64,000 nt of DNA, taken from the NCBI GenBank assembly GCA_934229625.1, contig CAKQDU010000004.1, positions 27,295 through 91,294 on the forward strand, given 5' to 3'. The stretch is from an uncultured Alphaproteobacteria bacterium (GTDB lineage: Bacteria; Pseudomonadota; Alphaproteobacteria; RF32; CAG-239). This document shows positions 1 through 64,000 of the stretch, one piece after another (positions within the stretch are counted from its first letter, which is position 1; the number at the start of each line of letters is the position of its first letter). The translations under genes were made by a program, and so were the position numbers. The notes below the pieces were generated by a model. That model had not been told where the DNA came from, did no database searches, and was given only the letters and a program-made list of their open reading frames with translations.

Positions 1-847
1 TTTTACGCAGCCAATCACGAATTTTTGTCATAGAGGCTTCACCTGGTTTAATCAACCCTTTTTGCAGCAAGATAGAGCCGATTCCTTTAAACTTGCGCCC
101 ATTGCTATCGGCAAAACCGATTCTTAACTCCGAGCCATCTTCCATAATGGCAATAGCCGAACCCTGAATCTGCATAAAGTGAATATCCACCAAATCATCG
201 CCCCACATCAAAACCGGAGCCTTAACGCCATTTTGCTCAATTTGCCGACGGTCATAATACGGAATAAATTTTTTGCCTTCAACTCTGCCCACCAAACGAG
301 TATTAGGCAGCGAGCTGTCAAAATCTTTTAAATTTATTTCAATCAAATCGTTTGGCTTGCCATAAATCGGAAATTTATATTTTGCGCTTTTTTCAAAAGA
401 AGCGTGAATTGTCGCCTCATAATAAGATGTAAATTTACCATCAGCCTTACCGTCATCAGATACCATGTATGGAGCAAACTCGTTTTCTATAAATTTTTTC
501 ATCTGCGCGCCGCTGTTTACACCGGCATTGGCAAACTTTTTGCACACTTTTTGATAATCAGAAGTTTTTATTTTTATTGCTGAATTATATAAATAGGTAT
601 TTTTATTTTTCAAAACATTCTGGCAATTCTTAGCAAAAACAGGAATAACCTCGCCAAAATCATCAGCATTCCAACCAGGTAGCCGGTTAAAACCGATTTT
701 TTTCAAAACAACCTTGCTTTCCTCAGCTGACGGAATCTTAGGTTCTTCACTAAAACATCCGCTCAGCAGCAATAACAATACCAAAGATAAAACAAAATTA
801 AGCCGTTTTTTTAGTGGAAACCAGCACCCAGTTATTGTTTTTTGCAT
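1..847 (-). CDS. mltA: membrane-bound lytic murein transglycosylase A (MltA), N-terminal ~282 aa; gene runs off the window start
   Basis: Absent from the ORF track because there is no stop in the window. My minus-strand translation from the ATG at 845-847 gives MQKTITGCWFPLKKRLNFVLSLVLLLLLSGCFSEEP (lipobox LSGC). It continues ...FTSYYEATIHASFEKSAKYKFPIYGKPNDL... and ...VDIHFMQIQGSAIAIMEDGSELRIGFADSNGRKFKGIGSILLQKGLIKPGEASMTKIRDWL, which resembles the MltA pattern (YYEP..FPIY.P; D.QGSG; NG..Y.SIG; SM..IR.W). This start overlaps the Tim44-like gene by ~50 nt, so the true start is uncertain. Confidence 0.7.
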   Translation of the reverse strand, partial: MQKTITGCWFPLKKRLNFVLSLVLLLLLSGCFSEEPKIPSAEESKVVLKKIGFNRLPGWNADDFGEVIPVFAKNCQNVLKNKNTYLYNSAIKIKTSDYQKVCKKFANAGVNSGAQMKKFIENEFAPYMVSDDGKADGKFTSYYEATIHASFEKSAKYKFPIYGKPNDLIEINLKDFDSSLPNTRLVGRVEGKKFIPYYDRRQIEQNGVKAPVLMWGDDLVDIHFMQIQGSAIAIMEDGSELRIGFADSNGRKFKGIGSILLQKGLIKPGEASMTKIRDWLRK

Positions 848-1418
848 TTATCATTCTTTCAAAAGTCCAAACATCAGTAATTTTCTGCACAAAGTTTTCA
901 TCGCCCTCGACAACTTCTCCTTGAGCGTTGCGCAACAAATTAACTTGTTCACTCACAAATTCCACCACAACTTTAATACTGTTTTTCAAAAACTTAACAT
1001 CTTTGACTTCACTTTTATCAAAACAAATAAAATCAACCTCGGATGTTATGTTTTGTTCTTTTCTTTCTGCTAAAACACTATTAAAAGCATCATAAACTTT
1101 TTTATTAAGCAATTCTTTAACCGACGTCAGCTCGCCTTTATTAAAAGCCTGCAATATCAGTTCAAAAACCTTACGGGCGCCATTCAAAAAAGCTTCTTTA
1201 TTAAACTCCTCATCAGTTTCGGATTCGGCAGCCGTTTTATCCACAGCCTTATGTGTTTTTACTATCTGTACAGTATCATCATCCACGGTTTTATCATTTT
1301 TATTCACCGGTCTCAAAACAACGCGTATATTCTTAGTATTGTCATCTTTACCAAAAACACTATACAAACGCGCGGCAACAAAAGCCACAGCTATAAATAA
1401 AAGAATCAAATCAGCCAT
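798..1418 (-). CDS. Tim44-like domain inner-membrane protein
   Basis: 206 aa with an N-terminal TM helix (MADLILLFIAVAFVAARLY). The C-terminal ~140 aa (FLNGARKVFELILQAFNKGELTSVKELL...DVWTFERMINAKNNNWVLVS) resembles the Tim44-like domain. Sits between mltA and secB, a common alphaproteobacterial arrangement. Confidence 0.75.
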   Translation of the reverse strand: MADLILLFIAVAFVAARLYSVFGKDDNTKNIRVVLRPVNKNDKTVDDDTVQIVKTHKAVDKTAAESETDEEFNKEAFLNGARKVFELILQAFNKGELTSVKELLNKKVYDAFNSVLAERKEQNITSEVDFICFDKSEVKDVKFLKNSIKVVVEFVSEQVNLLRNAQGEVVEGDENFVQKITDVWTFERMINAKNNNWVLVSTKKTA

Positions 1419-1537
1419 AAATTTATTTTCACCTCTCTAAACATACTTTAATAATATAAAACAAATAAAATTTTTATCAATATAAATGTTTGACGATTAG
1501 CTTTTTTCGTATTATCTCTTATACAAAACAAAATATT

Positions 1538-2020
1538 ATGGAGAAAAAAATGGAAAACACTCAGAATAACAATCAACAGCCTGCCGGCATTATGATTCAT
1601 AGCCAATACATCAAAGATATGTCTTTGGAAATTCCTTTGGCTCCGGAAATTTTTAAGGAAATGAACAAAAATCCTAATGTCAATGTAGACATGGGCATGA
1701 ACAGCAAAAAAATGGAAGACGGCAACTATAATGTTACTTTGACCGCTAAAATGAATGCTGACATTGAAGGCAAAACTTTGTTCATTGTTGAATTGTCTTA
1801 TGCCGCTGTGGTTTCTGTAAACGTTCCGGAAGAACATTTGGAACCTGTTTTGTATATTGAAATGCCGCGTTTATTGTTCCCGTTTGTCCGCAGCATTATT
1901 GCCAACAGCTTATCAGCAGCCGGTTTGCCGCCTATGCTGTTAAGTCCGGTAGACTTTGTAGCTTTATACAATGCAAAAAAAGCCAAAGAAGCCGAAGAAG
2001 CCGCTAAAAAATCTGCTTAA
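1538..2020 (+). CDS. secB: protein-export chaperone SecB
   Basis: ORF track gives 1490..2020; I prefer the internal ATG at 1538 (MEKKMENTQ...). Contains IMIHSQYIKDMSLEIP, FIVELSYAAVVSV and LLFPFVRSIIANSLSAAGLPPMLLSPVDF, all typical of SecB. Confidence 0.85.
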   Translation: MEKKMENTQNNNQQPAGIMIHSQYIKDMSLEIPLAPEIFKEMNKNPNVNVDMGMNSKKMEDGNYNVTLTAKMNADIEGKTLFIVELSYAAVVSVNVPEEHLEPVLYIEMPRLLFPFVRSIIANSLSAAGLPPMLLSPVDFVALYNAKKAKEAEEAAKKSA

Positions 2021-2039
2021 TTTATAGGAAATACCGACC

Positions 2040-2516
2040 ATGCGCTTAGCTTTATATCAACCAGATATTCCGCAAAATACCGGAACTCTTTTACGATTGG
2101 GTGCCTGCCTTAATCTTGAGTTGGATATAATTGAACCTTGCGGATTCATTTTTAATGAAAAAGCTATGCGCCGCGCCGGTATGGACTATTTGGACCTTGT
2201 GCATTGCCGCCGCCACAACAGTTGGGCGGACTTTATGGAATATCGCGCACAGCACCCAAAAGAATACGGCCGTTTGGTTTTGATGACAACTCATGGCGCG
2301 GATTCGTTTTTAGATTTTGAATTTAAGCCAAATGATATAATTTTAATGGGACGTGAAAGCGCCGGCGTGCCAGAAGAAATACATGAATTAGCCGACGCTC
2401 AGCTTTTGATTCCGATGTCGCCGGAGGCTCGTTCAATCAATATGGCTGTTTCTGCGGCCATAGCCTTAACCGAAGCTTTAAGACAGACAAAATTATTTCC
2501 CAAAATTAAAAAATAA
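2040..2516 (+). CDS. trmL: tRNA (cytidine/uridine-2'-O)-methyltransferase TrmL (SpoU/TrmH family)
   Basis: 158 aa. MRLALYQPDIPQNTGTLLRLGAC..., LMGRESAGVPEE and LIPMSPEARSINMAVSAAIAL match SpoU-type motifs, and the size fits TrmL. Confidence 0.85.
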   Translation: MRLALYQPDIPQNTGTLLRLGACLNLELDIIEPCGFIFNEKAMRRAGMDYLDLVHCRRHNSWADFMEYRAQHPKEYGRLVLMTTHGADSFLDFEFKPNDIILMGRESAGVPEEIHELADAQLLIPMSPEARSINMAVSAAIALTEALRQTKLFPKIKK

Positions 2517-2618
2517 GAAAAATTTAATAAATTTTGCATTTTTGCTCTGGATTTAACCCGAAAAATGTGATATATTCACTAATGTTTTCGTGATAAAATT
2601 TATTTTTCTGGAGTGAAC

Positions 2619-3125
2619 ATGAGTATTAAAAAATTACCATCACTAACTTTCAACGCCGGCGAATATGTAGTTTATCCAACACATGGTGTGGGTAAAGTTG
2701 CTGACGTAACCAAACAAAATATTGCCGGTTCCGAGCTTGAGCTTCTGGTGGTAAATTTTGATAAAGATAAAATGACTCTGCGTATTCCGACCTCTAAAAT
2801 TCAGCATGTCGGCTTGCGTAAAATCTCTGATGACAAAACAATGAATGAAGCTTTTGCCACCTTAAAAGGCAAAGCTAAAGTTCGTAAGATTATGTGGTCG
2901 CGCCGCGCACAGGAATATGAAAATAAAATCAATTCCGGCAATCCGGTGGCCATTGCCGAAGTTATCCGCGATTTATACCGTAATGAAAATATTGCAGAGC
3001 AATCTTACAGCGAACGCCAAATTTATGAACAGGCTGTCAGCCGTTTGGCCAGCGAAGTTTCAATTTACAGCAATTGCTCAATGGATGAAGCCAATAAAAA
3101 ATTGTTAGACATCTTGTCTAAATAA
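2619..3125 (+). CDS. carD: CarD-family transcriptional regulator (CdnL-like)
   Basis: FNAGEYVVYPTHGVGKV (Tudor-like RNAP-interacting domain) plus a helical C-terminal domain. The ATG at 2619 has GGAG 7 nt upstream; the track started at GTG 2613. Confidence 0.88.
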   Translation: MSIKKLPSLTFNAGEYVVYPTHGVGKVADVTKQNIAGSELELLVVNFDKDKMTLRIPTSKIQHVGLRKISDDKTMNEAFATLKGKAKVRKIMWSRRAQEYENKINSGNPVAIAEVIRDLYRNENIAEQSYSERQIYEQAVSRLASEVSIYSNCSMDEANKKLLDILSK

Positions 3126-3149
3126 CGGCAAAAAAAGAGTATTTTAAAA

Positions 3150-3186
3150 AAGGTTGTTTCTGTTTGGACAACCTTTTTATTTTTGC
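3150..3186 (+). terminator. intrinsic terminator after carD
   Basis: Hairpin AGGTTGT(3151-3157)/ACAACCT(3168-3174) followed by TTTTATTTTT. Confidence 0.7.
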
Positions 3187-3362
3187 GTAAAAATAAGCAA
3201 TTATGTCCATATTTTTTTCCCAAAAAATGTAATATTTTGCTTGAAGTCTGACGTTTTGTGTTATACATTCTAGGCAAATTGAAGTTTTTTAATTTTAGTT
3301 ATGGCTCATTTGCGGGCTGTAACTTCGTTTTAACAAAATAGCTAATAGGAGCTTAAATAACC

Positions 3363-6041
3363 ATGAGTAAATGGGTATATACATTTGGAAATGGCAAAGC
3401 CGAAGGCGATGCCAACATGCGTAATCTCCTGGGCGGTAAAGGTGCTAACTTGGCAGAAATGAACAAAGTTGGCTTGCCTGTTCCTCCTGGATTCACCGTT
3501 ACAACAGACGTTTGCACATATTACTATGCAAACAACAACACATACCCTGCTGACTTGAAAGACCAAGTTAAAGCAGCTGTTGCCGGTGTTGAAGCCATTA
3601 TGGGTAAAAAATTTGCTGATCCTGAAAATCCGCTTTTGTTCTCTGTTCGTTCCGGCGCTAGAATTTCTATGCCTGGTATGATGGACACCGTTTTAAACCT
3701 TGGTTTGAACGATGAAAGCGTTAAAGGTTTGGCTAAAGTTTCTGGTAACGAAAGATTCGCTTATGACTCTTACCGCCGTTTTATCCAAATGTTCTCTGAT
3801 GTAGTTTTGGGTGCTGATCTTGATGAATACGAAGGCGCTCTTGAAGCTATGAAAAAAGCCAAAGGTTACAAATCTGATACAGATATGACAACCGAAGACT
3901 TGAAAGAATTGGTAAACGAATATAAAGAAATTGGTAAAAAATTGGGCAAAGTTGTTCCGCAAGACCCGTGGGAACAATTGTGGCTTGGTATTGGCGCCGT
4001 ATTTGGTTCTTGGAACGCTGCCCGCGCTATCACCTATCGTAAATTGAACAACATCCCTGGTGATTGGGGTACAGCTTGTAACGTTCAAACCATGGTGTTC
4101 GGTAATGCCGGTAACGATTCTGCAACCGGTGTATGCTTCTCTCGTGACCCTGCAACAGGTGAAAATAAATACTATGGTGAATACTTAATCAACGCTCAAG
4201 GTGAAGACGTTGTGGCTGGTATTCGTACTCCGCAACCTATGGGTTCTGAAGGCAAAGGCAACTCTTTGGAAGAATTGTGGCCAGATTTGTACAAACAACT
4301 TGTAGATGTTCGTAACGCTTTGGAAGCACACTACAAAGATATGCAAGATATGGAATTCACCATTGAGCATAAAAAATTGTGGATGTTGCAATGCCGTAAC
4401 GGTAAAAGAACTGCCGCTGCTGCTGTAAGAATGGCTGTTGAAATGGTTAACGAAGGTTTGTTGACTAAAGAAGAAGCTATTATGCGCGTTGGTGCTGACC
4501 AATTAGACCAATTGTTGCACCCAATGTTGGACCCTAAAGCCAATAAAAAAGTAATTGCTACTGGTTTGCCGGCTTCTCCTGGTGCCGCTGTTGGTCGTGC
4601 TGTATTCTGCGCAGAAGATGCAGAAGCTTGGGCTGCTAAAGGTGAAAAAGTTATCCTTATCCGTAACGAAACTTCTCCGGAAGATATTGGCGGTATGCAC
4701 GCTTCTCAAGGTGTGATTACTGCTCGCGGCGGTATGACTTCTCACGCTGCTGTGGTTGCTCGTGGTATGGGTACTCCTTGCGTATCTGGTTCTACAGACA
4801 TCACCATCGACTACAAAACTAAAACAATGTCTACAAAATCTGGCGTTGTAATTAAAGAAGGCGATTGGGTATCTTTGGACGGTGCTAAAGGTCAAATTAT
4901 TGAAGGTGAAATTCCGACTGTTAGCGCATCTATGACCGGTAACTTTGGTACATTTATGGGCTGGGTTGATGAAATCCGCACTATGAGTGTTCGCGCTAAC
5001 GCAGAAACACCTGCTGACGCTAAACAAGCTTTGGCATTTGGTGCCGAAGGTATTGGTTTGGCTCGTACCGAACACATGTTCTTTGACGCTAAAAGAATTT
5101 CTGATATGCGCACAATGATTTTGTCTGATGACGAAGCCGGCCGCCGTGCTGCTTTGGCTAAATTGTTGCCATACCAAAAAGAAGACTTCAAAGAATTGTA
5201 CAGAACCATGAACGGTTTCCCTGTAGTTATTCGTTTGTTGGACCCGCCGCTCCATGAATTTTTGCCTCACACAGATGCAGAAATGCAGGAATTGGCTGAT
5301 AAAATGGGCAAAACTTTAGCCGAAGTTAAAAACCGCGCTAACTCTTTGCACGAAATGAACCCTATGTTGGGTCACCGCGGCTGCCGTTTGCCGATTACCT
5401 ATCCGGAAATCTGCGAAATGCAAACCCGCGCTATCTTGGAAGCTGCTTTGGAATGCCGTGACGAAGGCGTTAAAGTTACACCTGAAATCGAAGTTCCATT
5501 GGTTGGTTCTAAGAAAGAATTGGATATTGTTAAAAACATCATTGATACAACTGCTAAAGCTTTGTTTGCTGAAAAAGGCAAATCTATTGAATATGAAGTT
5601 GGTACCATGATTGAATTGCCGAGAGCCGCTTTGATGGCTGAAGAAATCGCTGCTTCTGCTGCATTCTTTGGTTTTGGTACAAACGACTTGACTCAAACAA
5701 CTTTGGGTATGAGCCGTGATGATACAGGTGCTATCTTGGATTGCTACCGCGCTAAAGGCATTTATGTTGCAGACCCGTTTGCTTCTATTGATGTTGAAGG
5801 TGTTGGTAAATTGGTTAAACGCGCTTGCGAATACGGCCGTAAAACTAACCCAGAATTGTTGTTGGGTGTTTGCGGTGAACATGGTGGTGACCCTAAATCC
5901 ATCGAGTTCTTCCAACAGTGTGGTTTAGACTATGTGTCTTGCTCACCGTTCCGTGTACCGGTAGCTCGTTTGGCTGCTGCTCAAGCTGCAATCAAATTTG
6001 GCAAAACTCAAAAAGACCACGCAGAAAAGAAAGCTGCTTAA
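3363..6041 (+). CDS. ppdK: pyruvate, phosphate dikinase
   Basis: 892 aa, collinear PPDK pattern. N-terminal ATP-grasp (GGKGANLAEM), phospho-His domain (GGMTSHAAVVARGMG) and PEP-utilising C-terminal domain (GLARTEHMF..., NDLTQ, CGEHGGDP). Confidence 0.97.
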   Translation: MSKWVYTFGNGKAEGDANMRNLLGGKGANLAEMNKVGLPVPPGFTVTTDVCTYYYANNNTYPADLKDQVKAAVAGVEAIMGKKFADPENPLLFSVRSGARISMPGMMDTVLNLGLNDESVKGLAKVSGNERFAYDSYRRFIQMFSDVVLGADLDEYEGALEAMKKAKGYKSDTDMTTEDLKELVNEYKEIGKKLGKVVPQDPWEQLWLGIGAVFGSWNAARAITYRKLNNIPGDWGTACNVQTMVFGNAGNDSATGVCFSRDPATGENKYYGEYLINAQGEDVVAGIRTPQPMGSEGKGNSLEELWPDLYKQLVDVRNALEAHYKDMQDMEFTIEHKKLWMLQCRNGKRTAAAAVRMAVEMVNEGLLTKEEAIMRVGADQLDQLLHPMLDPKANKKVIATGLPASPGAAVGRAVFCAEDAEAWAAKGEKVILIRNETSPEDIGGMHASQGVITARGGMTSHAAVVARGMGTPCVSGSTDITIDYKTKTMSTKSGVVIKEGDWVSLDGAKGQIIEGEIPTVSASMTGNFGTFMGWVDEIRTMSVRANAETPADAKQALAFGAEGIGLARTEHMFFDAKRISDMRTMILSDDEAGRRAALAKLLPYQKEDFKELYRTMNGFPVVIRLLDPPLHEFLPHTDAEMQELADKMGKTLAEVKNRANSLHEMNPMLGHRGCRLPITYPEICEMQTRAILEAALECRDEGVKVTPEIEVPLVGSKKELDIVKNIIDTTAKALFAEKGKSIEYEVGTMIELPRAALMAEEIAASAAFFGFGTNDLTQTTLGMSRDDTGAILDCYRAKGIYVADPFASIDVEGVGKLVKRACEYGRKTNPELLLGVCGEHGGDPKSIEFFQQCGLDYVSCSPFRVPVARLAAAQAAIKFGKTQKDHAEKKAA

Positions 6042-6065
6042 TCTTTAGAGATTGACTACAAAATT

Positions 6066-6098
6066 CTCCCCGTTATTAACTTAGCGGGGAGTTTTTTT
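6066..6098. terminator. hairpin terminator between convergent ppdK and pilin-like gene A
   Basis: CTCCCCG(6066-6072)/CGGGGAG(6085-6091) followed by T7 on the + strand. Confidence 0.75.
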
Positions 6099-6099
6099 C

Positions 6100-6765
6100 T
6101 TAAAAATACAAAACCAAAGAACAATCTCCGCTATTATCAACGGTACAAGATTTACATAATTGGTTAATCTGATTTAATGTCACATTTGCCAAACATTTCC
6201 GTGAACCTGAACAATGCTTTGTACCAAAAAGAAAATCGTTAGCCGAAGATGTTTTTCCACGCCATAAATAAGCTGCATAAACAACTTCATGCAAAGGTTT
6301 TGCTAAAGTTGTCATCATTTCACGGCAAAACATTTGATGTTCAGGATTTTCAAAATATCCTTTACTGTCTTGTCCAAAATATATTTCAAAGGCAAAAGCA
6401 TCTATCACTTCACCACGGAGAGATTTTCTGTTATATAATTGAACATTATTATTAAAATCATCAATTAAAAAATGACTGCTTTGCTTTTTCCAGCTGTTAG
6501 GCACAAGATTAAGAGAATAAGCTAAATCAACAAACCCAGTATCATTTTGTTGTTTTTTCAATTCATTCATATGGTCTAATAATCCAAAAATCATAGAACT
6601 ATAATCATTGACTGCCTTATTAACCTTAAATTTCGTCATCGCCTTTGAATATCCGGCGATGCCGCCGACAGATAATACGCCGACAATCGCCAAAACTCCG
6701 AGCATTTCTATCATTGACCGACCGGCAGAGCAAACGTCATTTTTCAACTTGCTAAATATATTCAT
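6100..6765 (-). CDS. prepilin-like Cys-rich secreted protein, paralog A
   Basis: 221 aa, MNIFSKLKNDVCSAG|RSMIEMLGVLAIVGVLSVGGIAGYSKAM. Has Gly, Glu at +5, then a ~20-residue hydrophobic helix (class III signal logic). The C-terminal Cys cluster CSGSRKC...CKSC...C..LVLYF is shared with three paralogs in this window. Confidence 0.7.
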   Translation of the reverse strand: MNIFSKLKNDVCSAGRSMIEMLGVLAIVGVLSVGGIAGYSKAMTKFKVNKAVNDYSSMIFGLLDHMNELKKQQNDTGFVDLAYSLNLVPNSWKKQSSHFLIDDFNNNVQLYNRKSLRGEVIDAFAFEIYFGQDSKGYFENPEHQMFCREMMTTLAKPLHEVVYAAYLWRGKTSSANDFLFGTKHCSGSRKCLANVTLNQINQLCKSCTVDNSGDCSLVLYF

Positions 6766-7000
6766 TGTAACTTCCTTTCTTGTTTGTTAAACAGCAACAA
6801 AAAAGCCATCGGCAAGATGGCTGGAAGTTCGTAACCATTATGTGAGAAATGGTGTAGCATATTAGCTAAAAATAACACATTTTGCTACCTTCCAGCCGTT
6901 TGCCAGAAGGTATAACAAATTAACGTCTAAACCTTAAAGACGCTCACATTTAGAGGTTACGACACCCCAGACAGACTATCGCCTATCCGCTGAATAGTTT
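6766..7000 (-). promoter_or_regulatory. structured 5' leader of paralog A (candidate riboswitch/attenuator) with intrinsic terminator and anti-SD
   Basis: Minus-strand RNA shares sequence blocks with the leader at 23651-23875. It has nested closing helices (6955-6961c:6830-6836c and 6943-6949c:6840-6846c) and three internal hairpins. The terminator is GCCAUC-UUGCC-GAUGGC + U6 (6799-6821c). AACUUCC (6823-6829c) is complementary to the RBS GGAAGUU (6769-6775c). Confidence 0.6.
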
Positions 7001-7090
7001 AACTAAAGATTATCCTAAAGTAAAGACAATTTTATAACTAAAAAATTCGTATAAAAAAAGTCAGAACTTGTTGCCTGACTCCTAAAAGAA

Positions 7091-7166
7091 TGGTGCCGAT
7101 TATGTGATTCGAACACACGACCCACGCATTACGAATGCGTTGCTCTACCACCTGAGCTAAACCGGC
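7091..7166 (-). tRNA. tRNA-Thr (anticodon CGU), CCA encoded
   Basis: Reverse complement is GCCGGTTTAGCTCAGGTGGTAGAGCAACGCATTCGTAATGCGTGGGTCGTGTGTTCGAATCACATAATCGGCACCA. Folds by eye as a cloverleaf with anticodon loop TTCGTAA. A hairpin + T7 terminator follows at ~7055-7085 on the minus strand. Confidence 0.9.
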
Positions 7167-7250
7167 GTATAAAAAAATACATAAAGCACTTTTTTTTATT
7201 TTGCAAGCAATAACTTAAATATGTTCAACAAATTAAGGAATAGCTATATA

Positions 7251-7375
7251 TGTGTAAAAAAAACGACCGTTTAAAAGGGACAGTTTCCAGGCTGTTTTCG
7301 GCAATGTAGCAAAGGTTATTAACTATTGCAATAACTTTTTATTTTTACGATATTTTTTGGCTTGCTTATTAACCT
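7251..7375 (+). repeat. R1: ~125-nt copy of the segment found upstream of pilin-like paralog C (R2, 22056-22180)
   Basis: By-eye alignment of TGTGTAAAAAAAACGACCGTTTAAAA(G/T)GGACAGTTT..AGGCTGTTTT...GCAAAGGTT...TTGCAATAACTTTTTAT.TT..CGAT.TTTTTTG shows high identity (I estimate >80%). R1 lacks the second inverted-repeat arm present in R2. Confidence 0.8.
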
Positions 7376-7653
7376 ATATCAAAACTCTGGCCAATATATT
7401 CATGTTTATGGGTAAATATACTTTAAGCATTTTAATTTTACACCTTTCCGCTTTCAAAACTGTTACCTATATTCAAGTTTTGATATATAAGCTGCCGGAA
7501 TACAGGCTGAGTTCTTTTCCGGTGTATGATGTTTCGCACGGCTGGTGGATATTATATTGCCTTATCGGAATAGTTATACCAATCGCCTGCGCCGTTATAT
7601 TTGATTATATAAAAAATGGAATATGCAGACTGCTTCCTAAAAAAACAGCATAA
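7357..7653 (+). pseudogene. probable 3' remnant of an acyltransferase-3 (OafA/YrhL-like) membrane protein gene
   Basis: Only 98 codons, starting at TTG inside repeat R1. The hydrophobic C-terminal-like sequence (LSILILHLSAFKTVTYIQ...HGWWILYCLIGIVIPIACAVIFDYIKN) resembles the last TM helices of acyltransferase-3 proteins, which are usually >300 aa. Confidence 0.4.
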
Positions 7654-7885
7654 AAACCAGAAAAGAGAAAATTTTAGAGTACAAAAAAAACAGCTTCAAC
7701 TTAATGAAACCAGCACAAACTCTCAGGGGCTTGGATAATGAGGCTAATACTAATTAACTTTTTTGCGCTAGTTACTATATAAAAACTTTAGTAAATGAGC
7801 TTAATACGAAATAAGATTTTTTCGCAGTGTACAAACTAGTACATAAGAAAAAATCTTACAAGTAGAAAGCCATTTAATAAAGTTT

Positions 7886-9139
7886 TTAAGAATTCATGTT
7901 TTGGAAAAAGTCCGCATTATTCTTAGTCTGACGCAGCTTGTCTAATAGAAATTCCATACCGTCGGTCATGCCCATTTGCATTAAGACACGGCGCAAAACC
8001 CACATTTTTGTTAAGGTTGCACGGTCTACCAGCATTTCTTCCTTACGGGTGCCGGAACGGGTAATATCTATAGTCGGGAATAAACGCTTATCGGTAAGTT
8101 TTCTATCCAAAATGATTTCAGAGTTGCCTGTACCTTTAAATTCTTCAAAAATAACCTCATCCATACGAGAACCCGTATCAATTAAAGCTGTTGCTATAAT
8201 AGTCAAAGAGCCGCCTTCTTCAACATTGCGAGCAGCACCTAAAAGACGCTTAGGACGTTGCAGAGCATTTGCATCAACACCGCCGGTAAGAACCTTACCC
8301 GAAGACGGAACAACAGCATTGTAGGCGCGTCCCAGACGTGTTATTGAATCCAAAAGAATTACAACATCTTTTTTATTTTCTACCAAACGCTTAGCTTTTT
8401 CAATACACATTTCAGCAACTTGAACATGGCGAGTTGCCGGTTCATCAAAGGTAGAAGATATAACTTCGCCTTTAACGGAGCGTGTCATATCCGTAACTTC
8501 TTCAGGACGTTCATCAATCAACAACACCATCAAATAAACTTCTGGATGGTTTGTAGAAATTGCATGAGCTATATTTTGCAGCATAACAGTTTTACCGGTG
8601 CGAGGAGGCGCCACAATCAAACCGCGCTGTCCTTTACCTTGCGGAGCGATTAAATCAATCACGCGAGTGGTATAGTCTTTGTCGCTGCAAATGATATCAA
8701 AGTTTAATTTTTCTGTCGGATAAAGAGGAGTTAAGTTATCAAAATTAACACGCAGTTTAGATTTTTCAGGGTCATCAAAGTTAATAGCATTAACTTTTGT
8801 CAACGCAAAATAACGTTCATTATCTTTAGGAGCGCGGATTTCACCTTCTACGGTGTCACCTGTGCGCAAGCCGAATTTTTTCACCTGAGCCGGAGAAACA
8901 TATATATCATCAGGACTGGCTAAATAATTAGATTTTGAAGACCTTAAAAAACCAAAACCGTCTTGCAAAACTTCTATAACGCCATCGCCGCATATAACAG
9001 TATCTACTTCGGCCAATTTTTTCATAATGGCAAATATTAAATCCTGAACACGCATAGAAGATGCGTCTTCAACTCCCAAATCTTCGGCTTGAGTCAACAA
9101 CTCGGTCGGAGATTTCTCCTTTAATTCCTTTAAATGCAT
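7886..9139 (-). CDS. rho: transcription termination factor Rho
   Basis: 417 aa. N-terminal [18 protein letters not shown]-binding DGFGFLR, Walker [26 protein letters not shown] and a typical C-terminal region. Confidence 0.97.
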
Positions 9140-9300
9140 ACTAACCTTAAAATATTTAGTGATTGTTAAAAAAAACAGAACTTAAAAACATTGAAATGTT
9201 TGTTACATTGCTTATATTAAATATGCAAGCAAAAGTCAATAATTTTTATGCACAAAAAAATTCCCCTTTTAAAATTTAAAATTTAAATAGTTATAGTTAT

Positions 9301-9551
9301 TTATCCCTGCGCAAAATGTGGATAAGATTCTATCCACAGACTTACCAACATTAACAGAATATTTAACAAGGTTAATAAAAAGTTAATGATTCAAGAAGTT
9401 AATAAAACGTTAATATATTTTTTCAACATATCTTGATAAAACGTGTTATATGTTAATAAGTTTGTATAACATTTTTACAAAAAGTTTATACTTTGTTAAA
9501 AACTTTACAGTTGTTTGATTTATTCACAGGAAAAGGCTTAAATGTGGATAA
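9301..9551. other. AT-rich intergenic region with DnaA boxes and TTAA-N7-TTAA motifs (candidate oriC or DnaA/CtrA-regulated promoter region)
   Basis: Perfect DnaA boxes (TGTGGATAA = TTATCCACA) at 9317-9325 and 9543-9551, and a one-mismatch CTATCCACA at 9330-9338 forming an inverted pair with the first. AAATGTGGATAAGATTC is directly repeated. TTAA-N7-TTAA occurs at 9372-9386 and 9399-9413 within repeated GTTAATAAAA(A/C)GTTAAT units. Confidence 0.4.
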
Positions 9552-9581
9552 GATTCATAAGTTTTTGATATAAGGCAAAAG

Positions 9582-10169
9582 ATGAATATTATAGCAATTA
9601 CAGGCTCTATAGGCTGCGGCAAAACTTTTTTAGCAAAAATCATAAGAAAACTTGGATATGTGGTTTATGACGCCGATAAATGGGTTAAATATTTATACTA
9701 TCGTCCGGAGTTTTTAAATGTTATTAAACAAAATTTTCCTAAAGTTTTTGATGATGACGGCAGTTTTAATAAACGAAAATTAAGAAATTTAGTGTTTAAT
9801 GATAATACTGAATTGAAACGGTTGGAAAAAATCATTCATCCGTTTTTAAGAAGAAAATTATTAAATGTTATTCATAAGAATGCCAAGACTGAAAGAGTTT
9901 TCTTTTTTGACGCAGCTCTGCTCTTTGAAATGAAGTGGAATATATATTGTCAGGCCGTTATATTGGCTGATGTAGATAAAAATATTCAAAAACAACGTGT
10001 TATGAAAAGAGATAACATAAGCGCTGAAGACTTTGAAAAAATTGTTTCGCTGCAGATGGATAACGAACATAAAAAAATGTTTACAGATGTAATTATAAAT
10101 ACTAACAAGCCTGAAAATTTATTAAAATCTGAGCTTATTAAAGTTATAAAAGAGTTAACAAATGCGTGA
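9582..10169 (+). CDS. coaE: dephospho-CoA kinase
   Basis: 195 aa with N-terminal P-loop MNIIAITGSIGCGKT; size and pattern typical of CoaE. Confidence 0.88.
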   Translation: MNIIAITGSIGCGKTFLAKIIRKLGYVVYDADKWVKYLYYRPEFLNVIKQNFPKVFDDDGSFNKRKLRNLVFNDNTELKRLEKIIHPFLRRKLLNVIHKNAKTERVFFFDAALLFEMKWNIYCQAVILADVDKNIQKQRVMKRDNISAEDFEKIVSLQMDNEHKKMFTDVIINTNKPENLLKSELIKVIKELTNA

Positions 10170-10881
10170 GATATGTTTTGATACTGAAACAACAGGTTTA
10201 GACCCGGACACCGGAGATAGATTGGTTGAAATCGGAGCGGTTGAGTTGATTAACCATTTACCGACAGGTAAAATTTATCATGAATATATAAATCCTGAAC
10301 GTGATGTTCCGGAAGAAGTTGTAAAAGTGCATGGTTTGGATAATGAATTTTTAAAAGACAAGCCGGTTTTCAGAGATGTTGCTCAATCATGGATAGAGTT
10401 TATAGGCGATGACGGAATTTTAGTGGCTCATAATGCCGCATTTGACTTGAAGTTTATAAATTTTGAATTAAAAAAGTGCGGATTTCAAACGTATGAATGG
10501 GATAGAGTTGTAGATACATTGGCTATTGCCAGAAATGAATTTCCTGGAGCGCGTAACAATTTGGACGCTTTGTGTCGCCGCTTTAATATTGATAACTCCG
10601 CCCGTACGTATCACGGAGCTTTGTTGGATGCTCAACTGTTGGCCGAAGTTTATCTTCAGCTTTTAGGCGGGGATGAACCTAGTATTAACTTTGTTAAATC
10701 ATCGGCTGAAACATCGCAGAAACATGGTGAAAATATTCATTTTTATGCTGAAAATGTCCAAAAACGCAGTTTTTCTTTATCTGCCGAAGAACAACAGGCT
10801 CATCTGGATTTTTTAAGTAAAAGCATAAAAAATGCGCTATGGTTGCAAAATACTGAAAGTGAAACCAAAAAAGATGCTTAA
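10162..10881 (+). CDS. dnaQ: DNA polymerase III epsilon subunit (3'-5' exonuclease)
   Basis: Exo motifs FDTETTGLDP, VAHNAAFDLKFI and HGALLDAQLLAEVY. Overlaps coaE by 8 nt. Confidence 0.92.
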   Translation: MREICFDTETTGLDPDTGDRLVEIGAVELINHLPTGKIYHEYINPERDVPEEVVKVHGLDNEFLKDKPVFRDVAQSWIEFIGDDGILVAHNAAFDLKFINFELKKCGFQTYEWDRVVDTLAIARNEFPGARNNLDALCRRFNIDNSARTYHGALLDAQLLAEVYLQLLGGDEPSINFVKSSAETSQKHGENIHFYAENVQKRSFSLSAEEQQAHLDFLSKSIKNALWLQNTESETKKDA

Positions 10882-12142
10882 ACAGCTGCTGTATATTTAC
10901 AATACCTATATAAATAAAAAAATGTTGATATTGCTGGCGTTGGGATTTACCAGTGGTTTCCCTTTTTTATTGGTTTTCGGAACGCTGAGCTTTTGGCTTA
11001 AGGACTTGGATATATCCTATACTTTAATCGGTGCTTTTTCTTTGGTTAAAATACCATATTCATTAAAATGGGTATGGTCTCCGCTGATAGATAATGTTAA
11101 ATTGCCTTTTTTATATAAAATGGGACGCCGCCGTTCATGGGCGGTTTTTATTCAAATTTTGTTGTTTTGTTCTTTTGCGGCTATGGCTTTCACTAATCCT
11201 GAAAAACATACGCTGCACATGGCTCTTTTTGCTTTTATAGCTAGTTTTTTATCAGCTTCGCAAGATATAGTGTTAGACGCATACAGAGTTGAAAGTTTTG
11301 AAAATGAGCCGGAAAAGCAGGCTTCAGGAGTTGCTATATATGTTCTTGGATATCGTTTAGGATTGATTTTTTCCGGTGCCGGAGCAATTTATATGGCTTC
11401 TTTTTTAAGTTGGCCGGAGGTATATTTAATTATGGCCGGTGGTTTGCTTGTTGGATTTATAGCAGTTCTTTTGGCAAAAGAGCCTCAGGTATATCAATAT
11501 AAAAAATATAAATTAAAGTTGAAAGATAGTATTGCGTTTATTAAAAATTCGCTGGTTAATCCTTTTAAGGATTTCACACAAAAAGAACATTGGTACTGGA
11601 TATTATTATTTATATTTACATATCGTTTAAGCAATGCTTATTTTGGTCCGATGAGTTTTCCTTTTTATGTTGATTTAGGTTTTTCAAAAGCGGAAATTGC
11701 TTCGGTTATCAAGATATATGGTATGGTTGCAGCTATTTTTGGTGGTTTGGCCGGTGGTTTGATTGTTATGAAAATCGGTCTTAAAAACAGTTTGCTTTTG
11801 TTTGGTGCGGCACAATGTTTCACAACATTTTTATTTTCGGTTCAGGCATATTACGGTCATAATATGCCGATGTTTATAACAATTATTACTTTGGAAAATT
11901 TTTCATCTGGTTTAGCTACAACAGCTTTAGTTGCTTATATTTCTTCATTATGTAACAAATTGTATACGGCAACTCAATATGCATTGCTGTCGTCTGTAAT
12001 GAGTTTGTCACGCGACATATTTTCTTCTACCAGCGGATTGGTTGCGCAATATGTTTCATGGAATGTATTTTTTATAATATGCGGATTTTTAAGTTTACCA
12101 AGTCTGATAATTGTGTGGTTTTGCATAAAAAAAGATAAATAG
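10874..12142 (+). CDS. ampG: AmpG-family muropeptide/MFS permease
   Basis: About 12 predicted TM helices. LALGFTSGFPFLLVFGTLSFWLKD and YSLKWVWSPLID resemble the AmpG N-terminus. I chose the ATG at 10874; the track started at 10832. Confidence 0.7.
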   Translation: MLKQLLYIYNTYINKKMLILLALGFTSGFPFLLVFGTLSFWLKDLDISYTLIGAFSLVKIPYSLKWVWSPLIDNVKLPFLYKMGRRRSWAVFIQILLFCSFAAMAFTNPEKHTLHMALFAFIASFLSASQDIVLDAYRVESFENEPEKQASGVAIYVLGYRLGLIFSGAGAIYMASFLSWPEVYLIMAGGLLVGFIAVLLAKEPQVYQYKKYKLKLKDSIAFIKNSLVNPFKDFTQKEHWYWILLFIFTYRLSNAYFGPMSFPFYVDLGFSKAEIASVIKIYGMVAAIFGGLAGGLIVMKIGLKNSLLLFGAAQCFTTFLFSVQAYYGHNMPMFITIITLENFSSGLATTALVAYISSLCNKLYTATQYALLSSVMSLSRDIFSSTSGLVAQYVSWNVFFIICGFLSLPSLIIVWFCIKKDK

Positions 12143-12206
12143 TAATTGTAAAAATTGAAAAAAGGCATTATAATAATAATGTTTTTTTTATTGAAAGATT
12201 TAAATA

Positions 12207-13361
12207 ATGGCCGATGAAAATAAAAATAAATCTTTAGGCGATAAAAGTGCCGAGCAATATTACGAAAAGCATCGCAAAGATGATATGGCTCAGATTTTAG
12301 GGCGTAGCGAATCATGGAAGGCCATAGCTAAACAAATTGATAAATTTTCTGAAAAATCGAATAATGGGCATATTGTAAATGATATTGTTTTTTCCGGCAA
12401 AATGTTGCAAGGCGGCAGTTTTGATGGTGAAAATTTTGAAAATGCCGATTTTAGCGGCAGTAATATGCAGGAAAGCAGCTTTAAAAATGCCAATATGCAA
12501 AATGCTGATTTTACAGGAGCGGATTTAAGCGGAGCGGATTTCAGCGGAGCTAATTTGGATGGAGCTGTTTTTGTCGGCGCGCAGCTTATAGGTACAAATT
12601 TTACCGGCGCGCACATGCACGGCGTAAAATTTCAAAATGCCAATTTACAGGACGCTATTCTTCTGGATGCCGATTTGGATAATCTTTCAATTGAAGAATT
12701 GCAGGAACTTGTTGAATACTTAGCTAAATATTATCCTCATAAATTAAATTTAACCCGTTTAAATCTTACATTGCTGGATTTAAAACGCATAGACCTAACT
12801 CAGGTTAGTCTGCGCGGTGTGGATTTTACGGGATGCGATTTTACCGGTGTTAATATTTATGAACTTGATTTGAGCGAATGCGTTATTTCTCCGGCGCAGA
12901 TTGAACAGGCAATAGGACATGTGCCGACAGCTTTGGAATTGAAAAAAATTTTAGCGCCTAAAAATAAGAAAAAACCGCAAAAAATGAAGGGAATTGATTT
13001 TGAAGACTTTTTTACCGGCGGCAATAAAAGCTTTGATTTAGACACAACTAGTATGGAAATAGATATCAATGCCATCGGTAAAAAGGGAAAAGAAATATTC
13101 AAGTCTTTCAAAAAACGAGATTCCGATGATAAAATCATGGAAAAATTCGGCAAGGAGAAAGAAAATAAAAATCCTGAAAAAAAAGAAAGCAACATAGAAG
13201 AACTTCGTAAAACCATAGAACAGCATAAACGTGAGGTTTTAGAGCGCCGTCAAGAAGTGCATGAAATTGAAAATAAAGAAAAAATGCGTGAGCAAATAAG
13301 AGAAAAAATTAAAGAAAATAAAGCAATGCTTATGCAGGTTCATTCTTCTAGGGAAAGATAA
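12207..13361 (+). CDS. pentapeptide-repeat protein with K/E-rich C-terminal tail
   Basis: Runs of A(D/N)LxG-type pentads: NADFSGSNMQESSFKNANMQNADFTGADLSGADFSGANLDGAVFVGAQLIGTNFTGAHMHGVKFQNANLQDAIL. There is a second block (VSLRGVDFTGCDFTGVNIYELDLSEC), then a charged low-complexity tail. Confidence 0.8.
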   Translation: MADENKNKSLGDKSAEQYYEKHRKDDMAQILGRSESWKAIAKQIDKFSEKSNNGHIVNDIVFSGKMLQGGSFDGENFENADFSGSNMQESSFKNANMQNADFTGADLSGADFSGANLDGAVFVGAQLIGTNFTGAHMHGVKFQNANLQDAILLDADLDNLSIEELQELVEYLAKYYPHKLNLTRLNLTLLDLKRIDLTQVSLRGVDFTGCDFTGVNIYELDLSECVISPAQIEQAIGHVPTALELKKILAPKNKKKPQKMKGIDFEDFFTGGNKSFDLDTTSMEIDINAIGKKGKEIFKSFKKRDSDDKIMEKFGKEKENKNPEKKESNIEELRKTIEQHKREVLERRQEVHEIENKEKMREQIREKIKENKAMLMQVHSSRER

Positions 13362-14680
13362 TGGAAGAAACTCTTTTTTCAAACAAAATAAAACGACCTT
13401 TGGCAGATAGGCTGCGACCGACAAAATTGGAAGAAGTTGTCGGTCAAGACCAGATTGTCGGAGCTGATGCACCATTGGGACGCATGTTAAAATCCGGCAA
13501 AATAAGCTCTTTTATTTTATGGGGACCTCCGGGTTGCGGAAAAACAACAATTGCTCGTTTGATTGCGGAATACACAAATCTTTATTTTGAACAAATATCA
13601 GCGGTTTTTTCCGGCGTTGCCGATTTAAAGCGTGTTTTTCAATATGCGCAGGAACGGCGTGCTAATCAGGGTAAAGGCACATTGCTTTTTGTAGATGAAA
13701 TTCATCGCTTCAATAAATCTCAGCAAGATGGTTTTTTGCCGTATGTTGAAGATGGTACGGTTATTTTGGTTGGTGCCACAACCGAAAATCCTTCGTTTGA
13801 ACTAAACTCAGCTTTGCTTTCGCGCTGTCAGGTTTTTGTGCTTAATCGTTTAACTTCTGATGATTTTGAAATTTTATTGGAAAGAGCTGAAAAAGAAGAA
13901 GGACGAAAATTACCGGTTGATGAAGAAGCTCGTGATTTTATAAAGGAAATAGCCGACGGCGACGGCCGCTATATTTTGAATATTGCAGAAAATATTTGGT
14001 CGTATGCGCAAAATGGTGAAACTTTTAACAAAGAGCAGATTTTAAATATAATTCGTTCGCGAGCGCCTATATATGACAAAGGCAGAGACGGTCACTATAA
14101 TTTAATTTCCGCCGTGCATAAATCTTTACGAGGTTCCGATGTTGACGCTGCCCTATATTGGGTGGCCAGAATGCTTGTGGCTGGAGAAGACCCGCGCTAC
14201 ATTTTGCGCCGGTTGTTAAGATTTTCTGTTGAAGATGTTTCTTTAGCCGACCCTAACGCCGTCAGTCAAGCGATTGCGTGTAGTGAAACTTATGAGCGCT
14301 TGGGTTCGCCAGAAGGAGAACTAGCTATTATGCAATTAACCGCCTATTTAGCAACAGCTCCTAAATCTGCAAGTGTGTATAAGGCGATGCATAAAGCATT
14401 TGACGCGGCTCGGCAAACAGGTTCATTGATGCCGCCAAAACATATTTTGAACGCTCCTACTAAATTGATGAAAGATTTAGGGTATAAAAAAGACTATATA
14501 TATGACCAAGATTTGGAAGACGGCTTTTCCGGTCAAAATTATTTTCCGGACGGCATGAGCCGTTCAAAATACTATAATCCGGTAGACCGTGGTTTTGAGC
14601 GTGAAATTAAAAAACGTATAGAATATTTTGACAGGCTACGTAAAGAAAAACAAGCTAAAATGAAAGAAAAAAATGGCTGA
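13361..14680 (+). CDS. rarA: replication-associated recombination protein A (RarA/MgsA AAA+ ATPase)
   Basis: GPPGCGKTT, LFVDEIHRFNKSQQD, VGATTENPSFELNSALLSRC and the MgsA C-terminal region YDKGRDGHYNLISAVHKSLRGSDVDAALYW. Confidence 0.95.
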   Translation: MEETLFSNKIKRPLADRLRPTKLEEVVGQDQIVGADAPLGRMLKSGKISSFILWGPPGCGKTTIARLIAEYTNLYFEQISAVFSGVADLKRVFQYAQERRANQGKGTLLFVDEIHRFNKSQQDGFLPYVEDGTVILVGATTENPSFELNSALLSRCQVFVLNRLTSDDFEILLERAEKEEGRKLPVDEEARDFIKEIADGDGRYILNIAENIWSYAQNGETFNKEQILNIIRSRAPIYDKGRDGHYNLISAVHKSLRGSDVDAALYWVARMLVAGEDPRYILRRLLRFSVEDVSLADPNAVSQAIACSETYERLGSPEGELAIMQLTAYLATAPKSASVYKAMHKAFDAARQTGSLMPPKHILNAPTKLMKDLGYKKDYIYDQDLEDGFSGQNYFPDGMSRSKYYNPVDRGFEREIKKRIEYFDRLRKEKQAKMKEKNG

Positions 14681-15050
14681 GTATATCTATAAAATATGTG
14701 TTAGCTATAATGTTTTTTGCAAGCTGCAGGAATGCGATATTATTCCAAGTCTTGAAGAAAATCATGTAGGGCTGGAAATTCATATTTCTAAAGAAGATTA
14801 TAAAAAATTATCTGATGAGGAAAAGAAAAATTTAAAGCAGTATGAAGTTGTAAATTCTCCATTGCCGAAACAGCGCAAAATTGGACCGCTGTTTGATGAA
14901 ATAAAAGCCGAAGATTTAAATAGCGCTGCTGAAAAAATCAAGTGTAAAATGAAAATACCGGATTTAGCAAAATCTAAAAATATAAAACAAAAGTATTATA
15001 TTCCCAGAACAATAGGCAAAGTTAACACAAAGAAAAAAGGTGGTAGATAA
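14673..15050 (+). CDS. hypothetical protein
   Basis: 125-aa ORF overlapping rarA by 8 nt and ending just before the pseudouridine synthase gene. No recognisable motif. Confidence 0.4.
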   Translation: MAEYIYKICVSYNVFCKLQECDIIPSLEENHVGLEIHISKEDYKKLSDEEKKNLKQYEVVNSPLPKQRKIGPLFDEIKAEDLNSAAEKIKCKMKIPDLAKSKNIKQKYYIPRTIGKVNTKKKGGR

Positions 15051-15051
15051 A

Positions 15052-15981
15052 ATGTCAGGCGTAACAATAGTTAAAATAAAAGCAGAAGATGACGGCATAA
15101 GGCTTAACCGTTGGTTTTTGCGTGAATATCCTTCTTTGAGCTTAGGGCGTTTGCAAAAACTTTTGCGTACCAAACAAATTAAAGTAGACGGCAAAAGAGC
15201 CGAAACATCTACTAGATTAACCACAGGTCAAGAATTGCGCTTACCTCCTCTGGATAAGGAAAAAGCCGTGAAAACCGCTGAAAATATCAGCAAAAATGAT
15301 GCTGATTATATAATGTCTTTAGTAATTTATAAAGATAAAGATATTATAGCTCTTAATAAACCGTCCGGATTGGCTGTGCAAGGGGGAACTAATACCTCTC
15401 GTCATGTTGACGGATTTTTAGAAGCTTTAAAATTTGAAAACAATGAAAAACCGAAATTAGTTCATCGTATAGATAAAGAAACCAGCGGTATTTTATTGTT
15501 GGCGCGCAATCGAAAATCAGCAGAAATATTAACTAAAGCTTTTAGAGAACACAGTTTGCAGAAAACATATTTGGCTTTGGTGCGCGGCTGTCCGCAAAGA
15601 CTTAGCGGAGAAATAAATTTACCATTGGAAAAAGTCGGCGAAAAAATGGAAGTTGTAAAAGGAGGTAAAAAAGCCGTTACAACTTATGAGGTTTTAGATA
15701 GTGCTGCTAAAAAATATGCTTTATTGGCGGCGTCTCCGCTGACAGGCAGAACACATCAGATTAGAGCGCATTTAGAAGCGTTAGGCTGTCCTATTTTAGG
15801 CGATAATAAATATTATGGAGTGGAACGTGTACGTTTAAAAGAGGTTGCGGATAAACTATATTTACATGCGTATAAAATAGATTTATCTGAGATATATGGT
15901 AAAAATATGGTAATTTATGCCGAATTGCCGCAATATTATAAAGAAGCATGTGCGTTTTTTGGATTGGAGTATAAAAAATGA
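15052..15981 (+). CDS. RluA-family 23S rRNA pseudouridine synthase (RluC/RluD-like, with S4 domain)
   Basis: S4-like N-terminus (RLNRWFLREYPSLSLGRLQKLLRTKQIKVDGKR), catalytic motif HRIDKETSGILLLAR, and GRTHQIRAHL. The ATG at 15052 has AAGGTGG upstream. Confidence 0.88.
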   Translation: MSGVTIVKIKAEDDGIRLNRWFLREYPSLSLGRLQKLLRTKQIKVDGKRAETSTRLTTGQELRLPPLDKEKAVKTAENISKNDADYIMSLVIYKDKDIIALNKPSGLAVQGGTNTSRHVDGFLEALKFENNEKPKLVHRIDKETSGILLLARNRKSAEILTKAFREHSLQKTYLALVRGCPQRLSGEINLPLEKVGEKMEVVKGGKKAVTTYEVLDSAAKKYALLAASPLTGRTHQIRAHLEALGCPILGDNKYYGVERVRLKEVADKLYLHAYKIDLSEIYGKNMVIYAELPQYYKEACAFFGLEYKK

Positions 15982-17792
15982 AAAAATTTTTAATAATTTT
16001 ATTTGTAATCATTTTAGTCCCTGTGCTTGGTTTGATTACATTTTTGAAATTTGCAGATTTTAATAATTATAAACCGCAAATTGAAGCAATGGCGCTGAAA
16101 TATGCGAATATGATTGTTAAAATCAATGGCGACTTAAAAATAGGTGTTTCTCTTAAACCTAGTATAGAATTAAATGATGTATCGGTTGCTAAAGCAGAAA
16201 ATAATCAGCCGGTGGCGCAAATAGGCCAAGCTCAGGTGCAGTTTTCTTTGTTGCCGCTTTTGAAAAAAGAAATTGTGGTAGATACGGTTAAAACTTCTGA
16301 TACAAATGTTTTTTACAGCGACAAGGATAGCGTAGAAATAAAAGATTTGGCTGTGGGAATGGATAGCTTTGATTCTCCTATCAATCTAAGCTTTGATACT
16401 GTTGTTTCCGGTGTGCAAATTACCGGCGATGGTACAACGTCTTCATTTAAGTCTATTCAAGATTCAGAATATAATGATGTTTCCGCAAAATTACAGATAA
16501 ATGTTTTGGGGTATACATTAAATTATGATGGCGGAGTTAAAGGTCTGACAAAGGGATTAACTTCTGAGGGTTTATATGAAATTAAATATAAATCAAATAA
16601 AATAAATGGAAATATTTTAGCTGATTTAACCGGAAAAACACCGTATTTAAAGCTTAATGCTGCCAGCGATAATTTGAATGTGTATGAATTTACAGAAACT
16701 AAAAAAGCTGATATTAACTGGCTTATATCAGAAGCTCAGGCTAATGATTTAATTAAAAATACCCCTATTCCGTATGATGTTTTAAAGTCTGTAAACGCTG
16801 ATGTTAGTATTGACCTTAAAACAGTTAACATCACACCAGATATGACTTTGACGAATATTTTAACCGATTTAGCTTTGAAAAACGGTGTATTTAAAGCTGA
16901 TATAAAGAATATAAACGGCGGAGACGGTGTGATTAAGGGCGTTGCAACTCTTGACGCTAATACAAAAAATATGAATGTTAATTTGACAGGTAATGGCATA
17001 GTTTTGCAAAAATTAAACAAAAATTTTGCCGATTCAGGTAATGATGCTTTATATGTAAAAAGCGGCGGAAAAAGTGATTTTAGCATAAAATTAAATACTT
17101 TCGGAATTGATACAGACCAATATTTAGCAAATATGAATGGTCAGGTTGTAGCAATTATTGACAGCTCTGTTATGAATGTTAAAAGTTTGGAACGTTTGCA
17201 AGGCAATATTATTGTTCAGATTCTTAATAATTTGCAATTGAATATTAGGAATAAAGATATGAAACTTAATTGCGCAGTTGTCCGCAGCGATATTAAAAAA
17301 GGTGTTGCAGAATTTCCTAAAGGAATAGCGTTTGATGCAAATGATTTTTATGTTGTGGCTGACGGCAGTGTAAATCTGTATAATGAAAAAATAGATTTGG
17401 ATTTACAACCTTTTTCAGGAAGAATCACAGATACAAATGTTTCATCTGTTTTAGGTTCATTACTAAGTGTTTCCGGAACAATGTCTAACCCGCGTGTCGG
17501 CTTAAACAAAACACAGACAGCTAAAGCTGTTGTCGGTATTATTGCTACAGGTGGTCTATATAACGCCGGAGACATGGTTTTGAGTGCCGATTCTTCTCCA
17601 TGCTACACAGCATTGCAGGGAACGGAATATGCAAACTATTTCAAAGCTTCGGAAACAGGCGTAAAAAATGATGCTTCGAAAACATATACCGACACTCAAA
17701 ATGCTGTGAAAAAATCTTTAACAGACACTAAAGCAGCGGTAAAAGATTTAGGCAGCCAAGCCGGAAATTTATTGAAAGGTTTGGTTAAATGA
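15978..17792 (+). CDS. AsmA-family outer-membrane biogenesis protein
   Basis: 604 aa with an N-terminal anchor MKKFLIILFVIILVPVLGLITFL. Long beta-rich body with AsmA-like N- and C-terminal patterns (ADGSVNLYNEKIDLDLQP). Assigned by resemblance only. Confidence 0.55.
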   Translation: MKKFLIILFVIILVPVLGLITFLKFADFNNYKPQIEAMALKYANMIVKINGDLKIGVSLKPSIELNDVSVAKAENNQPVAQIGQAQVQFSLLPLLKKEIVVDTVKTSDTNVFYSDKDSVEIKDLAVGMDSFDSPINLSFDTVVSGVQITGDGTTSSFKSIQDSEYNDVSAKLQINVLGYTLNYDGGVKGLTKGLTSEGLYEIKYKSNKINGNILADLTGKTPYLKLNAASDNLNVYEFTETKKADINWLISEAQANDLIKNTPIPYDVLKSVNADVSIDLKTVNITPDMTLTNILTDLALKNGVFKADIKNINGGDGVIKGVATLDANTKNMNVNLTGNGIVLQKLNKNFADSGNDALYVKSGGKSDFSIKLNTFGIDTDQYLANMNGQVVAIIDSSVMNVKSLERLQGNIIVQILNNLQLNIRNKDMKLNCAVVRSDIKKGVAEFPKGIAFDANDFYVVADGSVNLYNEKIDLDLQPFSGRITDTNVSSVLGSLLSVSGTMSNPRVGLNKTQTAKAVVGIIATGGLYNAGDMVLSADSSPCYTALQGTEYANYFKASETGVKNDASKTYTDTQNAVKKSLTDTKAAVKDLGSQAGNLLKGLVK

Positions 17793-18289
17793 TAGACTTT
17801 AAGCAAGCGGAAAAAGAAATAAAAGAACATCGTTCCGAAGTTATAGAAAAACTTGTCGAGTTTTCTTTTACGGATGTTATTTTGTTTTGGAGCGCCAACG
17901 GTGATGTTAAAAAATTACAAACTGAAAAGTGGCTTCCGGTACTAAAATGGCTGAATAATCGTTTTAGAATTACTCTTAAAGAAACAGATGGACTGACACC
18001 AATTCCGCAAAACGAAAATAACCGCGCCGGTTTTACGGAGATTTTAGAAAAAATGAGCTTAAAAATGCTTACGGCTTATTATTTGGCCGCTGTGCGTCTG
18101 AAATCTCCTTTGCTGGCTCTTGCCTTTACCGAAAAGAAAATAACCGCTTCCGAGGCTTTTGAGCTGGCTTATTTGGAAGAATTATATCAAAGTAAGTCGT
18201 GGGGTGTTGATGAAGAAGCTGAAAAAGGACGGCAATGTGTGAAAAAAGAGCTTTTGGAAACAGAAGAATTTCTGCACGGTAAAAAATAA
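17789..18289 (+). CDS. ATP12-family F1-ATPase assembly chaperone (short)
   Basis: YLAAVRLKSPLLALAF...ASEAFELAYLEELYQSKSWGVDEEA resembles the ATP12 C-terminal region. At 166 aa it is shorter than I would expect for this family. Confidence 0.55.
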   Translation: MIDFKQAEKEIKEHRSEVIEKLVEFSFTDVILFWSANGDVKKLQTEKWLPVLKWLNNRFRITLKETDGLTPIPQNENNRAGFTEILEKMSLKMLTAYYLAAVRLKSPLLALAFTEKKITASEAFELAYLEELYQSKSWGVDEEAEKGRQCVKKELLETEEFLHGKK

Positions 18290-18570
18290 TGTTAAAATGC
18301 TTTTTAGTAAGCGGCAGGGTTCAGGGCGTCGGTTTTCGCTTTTGGACCCTGCGCCGCGTTTCTGAAATTGGTGGAATTTCTGGTTATGTCTGTAATCTAC
18401 CTAGCGGAGATGTGCTGGTTTTGGCTGAAAGTGCAGAAGATAAACTGCGCCAGCTTGAAATATCTTTATATAAAGGTCCTATGTTTGCCAGAGTTGATAG
18501 CGTAAAAAATTTACCGGAGTTTATTTCGTATTTTCCGGCGCCGGAGAACGGTGTATTTAAACGTTTATAG
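18289..18570 (+). CDS. acyP: acylphosphatase
   Basis: 93 aa; VSGRVQGVGFRFWT matches the acylphosphatase signature V.G.VQGV.FR. Confidence 0.85.
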   Translation: MLKCFLVSGRVQGVGFRFWTLRRVSEIGGISGYVCNLPSGDVLVLAESAEDKLRQLEISLYKGPMFARVDSVKNLPEFISYFPAPENGVFKRL

Positions 18571-18639
18571 AACTGTAAGTCAGGTTTTTTATCACAAATT
18601 AGAGAATATATTTTTGCCGAATATAAAAAGGAGGCCAAA

Positions 18640-18921
18640 ATGAAAAAAGTAGATAAAACCACCGAAAATATAAAACTTTGCCGCTGTATGACTTGTCCGT
18701 CATATACGGAACATTGCAAGCTTAAAAACTCGCCGGAGAATTTTTTGAAATCTTTGGAAAATTTACAAAATATGCAGCATTATGAAAAATTGTATTGCGC
18801 GTTTGAAAAGAGTAATTGTATTTATCAGGATAAAGGCTGTGTCTGCAGCGAATGTGATGTTTATAAAAACTATAATCTGCAAAATCATGATTATTGTCTG
18901 CACACCGGTGGTGTTTTGTAA
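18640..18921 (+). CDS. small Cys-rich protein (DUF2769-like)
   Basis: Strong SD (AAAGGAGG). CRCMTCPSYTEHC...YCAFEKSNC...GCVCSECDVY resembles the DUF2769 cysteine pattern as I recall it. Confidence 0.5.
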   Translation: MKKVDKTTENIKLCRCMTCPSYTEHCKLKNSPENFLKSLENLQNMQHYEKLYCAFEKSNCIYQDKGCVCSECDVYKNYNLQNHDYCLHTGGVL

Positions 18922-19118
18922 GCGATTTTGTGGTCTGACAACAGTAATTATAAGTGTTATACAAATATAAATTTTAATGTCAGAAATCTACCGCATTGTT
19001 CTTCTTTTTGGGGGAATAATGCGGTTTTTTAGACATTTTAGACTAAAAATTTCTTTACATTTAGTATAACAACACTATAATAAATCACAAATTTTATTAT
19101 TAACTAATACTTTTTATT

Positions 19119-20078
19119 ATGAATATTTTTATTATTGATAAAAGCTATGTGATTAAAAAGATTAAATCTGTAGCTGGTGGCTGGAAACTGTATCCTCAGG
19201 ATAAAAATGAAAAAGAAATTTTTATCAGCAAGCAATATTATGCCGGTAAAATGCCTTTTATGTTTCCCTGGCAGACCTTTAAGTTGGATATCGTCTATGT
19301 CTGGGGTTCTAAGAATAACGAAATCGGCTTTATAACTTCTGCGGTTCTGAATGGAAAAAAGCTTTTTGAAGTTCCAAAGAAAGAGTATCCTGCACATATC
19401 AAAAAAAAGGTAGATGCTGGCGATGAGATTAACAGTAAACAACAAGAACATATTGATACTGTCAATAAGGCTGTTATTTCTGCCTTGGATTCTTTTTTGC
19501 CTACGATTATGCTGTATTATGGGTGTACTGGCTTGAATGTGGATTTACGATGCTATCTTGGTCTTCACTTTTTTAAGGGAGAAAAGACTCCGGAATATGA
19601 GCAACGCTTAAAGCTTATGACGATTCTTTGCCGGATTGCCGAGCGTATATACAAGCGTCACGTGAATATGGATGACTGTTGGAATGTTGGCTTATCGGCC
19701 ATAAAGTTTGGTCTTCCAGGACCGTATTATGGTGATGAGAACATGCCTCTTGACAAGGAAAGTCCGGCTATGCAAATGTTTTGGGAAGTAGATGATTTGC
19801 TTAACGAATATCTTCCTCCAAAAATGAATATTTTGCTGCGTCAGTATCTTAATTATGTTGTGCGTGACATATTGCGAGTTTTTGCACAAGATTATAATCT
19901 GATTTGCAAAGGCAAATTGGATCCGTTTGAACATTTCCATGAAGAATATTCTGACGAAAAAGTCTTTAGGTTGAACATAGAAAAAATGCAAATGCCTAAG
20001 TACACATCTTTTATTCTGCCTAAAGTTTTCAGCGATGTTGAAATTTATAGCTTCACCCGTGACTATAATTTGGATTAA
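19119..20078 (+). CDS. hypothetical protein
   Basis: 319-aa ORF followed by a strong bidirectional terminator. No motif recognised. Confidence 0.5.
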   Translation: MNIFIIDKSYVIKKIKSVAGGWKLYPQDKNEKEIFISKQYYAGKMPFMFPWQTFKLDIVYVWGSKNNEIGFITSAVLNGKKLFEVPKKEYPAHIKKKVDAGDEINSKQQEHIDTVNKAVISALDSFLPTIMLYYGCTGLNVDLRCYLGLHFFKGEKTPEYEQRLKLMTILCRIAERIYKRHVNMDDCWNVGLSAIKFGLPGPYYGDENMPLDKESPAMQMFWEVDDLLNEYLPPKMNILLRQYLNYVVRDILRVFAQDYNLICKGKLDPFEHFHEEYSDEKVFRLNIEKMQMPKYTSFILPKVFSDVEIYSFTRDYNLD

Positions 20079-20083
20079 ACTAA

Positions 20084-20120
20084 AAAAACAGCCTTAGTTA
20101 TAAAACTAAGGCTGTTTTTG
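20084..20120. terminator. bidirectional hairpin terminator
   Basis: ACAGCCTTAGT(20088-20098)/ACTAAGGCTGT(20105-20115), flanked by an A-run and a T-run, between convergent genes. Confidence 0.8.
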
Positions 20121-20130
20121 TCTTCTTAAA

Positions 20131-20976
20131 TTAGGCTTTAATTTCCGGCTTATCTGTTTTTAAGTTTTTTTCGTAGGCGCGTTTATCATGCAAAAATTTG
20201 ATAATCGTAAAAGGAATTGTCAATAAATAAGCTAAAGTAAACAATCCCAATGTCAGCCAGGGTTGGGTTAACAAGCAACTTACAAACAAAGCAAACAAAA
20301 CCATTAAAGGCAGAAAATAATCAGCGTTAATGCGTGTTTTTTTGAGTGACAGAGTAGGAATTCTGCTAACCATTAAATAGGCTACCAAAAGCATAAGGAT
20401 ACTGCACAAATATTTGTTGCGCAAAATAAAATCATATTCCGGATAAGCAAATGAAATCAGCAGCGGCATAACTGCAATTGCAGCAGCCATAGGAGCTGGT
20501 ACACCAACAAAGTAATGTGACCAATATTCCGGAACAGTTGCGTCTTCCAACATAGTGTTAAAACGAGCCAAACGCATAGCCATACCGGCAGCGAACATCA
20601 GCGTAAAAATCCAACCCCAATGAGGAATGGTGTTTAAGCACCATTGATACATCAATATAGCCGGAGCTACGCCGAAACTAACAAAGTCGGATAATGAATC
20701 CAATTCGGCGCCGAATTTTGATGAGGCTTTTAACTTACGGGCCACACGTCCATCCAAACCATCAAAAACGCAAGCTAAAAACAGGCAGACTATTGCAAAT
20801 GTCCAATTTTGCATAATTGCAAATTTGATTGTTGTTACACCTGAGCATAAGGCCATCAATGTTACAATATTAGGAGCCATTTTACGAAAAGGAACTTCCT
20901 TAAATTTACCGATTGCTTTCTTTTTTATACCGCTGCGCATTGTTGCAGGGTGATTATTTTGATATGTTTTAGCCAT
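20131..20976 (-). CDS. pssA: CDP-diacylglycerol--serine O-phosphatidyltransferase
   Basis: CDP-alcohol phosphatidyltransferase motif DGLDGRVARKLKASSKFGAELDSLSD, multiple TM helices, and adjacency to psd. Confidence 0.9.
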   Translation of the reverse strand: MAKTYQNNHPATMRSGIKKKAIGKFKEVPFRKMAPNIVTLMALCSGVTTIKFAIMQNWTFAIVCLFLACVFDGLDGRVARKLKASSKFGAELDSLSDFVSFGVAPAILMYQWCLNTIPHWGWIFTLMFAAGMAMRLARFNTMLEDATVPEYWSHYFVGVPAPMAAAIAVMPLLISFAYPEYDFILRNKYLCSILMLLVAYLMVSRIPTLSLKKTRINADYFLPLMVLFALFVSCLLTQPWLTLGLFTLAYLLTIPFTIIKFLHDKRAYEKNLKTDKPEIKA

Positions 20977-21683
20977 TATCTTATTTCTCCTTCAATACGG
21001 GGAGCTCCTGAATTTATATCAGCGACAATTGTTTCTCCGCCAATCAAATGCTGTCCGACACAAACTTGCGGTTCAATTTTTTCCGGTAAATACAAATCAA
21101 CATATCCGCCGAAACGAATAAAACCGAAACGTTGTCCGGCAATAAATTCGTCACCTCTTTTTAACTTAGCAACAATGCGTTTGCTGCAAAATAAAGCTGT
21201 TTGCTGCAATACAAATTCTAAGCCTTCACTATGTTTTAGGGCAATAAGCATTCTTTCATTTTTTATATTATTTTTGGTTGTAGAACCCGAAAATTTTTGT
21301 CCGGCGTCGTAAAAAGTTTTACTGACCGTGCATTTTATAGGTATACGGTTTATATTGACATCAAAAGGACTGACATAGATACTTAGTTTAGTATAATTTT
21401 TACGGTCAAGACCTAAGGCATCAGGCCCTTTTTCACGGTTTATGGCAACGATATAGCCATCGGCAGGCGCGATAACCGCACCTGACAAAACAGGCGTAAC
21501 TCTGATAATGTCACGAAAACTATAAAAACACCAGATTGTTATTAAAAATGAAAGACAGCCGAGCGGAAACCATATAAGCGTAAATATCAAAGAAATAAAC
21601 GCCAAAGCACTAACAAATTTCCACCCGTCCTCATTTATATTTGGAAAAAAATAATGATGAAGAGATGTGTCGACAAATTTCAT
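20976..21683 (-). CDS. psd: phosphatidylserine decarboxylase-family protein (short type), atypical processing motif
   Basis: I chose the start at MKFVDTS (GGAG upstream); the track extends to 21812. FRD..R, ISPADG-like IAPADGYIV and the C-terminal GQRFGFIRFGGYVDLYLP align by eye with short-type PSDs. The usual FGS(R/T) serine reads GGY here. Confidence 0.75.
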   Translation of the reverse strand: MKFVDTSLHHYFFPNINEDGWKFVSALAFISLIFTLIWFPLGCLSFLITIWCFYSFRDIIRVTPVLSGAVIAPADGYIVAINREKGPDALGLDRKNYTKLSIYVSPFDVNINRIPIKCTVSKTFYDAGQKFSGSTTKNNIKNERMLIALKHSEGLEFVLQQTALFCSKRIVAKLKRGDEFIAGQRFGFIRFGGYVDLYLPEKIEPQVCVGQHLIGGETIVADINSGAPRIEGEIR

Positions 21684-21847
21684 TTTTTTCTCCCCAAAGA
21701 ATACCGAAACGCTGTTTCTGCGTATTCTCAAGTTAAATAGAGGAATGTTTTTTCCTCTTTCCGCCATATAATTAAGCATATTTTGCAAAAAAAGACAAGT
21801 TTTATGTTGCAAATATAAAAAAATTTATGTATAACACAATCAATGAT

Positions 21848-21934
21848 GCGCTTGTGGCGGAATCGGTAGACGCTGCAGACTTAAAATCTGTTGGGATTTA
21901 TCCCGTGCCAGTTCAAGTCTGGCCTAGCGCACCA
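21848..21934 (+). tRNA. tRNA-Leu (anticodon UAA), type II, CCA encoded
   Basis: GCGCTTGTGGCGGAATCGGTAGACGCTGCAGACTTAAAATCTGTTGGGATTTATCCCGTGCCAGTTCAAGTCTGGCCTAGCGCACCA. Has a long variable arm and anticodon loop CTTAAAA, with one U-U mismatch in the acceptor stem. Confidence 0.88.
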
Positions 21935-21998
21935 ATTAAAAAATGCTTTCCTTCAGGAGGGCTTTTTTTGTGAAAAAACAACAACTAATACACTATTG

Positions 21999-22024
21999 TC
22001 CGCTAATGAAGCGGATTTTTTTTA
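21999..22024 (+). terminator. intrinsic terminator downstream of tRNA-Leu
   Basis: TCCGC(21999-22003)/GCGGA(22011-22015) followed by T9. Confidence 0.6.
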
Positions 22025-22054
22025 TTCAAAATAAAAGCATTATGCAAATTGAAA

Positions 22055-22232
22055 GTGTGTAAAAAAAACGACCGTTTAAAATGGACAGTTTTTAGGCTGT
22101 TTTTTATAGTCTAGCAAAGGTTGCCGAAATTTGCAATAACTTTTTATATTTGCGATGTTTTTTGCTGTTTTTACAACATTTTATTGCCGCTTGTTTTGCT
22201 GTGTAAAAATAACGGTCGTTTTTTTTACACAC
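22055..22232. repeat. perfect 22-bp inverted repeat flanking a 134-bp segment directly upstream of pilin-like paralog C
   Basis: IRL is GTGTGTAAAAAAAACGACCGTT (22055-22076). IRR is AACGGTCGTTTTTTTTACACAC (22211-22232), its exact reverse complement. IRR ends 15 nt before the ATG, next to the SD GAGGAGG. The enclosed segment contains -35/-10-like hexamers (TTGCCG-17 nt-TTATAT) facing the gene. Confidence 0.85.
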
Positions 22233-22247
22233 TTGAGGAGGAATAAG

Positions 22248-22961
22248 ATGTTTAAGGGTATAGAATTTTTCAGAGGAAAAAGCTGGGTAGCGGAGCTTGG
22301 ATTGCTTCCCTCAGCTCGCAATGACATTTGCTCTGCCGGTCGGTCAATGATAGAAATGCTGGGCGTACTTGCCATTATCGCTGTTTTGACAGTCGGTGGT
22401 ATCGCCGGTTATTCCAAAGCTATGGAAAAGTTTAAGGTAAATAAAGCAATTTCAGAATATAGTTATTTAATTCAGGGATTGATGGAACATCTGGCAGAAA
22501 TTCAAAAAATGTCAAATATTCAAGAGGGCGATGTTCATCATGGACTGATAAATGTTGTTCAGGCGACTAATTTAGTCCCAGAAACTTGGAAAAATGCAGG
22601 CTCTCAGGCTGATGATAGAATGATTGACCCATATGGTAATGTAATACAAATATTTTCACGATATAAACGTTTGGTTATAGATATGTATCTTGGCGGCTAC
22701 AGCGCTCTGGATGACGGCACACAGGCTTCACTTTCTTTTTCGCCTAAGTTTTGCAGCGCTTTAATGCAGGATGTGGTGCAACCTTTAGCATCTGTTTTAA
22801 ATAAAGCTTGGTTTACCTATGGTAATACTTATTATGGCGATAAACATTGTGGCTCAGGTTCAAAATGTATTAGAGATTTGAAACTAAGCGATATAAATAG
22901 GGTCTGCAATTACTGCACCAAACAGTCTGGACGTTTCTGCGGACTAATATTGGAATTTTAA
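22248..22961 (+). CDS. prepilin-like Cys-rich secreted protein, paralog C
   Basis: Start chosen at the ATG after GAGGAGGAATAAG. MFKGIEFFRGKSWVAELGLLPSARNDICSAG|RSMIEMLGVLAIIAVLTVGGIAGYSKAMEKFKVNKAISEYSYLIQGL. The C-terminus is CGSGSKC...CNYCTKQSGRFCGLILEF. Confidence 0.72.
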   Translation: MFKGIEFFRGKSWVAELGLLPSARNDICSAGRSMIEMLGVLAIIAVLTVGGIAGYSKAMEKFKVNKAISEYSYLIQGLMEHLAEIQKMSNIQEGDVHHGLINVVQATNLVPETWKNAGSQADDRMIDPYGNVIQIFSRYKRLVIDMYLGGYSALDDGTQASLSFSPKFCSALMQDVVQPLASVLNKAWFTYGNTYYGDKHCGSGSKCIRDLKLSDINRVCNYCTKQSGRFCGLILEF

Positions 22962-23020
22962 TATTATGTCCATAAAAGAACAGTCTTGGTTTGGGATAAA
23001 AACTAAGACTGTTTTTCGGT

Positions 23021-23650
23021 TTAAAATACTAAGATAAGTCCGCAGAGTTTGTTTGCTTCTTTGGTGCAGTAATTGCATACATTGTTAATTTCTCTTAAGC
23101 TTATATTTCTGATGCAGAGTGTACTTTCGCTGCAATAAGCATCGCCCATATATTGATTTCCATTTGTAAAGAAAGCTTTATTTAAAACAGATGCTAAAGG
23201 CTGCACCACATTTTGCATAAGCGATGAACAGAACTTAGGTGAAAATGCAGTTGAAGCAGAGCCTCCGTCAACAGATTGGAAGCCGCCAAGATACATATCT
23301 ATAACTAAAGTTTGGCTGCGGGAGAAAATTCTGATTAAGTTCCCGTAGGGGTCGTTGTAATTGTGATTAGATATTTTTTCCCATGTTTCCGGCACCAAAC
23401 TTTCGGCTTCCACAACGCTGGTTAATCCATATTGAATGTCGCCCTCATTGGGTTTTGAAACATTTTGCAAATCTTTTAAGTGTTCTAACAGTCCTTGAAT
23501 TAAGTAGCTGTATTCGCTCACGGCTTTGTCAACCTTAAACTTTTCCATAGCTTTGGAATAGCCGGCAATACCGCCAACTGTCAAAACAGCGATGATAGCT
23601 AAAACGCCCAGCATCTCAATCATAGACCGACCGCATTGATTATTTTTCAT
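23021..23650 (-). CDS. prepilin-like Cys-rich secreted protein, paralog B
   Basis: 209 aa, MKNNQCG|RSMIEMLGVLAIIAVLTVGGIAGYSKAMEKFKVDKAVSEYSYLIQGL...FSPKFCSSLMQNVVQPLASVLNKAFF...CNYCTKEANKLCGLILVF. Convergent with paralog C. Confidence 0.75.
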   Translation of the reverse strand: MKNNQCGRSMIEMLGVLAIIAVLTVGGIAGYSKAMEKFKVDKAVSEYSYLIQGLLEHLKDLQNVSKPNEGDIQYGLTSVVEAESLVPETWEKISNHNYNDPYGNLIRIFSRSQTLVIDMYLGGFQSVDGGSASTAFSPKFCSSLMQNVVQPLASVLNKAFFTNGNQYMGDAYCSESTLCIRNISLREINNVCNYCTKEANKLCGLILVF

Positions 23651-23875
23651 AAGAACTTCCTTTCTCTTTGAAATTAAACAAAAAAGCCGTCTGAAAAAGA
23701 CGACCGGAAGTTGAGAACTACTGTATATAAGTATAGTGTAGCATATTAGCGTATAGCATATTTTGCTACCTTCCGATCAATAGACCAGAAGGTATTTTAC
23801 GTCTAATAATTGACGTATATACAAGAGGTTCTCACACCTCGAACAGACTATCGTCCATCTGCCTTAATGCTATAA
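23651..23875 (-). promoter_or_regulatory. structured 5' leader of paralog B (second copy of the candidate riboswitch/attenuator)
   Basis: Same block order as 6766-7000. Closing helices are 23828-23833c:23713-23718c and 23816-23823c:23722-23729c. Terminator hairpin at 23686-23704c + U6 (23680-23685c). Anti-SD AACUUCC is at 23706-23712c and SD GGAAGUU at 23654-23660c. Confidence 0.6.
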
Positions 23876-23896
23876 AAAAAGCGGTAAAATATCAAG

Positions 23897-23934
23897 TAAA
23901 AAATGTTTCAGTTGGTGACAAATTGTCACCAACT
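23897..23934 (-). terminator. hairpin terminator after fic
   Basis: Perfect 11-bp stem AGTTGGTGACA(23910-23920)/TGTCACCAACT(23924-23934). A U-run begins ~5 nt downstream on the minus strand. Confidence 0.55.
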
Positions 23935-23948
23935 CGTGAGTTAAGAAA

Positions 23949-24557
23949 CTATATCAAATCGTGAATATTATATTCGTCATAGCCCTCATAATAGTAGCTG
24001 ACATCAATACCTTTCATAAATATTTCTCGTTCATTGATTTTATCAGTAAGGGCGTTTTGCAGCAAATGTTTGATTTCTATATCTTTAACCGGACTTCGTT
24101 CCATAGCAGAAAGATAATCGGCTTTATCAATTTTATTCCAATCCACGACTTTTTTCAGTTCTTTTTTGAAGATTAAATCAAGCCAGATTCTAGTCGCACG
24201 CCCGTTTCCCTCTCTAAAAGGGTGGGCAACGTTCATTTCCACATATTTTTCCACTATTTCATCAAAATTTGATTGCGGCATTTTATCTATTTGCTTTAGG
24301 GATTGCGCTAAATACATAACCGGAGCAAACCGAAAATTTCCTTTAGCAATGTTGACTGTGCGGAGCTTACCTGCAAAATCGTAAATATCTTCAAACAAAT
24401 ACTTATGAATTTGTTTCAGACCGGCAAAAGTTCCGACTTTTATTTTTTCAATTTTTCCGCTGTCAAAGAGCTTTTTAGCCTTAATTTTACTTATTTTCTC
24501 TTCAGCCTTATTTAGTTCTATTTGGTCTGTGATATTTAATTTATTTTCTAAAACCAT
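23949..24557 (-). CDS. fic: Fic-family protein adenylyltransferase (AMPylase), class III-type
   Basis: 202 aa. Fic motif [12 protein letters not shown] (aa 112-123) and a C-terminal SYYYEG (aa 187-192) fitting the inhibitory [S/T]xxxE[G/N] helix motif. Confidence 0.88.
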
Positions 24558-24576
24558 ATCAACACCTTTAAAGTCT

Positions 24577-27500
24577 TTAGAACTTATAACCTAAATTGAA
24601 CAGATAGTAAACATTGCTCTTTTGTTCGAGCGGAGCGTTTACCGCAGCGCTGAGCGAAAGTTTTTTATAGTCGTATTGCGCTTTCATTGTCAGCAAACCG
24701 CTGTTACGCTGTAAACGATTACTGCTAATTTGATAAGAACCAAGCATATTATCCATAGTTGCCATTGTTGAATATTTATTGCCAAATTCATGGAAATAGC
24801 GTCCGCCGGCAGTTAATAAAACAGATTGTTCTTTGCCTAGTTCAAACTCTTTTTTAATATCCATGCCAATAACAGATTGAATAGACGTAACTTTATCGCT
24901 ATCGGCTTTGAGTCCGCCGTTATTTTCTTTTAGGTCGTCAATTTTTACTTCGGTAATATTAGCGCCGATAACAGGCTCAATTTGCGCAACATTCACGTTA
25001 ATAGTTTGGCGCGCCTCAGCGTCAACACCATAGTAGTAGTTGGTTAAATCTGCTTTATATGCTTTATCTACGCCGCTGCGGCTGTAGTGACCATTGCCAA
25101 ACCCGACTTTAGGTTTAGCCATAGCGCGGAAATTATCGTTAGTGTAAGTAAGCGGAGCAAAAACTTCCAGCACATTGTTATAACGAGATGAATCGTCATC
25201 AAAATCGCTGTCGCTGCGAGCCGCCGCCGCACCAAAACCGGCGCGCCAGTTGTTGGCAATTTGATAGTCGCTGAAACCATAAACCGCTGTCACCTTGTCT
25301 TTGTAGCCGGAAACATTTTGTTTGCCGTCAAATTCTTGTTGATAAGCCATAACGTTAACTTTAGCGCGGTTGATTTCATCAGTTTGCGTCAAAATATCGT
25401 CATTAGCCGCGCGGTTGATATTTGAAAGTAAATCCAAGTCTTGTTTTGCCAAGTTTGGAACCATGCTAAAGCCAAATTCGCGGTTTATTGCCATATCAAA
25501 AGCAGAAGCGCTGGACGCGCCTTTTAAGGTGTTGAAAACGCCCTCGCCTTTTTGCGCCGCATAGTTAGTGCTTAAATAAGAAGCCAATTCTTTATCTGCA
25601 ACGGTTTCTGCAAATGATTTCATAGTCATAATAACATCGGTGTTTCCGGATTCGTTAGCGGCTTTTTCAGCGTTAAACATATAAGAGCCGGAAACCACAT
25701 TTAAACCTGCGTCTTTGCCGATAAATGAGTTATCATTGCGGTAGGTTGTTTCAAATCCGCTTTGAGTTATATCAGCGTTTGCGGTTACTGTTCCTTTTAA
25801 AACCGGAGCTGTATAGCTACCATTTTTACCGATTTCAATAGAACCGTTATTTTGTGTTGAAGCGTCAAAATCTACATTTGCTTCATAGTTTATAGTTCCA
25901 TTATTTATGAAAGACGCGTTGTTTTTCACCATGATTGCAGTTGATTTAGCGGATGATTCTTCGCTGTTTTCACTTTCGGTTTCATCTTCGCAATCCAAAC
26001 CCGTGCATTTTACGGCGCCGTTATTTACAATGATAGAACCGTTATTGGTTGCGGTGCCTGCGGTTAAATAAATTCCGTAAGATGTGCCGGATTGTCCGCC
26101 TTGATTTATGGTAATAGTTCCTTCATTGCTAAATTCGCCTCCGTAAAGTTTTACGCCGGAAGAACCTGAACCGTAAACAATGATTTTTCCTCCGTTTTCA
26201 TTTTTAGCAGTGCCGCCCTTTACTTCAATACCTGTGCCGCTGCTGACATAGTTGGAGGCCGAACCGATAGTTATGGTTCCGCTGTTTATAAATTCGCCGC
26301 TGTTAACAGCTGCGCCGATGCCGCCGTTGCCGATTACAGTAATATTGCCGCTGTTAGTTGTGGTTTCGCCGCCGACATTTATTCCGGTGCCGCTGCTTCC
26401 GGAAATATAAATTGAGCCGGTATTTGTTGTTTGTCCTGCCGAAATTATGCCGGTGCTGAAATCAGATTGTATAGAAATGTTTCCGCTGTTGTTAAATGTG
26501 CCGCTGCCTACGGAAACAGCAATATTTTTATTACTGTTGCCGGCAGATGTATGAACAATTTCAATTTCATTTGTATTATCAAAATTTGCGCTGCCGACGG
26601 AGACCGCTGTGCTGTCGCTGGTGTTATTCAGCCGTAAAGTTCCATTATTTGTAATTGTTCCGGAACTATCTTCGGCATTTATAATAGTTCCTTTTTCAGT
26701 AACTGAAAGCTGAACGCCGCTGTTGATTGTGAGTGTGGAAGCATCTTTTAGTTTTATCATTGTTCCCTTAGCGATGCTTTGATTTCTTGTTAATGTCAAA
26801 TCTCCTGAGCTGCCGGAAACAAGATAATAAGTTAGCGAATCTGCGGCATCAGATTTACAATTTGCGCCATCAGCGTTTTTATCGCATATAATAATATTTC
26901 CGACTTCTTCTACTTTAGCTTTTCCCTCAATTCGGAACACAACTGCATTTTTTCCGAAAATTTTAATAATATTGTTTTTTATAACAGCTCCGTCCTTATT
27001 TTCATTTGTTCCGGCAGAATAAATGGCGGTATTGTCATCGCCGTATATGTTTATAATACCATTATTGGTAATATGGCTGTTGCCTGTTGCATACATGCCG
27101 AAAGATTTTTTTTCAACTACGTTTATAACACCGTTTTTGTCATTTATCATGTTGGCAATACTCGTTGCGGCACTGCTCATACCTGTTGAATAACCGGTAT
27201 TAACGTTAATAGTTCCCTGATTAACAATTTTTGCTACAGAAATTGCATCGCTTGTCAAGTGCATGCCCGTATTGCCGTAGTTTGTGTTATCAGACATTAA
27301 ATTTATGATTCCGGTGTTGGTGGCAGAGCCTTGTTTGGATTCTACGGTCATAGCCGAGGTGTCGGCAGAAGACAAGGTGATTGTGCCGGAGTTTATTATG
27401 GATTCCGTTTCTGACGACGTTACCGAAGAAGTTAGGCTTGGTGATTTTGTATTCATAACATTTTGTTTAAGGTTAAGCAGATTTTTTGCATCTGAACTGC

Positions 27501-29634
27501 TACTGCTTGACGAACTGCTGCTGTTATTATTTGCTTCATAGATTATTGTTCCGGCATTGACGAGTTTACTATAGTTACCGCCAAATACTTCAGAAGACAC
27601 AGCATTGCGATAAATGTGAATAGTGCCATTGTTTGTGATGCTTGTATTGCCGCTATAATCATTTTTCATAGCTGTGGAATTGTTGGAATATACATTTATT
27701 TGTCCATTATTAACTAATGATGTTAAAGTGCTGTCGCTTGAACCATACATACCGATATTATTAGTATAAAGAGTCGCGGAACCGTCATTTCCTAAAATTA
27801 TGATACCGCTTTTATCGTTTGTTAATGTTCCGCCGTTATAAGATGCCATTCCATAGCCGTTGCTGGCGTTAAGTTTGATATTTCCGCTGTTGGTTATGGC
27901 CGGTTTTACAGCCGTATAAAGTCCAGAAACCGAACCTGAACCTTCTACTGCCAACATACCATAAGCCATACGCTGATTATCGCCGTTTGTTTGAATGGTG
28001 ATAGTTGCATTTTGATTATTGGTAATTTTACCGCCATGCACGGATTGCATACCGGCCGCAACAGCGACATTTCCGGACGCAGAGCTTCCTTCTGAATCGG
28101 TAGAAGACCTATCGTCCAAAGTAATGTTTATATTTCCATTGTTTGCAGCTGTGGTATTGGCTTCAGCGCGAATACCGACAATTCCTCCCAAACCTTTGCG
28201 CAAAGTTTTTGTAGAATCAAATGTATATAAACCTGTATATCCCAAATCAATTGTGCCGTTGTTTGTTAATATGGATTTTTCAGCGCGTTGAATATTTTTT
28301 GAACCGTTTAAAAAGCCGTCATCCAAATAACTTCCCATGCCGATAATATTAACTTTGATTTCAGAGGCGGCGGCTCCTGCGTCGCCTGCGCTTAGTTTTA
28401 TGGTGCCGCTGTTTAAGGCGGTGTTGGTATTGTTAAGGGCTTGTGTTCCGGAATTTATAATCATGGTTTCCATACCGATAATCGTACCTGATACGGCGGT
28501 TGTCTTAGTGTTTTCAGAAGAACCATCGGAGCCGGAACCGCTGCTTTGGGTATTGTCTTTAGTTGGGGCGGAAATGGCTTTTGTTGCCGAGCCGTTTATT
28601 TCTCCGGTGTTTATAATTTGCGAATTATTATCGGCATACATGCCTATAATGGTGTTATTTTCGTTATATCCCGAAAAATTAAGGTTTATGCCGTTAGAAT
28701 CAGTATTTTGAGCAACTCCGATTCCATTGTTGTAGGCAATTGAGTTGTTACTGGCAATCATTGCGACCGAACTGTTAAAAGCATCGGCGTTTATATAGCC
28801 ATTATTAACAACCTGACTGTTATTAACAGCAGCCATAGCGGTTGAACCTTCGTTTATGGAAATTTTGGTATCTTTATTATTTGTATATGAGCCTCCGTTT
28901 ATGGCTTCTAAGCCTATATGCATATATTTTCCTGCTTCTATCGGATTTTCATTAAATTTAAGTTCGGCAATTTTTGTTATATTCGGATTATTTACATCCA
29001 ATATACTGCTATTTGCCGCTTTTCCGGTGGTTGTATTATATATTGAACCCAAAGAGCCAAGAACGGAACCGAGATAATCGTTTGTTTCAGAGCCGCCGGC
29101 GTTGCTGTCGCTGCTTCCACCGCCTCCTCCTCCGCCCATAGCCAATGCGGCAATACCGCCGCCTACGGCCAAACCACCTAATAACCACCACGTTGTAGAA
29201 GAAATTTTGTAGCTTTCTTTTCCCATTTTTCCAAAAGCTTCACGAGGTGTAGCCGTTATTGAAACAGCTTTTGAGGAGTTTACGAAATCTTCATAATAAG
29301 GAATTTTCTGCACACATGGATGACGAGGATTTGCTCCGGCGGCGCGGAACGCGTTATATGTATAGGAATCACGATTTTGCGCGGCAACACATAGACCTGT
29401 GTCTCCGTTTTGATTTATGGTGTCTATATTCATACCCCGTCTGACGGAAGCACGCAGAGCTTCAACTTCGCCGTTTTGGGCCAAGTTATACATTCTGTTA
29501 AAAGATAATGGCGCTAAATTGTAGGCAAAAGCCTGAAAAGGCATGGAAGACAAGCCAATTGAAGCTATAGAAAACAAGCCGGCAGTTTTTAGCAAAATCT
29601 TATTATTTAACATATCAATCCTCATTAAAGACAA
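24577..29634 (-). CDS. large autotransporter (type Va) with N-terminal ankyrin-repeat module
   Basis: 1685 aa with a long signal region ending FQAFA. ANK-like [34 protein letters not shown], a Gly-rich hydrophobic segment, and a ~1100-aa passenger of degenerate NNG(T/I)I...-type beta-helix repeats. The C-terminal ~280 aa has a beta-barrel pattern ending [10 protein letters not shown] (terminal aromatic). Confidence 0.85.
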
Positions 29635-29693
29635 AATCTGTGTCCAGCATAAATAAAAGAATTTAAATTTTGATTAAGTTTGACGGATTGGAT

Positions 29694-29731
29694 AATAAAA
29701 AAAGACTTTGTTTCATGTGAAACAAAGTCTT
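29694..29731 (-). terminator. intrinsic terminator ending the oxidoreductase / small-peptide transcription unit
   Basis: 14-bp stem AAGACTTTGTTTCA(29702-29715)/TGAAACAAAGTCTT(29718-29731), followed on the minus strand by U8. Confidence 0.8.
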
Positions 29732-29784
29732 GTATCTTAGTTGTTATTTGTTTATTCAGTCGTTAGATTTTTCATATAAACAAC

Positions 29785-29919
29785 CTATTTACTGATTGAA
29801 ATTTCGTCAATTTCTTCCATCTCCGAGGCGGAGTTGCTGCATCCGCAGCCGCAACCGCTTTTAGAAACAGTCGGTTTAGCCTGTTGGGAAGGTTTTTTGT
29901 TGTCATATGATTTTTTCAT
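29785..29919 (-). CDS. unannotated 44-aa peptide with GCGCGC core
   Basis: My translation is MKKSYDNKKPSQQAKPTVSKSGCGCGCSNSASEMEEIDEISISK. Strong SD AAAGGAG lies 6 nt upstream of the ATG (29917-29919c). Below the ORF-track size cutoff. Followed by the strong terminator above. Confidence 0.55.
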   Translation of the reverse strand: MKKSYDNKKPSQQAKPTVSKSGCGCGCSNSASEMEEIDEISISK

Positions 29920-30018
29920 TTTTATCTCCTTTGAATTTGTTTTAATAAAATAACATCGCTGTTACGCTAAATGAGATAAAACCGATTTCAATAAATCAAA
30001 GATAACCGTTAGTCCAGT

Positions 30019-31569
30019 TTATTTTTTTGTTTCATGATAACTTTTTTCCGTGTTAACCTGCCAAATTATTTTTTTATCAGAAATTTCTCCCAAAATATGT
30101 CGTACAGCCGCAAAAGACGTGGCCATTGAATGGTCCATGTTGTTATAGCGATGCTGGCCATTGCGTCCGACACAATAAAGATTTTTGAAAGAATTTAAGT
30201 ATTCTGTCAGCTTGTCAATATTTTTATAGGTATCAAAATAAGCTGGATAGGCTTTTTTCACTCGCTCTAAATGAGAGTCCAATACGTCTTTTTCACTTGA
30301 GATAACGCCCATTTTCAAAAGTTCTTTAACTCCGAAGGCTCTCCATTCTGCCGGACTCATATTCCAATATTCATCATTTTCGCGGCAAAAATATTCCAAA
30401 CCAATCCAAACTGTTTCTTCCGGTTTAGCCACTAAATATGGCGACCAGTTGTTAAATATTTGAATGCGTCCTAATTTTACGCCGGTATCTTGTACATAAA
30501 TCCAGCAATCGGGAATAATATTGTTAAGTGTTTTGATTTTTGTTTGATTTTTAAGGTTTAATTTTTTCAAAAGCAAACCTACAGTTATAAAATCGCGATA
30601 AGGCAAACCATCGGCAATTCGTTTTATTTTGCTTGGAATGCCGTCTATTCCTGCCGCCAAATCTTTTAAAGGCATAGAAGAAATGACAATATCTGCAGGC
30701 AAAGAACATTCTTTACCGTCTTTAACATAAACAACTTCCTTAAACTCATTTTTTTTAGTTTTAAATTTTACGACTTTAGCGTTTTTAACAATTTTACCGC
30801 CCATATCTTCAATTTTAGACGCGGCAGTTTCCCAAAGCTGTCCCGGACCGAATTTCGGATAGCTGAACTCCTCTATCAGCGAAGTTTCTACCTGTTTTGG
30901 TTTTATAAAAAGAATTTTATTTAAGATATCCTTGATAATGGCGACAATGGAAAGTCCTTTTACTCTCTGCGCGCCCCAATCGGCAGAAATATCGCGCGGA
31001 TGTCTTCCCCATAATTTTTCGGTGTATCCTTCAAAAAACATGGAGTACAATTTGCGTCCGAAACGATTGATATAGAAGTTTTCCAGCGAGTTTTCCGGAA
31101 GTTTGCGTATAATAGCGAATATATAGCTGAATCCAGCCTGAGCGGTGGTAAACAATCCCATATTCATAATAGTATTTAGATTCATTTTGACCGGATAATC
31201 AAAAAATTTACGTTTGTAATAAATCCGCGAAATTCTCCGGCGTTTAAGCATAACCGTATCTTCTTTTTCTGGATTTGGTCCATCGGGATTCAGTTCTAAA
31301 GCTCGTCCGGTTTTTATATCATCAAAAGAAGGCGCTCCTTGTAAAGGCATCAGATTATTCCACCAATTTGTCACTTCAGAATCTTTAGAAAAAAATCTGT
31401 GACCGCCGATGTCCATTCTATTTCCGTTATAACGGACGGTGCGGGATATTCCGCCGATTGCGTCGCTTTCCTCCAAAATTATAACCTGATAGTCTTTAGA
31501 TTTTTTTAAAAGCTCAAAACCAGCTGTTAAACCAGCAGGACCGGCTCCTATAATTACAACTTTTTTCAT
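30019..31569 (-). CDS. FAD/NAD(P)-dependent oxidoreductase (amine-oxidase / protoporphyrinogen-oxidase-like fold)
   Basis: N-terminal dinucleotide-binding motif [17 protein letters not shown]...[10 protein letters not shown] and C-terminal [15 protein letters not shown]. Substrate unknown. Confidence 0.8.
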
Positions 31570-31713
31570 AGCAGCTCCTTTCTTTTTTTTATTATTATAA
31601 CCTGTTAAAATTTACAGATTAGTTAATAATTTAATTTGTTTATAAAATCTCTTGCCTTTTCGTATTGAAAAAACTAAATAAGTTATAGTGGCAAACCATA
31701 AAAAGGATATAAA

Positions 31714-32115
31714 ATGAAAAAAGTATTTTGCTTTAATTGTCAAAAAGATGTAACGCCTATAAAATTTTGGAAATGGAGTTTTTGTCCGCATTGCCTGCGC
31801 AGGACTAAAGATAGCGGAGATGGTTTGTATTTAGTTTGTGATAAATGCGGCGCCAATATTCCGGTTGATTCATTTTATTGCATAAAGTGCGGTCATGGAG
31901 TAAACGGACATTCGGACAAGGAAATTGTAACAATGCTGCCGGAAACCGGTTTATGGCTAAAATGGTTGCGAGAAGCCGGATTATTTATTATTTCAATCTT
32001 GCTTGCTGCCGGTATTTTATATGTTTCTGTTTATTTTTTGCTCATTGTTTTGTTTTTTGTTTTAGTCTTTGGTTTAGGTTGTATGATTTACAGCGGAATA
32101 AAACAAAAGTTTTAA
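31714..32115 (+). CDS. double zinc-ribbon membrane protein
   Basis: CFNCQKD...CPHC and CDKCGANIPVDSFYCIKCG zinc-ribbon pairs, followed by two hydrophobic helices. Confidence 0.55.
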   Translation: MKKVFCFNCQKDVTPIKFWKWSFCPHCLRRTKDSGDGLYLVCDKCGANIPVDSFYCIKCGHGVNGHSDKEIVTMLPETGLWLKWLREAGLFIISILLAAGILYVSVYFLLIVLFFVLVFGLGCMIYSGIKQKF

Positions 32116-32213
32116 TAAAACACGCCGGTAGCAAATATTGCGTTTAATAGATGTGTCGTGCAATAATAAAAAAAGAACCGATTGAATAATCAGTTCTTTT
32201 TTTTATTATTAGG

Positions 32214-32651
32214 TCAGTAACATAAAAATGCTACTATCGCACTTGCCAGCGAGGCAATCCCAAAAAAGGCACTCGCCAGTTTTGTTTGGTCGGAATGTTT
32301 GGCGTTAACTCCGTATGAAACAGAAATTATGAGACATAAAACCGTCAATGATGAAAACATTGCAAAAAAAGTATGACTTTTTTTCTCCGCTTTCGGTTCA
32401 GCCGGTTTGTCAATAACCGTCTGATTATCGACAGCATTCTCCTTCAGCAATGGAATGTTTTTTACGTCTACTTCATCAACATTCGTCTGAGGCTGCATCT
32501 TTAATACAATCTCTTTTGCCGCCAATAAATTTTCATCTTGTAAAAAACACTTCTGCACCAAAATCACACATCCGATGCCAAAAATAATTCCCAAGATGAA
32601 TACTATCAAAAAATAAAAATTCTTCATAAGAATAAAATTTAACGGGTTCAC
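32214..32651 (-). CDS. hypothetical membrane protein
   Basis: 145 aa with an N-terminal TM (FYFLIVFILGIIFGIGCVILV) and two C-terminal TM helices. No motif recognised. Confidence 0.45.
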   Translation of the reverse strand: MNPLNFILMKNFYFLIVFILGIIFGIGCVILVQKCFLQDENLLAAKEIVLKMQPQTNVDEVDVKNIPLLKENAVDNQTVIDKPAEPKAEKKSHTFFAMFSSLTVLCLIISVSYGVNAKHSDQTKLASAFFGIASLASAIVAFLCY

Positions 32652-32796
32652 AATAATTTAAAATGTACACTGATTATAAATAATTTTTGTCAAAAAGTCA
32701 ACATAAACAGATTGATTTTTTTATATTTTTAAATTTAATTGTATAAAAATCAAAGATGTGTTATAAAGATATAAAGTAATCTGAGGAGATTTTATT

Positions 32797-33615
32797 ATGT
32801 ATAAATTTATTCTTTTAAGCTTTATTTTTATTTGTTCTGCGAATGCGCAAGAAATTCAAGATTTTGATTGGCAAAAAACAGTAAAAGAAAAACTATCAGC
32901 TCCAGGTATTCAGGAGATGTTGACAGATGGTTTTTCTGTTAATGATGTTAACGGCGATGGTTTTATTTCCGAAAACGAATATGGTTATCTGCTCAACAGT
33001 ATAGATATTGATTTTAGCCTCAACGATGAACAAAAGTCGGCTAAAAAATCCAGAATGACGGAATATTTTAAACAAGCAGATAAAAACGGCGATTTTCGTT
33101 TGGATAAAGATGAATATTTTGCGGTTTTACAAAAAGAAACAGAATACGAAGCGAAAGAACGCGTGAATAAAATACAAGAAATGGCAAATAAATCTCCAGA
33201 AGAAATATTGAAAGACTTGAACGAACAAATGGACAAAACAAAAAAAGCTTTAGAAAAATTTCAAAATGTTTCTGCTGATGAGATGTCGGATAATATAATA
33301 AGTAATATATCCGGCAATATTGCCGGAGAAAATTATTTTCAGATGGATAAAAACAAAGATGGCTGCGTTACTGAAGATGAATATGTGGAATATATGACAG
33401 TTTTTGCCTCTGATAATAAAGAGGATGAGGTGAAATATCCGAAATTATCCGAGGATGATTGGAGAAATATTTATCAGTTTGAGAAAAAATCTAAGGAAAA
33501 TTGTTTAACTAAAGAAGAATATATGCGTAATTATTTGGAAACGCCTGATATGTCAGTAGTAGAGTCCGATACTGCCGCTTCTGAATTGTTAACAGATAAA
33601 AAAGTTGTCAAATAA
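32797..33615 (+). CDS. secreted EF-hand calcium-binding protein
   Basis: Signal peptide MYKFILLSFIFICSANA. EF-hand loops DVNGDGFISENEY, DKNGDFRLDKDEY and DKNKDGCVTEDEY. Confidence 0.8.
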   Translation: MYKFILLSFIFICSANAQEIQDFDWQKTVKEKLSAPGIQEMLTDGFSVNDVNGDGFISENEYGYLLNSIDIDFSLNDEQKSAKKSRMTEYFKQADKNGDFRLDKDEYFAVLQKETEYEAKERVNKIQEMANKSPEEILKDLNEQMDKTKKALEKFQNVSADEMSDNIISNISGNIAGENYFQMDKNKDGCVTEDEYVEYMTVFASDNKEDEVKYPKLSEDDWRNIYQFEKKSKENCLTKEEYMRNYLETPDMSVVESDTAASELLTDKKVVK

Positions 33616-34230
33616 TGTTGACAAACACAAACTAAAGTGTTAAACAAGGCTAAATTTTAATAATTATGGCAGGTATATTTTTATTTTTTACATTTATTGT
33701 CGGATTGGTTATTTTAACTTTATTCCGAATTTGTTTTGAAAGTATTATAGTTGCCGCGAATATATGCATAAGGGTTGTTTTAATACTCAGCTGCTTAAAA
33801 AGGGGAGCCGCTGTAAGTTTTAACAACTTATTGAGAACAGGTTTGTTTTTACCTGATAATCTCCCTCATATTCGCTCGCCAACTTAAAGGTTATTATGGA
33901 AATAATCTTTGCCAAACTATAACCGCATTGTACTTCTTTTTTTAAGGTACTTTGCGGTTTTTTTATTGATAATATCTGTAGCAGGTATTATATTTTTTAG
34001 CGTTAAATTCAAAAAAATAACCGCAGCGTTTTTGACTGAACCCGCGGTTATCGCTTTTTTTAATGATATTGCAATAATTGCCGACATAAACAAAATAATA
34101 AATTGAAAAAGCTTTTCTATTTTTAATCTGTAAATGTGTAAAAAATAGCTATTAAATTTATATTTTTTGTGCATTTCTTAACTTTTTCTAGTTAATATAA
34201 AAGAAGTTAATCTGTTATTTAGGGGTATAA

Positions 34231-35859
34231 ATGAAAAAGTTTTTGATTTTGCTGTTTATGTGTATATTTGGTTTTTCAGCGTTTGCCGCAGAAACAAATA
34301 AAGATTATAATGAATACGAAAAGATAACTGATGACATTAAAAATAATCCGAATCAAGCTATTAAACAGCTCAAAAAAATGATTGATACAAATGATTCCGC
34401 TGCGTTTGAATATTTAATATTGCAGAGTATCTATCATCCTAAACAGGTAAAGACTAAAGAGTTTTCGCAAATTGCCCAAAGATTGCATGAAAAATTGGTT
34501 GCTCAATACGAAAAAATTGTTCCAAATGAGCCTTTTTATAGAATGTATCAAGAGCATTATTTAGAATTAGTGGGCGAAAATCCGCTGAAATGTTACAAGC
34601 AGTTAAAATGCTTGATAGAAATCGGGGCTTTGCATTTTTTTAAATTTTTTAATATTTGGGATAATGAAAGTAATTATATAAATTATACGCCATGGCAGAT
34701 TGTTGTTCCCTGCCCTACAGCGCGAAAACTTAAAATGACGGCTATTCTGGATTATGCCGGCGGCGGTCAAGGAGCTGAAGCAATAGATATTTCTAACTGT
34801 TCGCAATATGATGAATATTATTTCCCTAAAGAAGTAAACAAATTTTATTATAATTTATATAGTAATTTTTATTTTGAGAGCGGAGGCTCCAGCCGTTTTG
34901 TTCATCAGGCAAAGGAAAAATACTATAATAACATTTATCGCTATAATCCGGATTGGAATATTAAAGGCAATGAAAAATATCTTAAAGTTATGCCGCTGGA
35001 ACAATGGGCGATGGCCTCATATCCGAATTATAAAAAAGTTACAGAAACTCTAAATTATGGTATAGGTTTTAAAGAAGCGGTAAAGCAGCTGACTCAGCAT
35101 TATGTTAAAACGTTTAAGGTTTCAGAAAAAATTGCAGAGCAATATGCTCATTTAGCAATGATGCCGCCGGCAACCCGCGGAGAACCGGTAGATAAAAGCA
35201 CTCTGCGCTATAAAATTCTTTCCGGTGCGCCGATAAAAGAAATTAAGGATTTGCTTATAAAGCAAATTCAGGGCGGAGAAATTCTTAAAGAACCGCAGAT
35301 ACCTGTTGAGGCTGATGAAATTTTAATGATAAGCATTCATCGTCCTGATGTTTTGGCTTTATTGCTGCAGGAGTGTTCTGAAAATAAGTGTAAAGGAATA
35401 AATACAGATGTAAATGCTGTAAATTCTATAGGTAAAACCGCTTTGATGTATGCAGCTCAATACGGCTTTTTAGACAGCGTAAAAATGTTGTTAAAAGCTG
35501 GTGCGGATATAGATGCTCAGACTAATGCCGGCAATAAAGACAACGGTTATTATTGCAATGAGGATATTTGCATACAGTATGGAGAAAGAACAGCCTTAAT
35601 GTATGCAGTGCAGGAAGGAAATTTAGAGGTTGCGAAGTATTTAGTTGAAAATGGTGCCGATTTAAAATTGACTGATTCGCAAGGGAATGATGTTTATGAT
35701 TATTTGCGAGGTTCTGTGCCTTATGGAACATCTTCTGAGCCGAAAAATGAAAACTTAACCTCAGAACAAGTTGAGGAATTTGCAGAATTTTTGAGAAATT
35801 ATGAAAAAGAACATTCAGATGCTCAAACTCCTAATATTCGGGAAAAAAGTTGTCTGTAG
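34231..35859 (+). CDS. secreted ankyrin-repeat protein
   Basis: Signal peptide MKKFLILLFMCIFGFSAFA. C-terminal ANK repeats GKTALMYAAQYGFLDSVKMLLKAGADIDAQ and ERTALMYAVQEGNLEVAKYLVENGADLKL. Confidence 0.8.
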   Translation: MKKFLILLFMCIFGFSAFAAETNKDYNEYEKITDDIKNNPNQAIKQLKKMIDTNDSAAFEYLILQSIYHPKQVKTKEFSQIAQRLHEKLVAQYEKIVPNEPFYRMYQEHYLELVGENPLKCYKQLKCLIEIGALHFFKFFNIWDNESNYINYTPWQIVVPCPTARKLKMTAILDYAGGGQGAEAIDISNCSQYDEYYFPKEVNKFYYNLYSNFYFESGGSSRFVHQAKEKYYNNIYRYNPDWNIKGNEKYLKVMPLEQWAMASYPNYKKVTETLNYGIGFKEAVKQLTQHYVKTFKVSEKIAEQYAHLAMMPPATRGEPVDKSTLRYKILSGAPIKEIKDLLIKQIQGGEILKEPQIPVEADEILMISIHRPDVLALLLQECSENKCKGINTDVNAVNSIGKTALMYAAQYGFLDSVKMLLKAGADIDAQTNAGNKDNGYYCNEDICIQYGERTALMYAVQEGNLEVAKYLVENGADLKLTDSQGNDVYDYLRGSVPYGTSSEPKNENLTSEQVEEFAEFLRNYEKEHSDAQTPNIREKSCL

Positions 35860-35983
35860 TTTATTTAGACTGTAAAATTTATTTATCGCAAGGCAATAGC
35901 AGAGGCAATTTTTTGACCGAATAAAGTTCTTTACTTTCTTTATGGCATAAGCTATAAAATTTACAGGTATAGAGATATGCTTA

Positions 35984-36145
35984 GGGCGTCAGAAACCCTT
36001 TTAATCGTAATCAGTCACTTGCATAAGTGACTTTAAACTGTTTATGCCGATTTCTGTTTTTGGACGGATGTCGGTTAAATAAGGCATGAGCCGAATAGGC
36101 CGAGCCGTTTTACGATTACGATTTACGGTTTCTGAACATCCGCCC
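35984..36145. repeat. segmented ~30-nt inverted repeat enclosing ~101 nt upstream of pilin-like paralog D
   Basis: GGGCG/CGCCC, TCAGAAACC/GGTTTCTGA and AATCGTAATC/GATTACGATT (35984-36012 vs 36114-36145). The enclosed segment contains the perfect hairpin AGTCACTT-GCAT-AAGTGACT (36013-36032). Confidence 0.75.
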
Positions 36146-36196
36146 GCCTATATAGTGGGTTTTGTTTTTATGTGCAATTTTGGGAGGTTTAGAAAT

Positions 36197-36832
36197 ATGA
36201 AAAATCAACGTGGCCGCAGTATGATAGAAATGCTGGGAGTTCTGGCGATTATCGGCGTTCTCTCAGTCGGTGGTATTGCCGGATATTCCAAAGCTATGGA
36301 ACATTTCAAACTTAATAAAGCTATTAGCGAATACAGCTATTTAATTTATGGATTGTTGGAGCATCTTACAGATTTGAAAAATGTTTCTAAAAATGGAACA
36401 GCTGGTAGGCAGTATGGGTTGACAAATATTGTTGAGGCGGCAAATTTAGTGCCGAAAACATGGATAAGAGACAGCAGTGCCGATTTTCATGACCCAAACG
36501 GAAATTATATCCGAGTTTTTTCTGCCAACGGGCGTGTGGTTATAGATATGTATTTAGGTAGTTTTCAAGTTGTTGAAAATAAATCAGCTTCAACAGCATT
36601 TTCTCCAAAATTATGTTCGCGGATTATGCAGGATATTGTGCAACCCTTAGCTTCTGTTTTATATGTTGCATGGTTTACAAATGATAGCGGAAAATATTAT
36701 TATTGGGGCGAATCTTACTGTTTTGCAAATCAAAAATGCATACGAGATTTAACCTTGCAAGAAATTAACAGCGCATGTAAATCATGCACAAAAGAAGCAG
36801 GTAAAGTTTGCGGACTTATTTTAGCGTTTTGA
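36197..36832 (+). CDS. prepilin-like Cys-rich secreted protein, paralog D
   Basis: Start chosen at MKNQRG|RSMIEMLGVLAIIGVLSVGGIAGYSKAMEHFKLNKAISEYSYLIYGL (the track extends to 36086). The C-terminus is CFANQKC...CKSCTKEAGKVCGLILAF. Confidence 0.75.
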   Translation: MKNQRGRSMIEMLGVLAIIGVLSVGGIAGYSKAMEHFKLNKAISEYSYLIYGLLEHLTDLKNVSKNGTAGRQYGLTNIVEAANLVPKTWIRDSSADFHDPNGNYIRVFSANGRVVIDMYLGSFQVVENKSASTAFSPKLCSRIMQDIVQPLASVLYVAWFTNDSGKYYYWGESYCFANQKCIRDLTLQEINSACKSCTKEAGKVCGLILAF

Positions 36833-37201
36833 AAAAAGCCTGAAAATTAGTATTACACTAGCTTTGAGGCACCTTAAATTTATCTTACGCACATACAATA
36901 ACAATAAATTGTTATTACAATCATTGCAATAGCGTACCATTTCGTTATTTTCCAAGAAGTTTTTTTATCTTCTTCATAACGGTTTTCATATTCTACCTTG
37001 TTTGTCATTTCAAGTAATCCAAGATAAATGAATGTGCAAACCAAAATCGCTATAAAATAAGCAGCTGCCATAATTATTGAAAATTAAAAATAAATAATTG
37101 CTATAAGTATAATAAAACATCAGGATATTGTCAATTTATCTATTTTGCAGTTTTATATAATATTTCTATTTTGGAATAACATTTATCTATTTAAAACAAA
37201 T

Positions 37202-37235
37202 AAGCACCTTAAAAGGCGCTTATCATAAATGGTGC
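37202..37235. repeat. left 34-nt direct repeat of the tRNA-Thr-associated islet, followed by a decayed tRNA 3'-end remnant
   Basis: AAGCACCTTAAAAGGCGCTTATCATAAATGGTGC is identical to 41047-41080. The downstream AATCGGACT (37251-37259) matches the T-arm segment of the intact tRNA (41091-41099). Confidence 0.85.
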
Positions 37236-37481
37236 GCGATACTGTGCAATAATCGGACTAGGAATTATAAGGATTTTAAGGAATTAATAAGGAAAATTGA
37301 GTTGTTTGAGGATGGCTCGGAACTGGTTTTATAACATATAATGTATCTTTAGATTATAACATACAAATATAACAATTGAATAAATTCTTTTTTTTATTTT
37401 GTTTGTACATATCGATGTGGAATAAAAGAAAATATTTTTTGACATTATTCCGTAAAGCGTACATTATCAAAGAAGATTAGA

Positions 37482-38750
37482 ATGGAGTTAAAAATAATGG
37501 AATTAGTAGCTATTAAAGATATGTGCGCATCTTGGAATGTCTCCTCTAGACGTATTACGAAGCTATGTGAAGAAGGTCGAATAATTGGAGCTCAAAAAAT
37601 TGCAGGAATATGGTTGCTACCAGCACAAGCAAAAAAGCCAAATGATGCAAGGATTAAAAGTGGTAAGTACATTAAAAAAACATCATCTTCAACAACTATA
37701 ATGCCATTTCATTATAATGAAAAAATAAATAAACCATCCCTTGTTTCTCTGTTTTCTGGATGCGGAGGGCTTGACTTAGGTTTTGAACAAGCTGGTTTTA
37801 ATATTGTTTGGGCCAATGATTTTGATGCGGATGCTCAAAGGGTTTATAAATTGAATATTGGCTCAATTGACGGAAGGGATATATTATCTGTTAAAGAAAC
37901 AGAAATACCTAATTGTGATATTTTGACAGCGGGTTTTCCTTGTCAACCTTTTTCAAACGCAGGAAAGAGAAAAGGTGTGCACGATTCTAGAGGTATGCTA
38001 TATAAAGAATGTTTGAGAATAATCAAAAATAAAATGCCTAAAGTTATTGTATTTGAAAATGTTAAAGGTTTATTATCAACAAAATATATTGATGGTAGAA
38101 ATTTAACAGATGTTATTATTGATGATTTATCAAGCATGAATAATGTTGGATATAATGTTGTTTATCAATTGATTAATGCCTCAGATTATGGTGTTCCACA
38201 AAATCGTCAAAGAGTTGTCTTTGTGGGAATTCGAAAAGATTTACATAAAATATTCTCATTTCCTGAAAAACAAGTAAAAAATAAACTAGCCTTAAAGCAT
38301 ATTTTAGATATTCCTAATGATGTTCCTAATCAAGTAGACTGGGGCCTGTCTCCTCAAGCTCTTGAAATGATTGAGTATATTCCAGAAGGTGGATCATGGA
38401 AAGATGTTCCTTATGAACATCTTGCTCCACGTTTCAAAAAGATCAGAGATAATATGAAGAAATATCACTCTCCTAATTTTTATAGACGTTTCTCCCGAGA
38501 TGAGATTAATGGAACTATAACAGCTTCTGCACAACCTGAAAATTGCGGAATAATTCATCCTACGCAAAATCGGCGCTATACAATTAGAGAGGTTGCGCGA
38601 ATACAAACATTTCCAGATAGTTTCAAATTCTTTGATAATAATGCAAAAGATATTACCGCAATGTATAAGGTTATTGGGAATGCTGTTCCTGTTAAATTGG
38701 CTAAAACATTAGGAACGGCTATAATGCAACAAATTTTCTCTGGAGAATAG
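37482..38750 (+). CDS. DNA (cytosine-5)-methyltransferase with N-terminal HTH extension
   Basis: Motifs FSGCGGLDLGF (I), GFPCQPFS (IV), ENVKGL (VI), QNRQRV (VIII), TIREVARIQTFPDSF and GNAVPV (X). N-terminal ~80 aa is HTH-like (VAIKDMCASWNVSSRRITKLCEEGRIIGAQKIAGIWLLP). An alternative start ATG at 37497 has GGAG upstream. Confidence 0.92.
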   Translation: MELKIMELVAIKDMCASWNVSSRRITKLCEEGRIIGAQKIAGIWLLPAQAKKPNDARIKSGKYIKKTSSSTTIMPFHYNEKINKPSLVSLFSGCGGLDLGFEQAGFNIVWANDFDADAQRVYKLNIGSIDGRDILSVKETEIPNCDILTAGFPCQPFSNAGKRKGVHDSRGMLYKECLRIIKNKMPKVIVFENVKGLLSTKYIDGRNLTDVIIDDLSSMNNVGYNVVYQLINASDYGVPQNRQRVVFVGIRKDLHKIFSFPEKQVKNKLALKHILDIPNDVPNQVDWGLSPQALEMIEYIPEGGSWKDVPYEHLAPRFKKIRDNMKKYHSPNFYRRFSRDEINGTITASAQPENCGIIHPTQNRRYTIREVARIQTFPDSFKFFDNNAKDITAMYKVIGNAVPVKLAKTLGTAIMQQIFSGE

Positions 38751-38752
38751 AT

Positions 38753-40144
38753 ATGGATACGGATAGAGCATACCTTTTAGGTTTGATAATCGGCGGAGGT
38801 ATTTTTGGAAATACTGAAGATGTTTTTAGAATAAGATTACCCTTTAGGCAGTGGGGGTCATATACAGATAATCCTCAAAGGGCAGGACAAATATCCCAAG
38901 ATGTTATGAAAGTAGTCAGCCCTTTGTTTAGGGCTATATATGGTTTAGCCATATCTTATGATGCTTCAGAAAGTGGAGCTTGGAATATCTTATGTGAGGG
39001 AGATTTAACATCTTTAAAAAATGAACTTGAGGATTATGGAATCATCTGTGAAGGTGAAGTTCGAAAGACCGTAAATATTAACAATATAACCCCATTACTA
39101 GTTGATGATAATTTAAAGAGAAGATTTATTGCAGGCCTAGCAGATACAATCGGAAGCACAAGAAGCTCTCATAGGCGCTTTAATAATGAAAAACAAATGA
39201 TTTCTTTTGAAATATCCGGTTTTTGTTTTAATTTTGTATGTTCTTTATGTAAGTTATTGCACAGTATAAAATGTTATCCAGATCAAGTCTTGTGGAATCA
39301 TCCAAATTTTCATTGTTCACAAAATCCATATGATTCCAAATGGAAAAAAGGTTTTAAATTACGAGTTTATTTAGATCAATATGATAAATTTGGAGCTTTT
39401 GCATTCAAATCAAAAGCACAATCTTTGAAACAAAATAGAGCACTTGAAACTATAGAAAATGAAGGAATACCTTGTGAAACACGAGAAATAAAAGCTCCCT
39501 CAATCACTTGTGTACATTGCGATGAAAATAGTATTTTATTACCTCCAGAAATACAAGGCGGACATTATTTACACAATCGCCATATTTGTGCTGTTTTAAA
39601 TTGCCCGCATGCTCCTTTTAATGAAGTAGAGAAATTGATTTCTAAGGCTGAACAATACATTATGCCATTCCCAGTTTTAGTTAAAGGAACTAAAGTTGAA
39701 ATAAATAATATAATAAAACAAGATGATTTATTAAAAAACAGAAACTATACAAAGCAACAATTGCAGATCAAAAAAATATATGAAACATCAATAACTAATA
39801 GTAATAAATTGCTATTTGAAAAAGAAAAAGGAACAGGTTACCCCATAAACAAATTAATTTTAGCAATTACATATTTATTAGCAGCAAAGTCTGGAAAATT
39901 AAATGGTTCTCGTCCTAAAGGTAGTAAAGATGACATTATTAAGGATTACTTAGCTTTATTTCCTGATGCCTCTATAATAATAAAAATTCCAGATTTACTT
40001 ACTCCAATGATCGTTTCTCTAGATAACTATGCAGCACTTGTAGGTCCTTTAAATCCGAAAGCCTATAAAAAGTTAATTCATACAGATGCAAATAATAAAT
40101 ATAAAATATATGTATCCAAGATTACAGAGGAGGATTTAAAATGA
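38753..40144 (+). CDS. hypothetical protein with two degenerate LAGLIDADG-like motifs and a Cys/His cluster
   Basis: 463 aa. RAYLLGLIIGGG (aa 5-16), RRFIAGLADTIGS (aa ~122-134), and CVHCDEN...GGHYLHNRHICAVLNCPH. Starts 2 nt after the MTase stop. Fold assignment is by eye only. Confidence 0.45.
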   Translation: MDTDRAYLLGLIIGGGIFGNTEDVFRIRLPFRQWGSYTDNPQRAGQISQDVMKVVSPLFRAIYGLAISYDASESGAWNILCEGDLTSLKNELEDYGIICEGEVRKTVNINNITPLLVDDNLKRRFIAGLADTIGSTRSSHRRFNNEKQMISFEISGFCFNFVCSLCKLLHSIKCYPDQVLWNHPNFHCSQNPYDSKWKKGFKLRVYLDQYDKFGAFAFKSKAQSLKQNRALETIENEGIPCETREIKAPSITCVHCDENSILLPPEIQGGHYLHNRHICAVLNCPHAPFNEVEKLISKAEQYIMPFPVLVKGTKVEINNIIKQDDLLKNRNYTKQQLQIKKIYETSITNSNKLLFEKEKGTGYPINKLILAITYLLAAKSGKLNGSRPKGSKDDIIKDYLALFPDASIIIKIPDLLTPMIVSLDNYAALVGPLNPKAYKKLIHTDANNKYKIYVSKITEEDLK

Positions 40145-40719
40145 AAAAAAATGAGGTCGCTCATTATCCAGAGATTACATCTTATATCGAAGCTCAATTA
40201 AATAGTAATTTCAGAGTAAAAGGAATAACCAATGTTCACATTTATTGGAAAAGTGGTGAATTAACATCCAAACTGAAAGAATTAATCAATGAGCACCCTC
40301 TCGATTGTGAATGCCTTAAAACATATTGTCAAAATACACCACCTTTAAATCTAGATATTTTCGCAACTATTACTAATGGAAAGAAATTTGTTATCTTAAT
40401 CTTGGAAATAAAATTAAGAACCGCGGTTGGATTGGCAGAATGGTCGCAGCTTGTTGGGTACAATTTTGTGTCTGATGCTCAATACGGTTTATTAGTAAAT
40501 ATTGATGCTGGAGCTAGTAGTCGTTTAATTGGAATATTATCAACAGAAATAGATGCATCAAAAATTGTTCGCATTAAAGAAAATGGAAAAAGAATTGAGC
40601 ATTTATTAGGTTTTATGCAATGGAATACTGTTACACAAAACTTTGAATATAGTAATTTGGGGAAAATTTGGTCTTTATCAGCTTTGAGTAATGAATTAAT
40701 TGCTCAGTTTAATGATTAA
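40141..40719 (+). CDS. PD-(D/E)xK (RecB/Cas4-like) nuclease-fold protein
   Basis: 192 aa. YPEITSYIEAQL, LNLDIFATI, FVILILEIKL (ExK) and WSQLVGY (QxxxY). ATGA overlap with the preceding ORF. Confidence 0.55.
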   Translation: MKKNEVAHYPEITSYIEAQLNSNFRVKGITNVHIYWKSGELTSKLKELINEHPLDCECLKTYCQNTPPLNLDIFATITNGKKFVILILEIKLRTAVGLAEWSQLVGYNFVSDAQYGLLVNIDAGASSRLIGILSTEIDASKIVRIKENGKRIEHLLGFMQWNTVTQNFEYSNLGKIWSLSALSNELIAQFND

Positions 40720-41046
40720 TATTCATTTTTAATTAATTATTACTTATTGCCTTTGGTGGCATTAAGTTAATCGCTTATTTTAAATTTCAAATCGTAGCAA
40801 AATGTCGTTGGCAAGTTGCGTTTTAGGGGCTCGCAATAAAGAAAATACACCGCATAATGTAAATAGTTAATGAGTAAACACTATTTACGAAAGGAAAAAG
40901 TTATGTGGTATGTAAAACTCAACGACACAATTAAAACGCTTGGTTTTATTAGCTTTCATACAAAAAGTCCAATAGTTTATGAAAAATTGCTATTTTCAAA
41001 ACCGTCAAAATCGGCTTTGGCGGGAGCTTTTGTTTACATACAAAAA

Positions 41047-41080
41047 AAGCACCTTAAAAGGCGCTTATCATAAATGGTGC
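41047..41080. repeat. right 34-nt direct repeat (3' flank plus last 6 nt of tRNA-Thr-GGU)
   Basis: Identical to 37202-37235. Contains the post-tRNA hairpin AAGCGCC/GGTGCTT as read on the minus strand. Confidence 0.85.
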
Positions 41081-41149
41081 CATTAGCAAGAATCGGACTT
41101 GCGACCCCGTCATTACCAATGACGTGCTCTACCACTGAGCTATAATGGC
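41075..41149 (-). tRNA. tRNA-Thr (anticodon GGU), CCA encoded
   Basis: Reverse complement is GCCATTATAGCTCAGTGGTAGAGCACGTCATTGGTAATGACGGGGTCGCAAGTTCGATTCTTGCTAATGGCACCA. Folds by eye as a cloverleaf with anticodon loop TTGGTAA. Confidence 0.9.
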
Positions 41150-41308
41150 GTGACTAAACTAAAAACATAATACTTAACAGATGACGGGGTCTGCTCCCCC
41201 GCTTGTCGGTCTAGGCTCGCCGCGGTCGTTTTACTTTCCTTGCTTGCCAAGTCCTTACAAGGCGTTACAGACAAAAATAACAAAAAATTGTTATTTTTGC
41301 TTAGCCGC

Positions 41309-41344
41309 TACCAATGACGTGCTCTACCACTGAGCTATAATGGC
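41309..41344 (-). pseudogene. duplicated 5' half (36 nt, through the anticodon) of tRNA-Thr(GGU)
   Basis: 41309-41344 is identical to 41114-41149. Identity stops inside the anticodon loop. It lies 159 nt upstream (in tRNA sense) of the intact gene. Confidence 0.85.
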
Positions 41345-41523
41345 AACGGCAGAAACTCATCAACTGAAATATCCCAGCAACAAATTTCATATAACAACAT
41401 ACAGATAAGATTTTAAAAATCAATGTATTTTTTTATAAAAGTGCAAAATTTATGCAAAATTTTTACTATTTGTCTGTTATGTTATGCTGTGATTATTGTA
41501 AAAATAAATAGTTAGAGGGAAAA

Positions 41524-43632
41524 ATGAGCGCTAAAAATCCTGAAAAAAAAATAAAAAAATCAGATAAAACAGAGAATTTTGATTTGCCGGAACAGCCTGA
41601 AAGCTGGTTTTCCAACGGCTTACATCGCTTTATGATTGTTTTTAGCGTGATGTGGTTTGGTATTGTTGCCATATATATTACCAAATTTTTCGGCTGGGAT
41701 AATCTTTTTTCTATGATGCCGAATGAATTTAGCGGTTTTATCGCCGGAATCTCTTTGCCTTTGGCAATTGTTTGGGTGGTTATGGCGTATATTGACCGCG
41801 GCAATAGTTTTCGCAATGAGACACAGATGCTGCGCGATTCGCTGAATCGGGTTATTTTTCCGGATTCTAATGGTAACGCCGCAACAAAAATGATTGCCGA
41901 CGCCATAAAAGCTCAGGTTTCCGAATTAAAAGAGACAACACGCGATGTCTGCGCTCAGGCTGATGTGATTAAACGAGATTTAAGTGACCGCATAGCCGAG
42001 ATGAAATCTCTTGCCGGAGAGTTGGATACTTATTCTTCGCAAACAATGCAGGAATTAAATTCTGAAATAAAAAAACTTGTTGAAAATTTTACATTCGTGG
42101 CTGAAAAAGCCGCTTCAACTACAGCAGATTTTCGTGTGAATACCATGCAGATACGCGAGGACAGCGAACAGCTTTCTAATATTATGAAACCAATGGTAAA
42201 TGAGATGGTTACCGCGGCTGAAAATATAAAAGAAGTAGTAAATGTAAACAATGAAAATATAGAAAAAGCTCAGGCTCAGCTTAATAATTATTCTGAATCC
42301 AGTCAGCTGGCAATTGGCAGAATTATTGAATCTTGGGCGGAAAAAGGCGAAAATTTAGAAAAAACTTTTTTGCGTACGGCAGAAAACTGTGAAGAACTGT
42401 TTCATCGTTTGGATTCCGGAATTTCGCATATAGAAAACAGTATTAACGAACAAAAAACCGTGGTCGAGCAACAGTCGGCTATTTTGGATAAAAATTCCGG
42501 TTATTTAGATAAAAAACTCGGCGAATACGGCAAACTAATCAGTCTTGAAGTAGAGGCTATGATTGAACGTTCTAATACTTTAGAGCAAAATATTCAGGCT
42601 CAGATGAAAAATATAAAAGAAGCTTCACGGCAAACTGAAGAAATTTTTGGACGTTTGGGGACGGATATTTCTGATAAGCGTCAGCTTTTGGAAACAGAAG
42701 GCAGCCGCATGGTTAATAATATTCATTTAACAGTCGGAAATTTGGGAGAAGAAGTGGCGCGTTTGCAAGATTTTTATAAAAACACCCAGGATAAAAACAG
42801 CGAATTAGGCAAAGTATTTTCATCTATAGCTCAAACCTTAAAAGAAATGGAAGATGGTTTGCTGGCGAGCGTCAATAACTTCAGCAGCAAAGCTGGAGGC
42901 GTTGTAGATAAATTCAATGATGTAAACACTCTTGTTTCGGGAAATATCGGCAAATTATCTGAGACCGCGGATAATATTGCCAATCAGAGCAAGGCTAATG
43001 CCGGACTGCTGATAGAACAGGATGAATATGTAAATAAATCCTTAGCCAGCCTGAAGCAAATCAGTTCTCAAATTGCCGCTCTTAATAAGGATATGTCGTC
43101 TACAGCCGGTAATGTCGGCAAAACCTTGTCAGCATATGAAAATAAGATGTCGGCTTTCAGCAAGGTTATGGGCGAACATCTGACAGATTTAAATGAAAAT
43201 TATGATAAAACTCAAAAACAATATGATGAATTTAATCAAAAATTTAAGGTTGCCAGCATAGATTCGTTTATGAAAAATTCTGCCGATATTATAAGTGAAT
43301 TAGAAACAATATCCATAGACATCAACAGCATCTTTAATAAAAGCGGTGACGATGAAGTTTTATGGAAAAAATATTATGAAGGCGACCATAGTGTTTTTGT
43401 GCGCTATCTTTCAAAAAATATGACTAAAAAAGAAATTATCGCCGTGCGTGAAGATTATGAAAAAAAGCCTGATTTCCGCGTGGTTGTCGATAAATATCTG
43501 GATGATTTTAATAGTTTGATTGAGGCGGCTCGCAGCAACAACCGTGCCGGTACATTGCTGGCTCTGATTTCCGGTTCGGATATAGGCAAAGTTTATTATA
43601 TTTTATCTCGCGCGTTGGGAAAGGTTAATTGA
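41524..43632 (+). CDS. membrane-anchored long coiled-coil protein, function unknown
   Basis: 702 aa with two N-terminal TM helices (FMIVFSVMWFGIVAIYITKFF; FIAGISLPLAIVWVVMAYI). About 500 aa of heptad-like Q/E/K/N-rich sequence, then a C-terminal globular-looking region (VLWKKYYEGDHSVFVRYL...). Confidence 0.5.
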   Translation: MSAKNPEKKIKKSDKTENFDLPEQPESWFSNGLHRFMIVFSVMWFGIVAIYITKFFGWDNLFSMMPNEFSGFIAGISLPLAIVWVVMAYIDRGNSFRNETQMLRDSLNRVIFPDSNGNAATKMIADAIKAQVSELKETTRDVCAQADVIKRDLSDRIAEMKSLAGELDTYSSQTMQELNSEIKKLVENFTFVAEKAASTTADFRVNTMQIREDSEQLSNIMKPMVNEMVTAAENIKEVVNVNNENIEKAQAQLNNYSESSQLAIGRIIESWAEKGENLEKTFLRTAENCEELFHRLDSGISHIENSINEQKTVVEQQSAILDKNSGYLDKKLGEYGKLISLEVEAMIERSNTLEQNIQAQMKNIKEASRQTEEIFGRLGTDISDKRQLLETEGSRMVNNIHLTVGNLGEEVARLQDFYKNTQDKNSELGKVFSSIAQTLKEMEDGLLASVNNFSSKAGGVVDKFNDVNTLVSGNIGKLSETADNIANQSKANAGLLIEQDEYVNKSLASLKQISSQIAALNKDMSSTAGNVGKTLSAYENKMSAFSKVMGEHLTDLNENYDKTQKQYDEFNQKFKVASIDSFMKNSADIISELETISIDINSIFNKSGDDEVLWKKYYEGDHSVFVRYLSKNMTKKEIIAVREDYEKKPDFRVVVDKYLDDFNSLIEAARSNNRAGTLLALISGSDIGKVYYILSRALGKVN

Positions 43633-43635
43633 CAG

Positions 43636-44598
43636 ATGATTTTTAGCGGATTTGACAGTCCGGTGTTTTTAGCGCCGATGGCGGGGGTTACCGATAGACC
43701 TTTTCGGCAGGTTTTAGCCGGCTGCGGCAGAGGAAATATGTATGCGGAGATGGCTGCTATCAATGCTCTGCAGCGTAAAAATCCGAAAAGTTGGCAAATT
43801 GCCGATGTGCGCTCAGAAAATTATCCGGTAGTTGTGCAGTTGGTGGGAAATGATGCGGCGTTGTTTTCCGAGGCGGCAAAGCTTGTGGCGGATTTAGGCG
43901 CTCGTTCTTTGGATATTAACATGGGGTGTCCGGTTAAAAAAATTGTCAATAACGAGTCTGGTTCGGCACTAATGAAAGATATGCCTCGCGCTGCTAAAAT
44001 TATTGAGGCTGTGGTAAAAGCCACTCCGCTAAGAGTAAGTGTAAAATTTCGCAAAGGTTGGGATAACGAGCATATAAATGCCGTTCCGTTTGCCAAAATG
44101 TGCGAAGAAAGCGGTGCTTCGTATATCACAGTTCACGGACGTACGCGGGCGCAGGGTTACAGCGGCGAGGCTGATTGGAATATCATTAAGGCTGTGAAAG
44201 AAAGCGTTAAAATACCTGTTATAGGCAATGGTGATATAGATTCGCCGCAAAAGGCAAAACAGCGTATGGCTGAAAGCGGTGTAGACGGTGTGATGATTGG
44301 ACGTGCCGTGTTGGGTAATCCGTGGCTCTTAAATCAAACGCATGAATATTTACAGAACAATATTTTGCCGTCCGAACCTACGATATTGCAAATAAAAGAA
44401 ATGTTGCTTAATCATTTGCGTTTATTGGCGGAATATTATGGAGAAAAATCCGGAATCGCCATATCTCGCAAACATGTAGGTTGGTATGTCCGTAGTTTGT
44501 ATGAAGCTAAAAAGTTTCGTGAGCAATATACAAAAATTGCAGATTTTACAACGGCGGAAAAGCTTATAAATGATTATTTTTCAGGGTTGGAAGCATGA
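43636..44598 (+). CDS. dusB: tRNA-dihydrouridine synthase B
   Basis: FLAPMAGVTDRPFRQ, DINMGCPVKKI, VKFRKGWD and ITVHGRTRAQ(G)Y; typical Dus family, 320 aa. Confidence 0.9.
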   Translation: MIFSGFDSPVFLAPMAGVTDRPFRQVLAGCGRGNMYAEMAAINALQRKNPKSWQIADVRSENYPVVVQLVGNDAALFSEAAKLVADLGARSLDINMGCPVKKIVNNESGSALMKDMPRAAKIIEAVVKATPLRVSVKFRKGWDNEHINAVPFAKMCEESGASYITVHGRTRAQGYSGEADWNIIKAVKESVKIPVIGNGDIDSPQKAKQRMAESGVDGVMIGRAVLGNPWLLNQTHEYLQNNILPSEPTILQIKEMLLNHLRLLAEYYGEKSGIAISRKHVGWYVRSLYEAKKFREQYTKIADFTTAEKLINDYFSGLEA

Positions 44599-45962
44599 AG
44601 ATTGTTATTGGCGGCGCATCGGGTGTCGGTAAAAGTTTTGTTGGGTATTTGAGTTTAGGCAATAACGATATTGTGGTTGTGGATGAAGATGCCGCAAAAT
44701 TGGATGATATCGCTAAAGAATATGATATTCAGCCCGTTACCGGTTCAATATCAAATCCTGATATCCAAGAAGCTGTCGGGATGAAAAAAGCTGATATGAT
44801 GATTGCTGTAACCGAAAGCGATGAGGTTAATCTGGTGGCGTGCCAAGTGGCATATACCTTGTTTGGCGTGCCGCGAAAAATAGCTCGTGTGGATTCGCAG
44901 TATTTTCTTAATCCGTTGTGGAATAAGCTTTATAATGAAAAGAGCCTGCCGGTTGATTTAGTGATTACTCCGGATATTGAAATCGCTTCGTTCTTGGTTG
45001 GTTTGTTTAAGCTGCCAGGAAGTATGGCTGTTTATCCGTTTTTAAATAAGGAATTAAATATTTTTAATTTCCGCCAAAAAGACACGGATATACCTTTTAT
45101 GAAATTTTCGCTTAATCACATAAACAGCAAATTAGCCGAATTATCGGCAGCGGTGGTGATGATTCTTCGTGGAAACCATCGTATTTTGGCTTATGAGGAA
45201 GACGTTTATTTGCAACGTAACGACATTATTTACATTGCATGCTCTCCCGAACGCAATATAGATGTAATGCGATTGTTTGGCGTAGACCATAATCCGTATG
45301 AAAAAGCTGTGATTTTCGGTGCAAATGCTATTTCTCGTTATTTAGCCGCACAGCTGGAAGATGATGAAAATATCATAAGCTGTAGTATTGTCGAAAATGA
45401 TATGCAAAAAGCCCATCGTTTGGCCGAAAAGTTGAATAAGGCCACGGTGATTGCCGGAGAAATGATGAGTGACCGTATTTTAGAAGACGCCGGCTTTGCA
45501 ACTGCCGATGTCAGCGTGGCAGTTACCGAAAAAGATAAAGATAACCTCCTGATTTCTTTGCTGGCTTCCAAAAACAAGGATACTCAAGCTGTTTCGCTTA
45601 TAAATTCGCGTGAGTATAATTTATTGGCAACAAATATCCGCAACAACACTATTATAGACTGTTCGGTTATTACAGTTTCCGGCATATTGCAATATTTACG
45701 CCGCGCCCGTATAAACGAGGCATACGCGCTAGGGCGTGAAATGGGAGAACTTTGGGAAATTCGTTTGGGCGAAGACAGCAGTAATGTCGGGCAGACCATA
45801 AAAGAGCTTGGATTGCCGGAAAACAGCGCCGTTTTGGCAATAGCAAGCGGTGAAAATTTTATTTATAACCCTACAGATTATGAGCTGAAAGAACAAGACA
45901 GGCTTATTGTGTATGTTTCGCCTGCGGATATCAGAAATGTTGAACAGGTGTTTTATCGTTAA
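44595..45962 (+). CDS. trkA: Trk potassium uptake system protein TrkA
   Basis: 455 aa with two RCK/NAD-binding halves (MKIVIGGASGVGKSF...; VIFGANAISRYLA...). ATGA overlap with dusB. Confidence 0.85.
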   Translation: MKIVIGGASGVGKSFVGYLSLGNNDIVVVDEDAAKLDDIAKEYDIQPVTGSISNPDIQEAVGMKKADMMIAVTESDEVNLVACQVAYTLFGVPRKIARVDSQYFLNPLWNKLYNEKSLPVDLVITPDIEIASFLVGLFKLPGSMAVYPFLNKELNIFNFRQKDTDIPFMKFSLNHINSKLAELSAAVVMILRGNHRILAYEEDVYLQRNDIIYIACSPERNIDVMRLFGVDHNPYEKAVIFGANAISRYLAAQLEDDENIISCSIVENDMQKAHRLAEKLNKATVIAGEMMSDRILEDAGFATADVSVAVTEKDKDNLLISLLASKNKDTQAVSLINSREYNLLATNIRNNTIIDCSVITVSGILQYLRRARINEAYALGREMGELWEIRLGEDSSNVGQTIKELGLPENSAVLAIASGENFIYNPTDYELKEQDRLIVYVSPADIRNVEQVFYR

Positions 45963-46093
45963 ATACTTCAAAATAAAGCTTAAAAACTCTTGAAATTTTA
46001 AAAAAATGCGCTATTGTTAGGCAACTTTAAGCACGTGTTACTTATGTTACACGTAGCTTTTTTGTGGAGATTTTATAAAAGGAAAATTTAATA

Positions 46094-47917
46094 ATGAGTA
46101 TGAGAAATATTGCCATCATAGCCCACGTTGACCATGGTAAAACTACATTGGTGGATGGGTTATTGCGCCAAAGCGGTACATTCCGTGACAATCAAAAAGT
46201 AGCAGACTGTGTTATGGACAGTAACGCGTTGGAGCGCGAAAGAGGTATTACTATCCTTTCTAAATGCACTTCTGTTGATTGGCATGGTACTCATATAAAC
46301 ATTGTAGATACTCCGGGACACGCTGACTTTGGCGGTGAGGTTGAACGAATTTTATCTATGGTTGATGGTGTGGTGTTGTTGGTGGACTCTTCCGAAGGAC
46401 CAATGCCGCAAACTAAATTTGTTTTGGGTAAGGCTTTGAAAATTGGCTTGAAACCTATTGTTGTTATTAACAAGGCAGATAAACCTGATGCTCGTCCGGA
46501 TGAAGTTTTGAATGAAATCTTTGATTTGTTTGTTAGCTTAAACGCTAATGATGAGCAGCTGGATTTTCCTGTTTTGTATGCTTCAGGGCGTAACGGCTGG
46601 GCGGTACGCGATTTAGCGGATGAACATAAGGATTTGACGCCGTTGTTTGAAACTATTTTATCTTATGTTAGTGAGCCGGTTTGCGAACCTGATAAACCTT
46701 TTAGAATGTTGGCGACAACGTTGGAATCAGATAAATTTGTCGGCCGTATTTTGACCGGTAAAATCCAAAGCGGCAGCGTCAAAGTTAATGATTCGGTAAA
46801 AGTCATAAATGAACATGGCGAGGTAGAACGCGCGAAAATAACTAAAATTATGGCTTATAAGGGTTTGGACCGCGTGGCTTTGGATTCTGCTCATGCCGGC
46901 GATATTGTGGCTGTAGCCGGTATTGTCAAAGGAACGGTGGCCGACACTATCTGCGCACCGGAAGTAGATGTAAAAGACTTTATAAAGGCTCAGCCGATAG
47001 ACCCTCCGACATTGGCAATGACTTTTTCGGTAAATGATTCTCCGTTAGCCGGTAAGGAAGGCGATAAAGTAACTTCTCGTGTGATTTGGGCGCGTTTGGA
47101 AAAAGAAGCTGAGGGAAATATTGCCTTGAAAATTTCCCGCACCGATAACTCCGATACTTTTGAAGTTGCAGGACGCGGCGAGTTGCAGCTCGGTGTATTG
47201 ATTGAAACCATGCGCCGTGAAGGCTTTGAACTTTCTATTTCTCGTCCTCGTGTTATTATGAAGCGTGATGAAAACGGCCAGCTTTTAGAGCCGGTTGAAG
47301 AAGTTGTTGTGGATGTAGATGAGGAATTTTCCGGCGCTGTTGTTGAAAAATTAAGCAAACGCCGTGCTGAATTGGTAGAAATGATTCCATCGCAGGTTGG
47401 CAATAAAGTTCGTTTGATTTTCCATGCTCCTTCTCGCGGTTTAATCGGCTATCATTCAGAATTTTTGACCGATACTCGCGGTACCGGCGTAATGAATCGT
47501 ATTTTTTATGAATTTGAGCCATATAAAGGAGAAATTGAAGACCGCCGCAACGGTGTGATGATTTCCAGCGAAAATGGTCAAGCTATTGCTTATTCTTTGT
47601 GGAAATTACAGGACAGAGGCCCGATGTTTGTAGAGCATAACAGTCCGGTTTATGTGGGTATGATTATCGGTGAACACACAAAATACAATGATATTGAAGT
47701 AAACCCGACAAAATCTAAGCAGTTGACCAATATTCGCGCTGCCGGTAAAGATGAGGCTATTGACCTTATTCCGCCGCGTAGATTGAGCTTAGAGCAAGCT
47801 TTGGCTTATATTCAGTCTGATGAGCTTTTGGAAGTTACGCCTAAATCTTTGCGTTTAAGAAAGCGGATTTTGGACCCTATTGCCCGTAAACGAGCTAAAC
47901 CGGAAGCGGTTGAATAA
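46094..47917 (+). CDS. typA: translational GTPase TypA/BipA
   Basis: [36 protein letters not shown]; 607 aa with BipA-type C-terminal domains. Confidence 0.96.
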
Positions 47918-47921
47918 AAAT

Positions 47922-47948
47922 AAGCGCCTTAATGGCGCTTTTCTTTAT
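47922..47948 (+). terminator. intrinsic terminator after typA
   Basis: AAGCGCC(47922-47928)/GGCGCTT(47934-47940) followed by a T-rich run. Confidence 0.75.
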
Positions 47949-47995
47949 TGAATTTTAAGCATTTTTGAGCTAGCTTAATCGCATGGGAGAAAGAT

Positions 47996-48559
47996 ATGTC
48001 CGAAGTTGAAGTTCATAAAAAGTGTCCGGAATATTGTCCGTTTCTGAAGGCAAATAACACGTTTTGCGAGTTGTTTAAACGTGCGCTTCAGCAAGTATCC
48101 GCTTTACCGCAAAAATGTGAAGAATGTCTGAATCCGGAACAGCGGATGGAAACCTATAAATCATTGGGATTGACATTGGATAGCCGTATTGAAATGTGGC
48201 AGAAAGCGGTGGTTAAGCATAATGAAATAGAATTAGGAAAACGCCGGGAAGAAGAAGCTTTGCGGCAAAAATTCTCAGCGTTTTTGACAGATAAATTCGG
48301 TGACAGACCTCCGTTGTCCGGAAATACATATCTTAAAAATTTGGTTATAAATCTTTTTATGGTGCTTGATAATTCAGAGCGGCACATGATGATGTCTGTG
48401 TTGAAAGGCCGGGGAGGAGATTCGTTGCTGCAAGCCATAGACCGTGCGCCTAAAGACGATTCTTTACTGCGTAATATCAGACGGGAATTGGATTTACAAT
48501 ATCAGGAACATCAACAGGTTTTACAAAATTCTTTGTCTGGTCGGGAAAATAATCGTTAA
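47996..48559 (+). CDS. hypothetical Cys-containing protein
   Basis: 187 aa. N-terminal CPEYCPF...C...C..C pattern, then a helical charged region. No family recognised. Confidence 0.45.
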   Translation: MSEVEVHKKCPEYCPFLKANNTFCELFKRALQQVSALPQKCEECLNPEQRMETYKSLGLTLDSRIEMWQKAVVKHNEIELGKRREEEALRQKFSAFLTDKFGDRPPLSGNTYLKNLVINLFMVLDNSERHMMMSVLKGRGGDSLLQAIDRAPKDDSLLRNIRRELDLQYQEHQQVLQNSLSGRENNR

Positions 48560-48620
48560 TTTCGTTGATTTTTTGTCAACTTTATGCTAGTCTGAAACAA
48601 ATAACCGAGGAAAAGACTGT

Positions 48621-50561
48621 ATGACCCAAGAAACTTTGTTGCTTACAACATCTGATAATCACATTATTGCTTTGAAACTTGAATATAATAACGTTGCGGA
48701 AAAACATCGCAAAATCAGGTTATATGAGCAATTATGCGAAAATTGGAGCTATAAGGATTTTTTTTCAAAATATAATGGTTTTGTGAGAGCAGGAACCTGT
48801 GCCGACGCCTCTGAACGTAACTTTTTTAAGGAGGTTGATACAAACAATACGGAATTTTTGGAAAAAGAAATTCATCAGTATGATTTTGTAAAAAGTCCCG
48901 AAAATTACCAAAATAATATTGCAGAAAATAATTATCCGGCGTCCGTGGCGTCAAAACCATATACCGTTCATTTTGATAATCGCGTTGATGATTCTGAGAT
49001 TCCGCAGCTGATTAAGAATTTAGGTTATAAAATAGAGCCGGAAGATAATGTTTATGATGTAAGTTTTAACGCTGTAAAGCAAAGCTATGAAATTGTTGGC
49101 CTAAATCGTCGGCGTGCCTCGGTGAATGTTGGGAAAAAACGCGTAAAGTTTATACGAAACCATCTGACTTTTCCGCCGGCCGAATATGCTGTGATGCAAA
49201 GATTATTGTCGCAATGGAACAATAGCCGACGGACAAATCCCAATTTAAATATCAGAGGTTTTTGCAGAACCATCAGTAATGCCAAAGAAAGAAGTTTATT
49301 TTCATTATATGCAATAGAACAAACAAATGTGAATAGTCGGCTGCTGTTTTTGAAGCATGAATTGACACACGTTAAAAATAGTGCGCTGCAAGCAGGCTTC
49401 GGTTTGAAAAAGAATACAAAACGTCTGTCTGTTGAGGATTATTACCGCTTACAGGTAGAAGATGAGCGCAGCGCTTATTTGTCGCAGGTTGTTAACGCGG
49501 CCAATACCTATGTTAAGCAAGGCAACAGCAATGATTTTTCAATGTTTGATGTAGAATCTTCCGCATTGGTTGCTGCGCTAAAAAGCATGCCGGAAGACCG
49601 TCGTTTTTCGTATGCTCTAAATCCTGAAAATTTAATTGATTCGGCATTTAAATCATTTACCAAAAATCATCGCAGCGAATATGACAATGGGCAGTTTGTT
49701 AATAACATGAAACTGGAAATGCAAAAAGTTCCCATGAGTGCGGAAGCAGATGAAAATCATGAAGAATTTTTTAAACGCCGTTCTTTATATTATCGTTACA
49801 AACTTTATAATCCGCAGACCCAGAGTTATGAGCATAAAAACTTTACACCATTTGTAGAAGGTTTGCGTGAAGTCTCGTTGAGTCAGGAGAATATAGCAAA
49901 TATCATAACGCCTTGTCAGCAAATTGTTTCGCGCCGTTTGGCGGAATTTAACCGAGATAAAAGCCGCGGATTGATAAATTCTGCATTGGTTGAAGAGGCT
50001 AAGGCTTTGATGCGTGATAATTTACATAAATCCCGACTGATAAATAATATAAACGGTATGGAAATTTCTGAGTTGTCGGATGATAAGCCGCAAGTTGTTT
50101 CGCCATCTCCGCAGCAGCCGCGTAAACCGGCAAAATGGAGCCGTGATATTGAGGCTTATTGGAGTAAATTTGAAGGTTATAAAGAAATTGCCAATAATGA
50201 TGATGAATACTATTTCAGTATAAATAAAAATAAAATTCGCTATACAGCCAAAGATAAAGTTCAGATGGGTAAAGATGCTGAATATGATATGTATGTAAAA
50301 TTGTTAAAAGAGCCGAGCAATCAAAATAAACCTATTATATTTAAGGATACGCTTACAAAAGAACAAGCCTTGAAATTGTATGTTGCTTGTGTTAATAATA
50401 ACCGGCAAATGAAAGGTGCGGTTCCGAAAGATTTTTCATTGCTGAAAAAATTACGCGATATTCCGGCTGCGGATTTACAAAAATGTCAACGGACTATTTG
50501 TCAGAATAATCAGCAAAATCAAATTCTGCAAAGACAAATTATGTCGCAAGCCGGACGGTAG
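48621..50561 (+). CDS. large hypothetical protein with a single HExxH motif
   Basis: 646 aa. LFLKHELTHVKNS contains HELTH (a possible zincin motif). No signal peptide seen and nothing else recognised. Confidence 0.45.
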   Translation: MTQETLLLTTSDNHIIALKLEYNNVAEKHRKIRLYEQLCENWSYKDFFSKYNGFVRAGTCADASERNFFKEVDTNNTEFLEKEIHQYDFVKSPENYQNNIAENNYPASVASKPYTVHFDNRVDDSEIPQLIKNLGYKIEPEDNVYDVSFNAVKQSYEIVGLNRRRASVNVGKKRVKFIRNHLTFPPAEYAVMQRLLSQWNNSRRTNPNLNIRGFCRTISNAKERSLFSLYAIEQTNVNSRLLFLKHELTHVKNSALQAGFGLKKNTKRLSVEDYYRLQVEDERSAYLSQVVNAANTYVKQGNSNDFSMFDVESSALVAALKSMPEDRRFSYALNPENLIDSAFKSFTKNHRSEYDNGQFVNNMKLEMQKVPMSAEADENHEEFFKRRSLYYRYKLYNPQTQSYEHKNFTPFVEGLREVSLSQENIANIITPCQQIVSRRLAEFNRDKSRGLINSALVEEAKALMRDNLHKSRLINNINGMEISELSDDKPQVVSPSPQQPRKPAKWSRDIEAYWSKFEGYKEIANNDDEYYFSINKNKIRYTAKDKVQMGKDAEYDMYVKLLKEPSNQNKPIIFKDTLTKEQALKLYVACVNNNRQMKGAVPKDFSLLKKLRDIPAADLQKCQRTICQNNQQNQILQRQIMSQAGR

Positions 50562-50703
50562 CTATCAAAAAAACGTCTTTGTTAAATGCGTTTTTAGAGG
50601 GGGATTCTGTAAAAAATGATAAATCTACCATGTTGTATAAAAAATCCTCTATATGGGCAGAAAAACGTGCTTTATGTGAAAGGGCTTAAACGAAAGGTAA
50701 AAA

Positions 50704-52047
50704 ATGGATAATAAAACGATTTATGCTTTATCAACAGTTTTTGGAAAGTCTGGTGTTGCTGTTATTCGTGTTTCCGGAAACAGAGCTTTTGATGTTGTTG
50801 AAAAAATGACCGATTTGGATATTTCAAAAATTGATAGCCGAAAAATGTATTTAACAGAATTTCACAATCCTGTTTCACGTGAAACACTTGATAATTCATT
50901 GGTGGTAGTTTTTAAGTCTCCGGCCTCATATACCGGAGAAGATACGGTTGAAATAAATTGCCACGGTTCAAAGGCTGTTATTCGCAGTTTTTTAGACGCT
51001 TTGTCTGTTTTGCCGGATTTTCGCTTAGCTGAGCCGGGAGAATTTTCACGCCGCTCTTTTTATAGCGGTAAAATGGATTTAACAGAAGCAGATGGTTTGG
51101 CGGATTTAATTGATGCCGAAACATCATTGCAGCAAAAAGTTGCCTTGCAGCAGATGGGGGGAGCTTTGTTTGATTTATATAATAATTGGCGCTCCCGTTT
51201 AGTTTCTGTTTTATCGTATATCGAGGCATATATAGATTTTCCGGACGAAGATATACCGCAAGATACTGTTAAAAAAATTGAAAACGGTGTATTTAAAATT
51301 TCTGAGGAAATTGAAAATCATTTACGGCAAAATAATGTTGAAGAACGTTTGCGCGATGGTTTTAAGGTTGTTATTGCCGGTCCGACAAATGCCGGAAAAT
51401 CAAGCCTGATAAACGCCATAGTCAAAAGAAATGTTGCAATTGTTTCGGATATTGCCGGAACTACGCGTGATGTTATTGATGCTTATGTTGATATAAAAGG
51501 AATTCCTGTGATTTTTACGGATACTGCCGGATTGCGCGAATCGGACGATAAGATTGAGCAAATTGGCATTAAATTGGCAAAAGATAAAATTTCTGAAGCT
51601 GATTTCTGTCTTTTTTTGTTTGATGCTGAAAAGGATAATGCGTCAATTTTCAATGACTACCTGAAATCTGTTAATGTTCCATATATACTTGTTGCAAATA
51701 AACAAGATAAAATTTCACCGGCTATGCAAAAAAAACTTACGGATGATGGATGTATTTTGGTGTCAGCCAAAGAAAGCCTTAATATAAATATTCTTACGGA
51801 TAAAATTTATGAGTCTTTTCAAAGTATGTATGAAAAAAGCTCATCTTGTTTGATTACTCGTCAGCGCTACAAAGAATCCTTAAATGAATGTTTAGATAAT
51901 TTGAAACGTTTTAATTTGCAAAAAGAAATAGAATTATCTGCCGAAGATATTCGCTTGGCTTGCCGTGCTATTGGAAAGATTACCGGTCAGGTAGAAGTTG
52001 ATGAAATATTGGATAAAATATTCAGTAGTTTTTGTATAGGAAAATGA
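50704..52047 (+). CDS. mnmE: tRNA modification GTPase MnmE
   Basis: N-terminal TIYALST..G..GVAVIRVSG, G-domain GPTNAGKSSLIN, DTAGLRE, NKQD and the C-terminal FCIGK tail. Confidence 0.96.
   Translation: MDNKTIYALSTVFGKSGVAVIRVSGNRAFDVVEKMTDLDISKIDSRKMYLTEFHNPVSRETLDNSLVVVFKSPASYTGEDTVEINCHGSKAVIRSFLDALSVLPDFRLAEPGEFSRRSFYSGKMDLTEADGLADLIDAETSLQQKVALQQMGGALFDLYNNWRSRLVSVLSYIEAYIDFPDEDIPQDTVKKIENGVFKISEEIENHLRQNNVEERLRDGFKVVIAGPTNAGKSSLINAIVKRNVAIVSDIAGTTRDVIDAYVDIKGIPVIFTDTAGLRESDDKIEQIGIKLAKDKISEADFCLFLFDAEKDNASIFNDYLKSVNVPYILVANKQDKISPAMQKKLTDDGCILVSAKESLNINILTDKIYESFQSMYEKSSSCLITRQRYKESLNECLDNLKRFNLQKEIELSAEDIRLACRAIGKITGQVEVDEILDKIFSSFCIGK
50871..50886. other. parS centromere-like site 1 (inside mnmE)
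   Basis: TGTTTCACGTGAAACA is a perfect 16-bp palindrome identical to the consensus chromosomal parS. Read in frame as V-S-R-E-T. Confidence 0.8.
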
Positions 52048-52166
52048 TAAAACGTTGTATTTAAATTTACTGATAAGAAAATACGCTGTATTTAAAAGTT
52101 TGCAGCGTATTTTAATTTGCATTTATTTTGGTTTTGTGATTTATTATAAAAAAATAGAGGCTGAAA

Positions 52167-54011
52167 ATGAATAATATATATGATGTAATTGTAGTGGGTG
52201 GCGGCCATGCCGGTTGTGAAGCGTGTGCTGCGGCGGCGCGTACCGGTGCTAAAACTTTGTTGGTTACCCATAAAATAAGCACTATCGGGGAAATGTCTTG
52301 TAATCCTGCTATAGGCGGATTGGGTAAAGGGCATTTGGTTCGCGAGGTAGACGCTCTGGATGGTTTAATGGGACGCGTGATTGATAAGGCAGGCATCCAA
52401 TTTAGAATGTTGAATTTATCTAAAGGTCCTGCTGTTCGAGGTCCTCGTGCGCAAGCCGACAGAGAATTGTATAAAAAATTTATGCAACAGGCTTTGTCTG
52501 AAACATCCGGTTTGGATATAAGAGAAGGCGCTGTTGAGGGCTTGCTTATAAAAGATAAAACTGTTTGCGGTGTGACACTTGCCGATGGTGCGGAAATTTT
52601 TGCTAAAGCAGTTGTCTTAACTACGGGAACATTTTTAAACGGTATAATGTTTACCGGACATAAAACATCTGTTGGAGGACGCGTTGGAGATATTTCTTGC
52701 ACTGGTATAACACCGTATTTAAAATCTTTGAATCTGCAAATCGGACGTTTGAAAACAGGGACTCCATCACGCTTAAACGGCGATACGATAAATTGGGATA
52801 TTTTGGAAAAACAATCAGGTGATAAAAATCCAATTCCGTTTTCTTTTTTAACCAGAGAACTTAATAATCCCCAAATTGAGTGCGGTGTTTCTTATACAAA
52901 TGAAAAAACTCACAAGATTATTCGTGACAATTTTTCTAAATGCGCATTATTTTCCGGTTTGATTACCGGCAAAGGACCTCGCTATTGTCCGAGTATTGAG
53001 GACAAGTTGGTGCGTTTTGCGGATAGAACTTCGCATCAGATTTTTTTAGAGCCAGAGGGGTATAATACTAACGTTGTTTATCCGAATGGAATATCAACGT
53101 CGCTGCCTGCCGATGTGCAAGACGCATTTATACATACAATGAAAGGCTTGGAAAATGTCGAAATTTTGAGATATGCTTATGCTATTGAATATGATTATGT
53201 CAATCCGCAAGAGCTGAATCATTGTTTGGCTGTTAAAAAGTCTAAAGGTCTATATTTAGCCGGACAGATAAACGGAACAACTGGGTATGAGGAGGCAGCC
53301 GCGCAAGGATTGGTTGCCGGTGTTAATGCTGCTTTATTTGCTTTAAATAAAGGAAAAGAATTTAAGATTGACCGCAGTCAAGGTTATATCGGCGTTATGG
53401 TTGACGATTTAATTACAAAAGGTGTTGATGAACCGTATCGTATGTTTACATCTCGTTCGGAATATAGATTGGTGCTGCGTGCCGATAATGCTGATGCTCG
53501 GTTGACGGAGTTGGGGTATGAAATCGGCTGCGTTTCTGAAGACAGATACGCTGTATTTAAAACAAAAGAAGCTAAAATAAAAAAATTTAATGATTTTTGC
53601 CTTAATAAATATGTGTCATATCCGGAAATAGAATCCTTAGGAATTACAGTTAAACATAATGGCAAAAAAACATTGAAAGATTTACTTGGGTATCAATGTG
53701 TTTCACGTGAAACAATTTCAAAAATTGCACCAGAAAGCAAGGATATAGATAATTCTGTTTATGAACAGGTTGAAATTGATGCTAAGTATGCCGGATATTT
53801 AAAACGAGAATACGAAGATATTGCTGTGTTTAAGCGCGATGAGAATTTGCAGATTCGCGATGATGTGGATTACACCAAAATAGGCGGACTGTCAACCGAG
53901 ATGATACAGCGCTTTACTGCCGTAAAGCCAAAAACAATAGGTGAGGCTGCTCGTATAAAAGGCGTTACACCAGCTGCTGTTACAGCCATATTGGGATATA
54001 TAAAAAGATGA
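52167..54011 (+). CDS. mnmG: tRNA uridine 5-carboxymethylaminomethyl modification enzyme MnmG (GidA)
   Basis: [43 protein letters not shown]; 614 aa. Confidence 0.97.
53699..53714. other. parS centromere-like site 2 (inside mnmG)
   Basis: TGTTTCACGTGAAACA, perfect match; again translated as VSRET. Confidence 0.8.
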
Positions 54012-54847
54012 TGATTCAAAATTTTTCGTATCACACGCATACAAATTTTTCTGATGGTAGAAATACTTTAGAAGAAATGGTTGCTGCTGCAAAGAAAAAA
54101 GGGTTTTGCGAGCTTGGTATCAGCGACCATTTATGCGTGCATAAAAATATTAAGCAAAGTAAATCTTGGCCGTTATGGGAAAAAAGAGGAAATAGTCATA
54201 TTTTTAAAAATGACTTTGAAACAATTTTGCCTGATTTTCAAAAACATTGTGAATATATTAGAAAAATCTCGCATAAAAGCGGCATAAAGTTATATGTGGG
54301 TTTTGAGGTAGATTATTTTACTTATGATGGATGGTTTTCTGAGTTACAGGACTTTTTAAGTAAGTTGGATTATGATTATGTGATTACCGGCAATCACATG
54401 CTTTTTGATGAAAAATGTGAAAATATTATAGATTTGTATGATTTGCCTGCTTTCTATGATGATGAAACTTTGCAAAATGAATTATTGCTTCGGCATTTTA
54501 AAACTATTGAAATGGCGGTAAAAAGCGGTGTATTTAAATTTTTGGCGCATTTAGACTATGCTCGTAAGCTTGGGGAAATATGTTCTGCCGATAAATTTAT
54601 ACCTCAGAAAATACATATTTTGGATGCGCTTCAAAACAAAAATATGGGAATGGAAATCAGCACTAAAGGATTGAGAAAAATTAACGATTTTTATCCGGAT
54701 GAACAGATTTTGAGAGAGGCGTCAAAACGTAATATTCCATTTGTAATAAGCGATGATGCTCATGTTGTTTCCGAATTAGGAGATAGATTTGATTTGGCTG
54801 AAAAACGCTTGTCCTTGTTTAATATAAAAAATCGTTTAAAGTTTTAG
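54008..54847 (+). CDS. PHP-family histidinol-phosphatase-like hydrolase (HisJ/HisK type)
   Basis: N-terminal [10 protein letters not shown] and later metal-ligand patterns (GISDH, GFEVDY, LAHLDY, SDDAH). ATGA overlap with the mnmG stop. Confidence 0.7.
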
Positions 54848-54911
54848 TGAATAACAATTATATTTTGTTGCATAAAAATTTAAATAGCATACTGTATTAT
54901 CAGAGGTAAAA

Positions 54912-55559
54912 ATGAATTTTGATGAAGAAGTTTTAAAATATGATGTTTCACGTGAAACATTGCAAAAAATGAAAGATTTTCTGCAAATTCTTTTAGAGTG
55001 GAACAAGAAAATCAATTTAGTAAGCAAAAATGCTGAAAAAGAACTCGAAACTCGTCATTTATTAGATTCCTTACAGTTGATAAAATATATACGTGATGAT
55101 GCTAAGCTTATTGTTGATGTCGGCAGCGGCTCAGGATTTCCCGGTGTTGTTTTGGCTATAGCATGTCAGGAAAAAATCCCGTCAGCGAAAATTGTTTTGG
55201 TTGAAAGTATTGCTAAAAAAGCGCTGTATTTAAAGGATGTTTGTTCACGATTGGGTTTATGCAATGTTGAGGTTATCAATAAACGTGCTGAAAACATTGT
55301 ATTTAAAAATGTTGACTTTATAACTGCCCGTGCTGTTGCTTCTGTTGATAAAATTTTTGCCTGCACAGGCGGACTGCGCTCAAAAAATACAAAATATATT
55401 TTACCAAAAGGTCATACCTGTAATGAGGAACTTAATGAGGCCGGTAAAAAATGGAATATGAATATTGAAGTTTTTGATAATTTATATGCGCGCTCCAACG
55501 AGGTTGAAAGCGGAAAAGAAGGTTTTGTTTTTTGTTTGTCCGAGGTGAAAAGAAAATGA
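54912..55559 (+). CDS. rsmG: 16S rRNA (guanine527-N7)-methyltransferase RsmG (GidB)
   Basis: LLEWNKKINL, HLLDSL and SAM motif VDVGSGSGFPGVVLAI; 215 aa. Confidence 0.93.
   Translation: MNFDEEVLKYDVSRETLQKMKDFLQILLEWNKKINLVSKNAEKELETRHLLDSLQLIKYIRDDAKLIVDVGSGSGFPGVVLAIACQEKIPSAKIVLVESIAKKALYLKDVCSRLGLCNVEVINKRAENIVFKNVDFITARAVASVDKIFACTGGLRSKNTKYILPKGHTCNEELNEAGKKWNMNIEVFDNLYARSNEVESGKEGFVFCLSEVKRK
54944..54959. other. parS centromere-like site 3 (inside rsmG)
   Basis: TGTTTCACGTGAAACA, perfect match; translated as VSRET. Confidence 0.8.
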
Positions 55560-56323
55560 AAATAATATCTGTAGCAAATCGCAAAGGCGGTGTGGGTAAA
55601 ACTACAACGACAATCAATATCGCCACAGCTTTATCAGCGATAGGGCGTAAAGTTTTGGTTATAGATTTTGACCCACAAGGCAACGCCACAACATCAATGG
55701 GTATAGCAAAACAAAAAGAAAATTATTCATCTTATGATGTTTTAATCGGTAAGTGCGATGTGAAAGAAGCTGTGCTGCACACAGATTTGCCTCGTTTTGA
55801 CATGATACCGTCTTCACCTGATTTGGCTGCGGCTGAAATAGAATTGGTTGAGGTCGAAAAGCGCGAGTTTGTTTTGAAGAAAGCTTTAAGCAATTTGACC
55901 TCGGTTTATGATTATGTGCTGATTGATTGCCCGCCGTCATTAAATTTAATAACAATTAACGCGCTGGTTAGCTCTGATTCTGTTATGGTTCCGCTGCAAT
56001 GCGAGTTTTTGGCATTGGAGGGTTTGGCCGACTTAATGAAAAATATCAACGCTATAAAACGTAATTTCAATCCGTCATTAGCTTTGCAGGGAATCATTTT
56101 AACAATGTATAGCCGGCAAAATAATTTAAGCCAGATGATTGAGGCTGATGTGCGCAAATATTTTGGTGATAAGGTATATCAAACTGTTATACCGCGCAGC
56201 GTGCGTATAGCCGAGGCGCCATCGCATGGAAAGCCTATTTTGATATATGATTTTAAGAGCGCTGGTGCGCAGGCATATATTCAACTTGCAAAAGAAGTTT
56301 TGAAAAGAGAAAAGGAGTTATAA
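55556..56323 (+). CDS. parA: chromosome partitioning ATPase ParA (Soj)
   Basis: Deviant Walker A NRKGGVGKTTTTIN, DFDPQGNAT, IDCPPSL. Start chosen at the ATG 55556 (ATGA overlap with rsmG); the track started at 55532. Confidence 0.95.
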   Translation: MKIISVANRKGGVGKTTTTINIATALSAIGRKVLVIDFDPQGNATTSMGIAKQKENYSSYDVLIGKCDVKEAVLHTDLPRFDMIPSSPDLAAAEIELVEVEKREFVLKKALSNLTSVYDYVLIDCPPSLNLITINALVSSDSVMVPLQCEFLALEGLADLMKNINAIKRNFNPSLALQGIILTMYSRQNNLSQMIEADVRKYFGDKVYQTVIPRSVRIAEAPSHGKPILIYDFKSAGAQAYIQLAKEVLKREKEL

Positions 56324-57235
56324 ATGAACGCAAATAACAAAAAGTTTGGTTTGGGCCGCGGTCTTGAAGCTTTGCTCGGTGACGAAGATATGAATCTAAA
56401 TTTGGATGATGAAACCGCAGATGTCGGCAGTTTTGTTGAAAACGCTGTATTTAAATCTGAAAAAAATGAAATAAAAATATCTGATATTGTTCCGTGTTCA
56501 TTTCAGCCGCGAACAGAATTTGATAGGGACGCGCTAGAGTCTTTGGCACAGTCCATAAAAGAAAAAGGGGTTTTGCAGCCGCTTCTTGTTCGCAAAAAAA
56601 ACGATAAATATGAAATTATTGCCGGTGAACGCCGGTGGCGCGCCGCACAGCTTGCCGGTTTAGATAAAGTTCCGGCTATCATTAAAGATTTGACGGATAG
56701 CGAAACTTTGGAAATTGCGTTAATAGAAAATCTGCAACGTGAAAATCTGTCGGCGATTGAAGAAGCCGAAGGTCTAAATCGTTTGATGAATGAATATGCA
56801 TACACCCAAGAAGTCATTGGCAAAGTAATAGGTAAATCACGCAGCTATATCGCTAACACGCTCCGCCTTTTAGGTTTGCCCGATGAAATTAAACAAATGG
56901 TTAGAGAAAATAAACTTTCTGCCGGACATGCACGTGCTTTAATCGGCTGCGAAAATTCTGTTGAATTGGCAAACAAAATAGTTAAAGAGGGTTTGAGCGT
57001 CAGAGAAGCAGAAACTTTGGCGGCAAATGTCAAAGGTATAAACATAAAAAATATTGCCCCGAAAGAACCTAAGCCAGTTGATAGAGATTTAGAAAAAATT
57101 ATGGCTGATTTGGAAGAAAAATTAAAACTTAAAGTTAAAATAAATGCTGGAAAAAAAGGTAAAGGTAGTATAACATTGCACTATAACACGCCAGCGGAAT
57201 TAAGTAATCTTCTGGATATTTTAGAACAAAGATAG
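56324..57235 (+). CDS. parB: chromosome partitioning protein ParB (Spo0J)
   Basis: GLGRGLEALL, QPRTEFD, GVLQPLLVR, IIAGERRWRAA (arginine patch) and an HTH region. Confidence 0.96.
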   Translation: MNANNKKFGLGRGLEALLGDEDMNLNLDDETADVGSFVENAVFKSEKNEIKISDIVPCSFQPRTEFDRDALESLAQSIKEKGVLQPLLVRKKNDKYEIIAGERRWRAAQLAGLDKVPAIIKDLTDSETLEIALIENLQRENLSAIEEAEGLNRLMNEYAYTQEVIGKVIGKSRSYIANTLRLLGLPDEIKQMVRENKLSAGHARALIGCENSVELANKIVKEGLSVREAETLAANVKGINIKNIAPKEPKPVDRDLEKIMADLEEKLKLKVKINAGKKGKGSITLHYNTPAELSNLLDILEQR

Positions 57236-57246
57236 GAGAACATAAA

Positions 57247-57489
57247 ATGACTACAATTTTGGAAAAAATGTTAGATAATTGCAAAAAAGCCGGATATTAT
57301 CCGACACAAAACATCGAAAAAATCGCCAAAGCAAAAAATATGATGTTTGGAGATAGTGAGTGGCAGCGCTGCCCTTGCGATGGGAATAATGAAAAAAGAT
57401 ATTGCATTTCAGAACTTTGCCGCAGCGATATTGAGCGTGACGGCATCTGCCATTGTCGTTGCTATCAAAAAGCAAGCTCAGATAAGTAA
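57247..57489 (+). CDS. small Cys-rich protein, ferredoxin-thioredoxin-reductase catalytic-subunit-like CPC...CHC pattern
   Basis: 80 aa, WQRCPCDGNNEKRYCISELCRSDIERDGICHCRCY. Partial resemblance to the CPC-x16-CPC-x8-CHC arrangement of FTR as I remember it. Weak call. Confidence 0.35.
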   Translation: MTTILEKMLDNCKKAGYYPTQNIEKIAKAKNMMFGDSEWQRCPCDGNNEKRYCISELCRSDIERDGICHCRCYQKASSDK

Positions 57490-57529
57490 TTGATTGTTGA
57501 GGGGCGCCTTATGGCGCCTTTATTAGCAA

Positions 57530-60500
57530 ATGACCGAGCCGAAATTTATACATCTTCGTGTACATACTGCATATTCGCTGTCGCTTGGTGCTATGCTGGT
57601 GCCTAAATTAGTGCATAAAATGCATGATTTAGGCATACCGTGCTGCGCCATCACAGACAGGGGCAATTTATTTGGCGGTAAATGTTTTTCTAAATACGCA
57701 TCAGATGAAGGAATTAAGCCGATTCTCGGCTCAGAACTCTGCGTTCATAACGAGGATTCGGAAAATTTGGCTCTGTCTAAAGGGAAAGAGCTTCCGCCTG
57801 ATAGAATTATACTGCTTGTAAAAAACGAAACCGGCTACAAATCTATTATGAAAATGTTTCGCCGCTATTATCTCGATAATATGGAGAATAGCGATACTCC
57901 GCAGCTAAATATGCAAAATCTACGTGATTTTAATGATGGACTTATTTGTCTTACAGGTGGTTACGAAGGTCCTATCGGTCGTTTGATTCTGCAAAATCGC
58001 AAAGAAGAAGCAGAACAAAAACTTCTGGAATATAAAGAGATTTTTGGCGACAGATTATACATGGAAATTTCCCGTGTCGGATACGAAGAAGAAAAGAAAA
58101 CAGAGCCGGTGTTTTTGGAATTTGCTTACAAACACAACATACCGCTTGCGGCAACAAACGATGTTTTCTTTTTTGATGAGGGTATGTATGAGGCGCATGA
58201 CGCGCTTTGCTGTATTGCCGCCGGAGAATATGTGGCAAACGAAAACCGCCGTAAATATCTGCCGGGGAACCATTGGCGAACTGAGGCAGAAATGCTTGAG
58301 TTGTTTAAAGATATTCCAGAAGCGCTTGAAAATACGGTAAATATTGCTAAACGCTGTAATTATCTTTCGTACAAAATGGAGCCTCTGCTGCCGATTTTTA
58401 TTTGTCCTGAAGGTAAAACTCAAGACGAATTTATCACGGAAGAAGCCTATAAAGGCTTGAATGAGCGTATGAAAATTCAAGTTTATCACGATGGAATGAC
58501 GGCGGAAGAACGTGCGGAAACAGACCGGCATTATTATGAGCGCTTGGATTATGAATTAAGCGTTATCAAAAAAATGGGGTTTCCTGGATATTTTCTTATC
58601 GTGTCAGATTTTATCCGTTGGTCAAAAACACATGGCGTGCCTATTGGACCTGGGCGTGGTTCCGGTGCCGGTTCTATTGTGGCGTGGGCCTTGAAAATTA
58701 CCGACCTTGACCCGATTCGCTTAGATTTGCTGTTTGAACGTTTTTTGAACCCGGAACGTGTAAATATGCCGGATTTTGATGTGGACTTGTGTCAGGAAAA
58801 CCGCCATAAAACCATTGAATATGTGCAAAAAAAATATGGCTACGACCACGTTGCGCAAATTATCACCTATGGTAAACTGCAATCAAAAGCGGTAATTCGC
58901 GATGTGGCGCGTGTTTTGCAAATGCCATATAGCCAAGCTGATAGAATATCTAAAATGATTCCGCCGGGACAGGGTGGTAAAAACCCGACGCTGCCGGAAG
59001 CGCTCGAACAAGTGCCGGAATTAGAAGAAATGCGCGTGAAAGACCCGCAGATTAACAAGCTGTTTGATATAGCGATGAAGCTTGAGGGGTTATACCGCAA
59101 TTCAGGAATGCACGCCGCCGGTGTGGTAATCGGCGATAGACCGCTTGACCAACTTGTTCCGCTTTATAAAGACCCTCGCGCCGAAATGCCGGTTACGCAA
59201 TATGATATGAAATTTGTGGAAGAAACAGGTCTGATTAAGTTTGACTTTTTGGGTCTAAAAACACTTACGGTTATCAAACGCGCGGTGGATTGGGTGAAGA
59301 AAACACGCGGTATAGAGCTGGATATGGCTTCTGTTCCGCTGGATGATAAGCCTACATATGAACTGATGCAAGAGGGTAACACCAGCGCCATTTTCCAATT
59401 TGAATCTTCCGGTATGCGCGACGTAATGAAACAAATTAAACCCGACCGTTTTGAAGATTTAATCGCTGTTATCTCTCTTTATCGCCCGGGGCCTATGGAT
59501 AATATTCCGACCTATATCAACCGCAAGCACGGACGCGAGGAAATTAAATATCTGCATCCGGATTTGGAGCCGATTCTCGGTGAAACTTACGGAATTATGG
59601 TTTACCAAGAGCAAGTGATGAAAATTGCTCAGGTTTTGGGTGGATATACGCTTGGCGGCGCCGATAAACTGCGTAAAGTTATGGGTAAGAAAATGCGTGA
59701 TGAAATTCCGCATCAGCGTCAGATGTTTACCGATGGAGCCATAAAAAAAGGCATAGACGGAGAAGTCGCAAAAACTATTTTTGACCAAATGGAAAAGTTT
59801 GCTTCTTATGGTTTTAACAAATCGCACGCCGCCGCATATTCGCTGATTTCTTACCAAACAGCGTATTTAAAGGCGCATTATCCGGTGGAATTTATGTGCG
59901 CCATTATGGATTTTGATATAACCAACACCGAAAAAGTGTTGTTTTATACCGAAGAGTTCAAAAAAATGGGATATAAAGTTTTGCCGCCGGATATAAATAT
60001 GTCTAACGCTTTGTTTAAGGTGGAGGGAAACAATATTCGTTTTGCTCTCGCAGGTCTAAAAGGCGTGGGCGAGGCCAATATGAACGCCATTGTTGAAGAA
60101 CGAGAAAAAAATGGTAAATTCAAAGATTTATCAGATTTTATACATCGCGTTGATATAAAGCAAATCAATCGCAAACAGCTTGAACAATTGATAAAAGCCG
60201 GCGCATTTGATTGTTTAGATAAAAATCGCGGCAAATTGTTTGCGAATATTGAGAACATTATGCGTCACATGGCGGCTGCCGCAGAACTGAAAACAAGTAG
60301 TCAAACTTCATTATTTGGCAGCGAGGAGCTGAATGCAAAAGTAAAACTTCAAGATAAACCGGATTGGCCGGCTCTGGAGCGTTTACAACTGGAGGCGGAA
60401 TCTATTGGTTTTTATCTGTCGGCGCATCCGCTTGATGTCTATAAGGAAAGCATGGAGCGTTTGGGCGTTACCACTTATGCTGATGCAATAAAAGGTATTA

Positions 60501-61003
60501 AGACCGGCGATACGATTTATGCCAATTTAGCCGGTTGCTTGCAAAGTTTCCAGCGCAAAATCAGCAAAAGCGGCAAACCATTTGCTTTTGTAAAACTTTC
60601 CGATACCACGTCGGCTTATGAGGGCTTGCTATTTTCTGACGGAATTACTAAATATGAACATGCCATCAACAGTGGTTTGCCTCTTTATGCAAAAGTGAAG
60701 ATAGAAAAGCAGTCTGATGATATGCCGCCACGAATGCTGTTTAATGTTATAAAAACTTTGGATGAGGAAATTACCGAAAATTCAAAGGGTTTGATTATTG
60801 TTGTAAATAATGTCGAAGCTGTGCGCCCGATTCGTGAAGTTTTGTCGCATGAACGCTATGGCACAAACAAGGTCTATATAAAGCCGGAAAATGATGATTG
60901 GGATATTCGTATAGAACTTAAAAACGGCTACGCTCTGGCGGATGGAAATTTGCTTTCATCTATAAGGGCAATTGCCGGAGTTACTTTGGTAAAGGAAATA
61001 TAA
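57530..61003 (+). CDS. dnaE: DNA polymerase III alpha subunit
   Basis: 1157 aa. PHP domain (FIHLRVHTAYSL), GRGSGAGS, PDFDVD, FDFLGLKTLT and a C-terminal OB-fold region. Confidence 0.97.
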   Translation: MTEPKFIHLRVHTAYSLSLGAMLVPKLVHKMHDLGIPCCAITDRGNLFGGKCFSKYASDEGIKPILGSELCVHNEDSENLALSKGKELPPDRIILLVKNETGYKSIMKMFRRYYLDNMENSDTPQLNMQNLRDFNDGLICLTGGYEGPIGRLILQNRKEEAEQKLLEYKEIFGDRLYMEISRVGYEEEKKTEPVFLEFAYKHNIPLAATNDVFFFDEGMYEAHDALCCIAAGEYVANENRRKYLPGNHWRTEAEMLELFKDIPEALENTVNIAKRCNYLSYKMEPLLPIFICPEGKTQDEFITEEAYKGLNERMKIQVYHDGMTAEERAETDRHYYERLDYELSVIKKMGFPGYFLIVSDFIRWSKTHGVPIGPGRGSGAGSIVAWALKITDLDPIRLDLLFERFLNPERVNMPDFDVDLCQENRHKTIEYVQKKYGYDHVAQIITYGKLQSKAVIRDVARVLQMPYSQADRISKMIPPGQGGKNPTLPEALEQVPELEEMRVKDPQINKLFDIAMKLEGLYRNSGMHAAGVVIGDRPLDQLVPLYKDPRAEMPVTQYDMKFVEETGLIKFDFLGLKTLTVIKRAVDWVKKTRGIELDMASVPLDDKPTYELMQEGNTSAIFQFESSGMRDVMKQIKPDRFEDLIAVISLYRPGPMDNIPTYINRKHGREEIKYLHPDLEPILGETYGIMVYQEQVMKIAQVLGGYTLGGADKLRKVMGKKMRDEIPHQRQMFTDGAIKKGIDGEVAKTIFDQMEKFASYGFNKSHAAAYSLISYQTAYLKAHYPVEFMCAIMDFDITNTEKVLFYTEEFKKMGYKVLPPDINMSNALFKVEGNNIRFALAGLKGVGEANMNAIVEEREKNGKFKDLSDFIHRVDIKQINRKQLEQLIKAGAFDCLDKNRGKLFANIENIMRHMAAAAELKTSSQTSLFGSEELNAKVKLQDKPDWPALERLQLEAESIGFYLSAHPLDVYKESMERLGVTTYADAIKGIKTGDTIYANLAGCLQSFQRKISKSGKPFAFVKLSDTTSAYEGLLFSDGITKYEHAINSGLPLYAKVKIEKQSDDMPPRMLFNVIKTLDEEITENSKGLIIVVNNVEAVRPIREVLSHERYGTNKVYIKPENDDWDIRIELKNGYALADGNLLSSIRAIAGVTLVKEI

Positions 61004-61004
61004 A

Positions 61005-61961
61005 ATGAAACTTACATTCTATAAAATTTTGCTGAATACAGTAAGTTTACTTAAAAAAATACCTGAAAACTATATGGTTATAGTCTGCTATGCTACGATT
61101 TTAACGCTATTATCGTTTGCTTCCGGATTGCTCCCCTCTTGTCAACTGGGGCGCGAAGGCGGTTGGTGGTGCTACATGGAAAACAGTAACGGAACTTTCC
61201 CTCTTTATTTATTTGTTTTGAACAAATTTTTATTTTTTGTAATATGCTGTTTATTTTTTATAGATTTTTATAATAGTGCGTTTAACGGAAAAGTTTTTCG
61301 ATTTAAAGAATTTGCAGATTTCAACAAACCAAGATTAAAAGTATTGTTATTTTTAATCCTGTCATTTGTTTTGTTGCTGGGGTCGGTTGCTGCTGTTTTT
61401 GCAATTATGCTGAAACAAGCAAATCCTGATTGGAGAATAGAATTTATTTATTTTGTAGCAGCATTTATTTGTTGTTGGATACCTTTTATTCTTTTGCGGA
61501 TTTCATCAGCTATCAGTTATCTGGCGAGCGGAGAATATCCGCCTTTAAGGTTGATTTGGCAAAAAACATCTGACCGGAATTTTCATATAATATTTTCCTT
61601 TATTGTGATTTTTATAGTCATAAATTTTGTATCGCTGTATATTAACGCAATACTGAAATTTATAATGTTAAAAAGTTTTAATATTGCAACCTCGCTTGCT
61701 GCTGATTTTATATATAACGGCTTCACATTGATATATATTTCTCTTTTTATGATGCTGTTTAGAGCGATGCATCAAATTTTAGCCTCCGAAAATTTGAGTC
61801 CGTCAGATAAGCTTGTAACTATGGATTCGCAAAAAAATGATACAGCATTGCCGACAGCCGAAAACAATAACTCCAGAGTCAAAAAATCGGCTAAAAAAGC
61901 AAAATCGGCTAAAAAAGCAAAATCGGCAAAATCTCGCAAAAATAAAAAGGAAAAGAAGTAA
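61005..61961 (+). CDS. polytopic membrane protein with K/A/S-rich repeat tail
   Basis: 318 aa with ~6 hydrophobic helices. The C-terminus is KKSAKKAKSAKKAKSAKSRKNKKEKK, encoded by 2.5 copies of an 18-nt tandem repeat (61883-61927). Confidence 0.55.
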   Translation: MKLTFYKILLNTVSLLKKIPENYMVIVCYATILTLLSFASGLLPSCQLGREGGWWCYMENSNGTFPLYLFVLNKFLFFVICCLFFIDFYNSAFNGKVFRFKEFADFNKPRLKVLLFLILSFVLLLGSVAAVFAIMLKQANPDWRIEFIYFVAAFICCWIPFILLRISSAISYLASGEYPPLRLIWQKTSDRNFHIIFSFIVIFIVINFVSLYINAILKFIMLKSFNIATSLAADFIYNGFTLIYISLFMMLFRAMHQILASENLSPSDKLVTMDSQKNDTALPTAENNNSRVKKSAKKAKSAKKAKSAKSRKNKKEKK

Positions 61962-61966
61962 ATTAA

Positions 61967-61994
61967 AAGAGCTGAGTTTTTAACTCAGCTCTTT
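61967..61994. terminator. bidirectional hairpin terminator
   Basis: AAGAGCTGAGTT(61967-61978)/AACTCAGCTCTT(61982-61993) between convergent genes. Confidence 0.7.
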
Positions 61995-62002
61995 GTAAAA
62001 TA

Positions 62003-62275
62003 TTATTTTTTAGCACCATCTTTCAAACCGTCTTTAAGACCGTTTTTCAATCCGTCTTTCAGATTTTTATGACGGCCGTTTTTTAATCCATCTTTCATTC
62101 CGGCCTTATAACCATCTTTAAGACCTTCTTTATAACCATCTTTCATTCCTGATTCCAAACCGTTTTTCAAACCTTGTTCTAAAGTTTTGTTTGAAGTGGT
62201 GTCAGCTTTTACCTCGGTAACTATTCCGCCAAAGCAAAGTAAAAAAGCAACAGACATTAAAATTAGTTTTTTCAT
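62003..62275 (-). CDS. small secreted protein made of G-[LMY]-K-[DNE] tetrapeptide repeats
   Basis: Signal peptide MKKLILMSVAFLLCFGG. Then ~14 consecutive 4-residue units (GLKN GLES GMKD GYKE GLKD GYKA GMKD GLKN ... GLKD GLKD GAKK). Confidence 0.55.
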   Translation of the reverse strand: MKKLILMSVAFLLCFGGIVTEVKADTTSNKTLEQGLKNGLESGMKDGYKEGLKDGYKAGMKDGLKNGRHKNLKDGLKNGLKDGLKDGAKK

Positions 62276-62305
62276 AGTGTTTTTCCTTTCAAAAAATTAT
62301 TAAAA

Positions 62306-63241
62306 TTATTTTTCACGTACAACTCTAAAACCGACATTGTCATATCTTTGAATGGCGTTTCGTGTTTCAACGCGATTTTCAGTACGGCAAGCAGTTCTTG
62401 GAGTATTCCAAGCTCCGCCTTTAACTGCCAGTTCATTTGCATGGTTTTTGGTGGTGGAAGTCCATTCCCACACATTACCCCACATATCAACGGCTCCAGA
62501 AGCAGATAAGGTTTGTTTGTAGGTGTCAACGGCTGATAACCCTTTGTTTTCGCCACAATTCATATCAGCGTCTTTCGGCATGTGCCCGGCCGCTAATTCC
62601 CATTCTTGTTCGGTGGGTAAGCGATATTTCGCAGACTTATCATTAGCTGAAAGCCATTGGCAATAAGCAATAGCATCATTATACGACACATTAACAACAG
62701 GCAAATTGTTGTCGGGAGTGAAAGTTTTTTTGCCTTGTGCTTTTAAAAAGGAGTTAAATTCCTTGTTTGTAACCGGCGTATAAGCGATTGAAACATTTTG
62801 CGATGCTCCTAAAACCGGTAAAAATCCGTCTGTTGTTTGTCTGGCATTGGGGCGTAGGCGAGGGTCTGTAAAACGCTTCATGGTCTGGTTAATGCGGTTT
62901 TCTCTATCTTTCAGCATTTCATCAACAATTACCTGCATTTCTTCTATTTTAGAGGAATGCTTTGCCGTTTTCTTTAATTCTTCCAACTTTGCTTTTTTGC
63001 GTTCAACAATTCTGTCATAATTGATTTCGGCTTGTTTGCGTAAGGCGTCATAATTAGCTTGCGTCGGATTTTTGCGATAAGCGGCAATCAGCTGTTTTGT
63101 TTCATCATTAAGCTGCGGGCGCTCCTTTTCAATGGTCGTGCTGTATTTAAACAATTTTGCTTCCGGATTCGTTGTGGCTGCAAAAACCGTTCCGCTAAAG
63201 CATATCATTGCCGCGGTTGATAATAAAATTAATTTTTTCAT
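62306..63241 (-). CDS. secreted formylglycine-generating-enzyme (SUMF1/FGE)-domain protein
   Basis: Signal peptide, coiled N-terminal half, and an FGE-type C-terminal half (VVNVSYNDAIAYCQWLS...YRLPTEQEWELAA...MWGNVWEWTS...GGAWN...GFRVVRE). Confidence 0.72.
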   Translation of the reverse strand: MKKLILLSTAAMICFSGTVFAATTNPEAKLFKYSTTIEKERPQLNDETKQLIAAYRKNPTQANYDALRKQAEINYDRIVERKKAKLEELKKTAKHSSKIEEMQVIVDEMLKDRENRINQTMKRFTDPRLRPNARQTTDGFLPVLGASQNVSIAYTPVTNKEFNSFLKAQGKKTFTPDNNLPVVNVSYNDAIAYCQWLSANDKSAKYRLPTEQEWELAAGHMPKDADMNCGENKGLSAVDTYKQTLSASGAVDMWGNVWEWTSTTKNHANELAVKGGAWNTPRTACRTENRVETRNAIQRYDNVGFRVVREK

Positions 63242-63261
63242 AATATTAAGTCCTTGGTTGA

Positions 63262-63717
63262 TTAGTCTTTATCGTGTTTTGGAAAATCCTTAAAATCACG
63301 AGGTGGAAATCTGTGTTTTTCTCTGCCTTCAAACTCTTTTTCGTGATGTTGCTTGCGAGCCTCCAATTTTGCTTTTTGCTCCGGAGTCAATAGGGCTTCA
63401 AGTTTTTTCATGTCGGCTTCGCGGATTTTATCCATTTTTTCGCGGATAGTTTTCATTTCCTTCATCAGCGGCTCAATTTCCTTACGGCTCTGCTCGCGGA
63501 TTTCTTCAGCCTTAGCTTTTTGTTCATCGGTCAGGTCTAAAAATTTATCCATTTTTTCCGGTTCCGGACGTTTGCGCATTTCTTTATGATGTTTAGGCAT
63601 TCTTTCTGTCTGTTGAGCCGGTTCTGCCGGATTCGCCGCCGCTTCGGCAAAAGCGTTGGAATAAGCCGAAAAGGCGATTAGGGTGGAAAGTGCGGTGGTC
63701 AGTAATAATTTAGTCAT
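63262..63717 (-). CDS. periplasmic Spy/CpxP-family (LTxxQ-motif) protein
   Basis: Signal peptide ending NAFA. Two LTxxQ motifs (LDLTDEQKAKAEEI; LTPEQKAKLEA). Highly charged helical protein that overlaps the sigma-factor gene by 8 nt. Confidence 0.65.
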   Translation of the reverse strand: MTKLLLTTALSTLIAFSAYSNAFAEAAANPAEPAQQTERMPKHHKEMRKRPEPEKMDKFLDLTDEQKAKAEEIREQSRKEIEPLMKEMKTIREKMDKIREADMKKLEALLTPEQKAKLEARKQHHEKEFEGREKHRFPPRDFKDFPKHDKD

Positions 63718-64000
63718 TGTTTTTCTCCTTTAGAAAACTTAATTTTTGAGCTAATATCTTGCGGGCGTTAAACAGTCTGGATTTAACTGTCCCTTCGGCG
63801 ATTTTCAACTTGTCGGCAATTTCTTTGTACGATTTTTCTTCAAATTCATACAAAATAATTACTTTTCGCAAATCGGCTGGTAGTTCGTCAACCGCTTTCA
63901 AGATAATTTTCTGGCGCTTCTTTTTATCTATTTTTTCATCAAATTTAGGGGTTACGCTAACCTTTTCAATTATTTCTCCCTGTAAAGTACAATTATTGTA
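63710..64000 (-). CDS. ECF-type RNA polymerase sigma-70 family factor, C-terminal part (gene runs off the window end)
   Basis: Region-4 pattern LPADLRKVIILYEFEEKSYKEIADKLKIAEGTVKSRLFNARKIL. My minus-strand translation stays open to position 64000, so the track start at 63901 (TTG) is internal. Confidence 0.75.
   Translation of the reverse strand, partial: YNNCTLQGEIIEKVSVTPKFDEKIDKKKRQKIILKAVDELPADLRKVIILYEFEEKSYKEIADKLKIAEGTVKSRLFNARKILAQKLSFLKEKNND

Follow-up and report, generated by a model that had tools for sequence, protein, structure and literature searches.

Three pilin-like genes lie in the window, the whole 64-kb stretch of DNA that was analysed, and each is preceded by a copy of a structured leader.

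6100-6765, minus strand: pilin-like gene A, 221 aa, N-terminal GRSMIEMLGVLAI...
23021-23650, minus strand: pilin-like gene B, 209 aa
36197-36832, plus strand: pilin-like gene C, 211 aa

The N-termini follow the prepilin pattern (G at -1, E at +5, then a hydrophobic helix), and GRSMIEMLGVLAI..VGGIAGYSKAM was invariant in 12 diverse homologues. Pfam N_methyl scores were at or just below the cut-off; gene C reached 21.2 bits, exactly the cut-off, and scored 16.9 bits against TIGR02532 (cut-off 16.3). No family matched the globular part of these proteins.

The first-pass annotation had singled out the leaders of genes A (6766-7000) and B (23651-23875) for a shared series of ordered blocks and for two nested helices that differ in sequence, and all of these were found where it had placed them. 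The outer helix is CGUAACC:GGUUACG in A (6955-6961 with 6830-6836) and GAGAAC:GUUCUC in B (23828-23833 with 23713-23718), and the inner helix is AUGUGAG:CUCACAU in A (6943-6949 with 6840-6846) and UGUAUAUA:UAUAUACA in B (23816-23823 with 23722-23729). It had missed a third, diverged copy (C, 35965-36189, plus strand), which lies before the third pilin-like gene, and its account lacked the terminal hairpin and U run that are present on each copy. AACCUC and AACUUCC, which it had listed as conserved blocks, are indeed conserved but are more than that, since both are pairing strands: the partner of AACCUC is an upstream GGGG, and AACUUCC has two alternative partners, the ribosome-binding site and the 3' strand of the ACCUUC...GAAGGU hairpin. 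The features of copy A, all on the minus strand, are listed below; AT denotes the antiterminator helix.

6996-7024 (-): putative promoter, -35-like TTTACT 7019-7024, 17-nt spacer, -10-like TAAACT 6996-7001
6970-6987 (-): P0 hairpin, GGAUAGGC, loop GAUA, GUCUGUCC register
6953-6968 (-): Pa, GGGG 6965-6968 with CCUC 6953-6956; the loop contains spacer UG plus the P1 5' strand, 6956-6962
6955-6962 with 6829-6836 (-): P1, outer helix, 3' strand GGUUACGA
6943-6949 with 6840-6846 (-): P2, inner helix
6924-6942 (-): P3 hairpin, CGUC...GACG
6887-6911 (-): P4 hairpin, ACCUUCUGGC, loop AAAC, GGCUGGAAGGU
6854-6888 (-): P5 hairpin, GUAGCA...UGCUAC
6835-6852 (-): Pb, CCAU 6849-6852 with AUGG 6835-6838; the loop encloses the P2 3' strand
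6823-6829 (-): AACUUCC box, within the 6819-6829 box/AT region
6819-6827 with 6889-6897 (-): AT, CUUCCAGCC with GGCUGGAAG
6799-6822 (-): terminator-like hairpin from the terminator scan, AGCCAUC, loop UUGCC, GAUGGCU, then six U
6769-6775 (-): ribosome-binding site GGAAGUU, exact complement of the AACUUCC box

In copy A, the P4 3' strand (6889-6897) doubles as the 5' strand of AT, and P5 contains a symmetric A/U-rich internal loop with AAUAUG on each strand. The same elements were located in copies B and C.

23654-23861 (-): B, complete leader
23840-23861 (-): B, P0
23837-23840 with 23825-23828 (-): B, Pa
23828-23834 with 23712-23718 (-): B, P1
23816-23823 with 23722-23729 (-): B, P2
23800-23815 (-): B, P3
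23768-23793 (-): B, P4
23738-23769 (-): B, P5
23733-23736 with 23718-23721 (-): B, Pb
23706-23712 (-): B, box
23770-23779 with 23701-23710 (-): B, AT
23680-23705 (-): B, terminator
23654-23660 (-): B, ribosome-binding site
35965-36189 (+): C, subtype 2 leader
35965-35982 (+): C, P0
35983-35986 with 35996-35999 (+): C, Pa, AGGG with CCCU
35989-35996 with 36128-36135 (+): C, P1
36003-36012 with 36114-36123 (+): C, P2
36013-36032 (+): C, P3
36046-36075 (+): C, P4
36071-36103 (+): C, P5
36105-36108 with 36125-36128 (+): C, Pb
36135-36141 (+): C, box AACAUCC
36065-36071 with 36136-36142 (+): C, AT
36142-36169 (+): C, terminator
36182-36189 (+): C, ribosome-binding site

The putative promoter of copy A would place the transcript start a few bases before P0. 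A strict sigma-70 consensus scan found no promoter at copy A, where the proposed hexamers fit 8 of 12 positions; clear TTGACA, 17 nt, TATAAT promoters were present at the equivalent position in subtype 1c.

Leaders A and B are 81% identical by column, while the proteins downstream of them are 40% identical; conservation is higher in the leader than in the protein behind it. The two leaders had folding z-scores of -5.6 and -6.3, and none of 200 dinucleotide shuffles was as stable for either. When a covariance model was built from copies in other genomes only, it scored B at 141.2 bits (E 2e-34) and A at 136.2 bits (E 4e-33). Copy C scored 36.9 bits (E 8e-07) with a model made from subtype 1a only.

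Covariation of the leader helices

The proposal that the helices are kept by compensatory change was borne out in more than 100 homologues, whose substitutions preserve the pairing. A covariance-model alignment of 84 distinct type 1 sequences keeps pairing in 95.5% of cells, compared with 78.7% in shuffles; 28 of its 40 pairs vary on both sides, and the covariation score was 0.503 (0.178 in shuffles, about 0.05 with the partners slid). Across subtypes 93.0% of cells pair (70.6% in shuffles). These percentages are inflated because the alignments were fitted to the structure by a covariance model or helix finder, most of all for P2 in the alignment across subtypes, and the shuffle controls overstate significance because many of the sequences are closely related. 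MAFFT alone mis-registers P2 between subtypes, so the helix finder was used instead; when the hand-built alignment was passed through MAFFT with N for gaps, its columns were unchanged.

All eight P2 pairs vary on both sides with 97.8% of cells paired, and there were 82 distinct P2 strands among the 118 distinct copies, with a median helix of 8 bp for cognate strands and 5 bp for non-cognate ones. P1 has four covarying pairs (9:176, 10:175, 11:173 and 13:170 in alignment A7), each with three or four pair types, and its outermost pair (15:167) is unpaired in 79 of the 84 type 1 sequences. The four-way junction that had been suggested, with P2 closing on P3, P4 and P5, was recovered. RNAalifold and pair counts gave both-sided variation in 6 of 7 pairs of P0 (92.9% of cells paired), and all five pairs of P3 vary on both sides (96%). 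P4 was 99% paired with conserved wobbles. The top two pairs of P5, which share bases with the foot of P4, were 100% paired and also vary on both sides. This is a conserved, structured domain kept by covariation, as is expected of a riboswitch sensor.

Pa was paired in all 33 sequences compared across subtypes, its first pair being G-C in 19 and A-U in 14; within type 1 it was paired in 99.7% of cells, but with variation on one side only. Pb was paired in 100% of cells in both alignments, with 2 of 3 and 3 of 4 pairs varying on both sides. An extension of P1 by CC:GG was rejected: pair 46:215 is unpaired in 14 of the 33 sequences, the same bases are 100% paired in Pa and Pb, and the column at 6836 covaries with its Pb partner rather than with the proposed extension. 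The P5 extension drawn by RNAalifold (CGG:CCG or UGG:CCA) was rejected as well, for it fails in type 1 copies with CGG (three C-A cells), and AT pairs there. The length of the spacer before the P2 3' strand was compared with P2 length as a test of whether Pa and Pb form alongside P1 and P2 as pseudoknots, giving a Spearman rho of 0.12 (p 0.23).

Family size, hosts and downstream genes

A search with nhmmer over the window and 190 fetched loci returned 149 matches, of which 118 are distinct, in contigs of gut and rumen Alphaproteobacteria. The window itself holds three copies, and single metagenome-assembled genomes hold at least seven, as counted from contig names. Two diverged subtypes coexist in one genome. 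Since a covariance-model search of 50 pilin loci without an nhmmer match added only a weak, divergent copy (L033, 16.9 bits) and a truncated one (L052), about two thirds of the pilin paralogs lack this leader. Many paralog loci lie at contig ends. Two of the loci, L105 and L108, are apparent chimeras of two leaders.

A link to pilin-like paralogs, as in the first-pass annotation, holds for most of the family: the downstream gene was pilin-like in 123 of the 149 matches. The association is nevertheless wider and takes in cell-surface genes in general, as the other downstream genes examined encode an outer-membrane barrel protein (OMP_b-brl), lipoproteins, RgpF, a sulfatase-family protein (Sulfatase), and MORN, TPR and DUF1796 proteins. 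The best explanation is a regulon of the cell surface, made up of type IV pilin-like paralogs, the outer-membrane barrel protein, lipoproteins, and enzymes acting on envelope polysaccharide or lipid. Every copy examined lies on the strand of its downstream gene, between promoter-like hexamers and the ribosome-binding site. Such a 5'-UTR location before functionally related genes in many genomes is a hallmark of riboswitches, and this anatomy suggests that the leader is co-transcribed with the gene. Paralogs under the leader adjoin paralogs with candidate invertible (inverted-repeat) promoter units.

Known RNA families did not account for the leaders. Rfam 15 at the gathering threshold reported three tRNAs only in the whole window, with no family at leader A or B, in agreement with the earlier impression that they are unlike known riboswitch classes. 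In E-value mode the two leaders gave sub-threshold matches only, those of leader A (isrD, 18 bits with a threshold of 37; RyhB, 17.9 bits with a threshold of 55) resting on its terminator hairpin. At 12 further loci covering all subtypes, RNase P and tRNA were the only families found, with nothing over the leaders, and a literature search found no description of the motif. The RNA is best read as a new family whose regulatory kind is known. The Rfam, homologue and architecture checks all favour the suggestion that it is a candidate new riboswitch or attenuator class.

A leader peptide of the trp or his type was considered and rejected, because small leader ORFs are not conserved across A, B, subtype 1c and subtype 2. 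The ORF reads AUG UGU UAU UUU UAG in A and AUG AGC UGA in subtype 2, is different in B (8 or 13 codons), and has no AUG at its position in subtype 1c; an SD-like GGAAGG followed by AUG is confined to subtype 1a.

Two mutually exclusive folds

In AT, the P4 3' strand pairs with a stretch made up of the AACUUCC box and the terminator's first bases. AT thus uses one strand of P4 and the 5' strand of the terminator, and our analysis demonstrates that P4 plus terminator and AT are mutually exclusive. This is an expression platform overlapping the sensor, as is expected of a riboswitch. AT was paired in 99.7% of cells in the 84 sequences, with the pair types UA/CG/AU, GC/AU/GU and CG/UG/UA at its three variable positions, with three or four types at each. 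Pair 74:99 of P4 is a U-G wobble in 78 of the 84 sequences, and its counterpart in AT is G-C in all 84. A hairpin with a U-run follows the box in 114 of the 118 distinct copies, and the terminator stem covaries (98.3% paired).

The ribosome-binding site is tied to the same box. Of 96 type 1 copies, 60 carry GGAAGUU and 77 carry GGAAG; among 38 long ORFs of the window, GGAAGUU occurs upstream of genes A and B only, and folds of both leaders pair the box with this site. In subtype 2 the box, the P4 3' strand and the ribosome-binding site have changed jointly, to AACAUCC, CGGAUGU and CGGAGUU. AT in this subtype overlaps the terminator stem by just 1-3 bases, and the pairing between box and ribosome-binding site needs a bulge or mismatch.

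When AT was forced in constrained folds, Pa, Pb and P5 arose spontaneously. For RNA cut at the terminator loop, the predicted advantage in stability of the OFF fold over the AT-forced one was about 4-10 kcal/mol in type 1 and 20-25 kcal/mol in type 2; for RNAs extending to the first U-run it was about 7-26 kcal/mol. With OFF predicted to be so much more stable, the ON state would need a stabiliser or kinetic control.

Judged from sequence, the element probably acts in cis as a 5' leader RNA, about 190-225 nt long, and switches between two states in the manner of a riboswitch or attenuator. In the OFF state, the bipartite P1 and P2 stem would follow P0 and close the three-hairpin junction (P3, P4 and P5), and the intrinsic terminator would form directly 5' of the ribosome-binding site. 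In transcripts that read through, the box (AACUUCC, or AACAUCC in subtype 2) would pair with the ribosome-binding site GGAAGUU, so that transcription and translation would both be shut. In the ON state, the 3' strand of P4 would abandon its wobble-rich partner for a perfect pairing with the box and the first terminator bases; AT would then stack on P5, the terminator would be unable to form and the ribosome-binding site would be free. Pa and Pb may persist as simple hairpins once P1 and P2 open, or may pack as pseudoknots on P1 and P2 in the folded sensor. With a terminator ending and an antiterminator refolding, the leaders therefore most likely gate the expression of pilins and other surface proteins upon a signal.

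Candidate triggers and known systems

We infer that the balance of the switch is set by a ligand at the conserved junction core. The most likely trigger is tentatively taken to be a small molecule or ion, perhaps one linked to remodelling of the surface, for example a nucleotide second messenger. A fuller proposal, possible but more doubtful, is that of a new riboswitch class sensing a cell-surface-repertoire signal, for example a cyclic-nucleotide second messenger, with a double pseudoknot as its core (the Pa and Pb loops pairing as P1 and P2), a single box in charge of termination as well as of ribosome binding, and many copies per genome. As a bolder extension, the near-identical boxes and sites might let terminated leaders act in trans on sister mRNAs, helping to select the expressed pilin paralogs alongside the inverted-repeat promoter units.

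The same RNA switch could instead answer to a macromolecule, with an antiterminator or terminator RNA-binding protein, a CsrA-like GGA-binder or a trans-acting small RNA shifting the balance between P4 plus terminator and AT; this we consider somewhat unlikely. It would suit the predicted excess stability of OFF, which calls for a strong external stabiliser, and the conserved GGA motifs on the switching strands (CUGGAAGG or CGGAUGU in P4, GGAAGUU at the ribosome-binding site), and the presence of two diverged subtypes in one genome would be in keeping with two cognate factors. In subtype 2, ACGGAUGU looks similar to the CsrA SELEX consensus, RUACARGGAUGU. However, the GGA motifs lie in stems in both modelled states rather than in hairpin loops, and the architecture is far more complex than the known sites of protein-dependent attenuators, which usually have one or two hairpins. 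A, B and C also have different neighbours (Rho and PPDK, a Fic-domain protein, and others), with no candidate regulator gene consistently beside the three copies.

It is quite improbable that the element is chiefly an independent small RNA gene, about 190 nt long and with a promoter and terminator of its own, that lies upstream of surface-protein genes by chance and acts in trans, for instance by blocking GGAAGUU sites of the family through its box. Promoter-like hexamers, a strong terminator of its own, many copies per genome and a box complementary to a ribosome-binding site common to many family members would all fit such a gene. Against it, every copy examined is on the strand of the downstream gene, and that gene depends on read-through because in most copies only a few tens of bases separate the end of the terminator from the start codon, too few for a second promoter; moreover, a covarying AT that overlaps the terminator would be purposeless in a constitutive small RNA. 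Very improbable too is a ligand-free attenuator or thermometer, in which P4 plus terminator versus AT, or the pairing of box and ribosome-binding site, responds to temperature or to the speed of transcription. The 7-bp helix between box and ribosome-binding site and the wobble-rich P4 are marginal helices of the RNA-thermometer kind, and gut-bacterial hosts meet a temperature step on entering an animal, but P0, Pa, P1, P2, P3, P5 and Pb are all under selection and none is needed by a simple thermometer, and the Rfam thermometer families gave no match. That the leaders have no RNA function, their similarity reflecting recent duplication or gene conversion of promoter-proximal DNA in a large paralog family with signs of recombination (the chimera-like L105 and L108) and many loci at contig ends, is scarcely credible, being already contradicted by covariation: P1 and P2 have wholly diverged in sequence with their pairing kept (the 82 P2 strands and 28 two-sided pairs above), the flanking single-stranded blocks are constant, and the leader is also found before unrelated genes.

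If the riboswitch-type model holds, the leaders form a regulatory RNA class that has not been described before, numbers over 100 representatives and governs pilins, an outer-membrane barrel protein, lipoproteins and envelope-modifying enzymes in Alphaproteobacteria of the gut and rumen that lack cultured representatives. It would then offer a clearly delimited orphan riboswitch candidate whose expression platform can be read and which could go straight into ligand screening, as well as a handle on surface variation in these bacteria and a natural case of one strand arbitrating between an aptamer helix, a terminator and a ribosome-binding site. We know of no riboswitch class for second messengers in this lineage; were the ligand a second messenger, the leader would represent an additional class for such signals there.

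Several known systems share parts of this design. The T-box (RF00230) is likewise about 200 nt long and multi-domain, works by terminator/antiterminator control and occurs in many copies per genome, but the leader has no Rfam match to it and precedes genes other than those for aminoacyl-tRNA synthetases or amino-acid metabolism. T-box-like sensing of tRNA was rejected, because the UGGN bulge of the antiterminator is not conserved (CGGA in subtype 2). Riboswitch aptamers with a four-way junction, such as yybP-ykoY (Mn2+) and NiCo (czcD), resemble the leader in having a multi-helix junction closed by a long stem in the 5' UTR and then a terminator. Their Rfam models were absent at the leaders at the gathering threshold and in the E-value scan, the conserved nucleotides differ, and their genes encode metal transporters whereas those of the leader encode surface proteins.

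The c-di-GMP riboswitches I (GEMM, RF01051) and II (RF01786) are multi-copy leaders before pilin, surface-protein and membrane genes, often with terminator platforms, and a class II switch precedes pilA1 in Clostridioides difficile. The leader is like them in its multi-copy cis position before surface genes and in its terminator platform. The Rfam scans, at the gathering threshold and in E-value mode, placed neither family on the leaders, with no match in sequence or structure, and the leader differs in fold (a bipartite stem closing three hairpins, with Pa and Pb) and in host (uncultured gut Alphaproteobacteria).

The switching strands correspond to those of trp-type attenuators and transcriptional riboswitch platforms, the P4 strands being 1:2, AT 2:3 and the terminator 3:4, and as in the trp-type attenuator the 2:3 pairing is mutually exclusive with both of its neighbours. 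The leader differs from that attenuator in having no conserved leader peptide and in the distance between strands 2 and 3: some 60-90 nt separate them, a stretch that contains P5, Pb and the P2 and P1 3' strands. It also differs in that its box would sequester the ribosome-binding site as well, giving two levels of control.

Leaders A and B and their relatives

The sequence blocks that the first-pass annotation had described as shared, in order, by the leaders of two pilin-like genes were all present on the minus strand, 5' of ORF A (6100-6765) and ORF B (23021-23650). Both helices proposed to close the domain were in place: the outer helix, here called P1, was CGUAACC:GGUUACG in A and GAGAAC:GUUCUC in B, and the inner helix, P2, was AUGUGAG:CUCACAU in A and UGUAUAUA:UAUAUACA in B. 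Alignment of leader A with leader B showed 81% column identity across ~220 nt; the proteins A and B were only 40% identical. Measured against dinucleotide shuffles, fold stability gave z scores of -5.6 and -6.3 for the two leaders.

Features of leader A and of the pilin-like paralogs in the window
7019-7024 and 6996-7001, minus strand: weak promoter-like hexamers, under the strict scan threshold
6970-6987, minus strand: P0 hairpin
6965-6968 (GGGG) with 6953-6956 (CCUC), minus strand: Pa
6955-6962 with 6829-6836, minus strand: P1
6943-6949 with 6840-6846, minus strand: P2
6924-6942, minus strand: P3
6887-6911, minus strand: P4
6854-6888, minus strand: P5
6849-6852 (CCAU) with 6835-6838 (AUGG), minus strand: Pb
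6823-6829, minus strand: conserved box AACUUCC
6799-6822, minus strand: terminator
6769-6775, minus strand: ribosome-binding site GGAAGUU
6765, minus strand: ATG start codon of gene A
22057-22076 and 22211-22230: inverted repeats before gene D (unit 22057-22230, ~175 bp)
Pilin-like paralogs, four in all: A, B, C (36197-36832) and D (ATG at 22248)

Directly upstream of the leader A promoter region was a tRNA gene (7094-7166, minus strand) with its own terminator-like hairpin (~7060-7085). tRNA genes also adjoined paralog D (21848-21931) and the leaders of two loci from other contigs, L014 and L148.

Comparison of the whole window with Rfam 15 at gathering thresholds yielded three tRNAs only, and no known family was matched at the leaders. 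In E-value mode leaders A and B gave sub-threshold matches only, and those of leader A (isrD, RyhB) depended on the terminator hairpin. Twelve related loci, in which all subtypes were represented, matched only RNase P and tRNA models, and a literature search found no description of such a motif.

A search profile made with A, B and two of their relatives recovered the leader from 36 of the 85 loci fetched from other gut and rumen Alphaproteobacteria contigs, and identified a third copy in the window, before gene C. An exact-pattern scan of metagenome contigs found 105 further loci. Leader matches numbered 149 in total, of which 118 were distinct. The two-leader observation was confirmed, and the finding proved larger than had been reported. 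Fifty pilin loci without an nhmmer match contained no leader except for one weak, divergent case, and about one third of pilin paralogs are therefore estimated to have one.

Three subtypes were recognized: 1a, which includes A and B; 1c, in which P0 differs and GAGGUUU replaces GGGGUGU; and 2, which includes C, in which the sequences of P3, P4 and P5 differ and the box is AACAUCC. Clear TTGACA, 17 nt, TATAAT promoters were found in subtype 1c copies at the place corresponding to the weak hexamers of A. Thirty-three subtype 1a copies, all from other genomes, were used to build a covariance model, which scored B at 141.2 bits, A at 136.2 bits, subtype 1c copies at 80-115 bits and subtype 2 copies at 25-57 bits (C, 36.9 bits), and all of these matches covered its full length. 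One weak match (L093:4917-5063, minus strand, 26.5 bits) lay opposite a genuine leader, on the other strand; it is likely due to internal palindromic helices and should be left out of censuses. Two copies, L105:8225-8410 and L108:793-1002, appeared to be chimeras, with the 5' half (the P1 and P2 5' strands) and the 3' half from different leaders, so that P1 and P2 no longer pair; the L105 copy also lacked a terminator. These may have arisen by paralog recombination or as assembly chimeras.

Covariation in two sets of helices

In a model-based alignment of 84 distinct type 1 sequences, 95.5% of cells paired, compared with 78.7% in column shuffles and 31-41% with slid partners. The covariation score was 0.503 (0.178 shuffled, ~0.05 slid), and both-sided changes occurred in 28 of 40 pairs. 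All eight P2 pairs had four or five pair types each, P1 had four covarying pairs, and P3, P4 and P5, including the inner part of P5, were likewise supported. Without alignment, 82 different P2 strands were counted among the 118 copies, and the best P2 helix had a median of 8 bp with the cognate partner versus 5 bp with a non-cognate one. A hand-registered alignment across subtypes, in which N stood for gaps so that MAFFT left it unaltered, had 93.0% of cells paired versus 70.6% shuffled, and in it P0 and the terminator also covaried; these alignments lean towards structure and the sequences are kin. Within the limits of sequence analysis, the first-pass interpretation as a folded RNA is supported, and plain DNA duplication is less likely.

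The two strands of the P5 internal loop (6861-6883 in copy A) were near-identical in all subtypes (AAUAUGC in type 1, AAUAAGG or AAUAAGC in type 2). The UAUG...CUAA arrangement may resemble an 11-nt tetraloop receptor.

Three additional pairings, AT, Pa and Pb, were conserved and covaried. AT, the antiterminator, pairs the P4 3' strand and part of the P4 loop (GGCUGGAAG in A) with the box and the first terminator bases (CUUCCAGCC). It was 99.7% paired in type 1, with three variable pairs (UA/CG/AU/UG, GC/AU/GU and CG/UG/UA), and its variants included CUGG:CCAG, CCGG:CCGG, CAGG:CCUG and UAGG:CCUA, and CGGAUGU:ACAUCCG in subtype 2. P4 kept conserved wobbles on the shared 3' bases (74:99 U-G in 78 of 84, 75:98 G-U in 38), and the AT counterpart pair at column 99 was G-C in 84 of 84; P4 thus appears to be tuned weaker than AT. 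Pa (GGGG:CCUC, GAGG:CCUC, AGGG:CCCU, GGGG:CCCC) was 100% paired in 33 sequences, with a first pair of G-C in 19 and A-U in 14. Pb (CCAU:AUGG, CUAU:AUAG, CUGC:GCAG, CUAC:GUAG, CCGU:ACGG) was also 100% paired, with both-sided changes in three of its four pairs. A candidate extension of P1 was rejected: it was unpaired in 14 of 33 sequences, and the base at column 215 tracked its Pb partner instead.

Downstream genes and variation at the paralogs

A pilin-like gene lay within 700 nt downstream of 123 of the 149 leaders. The downstream proteins share an invariant prepilin-like N-terminus, G|RSMIEMLGVLAI..VGGIAGYSKAM, and match N_methyl and TIGR02532 weakly. At least 7790 database proteins belong to this very large family, and tens of paralogs occur within a single MAG; members with a named source are from animal-gut genomes of uncultured 'Alphaproteobacteria bacterium'. 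Other downstream genes examined encoded lipoproteins, an OMP_b-brl barrel, an RgpF rhamnan-synthesis protein, a sulfatase-family membrane enzyme, MORN and TPR proteins, a DUF1796 peptidase and small membrane proteins; subtype 1c was mostly found 5' of non-pilin genes. The theme common to the downstream genes is the cell surface.

Many pilin-paralog loci (L006-L085) were at extreme contig ends, a pattern which suggests that metagenome assemblies break at the repeated leader and at the invariant signal-peptide sequence. The same alphaproteobacterial genes were on contigs of several source genomes with the titles Bacteroidaceae, Eubacteriales or [Ruminococcus] gnavus, which are probably mislabelled bins.

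Paralog D (ATG 22248, stop 22961) had no leader RNA. It instead followed a conserved unit with perfect inverted repeats at its ends (GTGTAAAAAAAACGACCGTT ... AACGGTCGTTTTTTTTACAC), and this unit was also found 5' of paralogs in other genomes (L005, L010, L029 and L012). The unit has the predicted anatomy of an invertible promoter (phase-variation switch), and its orientation towards the gene was the same in all copies examined. The repeat also occurred once (7252-7271, minus strand) upstream of leader A and the tRNA gene, together with ~90 nt of unit interior, to ~7345, whose orientation with respect to the genes downstream was reversed; no second repeat was found nearby, and the single copy may be a remnant or a recombination partner site. 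The upstream parts of pilin-like ORFs in L012, L022 and L064 had long N-terminal extensions with (CT)n tracts (GGTCTCTCTCTCTCTCTGC) and repeated modules, and the tracts could allow phase variation through slipped-strand mispairing.

A candidate switch and its relation to known systems

The box was followed by a hairpin and U-run in 114 of 118 distinct copies, and three of the four exceptions had an imperfect stem and then a U-run. The ribosome-binding site GGAAGUU, the exact complement of the box, was present in 60 of 96 type 1 copies (GGAAG in 77 of 96); among 38 long ORFs in the window it preceded only genes A and B. Minimum-energy folds paired it with the box, around the terminator. Three elements had changed together in subtype 2: the box (AACAUCCG), the 3' strand of P4 (CGGAUGU) and the ribosome-binding region (CGGAGUU or GGAGGUU). 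These pairings and joint changes point to one strand that would choose between an aptamer helix, the terminator context and the ribosome-binding site, which implies putative control of both termination and translation initiation.

AT excludes P4 and the terminator and, as a nested structure, also P1 and P2. When constrained folding imposed AT, Pa, Pb and P5 formed unaided and AT stacked on P5. Every covarying helix could thus be assigned to one of two folds: the OFF fold would consist of P0, P1, P2, P3, P4, P5 and the terminator, and the ON fold of P0, Pa, P3, AT, P5 and Pb. The cores of P1 and P2 use none of the bases of Pa and Pb, whose loops contain the P1 5' strand and the P2 3' strand. 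Pa and Pb could therefore also form alongside P1 and P2, as two H-type pseudoknots at the P1/P2 internal loop; the length of the spacer before the P2 3' strand, compared with P2 length to probe this, gave a Spearman rho of 0.12 (p 0.23).

Most likely the leader is a riboswitch- or attenuator-type switch that acts in cis, and it probably works through a terminator/antiterminator mechanism. For RNA truncated at the terminator loop, OFF was predicted to be more stable than the AT-forced fold, by ~4-10 kcal/mol in type 1 and by ~20-25 kcal/mol in type 2, so ON would need a stabiliser or kinetic control. A small ligand is tentatively favoured as the trigger, since the junction is complex and conserved, with possible pseudoknots, copies per genome are many and the surface regulon is coherent. 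The main rival, a protein or RNA factor in that role, is somewhat less likely. A stand-alone small RNA and a thermometer are less likely still as explanations of the leader.

The leader resembles the c-di-GMP riboswitches in gene association, and classical four-strand attenuators and transcriptional riboswitches in logic. It matches no Rfam model and belongs with neither the c-di-GMP riboswitches nor the four-strand attenuators; it differs from the latter in having no leader peptide, and from T-box leaders in having no T-box bulge. Judged by its sequence, it is a new RNA family inside a known regulatory kind.

Follow-up and report, generated by a model that had tools for sequence, protein, structure and literature searches.

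A probable Mpi-type invertible promoter in front of a prepilin-like gene, one of a genome-wide family of units in an uncultured gut alphaproteobacterium

The closest described systems are the invertible promoters of gut Bacteroides. In B. fragilis, 13 invertible regions have been described (PMC4747536), the promoter of PSF is of the Mpi type and strongly OFF-biased (PMC10403206), and the repeat of the Mpi-controlled promoters reads ARACGTTCGTN (PMC8375218). The invertible CPS promoters of B. intestinalis are 183-186 bp long and are flanked by GTTCGTTTAA (PMC8375218).

The window, i.e., the whole 64,000-nucleotide stretch of alphaproteobacterial DNA that was analysed, contains at 22057-22230 a unit that probably belongs to a set of invertible promoters ('invertons') of this Bacteroides Mpi type, with copies dispersed over the genome. 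The resemblance to B. fragilis includes the presence of Mpi-family serine recombinase genes (NF009949, above the cut-off), the existence of many dispersed promoter segments of ~170-190 bp that share one common inverted repeat and carry a predicted promoter inside, and the position of the switches upstream of surface-structure genes in a human-gut host, with some loci OFF-biased. The repeat AAACGACCGTT (core AAACG-AC-CGTT) agrees with ARACGTTCGTN at 9/11 positions, differing only in the central dinucleotide (AC vs TT). At the same time, the host is an uncultured alphaproteobacterial genus, and 24 prepilin-like genes, together with Cys-rich proteins, take the place of capsule operons as targets; ~28 switches are found in 1.5 Mb, compared with the 13 regions of B. 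fragilis (PMC4747536). The sites are 30-bp A/T-tract palindromes with the centre AC/GT, unlike TT in B. fragilis, one half-site is an asymmetric variant in the units of the pilin class, the genomes encode several Mpi paralogs each, and both orientations were found only at sibling units, not at those of the pilin class. The CPS promoters of B. intestinalis are similar in segment size and share ...CGTTTAA with the inner half of the left site of the unit (GACCGTTTAAAA), but differ in the central dinucleotide, host and target genes.

The crossover sites of serine invertases such as Hin and Gin consist of two half-sites around a non-palindromic dinucleotide and are placed in opposite orientation at the two ends of the segment. 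The sites described below follow the same plan as the hix/gix sites of Hin/Gin/Cin/Pin, with inverted half-sites around an asymmetric 2-bp core, inverted sites and exchange at the site centre. The differences are that the recombinase gene lies neither inside nor beside the segment (the interior is 114 bp, and contig C4, which contains the window, has no PF00239 match), that many targets would be served by each enzyme, and that a Fis-type enhancer is not known here. The segment is also far smaller than those of Hin (~1 kb) and of Gin/Cin/Pin (several kb).

In the fimS switch of E. coli, tyrosine recombinases (FimB/FimE) are encoded beside the switch, the repeats are 9 bp long and the segment comprises 314 bp. 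The first-pass annotation of the locus had compared it with both fimS and the Bacteroides promoters. The second comparison proved apt, as far as the Mpi type (serine) is concerned; the first extends to a promoter segment in inverted repeats directly upstream of a fimbrial or pilin-type gene, with ON/OFF states, and goes no further, as the window contains no PF00589 matches, no tyrosine recombinase is encoded nearby, and the sites and enzymes are of the serine-invertase type. Literature searches found no description of invertons in these Alphaproteobacteria.

Anatomy of the unit and its copies

The features of the locus and of a partial copy of the unit in the same window are as follows.

7252-7359, plus strand: partial copy, containing the left site (P-AC-V) and the promoter-bearing half of the interior, without the right site
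21848-21934, plus strand: tRNA-Leu(UAA), the upstream neighbour (ARAGORN, Rfam tRNA)
21998-22024, plus strand: terminator-like hairpin (21998-22016) and T-run, between tRNA-Leu and the unit
22053-22076, unstranded: left arm of the perfect inverted repeat, 24 nt
22057-22086, unstranded: left 30-bp recombination site, P-AC-V, with outer half GTGTAAAAAAAACG, centre AC (22071-22072) and inner variant half CGTTTAAAATGGAC
22087-22200, unstranded: putatively invertible interior, 114 bp between the two 30-bp sites
22201-22230, unstranded: right 30-bp recombination site, P-GT-P, palindromic, with GTGTAAAAATAACG, centre GT (22215-22216) and CGTTTTTTTTACAC
22211-22234, unstranded: right arm of the perfect inverted repeat, 24 nt
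22235-22241, plus strand: Shine-Dalgarno sequence GAGGAGG, assigned from the sequence and kept after every copy of the unit
22248-22961, plus strand: prepilin-like paralog C, 237 aa, with a long leader followed by G/RSMIEMLGVLAIIAVLTVGGIAGY

The two arms of the inverted repeat (22053-22076 and 22211-22234) are 100% complementary, with 134 nt between them. The first-pass annotation had described this perfect repeat with the same spacing and slightly shorter arms (22 nt instead of 24), and it had correctly placed the end of the right arm 15 nt ahead of the ATG (22248), beside GAGGAGG, as well as a terminator between the unit and tRNA-Leu. The terminator-like hairpin with its T-run is predicted to insulate the unit from tRNA-Leu, to which the promoter-like TTGCAA-N17-TATAAC at 21809-21837 belongs. 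A 22-mer of the arm has three matches in the window, compared with 0 expected from shuffles of the window; the third match (7250-7271) belongs to the partial copy.

Each arm is part of a 30-bp dimer-type site, GTGTAAAAAWAACG-RY-CGTT..., composed of two 14-bp half-sites and a 2-bp centre; P and V stand for the canonical and the variant half, respectively. The left site has the conserved variant GTCCATTTTAAACG as its inner half, and the perfect repeat noticed at first corresponds to the outer half, the centre and the first 4 bases of the inner half. Searches of the genome (1.5 Mb, 22 contigs, 38-40% G+C) revealed 54 such sites, 27 of them P-V and 27 P-P. The 10-mer AACG(AC/GT)CGTT occurs 57 times, where ~2 occurrences are expected, and lies inside an extended site in 56 of these 57 cases; the 20-mer GTGTAAAAAAAACGACCGTT has 58 occurrences in the genome at up to 2 mismatches.

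The unit, treated earlier as a feature of this locus, turned out to be one of ~28 near-identical copies. A BLAST search with the 182-bp unit against its own genome found more than 20 full copies with 92-99% identity, and partial copies at contig ends, and the 54 sites (~28 units) are spread over 16 contigs. The paired copies have one internal orientation throughout, relative to the conserved downstream ...TTGAGGAGGAATAAGATGTTTAAG..., and an RBS and start codon follow the 28 gene-proximal sites, the genes encoding prepilin-like proteins in 24 cases and Cys-rich secreted proteins in 4. The modules are 92-99% identical across paralogs with divergent coding regions. The same sites are present in at least 9 related gut MAG species, and these units account for many contig breaks in MAGs of this group.

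Conservation was assessed with 84 distinct units of the window's class; besides this genome, two sister species and additional MAGs contributed to the set, which covers at least 9 species. Of the 84 units, 78 have a length of 174 bp, and the arm positions are 99.5% invariant: non-consensus letters make up 16/3360 (0.5%) of the arms and 1796/9744 (18%) of the interior. Both crossover cores are under strong purifying selection.

The label 'pilin' is weakly backed by family models. Paralog C has no Pfam or NCBIfam match, and the neighbouring paralog B scores 17.8 bits with N_methyl, below the cut-off of 21.2, and has E = 0.004 with GspG. Inspection by eye shows the motif G/RSMIEML and a hydrophobic helix in the prepilin-like gene, the 24 paralogs have the long leader followed by G/RSMIEMLGVLAI..., and the genome encodes an A24 prepilin peptidase and a PilB/GspE-type ATPase. 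One of the switched pilin-like paralogs (C1:223896, minus strand) is truncated to 87 aa; the other 23 comprise 228-270 aa.

Promoter direction and orientation of the units

Two promoter-like elements were distinguished in the interior.

22108-22136, minus strand: conserved predicted promoter P(-), with -35 TTGCAA (22136-22131), 17-nt spacer, TG (22116-22115) and -10 TAGACT (22113-22108)
22121-22150, plus strand: possible second promoter P(+), TTGCCG-N18-TATATT (consensus scan)

P(-) is directed at the left site, away from the prepilin-like gene. On the minus strand of the 84 units, TTGCAA is nearly invariant and the 17-nt spacer is variable in the middle; in the -10 region T1, A2, T6 and the TG are conserved in 84/84, A4 in 76/84, and positions 3 and 5 vary. 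The resulting TTGCAA-N17-TGn-TAnAyT has the classic extended -10 pattern, and we infer a promoter of the sigma-70 type from it. The same signature, GTTATTGCAA-N17-TAnAnT, lies ~20 nt inside one site in all units seen flipped and faces the gene in the alleles called ON. The first-pass annotation had taken hexamers facing the gene for the promoter; the consensus scan does list gene-facing ones, but the promoter conserved on the minus strand of the 84 units faces away. A gene-facing TTGnnn-N18-TATAWT is also conserved in these units, lying within a fully conserved A/T block, and because of this surrounding block the conservation of TATAWT is non-diagnostic. The P(+) region may alternatively represent an A/T-rich UP-like region of P(-), and some basal expression from P(+) may take place. 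Since P(-) points away from the gene, the switch, as assembled, seems to read OFF; we word this as an inferred state because the gene-facing TTGnnn-N18-TATAWT is conserved too.

Inversion was found at sibling loci with identical sites. In the sister species G004 and G013, the sites are 100% identical and the interiors have diverged; at 2/2 orthologous loci compared between the two, the flanks are collinear (87-98%), and the interiors match at 89-95% only if one of them is inverted, compared with 65% otherwise. In the units with two palindromic sites found across the MAGs, the promoter is directed toward the gene in 6, away from it in 7 and lies between divergent genes in 3. Different states also exist inside the species of the window: ahead of an identical 635-aa Cys-rich protein, the genome analysed here (G000) and L221 have the switch ON, and L217, L219 and L220 have it in exactly inverted form. 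The sample of L217 (ERZ4561846) also yields a contig with the window's locus, in the reference orientation. A unit with the architecture of the window's one (P-AC-V / P-GT-P) precedes a GT87-like gene in a sister species, where it is ON in L090 and L226-L229, with the promoter end and the V half adjoining the gene, and OFF in L230 and L233; the interior of L230 aligns to the inverted form with a score of 51, against 7 for the direct one. In this GT87 pair, the marker of the inner half (CGTTA...) moves with the interior and the outer one (CGTTT...) stays, which places the exchange inside AACG-GT-CGTT, the central 10 bp.

Among ~130 assembled copies of units of the pilin class, the window's locus included, none is flipped, although these copies are not independent and the assemblies give the majority orientation only. 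The counts of units in the reference orientation were as follows.

Own genome: 26/26
Metagenome contigs: 38/38
Contigs of paralog C: 6/6
Contigs of three other paralogs: 17/17
Contigs of Cys-rich MFNYL genes: 4/4
Units in other species: 38/39, the exception being the GT87 locus

An inverted pilin-gene unit is expected to create the junction (SD flank)-GTGTAAAAAAAACGACCGTT-TAAAATGGAC; the scan of the metagenome contigs for this predicted gene-proximal junction gave 0 matches, and the control pattern found 38 contigs. Look-ups of the exact proteins in public assemblies (paralog C, three more pilin paralogs and both MFNYL genes) did not reveal a flipped copy. In majority-state assemblies, the same picture would arise from 24 genes that are individually ON in a few percent of cells. 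The invertible promoter put forward in the first-pass annotation is supported in kind by the anatomy, by the inversion of units with the same sites elsewhere and by the Mpi-family genes, and the part of the proposal that concerns the pilin-class copies is the one where inversion was not seen.

The single orientation of the ~130 pilin-class copies would also be expected if the unit at the pilin genes no longer inverts, or never did, and constitutes a fixed regulatory module, where the sites serve as operators (e.g., for a paralog of the invertases with a repressing or looping role) and the gene-facing promoter drives the gene. The direction of the conserved TATAWT toward the gene and the retention of the variant inner half-site GTCCATTTTAAACG in the left site are in line with this explanation, but exactly the same site architecture inverts before the GT87-like gene, and units with two palindromic sites invert freely. 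In addition, the opposite strand carries the better promoter signature, the one directed toward the gene in ON alleles, and both crossover cores are under strong purifying selection. This explanation is rather unlikely.

Rearrangements of another kind were observed at several loci. In L225 and L232 from the sister species, and in L040 (G004:C33), one palindromic site alone connects the far flank with the gene, and the interior is missing; in L225, the repeat runs 17 nt past the site on both sides, including the RBS. As the sites are palindromic, the two sites of a unit also contain direct repeats (TTTTTACACACTTA), which could mediate deletion. In L218 (a contig of ERZ4561837), the identical 635-aa gene has a completely different upstream region and no switch. 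The single-site alleles (L225, L232 and L040), the L218 allele with its unrelated upstream region, and the high identity of the modules (92-99%), next to the divergence of the paralog coding regions, could be explained by a module that serves mainly gene conversion, cassette exchange and large rearrangements among the pilin paralogs. We consider this improbable, as it leaves the fixed 174-bp length, the internal promoter and the inverted asymmetric dinucleotides unexplained, and the inversions actually seen at sibling loci are local.

The first-pass annotation had also suggested competing RNA structures, where the arms would pair in the 5' leader, compete with a local hairpin by the RBS and control translation or termination. 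A perfect 24-bp long-range stem is possible, and the local hairpin beside the right arm does exist as a second fold of 15 bp (22200-22214 / 22217-22231), because the right-hand site is itself palindromic. However, the terminator is located just upstream, and no conserved promoter precedes the left arm. The arms are invariant and do not covary, the arm variants in the 84 distinct units being one-sided in 12 of 13 cases, and this pattern fits DNA sites recognised by a protein and lends no support to an RNA stem. The same sites flank unrelated interiors, which differ between the classes of units, and also occur singly; the Rfam search over 5500-24500 found two tRNAs and nothing else, hence no match at the unit, and it is the DNA itself that is found inverted at the sibling loci. 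The suggestion was not upheld, and the probability of an RNA switch appears to be very low. A MITE with terminal inverted repeats that landed by chance upstream of the gene, which multicopy elements of ~180 bp with perfect terminal repeats, often at contig ends, might bring to mind, was rejected as scarcely credible, since all copies have one register, i.e., one distance and orientation, before the RBS and start codon, target-site duplications are lacking, the flanks are conserved on both sides and no transposase with these ends was found.

Invertase genes and the proposed switching mechanism

The earlier statement that the window contains no recombinase gene holds, and it applies to the whole contig C4, where neither serine nor tyrosine recombinase genes were found; the PF00239 (serine recombinase) search gave nothing on this contig, and the PF00589 (tyrosine recombinase) matches are confined to contigs C1, C2, C3 and C10. 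The genome-wide search for invertases revealed 8 serine and 5 tyrosine recombinase genes, all off the window's contig. Four of the serine recombinases match the NCBIfam model NF009949 'master DNA invertase Mpi family', the curated cut-off of which is 272 bits; C14:25222-25833 (318.9 bits) and C1:27623-28282 (293.1 bits) are above it, and two further paralogs (266 and 261 bits) are below. The Mpi family is represented in 20/25 genomes of the genus and in 0/16 other genomes of the class, and, among 14 control genomes, in Bacteroides thetaiotaomicron only.

In the tree of the Mpi-family proteins of the genus, the clade of the C14 type (93% identity, SH-aLRT 95) comprises exactly the 4 site-bearing genomes among the 25 sampled (G000 and three relatives), and the clade of the C1 type comprises 3 of those 4. 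In seven further site-bearing MAGs, the C14 type is present in 6/7 (83-99% identity) and the C1 type in 7/7 (75-94%). Each candidate type is present in 10 of the 11 site-bearing genomes, the C14 type being absent from G043 and the C1 type from G018, so neither is preferable as the cognate invertase, and the co-occurrence of invertases and sites could simply reflect the shared ancestry of a subclade. No sites adjoin the C14-type invertase gene in three genomes.

Genomes of the genus (~1.5 Mb) contain up to 7 Mpi-family invertase genes, which belong to several clades. Genomes without the sites hold other Mpi clades, which suggests several parallel site-and-invertase systems. A variant site, GTCCAAAAAAAACGACCGTT, was found in G022. 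In three genomes, the C14-type invertase gene is followed by a conserved 200-aa ORF (MIVG[CY]IN.NKKNVD...; C14:24401-25003, L212 4085-4687, L213 3770-4372). The first 60 residues of this ORF have no Pfam match, and its start loosely resembles the N-terminus of a resolvase without the catalytic serine motif.

A switching mechanism can be proposed where a trans-acting Mpi-family serine invertase, the candidates being the two paralog types C14:25222-25833 and C1:27623-28282, would bind both sites as dimers. The enzyme would cut at the central dinucleotides (AC on the left and GT on the right, the sites being inverted), and the segment would then rotate. In the assembled state, the predicted promoter TTGCAA-N17-TGn-TAGACT would fire away from the prepilin-like gene (OFF); in the inverted state, it would lie ~20 nt away from the right-hand site, and transcription would run through this site into GAGGAGG-ATG (ON). 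The same switch precedes 24 prepilin-like paralogs and two Cys-rich proteins, all of which would be OFF as assembled. It is most likely that each gene is ON in a minority of cells, in which case the pilin-like surface family would undergo phase or antigenic variation.

A wider scenario is offered tentatively, as a possibility that we would not put ahead of its negation: an Mpi-family invertase, probably from gut Bacteroidales, may have been recruited by the alphaproteobacterial genus to run a regulon of ~28 switches with a stringent OFF bias, the 24-member pilin-like family being expressed few at a time and the variant half-site GTCCATTTTAAACG helping to set the bias. Such a regulon, if real, would be the densest inverton regulon known (~1 switch per 54 kb) and the first one linked to a multigene family of pilins. 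Should the switches flip as proposed, a gut alphaproteobacterium varies two dozen pilin-like surface proteins by the master-invertase logic of the Bacteroides capsules. This would extend global phase variation of the Mpi type beyond Bacteroidales, show that it is able to control subunits of protein filaments, and suggest that an entire regulatory strategy has passed from one gut phylum to another. With its 30-bp sites, 174-bp unit and 200-aa enzyme, the system is compact enough for studying how inversion bias is set.

Several related arrangements were noted in the same sequences. The partial copy at 7252-7359 cannot invert because the right site is absent. Its P(-) aims at tRNA-Thr (7091-7166, minus strand) and then at pilin-like paralog A (6100-6765, minus strand), a gene that itself lacks a switch; on the plus strand, only a 98-aa ORF fragment (7357-7653) lies downstream of this copy. 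Approximately half of the units have a further repeated module 250-450 nt upstream, ...ccataagtcaaccg.aaaatcaaagcgttattatggtcgaaagt and beyond, ahead of the left site. These alphaproteobacterial switches also occur in the public bins CAVEOB01, CAVIDY01, CAVKTH01 and CAVGVF01, the titles of which are '[Ruminococcus] gnavus', 'Bacteroidaceae bacterium' and 'Eubacteriales bacterium', and the labels given by the submitters look wrong.

At C2:1672-1864, a 125-bp segment is located between two sites, with divergent genes of Cys-rich proteins on either side. The 5' coding parts of these genes are inverted duplicates, with identical 75- and 96-aa frames on both sides, and the predicted promoter TTGAAA-N17-TATACT is currently directed toward the minus-strand gene; L092 and L129 are similar. 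Judging by its arrangement, this locus looks like a toggle that would express one of two alternative N-termini or genes.

Follow-up and report, generated by a model that had tools for sequence, protein, structure and literature searches.

A candidate mobile Type II-like restriction-modification cassette pairing an apparently catalytically dead double-LAGLIDADG protein with a small PD-(D/E)xK protein

The locus raised the question of whether the two genes that follow a C5 cytosine DNA methyltransferase (MTase) gene encode a restriction endonuclease (REase) split into two polypeptides. The initial annotation had proposed that a LAGLIDADG-derived subunit supplies recognition, a small PD-(D/E)xK subunit cleaves, and the linked, possibly self-regulating MTase gives protection. 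In the window (the whole stretch of 64,000 nucleotides that was analysed), ORF1 (37482-38750, 422 aa), ORF2 (38753-40144, 463 aa) and ORF3 (40141-40719, 192 aa, predicted small PD-(D/E)xK nuclease subunit) were found on the + strand exactly where they had been placed, co-directional and tightly coupled. The 2-nt gap between ORF1 and ORF2 and the ATGA overlap of ORF2 and ORF3 (40141-40144) were both present, and a GAGGAGG ribosome-binding site lay 8 nt 5' of the ORF3 start. The junctions in homologous three-gene loci were mostly overlaps of 4-14 nt. Directly 5' of ORF1, a consensus scan (10/12) gave a sigma-70-like promoter, TTGACA-17-CATTAT (37439..37467, + strand), which is a candidate only, since promoter-like sites in the region did not exceed the shuffled expectation.

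ORF1 was identified as a C5-MTase by PF00145 (E 1.9e-87, residues 87-415), TIGR00675 and PADLOC MTase_II (E 3.5e-103), its catalytic core and target-recognition domain (TRD) covering 37731..38750 (+). [quoted passage not shown] ORF1 is predicted to methylate cytosine at C5 within a short site, which is probably symmetric because there is a single MTase.

The N-terminal extension of ORF1 (37482..37730, +, about 83 aa) had been described as HTH-like. Its own match was weak (HTH_17, E 0.14), but free-standing homologs in loci L030, L001 and L011 exceeded the Pfam HTH_17 cut-off (PF12728, 30 bits; cut-off 27) and also matched PF20038, pointing to a MerR/excisionase-type HTH. It was fused to the MTase in about one third of the loci, was encoded by an upstream ORF of its own in at least nine, and was dispensable in about half. 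The C5-MTases of the SsoII, EcoRII and MspI type carry an N-terminal regulatory HTH, and some R-M systems are controlled by C proteins. As in these systems, the HTH was found attached to or just 5' of the MTase across loci, which suggests autoregulation; unlike them, it belongs to the HTH_17/HTH_59 (MerR/excisionase-like) type and can be missing. The idea of a self-regulating MTase gains support from an HTH that is either fused or encoded by its own upstream ORF. Judged from sequence, the extension is probably an autoregulatory, C-protein-like module, and the HTH, fused or free, probably represses the operon's own promoter.

The AlphaFold2 model of ORF2 (pLDDT 91.2) bore out the LAGLIDADG reading and showed a double-LAGLIDADG fold in residues 1-230, with a Foldseek probability of 1.0. 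This pseudo-dimeric region (residues 1-231; 38753..39445, +) is the proposed DNA-recognition scaffold. The model matched PI-SceI (3.3e-5), E-DreI and I-DmoI (target TM-score up to 0.63), as well as the WhiA N-domain (3hyj, 5.8e-4), I-SceI, I-AniI, I-OnuI and the bI3 maturase; the best 31 Foldseek matches were all LAGLIDADG proteins. Both motif helices were recovered, AYLLGLIIGGG at residues 6-16 and FIAGLADTIGS at 125-135, but their spacing was about 119 aa rather than about 116 aa. Motif 1 (YLLGLIIGGG) is almost identical to the I-DmoI motif except for the catalytic Asp. The canonical catalytic acids were absent, as had been noted for this copy: Gly15 and Ile133 occupied their positions, which were never acidic in 67 main-family and 6 sister-family sequences. 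At the helix ends, G14 and G15 were invariant and G16 and I133 at least 93% conserved (67 homologs). The beta-strand residues Q148, S151, E153, K199, K202 and R204 were invariant, as were the retained acidic residues D131, E153 and D177 and the histidines H255 and H274.

The family-wide replacement of the acids by Gly15/Ile133 sets ORF2 apart from the LAGLIDADG homing endonucleases (I-DmoI, I-SceI, PI-SceI, I-AniI, I-OnuI). ORF2 was also encoded, in every case, in the middle of an MTase operon, never as an intron-borne, intein-borne or free-standing homing gene, and it carries an additional His-rich module and a C-terminal domain of about 180 aa. It resembles WhiA/DUF199 and the LAGLIDADG maturases in being a scaffold without metal-binding acids that was recruited to a host function (PMC3384342). 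In contrast to WhiA, it lacked the C-terminal WhiA HTH and a Pfam WhiA match, lay in an R-M cassette instead of the whi operon, was partnered with a nuclease, and had a patchy distribution driven by horizontal transfer instead of vertical inheritance in Gram-positives.

The His-rich motif of ORF2 (residues 241-285; 39473..39607, +) reads H255-x-D-E258-N ... G-G-H271-x-x-H274-x-x-H277-x-C279 ... C284. The histidine part of the Cys/His cluster seen earlier held up, with H255 and H274 invariant and E258, H271 and H277 at least 93% conserved, but the cysteines were lost in the distant branch (L069-L075). In the sister family, whose proteins are short, the motif persisted at the C-terminal end, and only H255 and H271 were common to the main, distant and sister branches. 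No beta-beta-alpha-Me hairpin was present there in the model. The motif probably forms a small module with a metal-binding or structural role.

The remainder of ORF2 (residues 286-463; 39608..40144, +) was modelled as an alpha/beta domain (pLDDT 90-98) and is a proposed accessory or docking domain. It had no Pfam or PDB match as a single sequence or as a profile, was unrelated to ORF3 (hhalign probability 0.2%), contained no family-wide invariant acidic residue, and was missing from the sister proteins (290-314 aa). No Pfam match, WhiA included, was obtained for 48 members of the ORF2 family.

The AlphaFold2 model of ORF3 (pLDDT 95.2) had the alpha-beta-beta-beta-alpha-beta core of the PD-(D/E)xK fold, and the motifs LNLDIFATI, LILEIKL and WSQLVGY were found as described. 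D72 (40354-40356, +) was located on strand 70-78, and E89 (40405-40407) and K91 (40411-40413) formed E89-x-K91 on strand 83-91. Together with E11/E17 on helix 1 and the following Q103 and Y107, these are the candidate catalytic residues; D72, E89, K91, Q103 and Y107 did not vary in any of the 74 homologs, whose identities went as low as 31%. Foldseek matches of ORF3 were individually weak (best E 2.4e-3, to an Mrr domain in BFVD, and 0.017 in PDB), and nearly all were restriction-endonuclease-like: Mrr, MunI, BamHI, FokI, EndoMS and Can2. The proposed likeness to RecB/Cas4-type nucleases was not a specific one, the sole sequence-level affinity being to the GxxExxY family TIGR04256 (sub-threshold, in 35/37 members). 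Searches of Pfam, NCBIfam, PADLOC and PDB sequences, also with profiles, matched neither ORF2 nor ORF3 to an REase, Vsr or other family; PADLOC REase_II, Pfam RE_* and NCBIfam gave nothing at E <= 1.

The module shares its layout with the heteromeric Type II REases (BslI, alpha2beta2; BtsI, BsrDI and BspD6I; BbvCI and Bpu10I), in which two adjacent endonuclease genes lie beside an MTase and encode a large polypeptide and a small one of about 190 aa. BslI likewise has a single MTase, and its site is symmetric. The module differs from these enzymes in having no similarity to any REase profile (Pfam, PADLOC). Only one catalytic constellation is evident in it, since the LAGLIDADG fold of its large subunit lacks the catalytic residues. 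In BtsI, BsrDI and BspD6I, recognition is performed by the large subunit (PMC1950550, PMC4081073). Large-plus-small-subunit enzymes of this Type IIT kind have two catalytic subunits, so that ORF2 might recognise the site and nick one strand while ORF3 nicks the other; the ORF2 active site would then be non-canonical, formed by the His-rich motif or by E153/D177. The retention of H255, H274, E153 and D177 and the near-invariance of E258, H271 and H277 speak for such an arrangement, which nevertheless appears distinctly improbable. The His motif, with its H255 and H271, supplied no larger ligand set across the three branches; a beta-beta-alpha-Me hairpin and the canonical LAGLIDADG acids were absent, and the one universally conserved catalytic constellation was that of ORF3. 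Type IIT systems, moreover, normally have two MTases, or a fused double one, for an asymmetric site (PMC4081073), whereas one MTase was found in all loci here.

The predicted linkage of the homologs to an MTase was confirmed. The order MTase-ORF2-ORF3 was found in 78/78 loci seeded with ORF2, and ORF2 lay upstream in 72/72 loci seeded with ORF3. The putative endonuclease genes thus adjoined the MTase and were strictly co-inherited with it, as in Type II R-M systems; in L055, MTase and ORF2 were fused in frame. At 90% identity the ORF2 and ORF3 families each comprised about 600 clusters (596 and 590).

These counts bear on a reading in which ORF3 alone is a small homodimeric Type IIP REase with its own recognition. 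ORF2 would be an obligatory accessory, for example a DNA-binding timing regulator that acts as a giant C-protein analogue, a protein that chaperones or inhibits ORF3, or a target-search factor. With 192 aa, ORF3 is within the size range of PvuII, MunI and BamHI, of which MunI and BamHI were among its fold matches, and the symmetric site implied by a single MTase would suit a homodimer. WhiA provides a precedent for dead LAGLIDADG proteins as regulators (PMC3384342). Since ORF3 is large enough for a self-sufficient homodimeric REase, the evidence for ORF2 as the specificity subunit is its fold and its linkage, and on these it is proposed to be the DNA-reading subunit. The ORF3-only reading is considered unlikely: ORF3 never occurred without ORF2 in the 72 loci, the cluster counts of the two families were nearly equal, the six invariant beta-strand residues of ORF2 are those expected of a DNA-contact surface, and a separate putative HTH regulator is already available. 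In addition, the ORF2-ORF3 pair stays together when the class of MTase changes.

Such a change was found in a sister family, in which a beta-class N4/N6 MTase (PF01555, SPPY motif) preceded the genes for a short dead-LAGLIDADG protein and a homolog of ORF3 (hhalign E 4.4e-5 as a single sequence; 7e-11 profile-profile). The presence of the nuclease pair with an unrelated MTase class shows that the pair travels between MTases, as REases do. The module was present in bacteria of more than 10 phyla and in at least 3 lineages of archaea, with 50-70% identity, which indicates rampant horizontal transfer. The genomic contexts were of mobile or defence type: ICE genes lay nearby, and serine recombinase, relaxase or Tra genes frequently adjoined the module.

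In the window, the cassette occupied a variable slot at a tRNA gene. The right boundary was tRNA-Thr(GGT) (41075..41149, - strand; ARAGORN; Rfam RF00005, 70.3 bits). Repeat search and alignment revealed a 38-nt direct repeat, one copy of which (41043..41080, +) overlapped the tRNA-Thr 3' end, while the other (37198..37235, +), consisting of a hairpin plus TGGTGC, a copy of the tRNA-Thr 3' tip, marked the left boundary and was followed by a decayed tRNA-like stretch. The copies were identical at 37/38 positions and 3845 nt apart. The same repeat formed the left edge of alternative cargos in L085, L086 and L088, and the same tRNA-Thr adjoined alternative cargos in L085-L088. In conspecific strains, the slot instead carried an NgoMIV-family REase (PADLOC REase_II, 2e-101) and a C5-MTase.

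Of 140 loci, 138 had an undamaged MTase core. Of the two that were flagged, L005 had only a stop at residue 420/422, and the sole true stop in the core was found in L099, where ORF2 was frameshifted as well. ORF2 was disrupted beside an intact MTase in L067, L077 and L056, and the reverse, a broken MTase core with intact ORF2 and ORF3, occurred in none of the 140 loci, these numbers being small. This asymmetry of decay is consistent with a toxic nuclease that the MTase restrains.

Repair nucleases such as Vsr are frequently found linked to C5-MTases, and EndoMS/NucS, a mismatch endonuclease, was among the weak fold matches of ORF3. ORF2 and ORF3 might on these grounds serve not as an REase but in MTase-associated repair or maintenance, for example as an endonuclease for deaminated-5mC mismatches, or as another defence effector for which methylation is only a non-classical self-mark. 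Canonical Vsr genes accompanied the module in 11 loci, so the module is not a substitute for Vsr; an identity with Vsr itself was rejected, there being no PF03852 match. Repair of deaminated 5mC would be irrelevant to the sister family with its N4/N6 MTase. The exchange of the cassette with a classical R-M system in the same slot, the decay asymmetry and the location on mobile elements likewise argue against these roles, which are regarded as very improbable.

The best explanation, held with moderate confidence, is that the three genes form a mobile R-M system of a Type II-like kind whose endonuclease is heteromeric. The split-enzyme reading of the initial annotation is supported: every computational test that the annotation had named as able to refute it was run, and none went against it. 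ORF2 and ORF3, translationally coupled, would assemble into the restriction enzyme. ORF2 would be a pseudo-dimeric LAGLIDADG protein, domesticated and catalytically dead, that serves as a scaffold; it bears also the His-rich module and the C-terminal accessory domain, and its beta-saddle would bind the unmethylated target. To judge by WhiA, the saddle may not be the DNA-binding surface of a dead LAGLIDADG domain (PMC3384342). ORF3, with the sole family-wide conserved catalytic constellation (E...D72...E89-x-K91), would be the only catalytic subunit and hydrolyse the DNA, probably as two copies per site, so that both strands are cut. Methylation by ORF1 would block this cleavage, and the system would have a defence phenotype.

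A similar division of labour was engineered by fusing catalytically inactive I-SceI to PvuII or MutH (Fonfara et al. 2012, PMC3258161; PMC3627573); in these constructs the dead LAGLIDADG protein binds DNA and a restriction-type PD-(D/E)xK nuclease cleaves, as is proposed for the module. Those fusions are artificial single chains, whereas the present cassette would be a natural, two-gene, MTase-protected system. Compared via Pfam, NCBIfam, PADLOC and PDB, its combination of a dead LAGLIDADG protein with a small nuclease has no apparent counterpart among described restriction enzymes.

The module comprised three co-directional ORFs on the forward strand of the window: ORF1 (37482–38750, 422 aa), a C5 methyltransferase (MTase) fused to a helix-turn-helix (HTH) extension; ORF2 (38753–40144, 463 aa), a double-LAGLIDADG-like protein; and ORF3 (40141–40719, 192 aa), a small PD-(D/E)xK protein. 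The coordinates and junctions in the initial annotation were reproduced exactly by the ORF listing, and every peptide motif quoted there was found in the translations. ORF1 and ORF2 were separated by 2 nt; the stop codon of ORF2 overlapped the start codon of ORF3 (ATGA), with a GAGGAGG Shine-Dalgarno sequence ahead of the overlap. The G+C content of the 37–41 kb region was about 30%, against 36–42% in the flanks. The 5' neighbours, unusual for a gut bacterium, were predicted from Pfam and translations as a secreted EF-hand protein (32797–33615), a 542-aa protein with ankyrin repeats and a signal peptide (34231–35859), and a type IV pilin-like protein (36086–36832). A very large ORF with a TTG start (24577–29634, reverse strand, 1685 aa) was also located upstream of the module region.

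ORF1 matched PF00145 in Pfam (E 1.9e-87, residues 87–415), TIGR00675 in NCBIfam, and MTase_II in PADLOC (3.5e-103); a second PADLOC MTase_II profile spanned residues 10–418, including the N-terminal extension. Its sequence marks ORF1 as a genuine C5 cytosine MTase. The 83-aa extension in the window gave a weak HTH_17 match (E 0.14) and was homologous to segments of other loci, with up to 62% identity. Homologs of the extension also existed as free-standing ORFs of 62–70 aa directly upstream of the MTase, either in a different frame from it (loci L001, L011, L016, L030, and L061) or in the same frame, with stops between the HTH ORF and the MTase core (L003, L018, L058, and L111). These free-standing versions matched PF12728 HTH_17 (30 bits; cut-off 27) and PF20038 HTH_59, and the extension was absent altogether from about half of the loci. 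The fission and fusion pattern fits a predicted C-protein-like regulator. The nearest plasmid homologs of the MTase (56–58% identity) were carried by S. epidermidis plasmid NZ_CP121512.1 (L179) and F. sanfranciscensis plasmid pLS2 (L180). Both MTase genes were linked to an AAA-family ATPase gene, with a hypothetical protein (pLS2) or an IS1182-family transposase (S. epidermidis plasmid) in between and no recognisable restriction endonuclease (REase) adjoining, which points to a different restriction system, one with an ATPase, that also uses this MTase clade.

A word-indexed search yielded 596 ORF2 and 590 ORF3 clusters (90% identity), with length conserved throughout. An HMMER scan run exhaustively over 1.84 billion cluster representatives returned only 248 related ones; the family has sharp limits. 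With ORF2 as the seed, a scan of one genome from each GTDB species gave 78 loci, and the co-occurrence with C5-MTases expected from the initial annotation was seen in every one, a related C5-MTase (50–82% identity) ending just upstream of the ORF2 homolog. An ORF3 homolog followed directly in 74 of the 78; the remaining loci (L059, L071, L076, and L078) were at contig ends or had a truncated ORF2. Gene junctions were mostly overlaps of 4–14 nt. In the ORF3-seeded metagenome scan (80 loci), ORF2 sequence lay upstream in all 72 loci with enough room. Among individual loci, ORF2 homologs were split or parted from the MTase by insertions of about 3–4 kb at L077:6486–9729 and L062:1402–5822, and L067 carried an internal ORF2 deletion (residues 262–352).

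Bacterial hosts included many Bacillota families, Bacteroidota, Akkermansia, Melainabacteria, Brachyspira, Coriobacteriia, Anaerolineae, Alpha-, Gamma-, and Deltaproteobacteria, and CPR bacteria (Paceibacterota and Saccharibacteria); archaeal hosts were Methanocorpusculum, Methanimicrococcus, Ca. Methanoplasma, and a Nitrososphaerota MAG. Among the carriers were cultured strains, namely Parablautia muri D42-62, Merdibacter massiliensis Marseille-P3254, Syntrophomonas palmitatica JCM 14374, Flavonifractor sp. HCP28S3_F3, and Lawsonibacter sp. LCP25S3_E2. Identities of 50–70% across such distant hosts indicate frequent horizontal transfer. Flank clustering of the loci revealed no universal fourth gene. 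Large serine recombinases lay beside the module in 13 loci, and genes characteristic of integrative elements (relaxase, primase, and AAA) recurred in the flanks. A canonical Vsr gene adjoined the module in 11 loci (L010, L012, L025, L028, L046, L050, L051, L057, L061, L062, and L063), downstream in 10 of them, which is consistent with the predicted active formation of 5mC by the MTase. Only two IMG/VR contigs carried the module, each complete, and tblastn of ORF2 against 72,556 plasmids (PLSDB) and 50,697 phage genomes (INPHARED) gave no match.

The AlphaFold2 model of ORF2, built with family alignments as input, had a pLDDT of 91.2, and its top 31 Foldseek matches in the PDB were all LAGLIDADG proteins, including PI-SceI (3.3e-5), E-DreI, I-DmoI (target TM-scores up to 0.63), the N-domain of WhiA (5.8e-4), I-AniI, I-SceI, I-OnuI, and the bI3 maturase. 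Residues 1–230 were therefore assigned to a pseudo-dimeric double-LAGLIDADG domain, model and Foldseek agreeing on the two LAGLIDADG units first read from the motifs. The metal-binding acids of I-DmoI are D20 and E117 (PMC3384342). In a motif-level alignment, Gly15 and Ile133 of ORF2 would occupy the positions of the metal-binding Asp/Glu in active enzymes. Among 67 homologs with identity down to 34%, G14 and G15 were invariant, and G16 and I133 were at least 93% conserved. In structure, ORF2 comes closest to the LAGLIDADG homing endonucleases and the domesticated WhiA (PMC3384342). ORF2 differs from the former in both defining respects, catalytic residues and genomic context, and from WhiA in having neither its HTH nor its vertical inheritance.

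A His-rich motif followed at residues 241–285, with H255 and H274 invariant and E258, H271, and H277 at least 93% conserved. The cysteines of the Cys/His cluster originally claimed were lost in a distant branch (L069–L075). The cluster was rejected as a universal zinc site or an HNH/His-Me nuclease on three grounds: this loss; a different ligand subset kept in the sister family, in which a shorter ORF2 relative and an ORF3 homolog lie beside an N4/N6 MTase; and a model with no beta-beta-alpha-Me hairpin.

The C-terminal domain of ORF2 (286–463) was alpha/beta and well modelled. Family conservation revealed no family-wide invariant acidic residue in it, and no relatives were obtained from Pfam on sub-sequences, Pfam on all members, or a 48-sequence profile against the PDB. 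Since it is dispensable in the sister family and has no catalytic-type residues, a docking or accessory role is more likely. Catalysis by both ORF2 and ORF3 has the conserved His-rich motif on its side and the residues at positions 15 and 133 against it, and is considered quite unlikely. Two further ideas about the C-terminus were discarded: paralogy with ORF3 (hhalign probability 0.2%), and an architecture of 225-aa relatives having this domain only, as at least one of them, protein P0369 (locus L096), was a frameshift artefact with the LAGLIDADG part upstream in another frame.

The AlphaFold2 model of ORF3 (pLDDT 95.2) displayed canonical restriction-endonuclease topology, with a helix at 5–26 (E11, E17), a strand at 70–78 (D72), a strand at 83–91 (E89-x-K91), and a helix at 98–111 (Q103, Y107). 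D72, E89, K91, Q103, and Y107 were invariant in 74 of 74 homologs, including those of 31–39% identity. Foldseek matches were each weak and almost exclusively of the restriction-endonuclease fold: the RPB5 N-domain, Can2, Cap4, EndoMS, MunI, BamHI, FokI, and BsmI in the PDB, and Mrr-domain and 'restriction endonuclease'/PD-(D/E)XK proteins in BFVD. TIGR04256 'GxxExxY', which we take to be a PD-(D/E)xK family, was matched below threshold by 35 of 37 family members. The PD-(D/E)xK fold proposed for ORF3 was supported by the topology and the invariant D72/E89/K91, the fold matches being individually weak. A self-sufficient ORF3 REase with ORF2 as an accessory would suit the length of ORF3; set beside the constant company of ORF2 upstream, it is unlikely.

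At permissive thresholds, ORF2 and ORF3 gave no match in Pfam, NCBIfam, PADLOC, or PDB sequences, profile searches included, in line with the claim that neither belongs to a characterised family; no REase profile homologous to either was found in Pfam, NCBIfam, or PADLOC. Literature searches returned no R-M or defence system described with a LAGLIDADG-fold component. In comprehensive reviews, the Type II nuclease folds are PD-(D/E)xK, HNH, GIY-YIG, PLD, and half-pipe, LAGLIDADG being absent and nowhere mentioned in the 2014 review of Type II enzymes (PMC4081073); the only domesticated LAGLIDADG proteins described are regulators and maturases (PMC3384342).

The ORF2 relatives of the sister family had 290–314 aa, consisted of the LAGLIDADG domain and His motif, and had an acidic residue at neither catalytic position. 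In three independent sister loci, one of them on a conjugative element beside an integrase, this protein was flanked by a beta-class N6/N4 MTase (PF01555, SPPY motif) on one side and by a protein of 162–166 aa on the other. The latter was an ORF3 homolog by hhalign (E 4.4e-5 with one sequence; 97% probability and E 7e-11 profile to profile), with D, ExK, and SQxxGY aligned. Since homologous pairs accompany two unrelated MTase classes, the LAGLIDADG-like/PD-(D/E)xK pair forms one recombinable unit. Combination with unrelated MTase classes, as read from these alignments, is a hallmark of restriction endonucleases.

In a decay survey of 140 loci with full MTase coverage, the MTase catalytic core was intact in 138. 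Of the two flagged, L005 merely had a stop at residue 420 of 422; L099 had the only real core stop, and its ORF2 was frameshifted. The MTase was intact with ORF2 deleted or interrupted in L067, L077, and L056, and the survey contained no locus with a broken MTase and intact ORF2 and ORF3. A role of ORF2/ORF3 other than restriction could be entertained from the weak EndoMS match; set beside the decay pattern and the sister loci, it is very unlikely. The restriction-module interpretation survived all computational tests run, and we are fairly confident that ORF1-ORF2-ORF3 is an R-M system, as predicted from sequence comparison. At L055:4885–7401, the MTase had no stop codon, and its frame continued through about 30 linker residues to the ORF2 homolog, for a total of 838 aa. 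This ORF reflects either a natural fusion of the MTase with the LAGLIDADG subunit or an error in MAG assembly.

The module was bracketed by a 38-nt direct repeat (37198–37235 and 41043–41080; 37/38 identical) containing a hairpin and the tRNA 3' tip, and adjoined tRNA-Thr(GGT) (41075–41149, reverse strand). The window derives from a Hadza human-gut metagenome contig. In conspecific strains with an identical downstream 702-aa gene, the slot was occupied in one of three ways: L087 had the ORF1-ORF2-ORF3 module there, L088 had an NgoMIV-family REase (PADLOC REase_II, 2.2e-101) and the accompanying C5-MTase, and L085 and L086 had a pair of genes encoding 346 and 158 aa. The left edge of every alternative cargo was marked by the same repeat. 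The slot is a cassette-exchange hotspot, the cassette itself having no integrase. The 346-aa and 158-aa genes were co-directional (L085:4804–6335 and L086:4606–6137, both reverse strand), had no recorded Pfam hit, and gave no match in PADLOC; because of the other occupants of the slot, they could be another uncharacterised defence or R-M pair without an obvious MTase. A 67-aa ORF (40870–41073, forward strand), a gene call in L082 and L084, lay between ORF3 and the tRNA within the repeat-bounded island and overlapped the hairpin of the right repeat. An exact 36-nt repeat of the tRNA-Thr 5' half was found at 41114–41149 and 41309–41344, 195 nt beyond the tRNA. The second copy was not called as a tRNA; it resembles a partly duplicated tRNA, which would fit recurrent integration or excision at this site.

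The PDB relatives M.HaeIII and M.HhaI aligned with the catalytic half of ORF1 only, the TRD lying outside the alignment. Pooled k-mer statistics on 866 kb from 79 carrier sequences ranked GGWCC as the 5-mer with the strongest depletion (O/E 0.49; under-represented in 75/79), with GGCC strongly depleted (O/E 0.59; 78/79) and GGCCC depleted too (O/E 0.75). Avoidance of GGCC, GATC, CTAG, and palindromes is generic. Such depletion would agree with a site of the GGNCC or GGWCC type, as a lead only because of this generic avoidance and the lack of a module-free control set.

The module was classified as a Type II-like R-M system with an endonuclease architecture for which the literature searches returned no precedent, widespread, mobile, and missed by current annotation resources (Pfam, NCBIfam, and PADLOC). 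ORF1 would methylate a short, probably symmetric site, since there is one MTase only; two are the norm for Type IIT enzymes that have asymmetric sites (PMC4081073). The ORF2 beta-saddle, with invariant Q148, S151, E153, K199, K202, and R204, would bind unmethylated sites, and ORF3, probably present twice per site, would contribute the Mg2+-dependent PD-(D/E)xK active site. This division of labour between ORF2 and ORF3 is, on the models, somewhat favoured. The nearest natural analogues of the module are the heteromeric Type II enzymes BslI, BtsI, BsrDI, and BspD6I (PMC1950550, PMC4081073), and the nearest conceptual analogue is the engineered inactive I-SceI-PvuII fusion (PMC3258161). Rather doubtfully, the module might even be a natural counterpart of such fusions, a 'meganuclease-type' enzyme whose dead ORF2 saddle reads a pseudo-palindrome of at least 10–14 bp containing the short MTase site and positions two non-specific ORF3 copies; it would then have founded a modular class of REases that has moved between m5C and m4C/m6A MTases.

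If true, the proposed R-M system would represent a third type of domestication of the homing-endonuclease scaffold, as an R-M specificity subunit, in a widespread family (about 600 clusters per protein in bacteria, CPR, and archaea) missed completely by PADLOC, Pfam, and NCBIfam. It could supply new enzymes, perhaps rare cutters, and, for nuclease engineering, binding and cleavage modules that evolved in nature as separable parts. It would also account for the barriers to transformation and the 5mC methylomes of many gut anaerobes.
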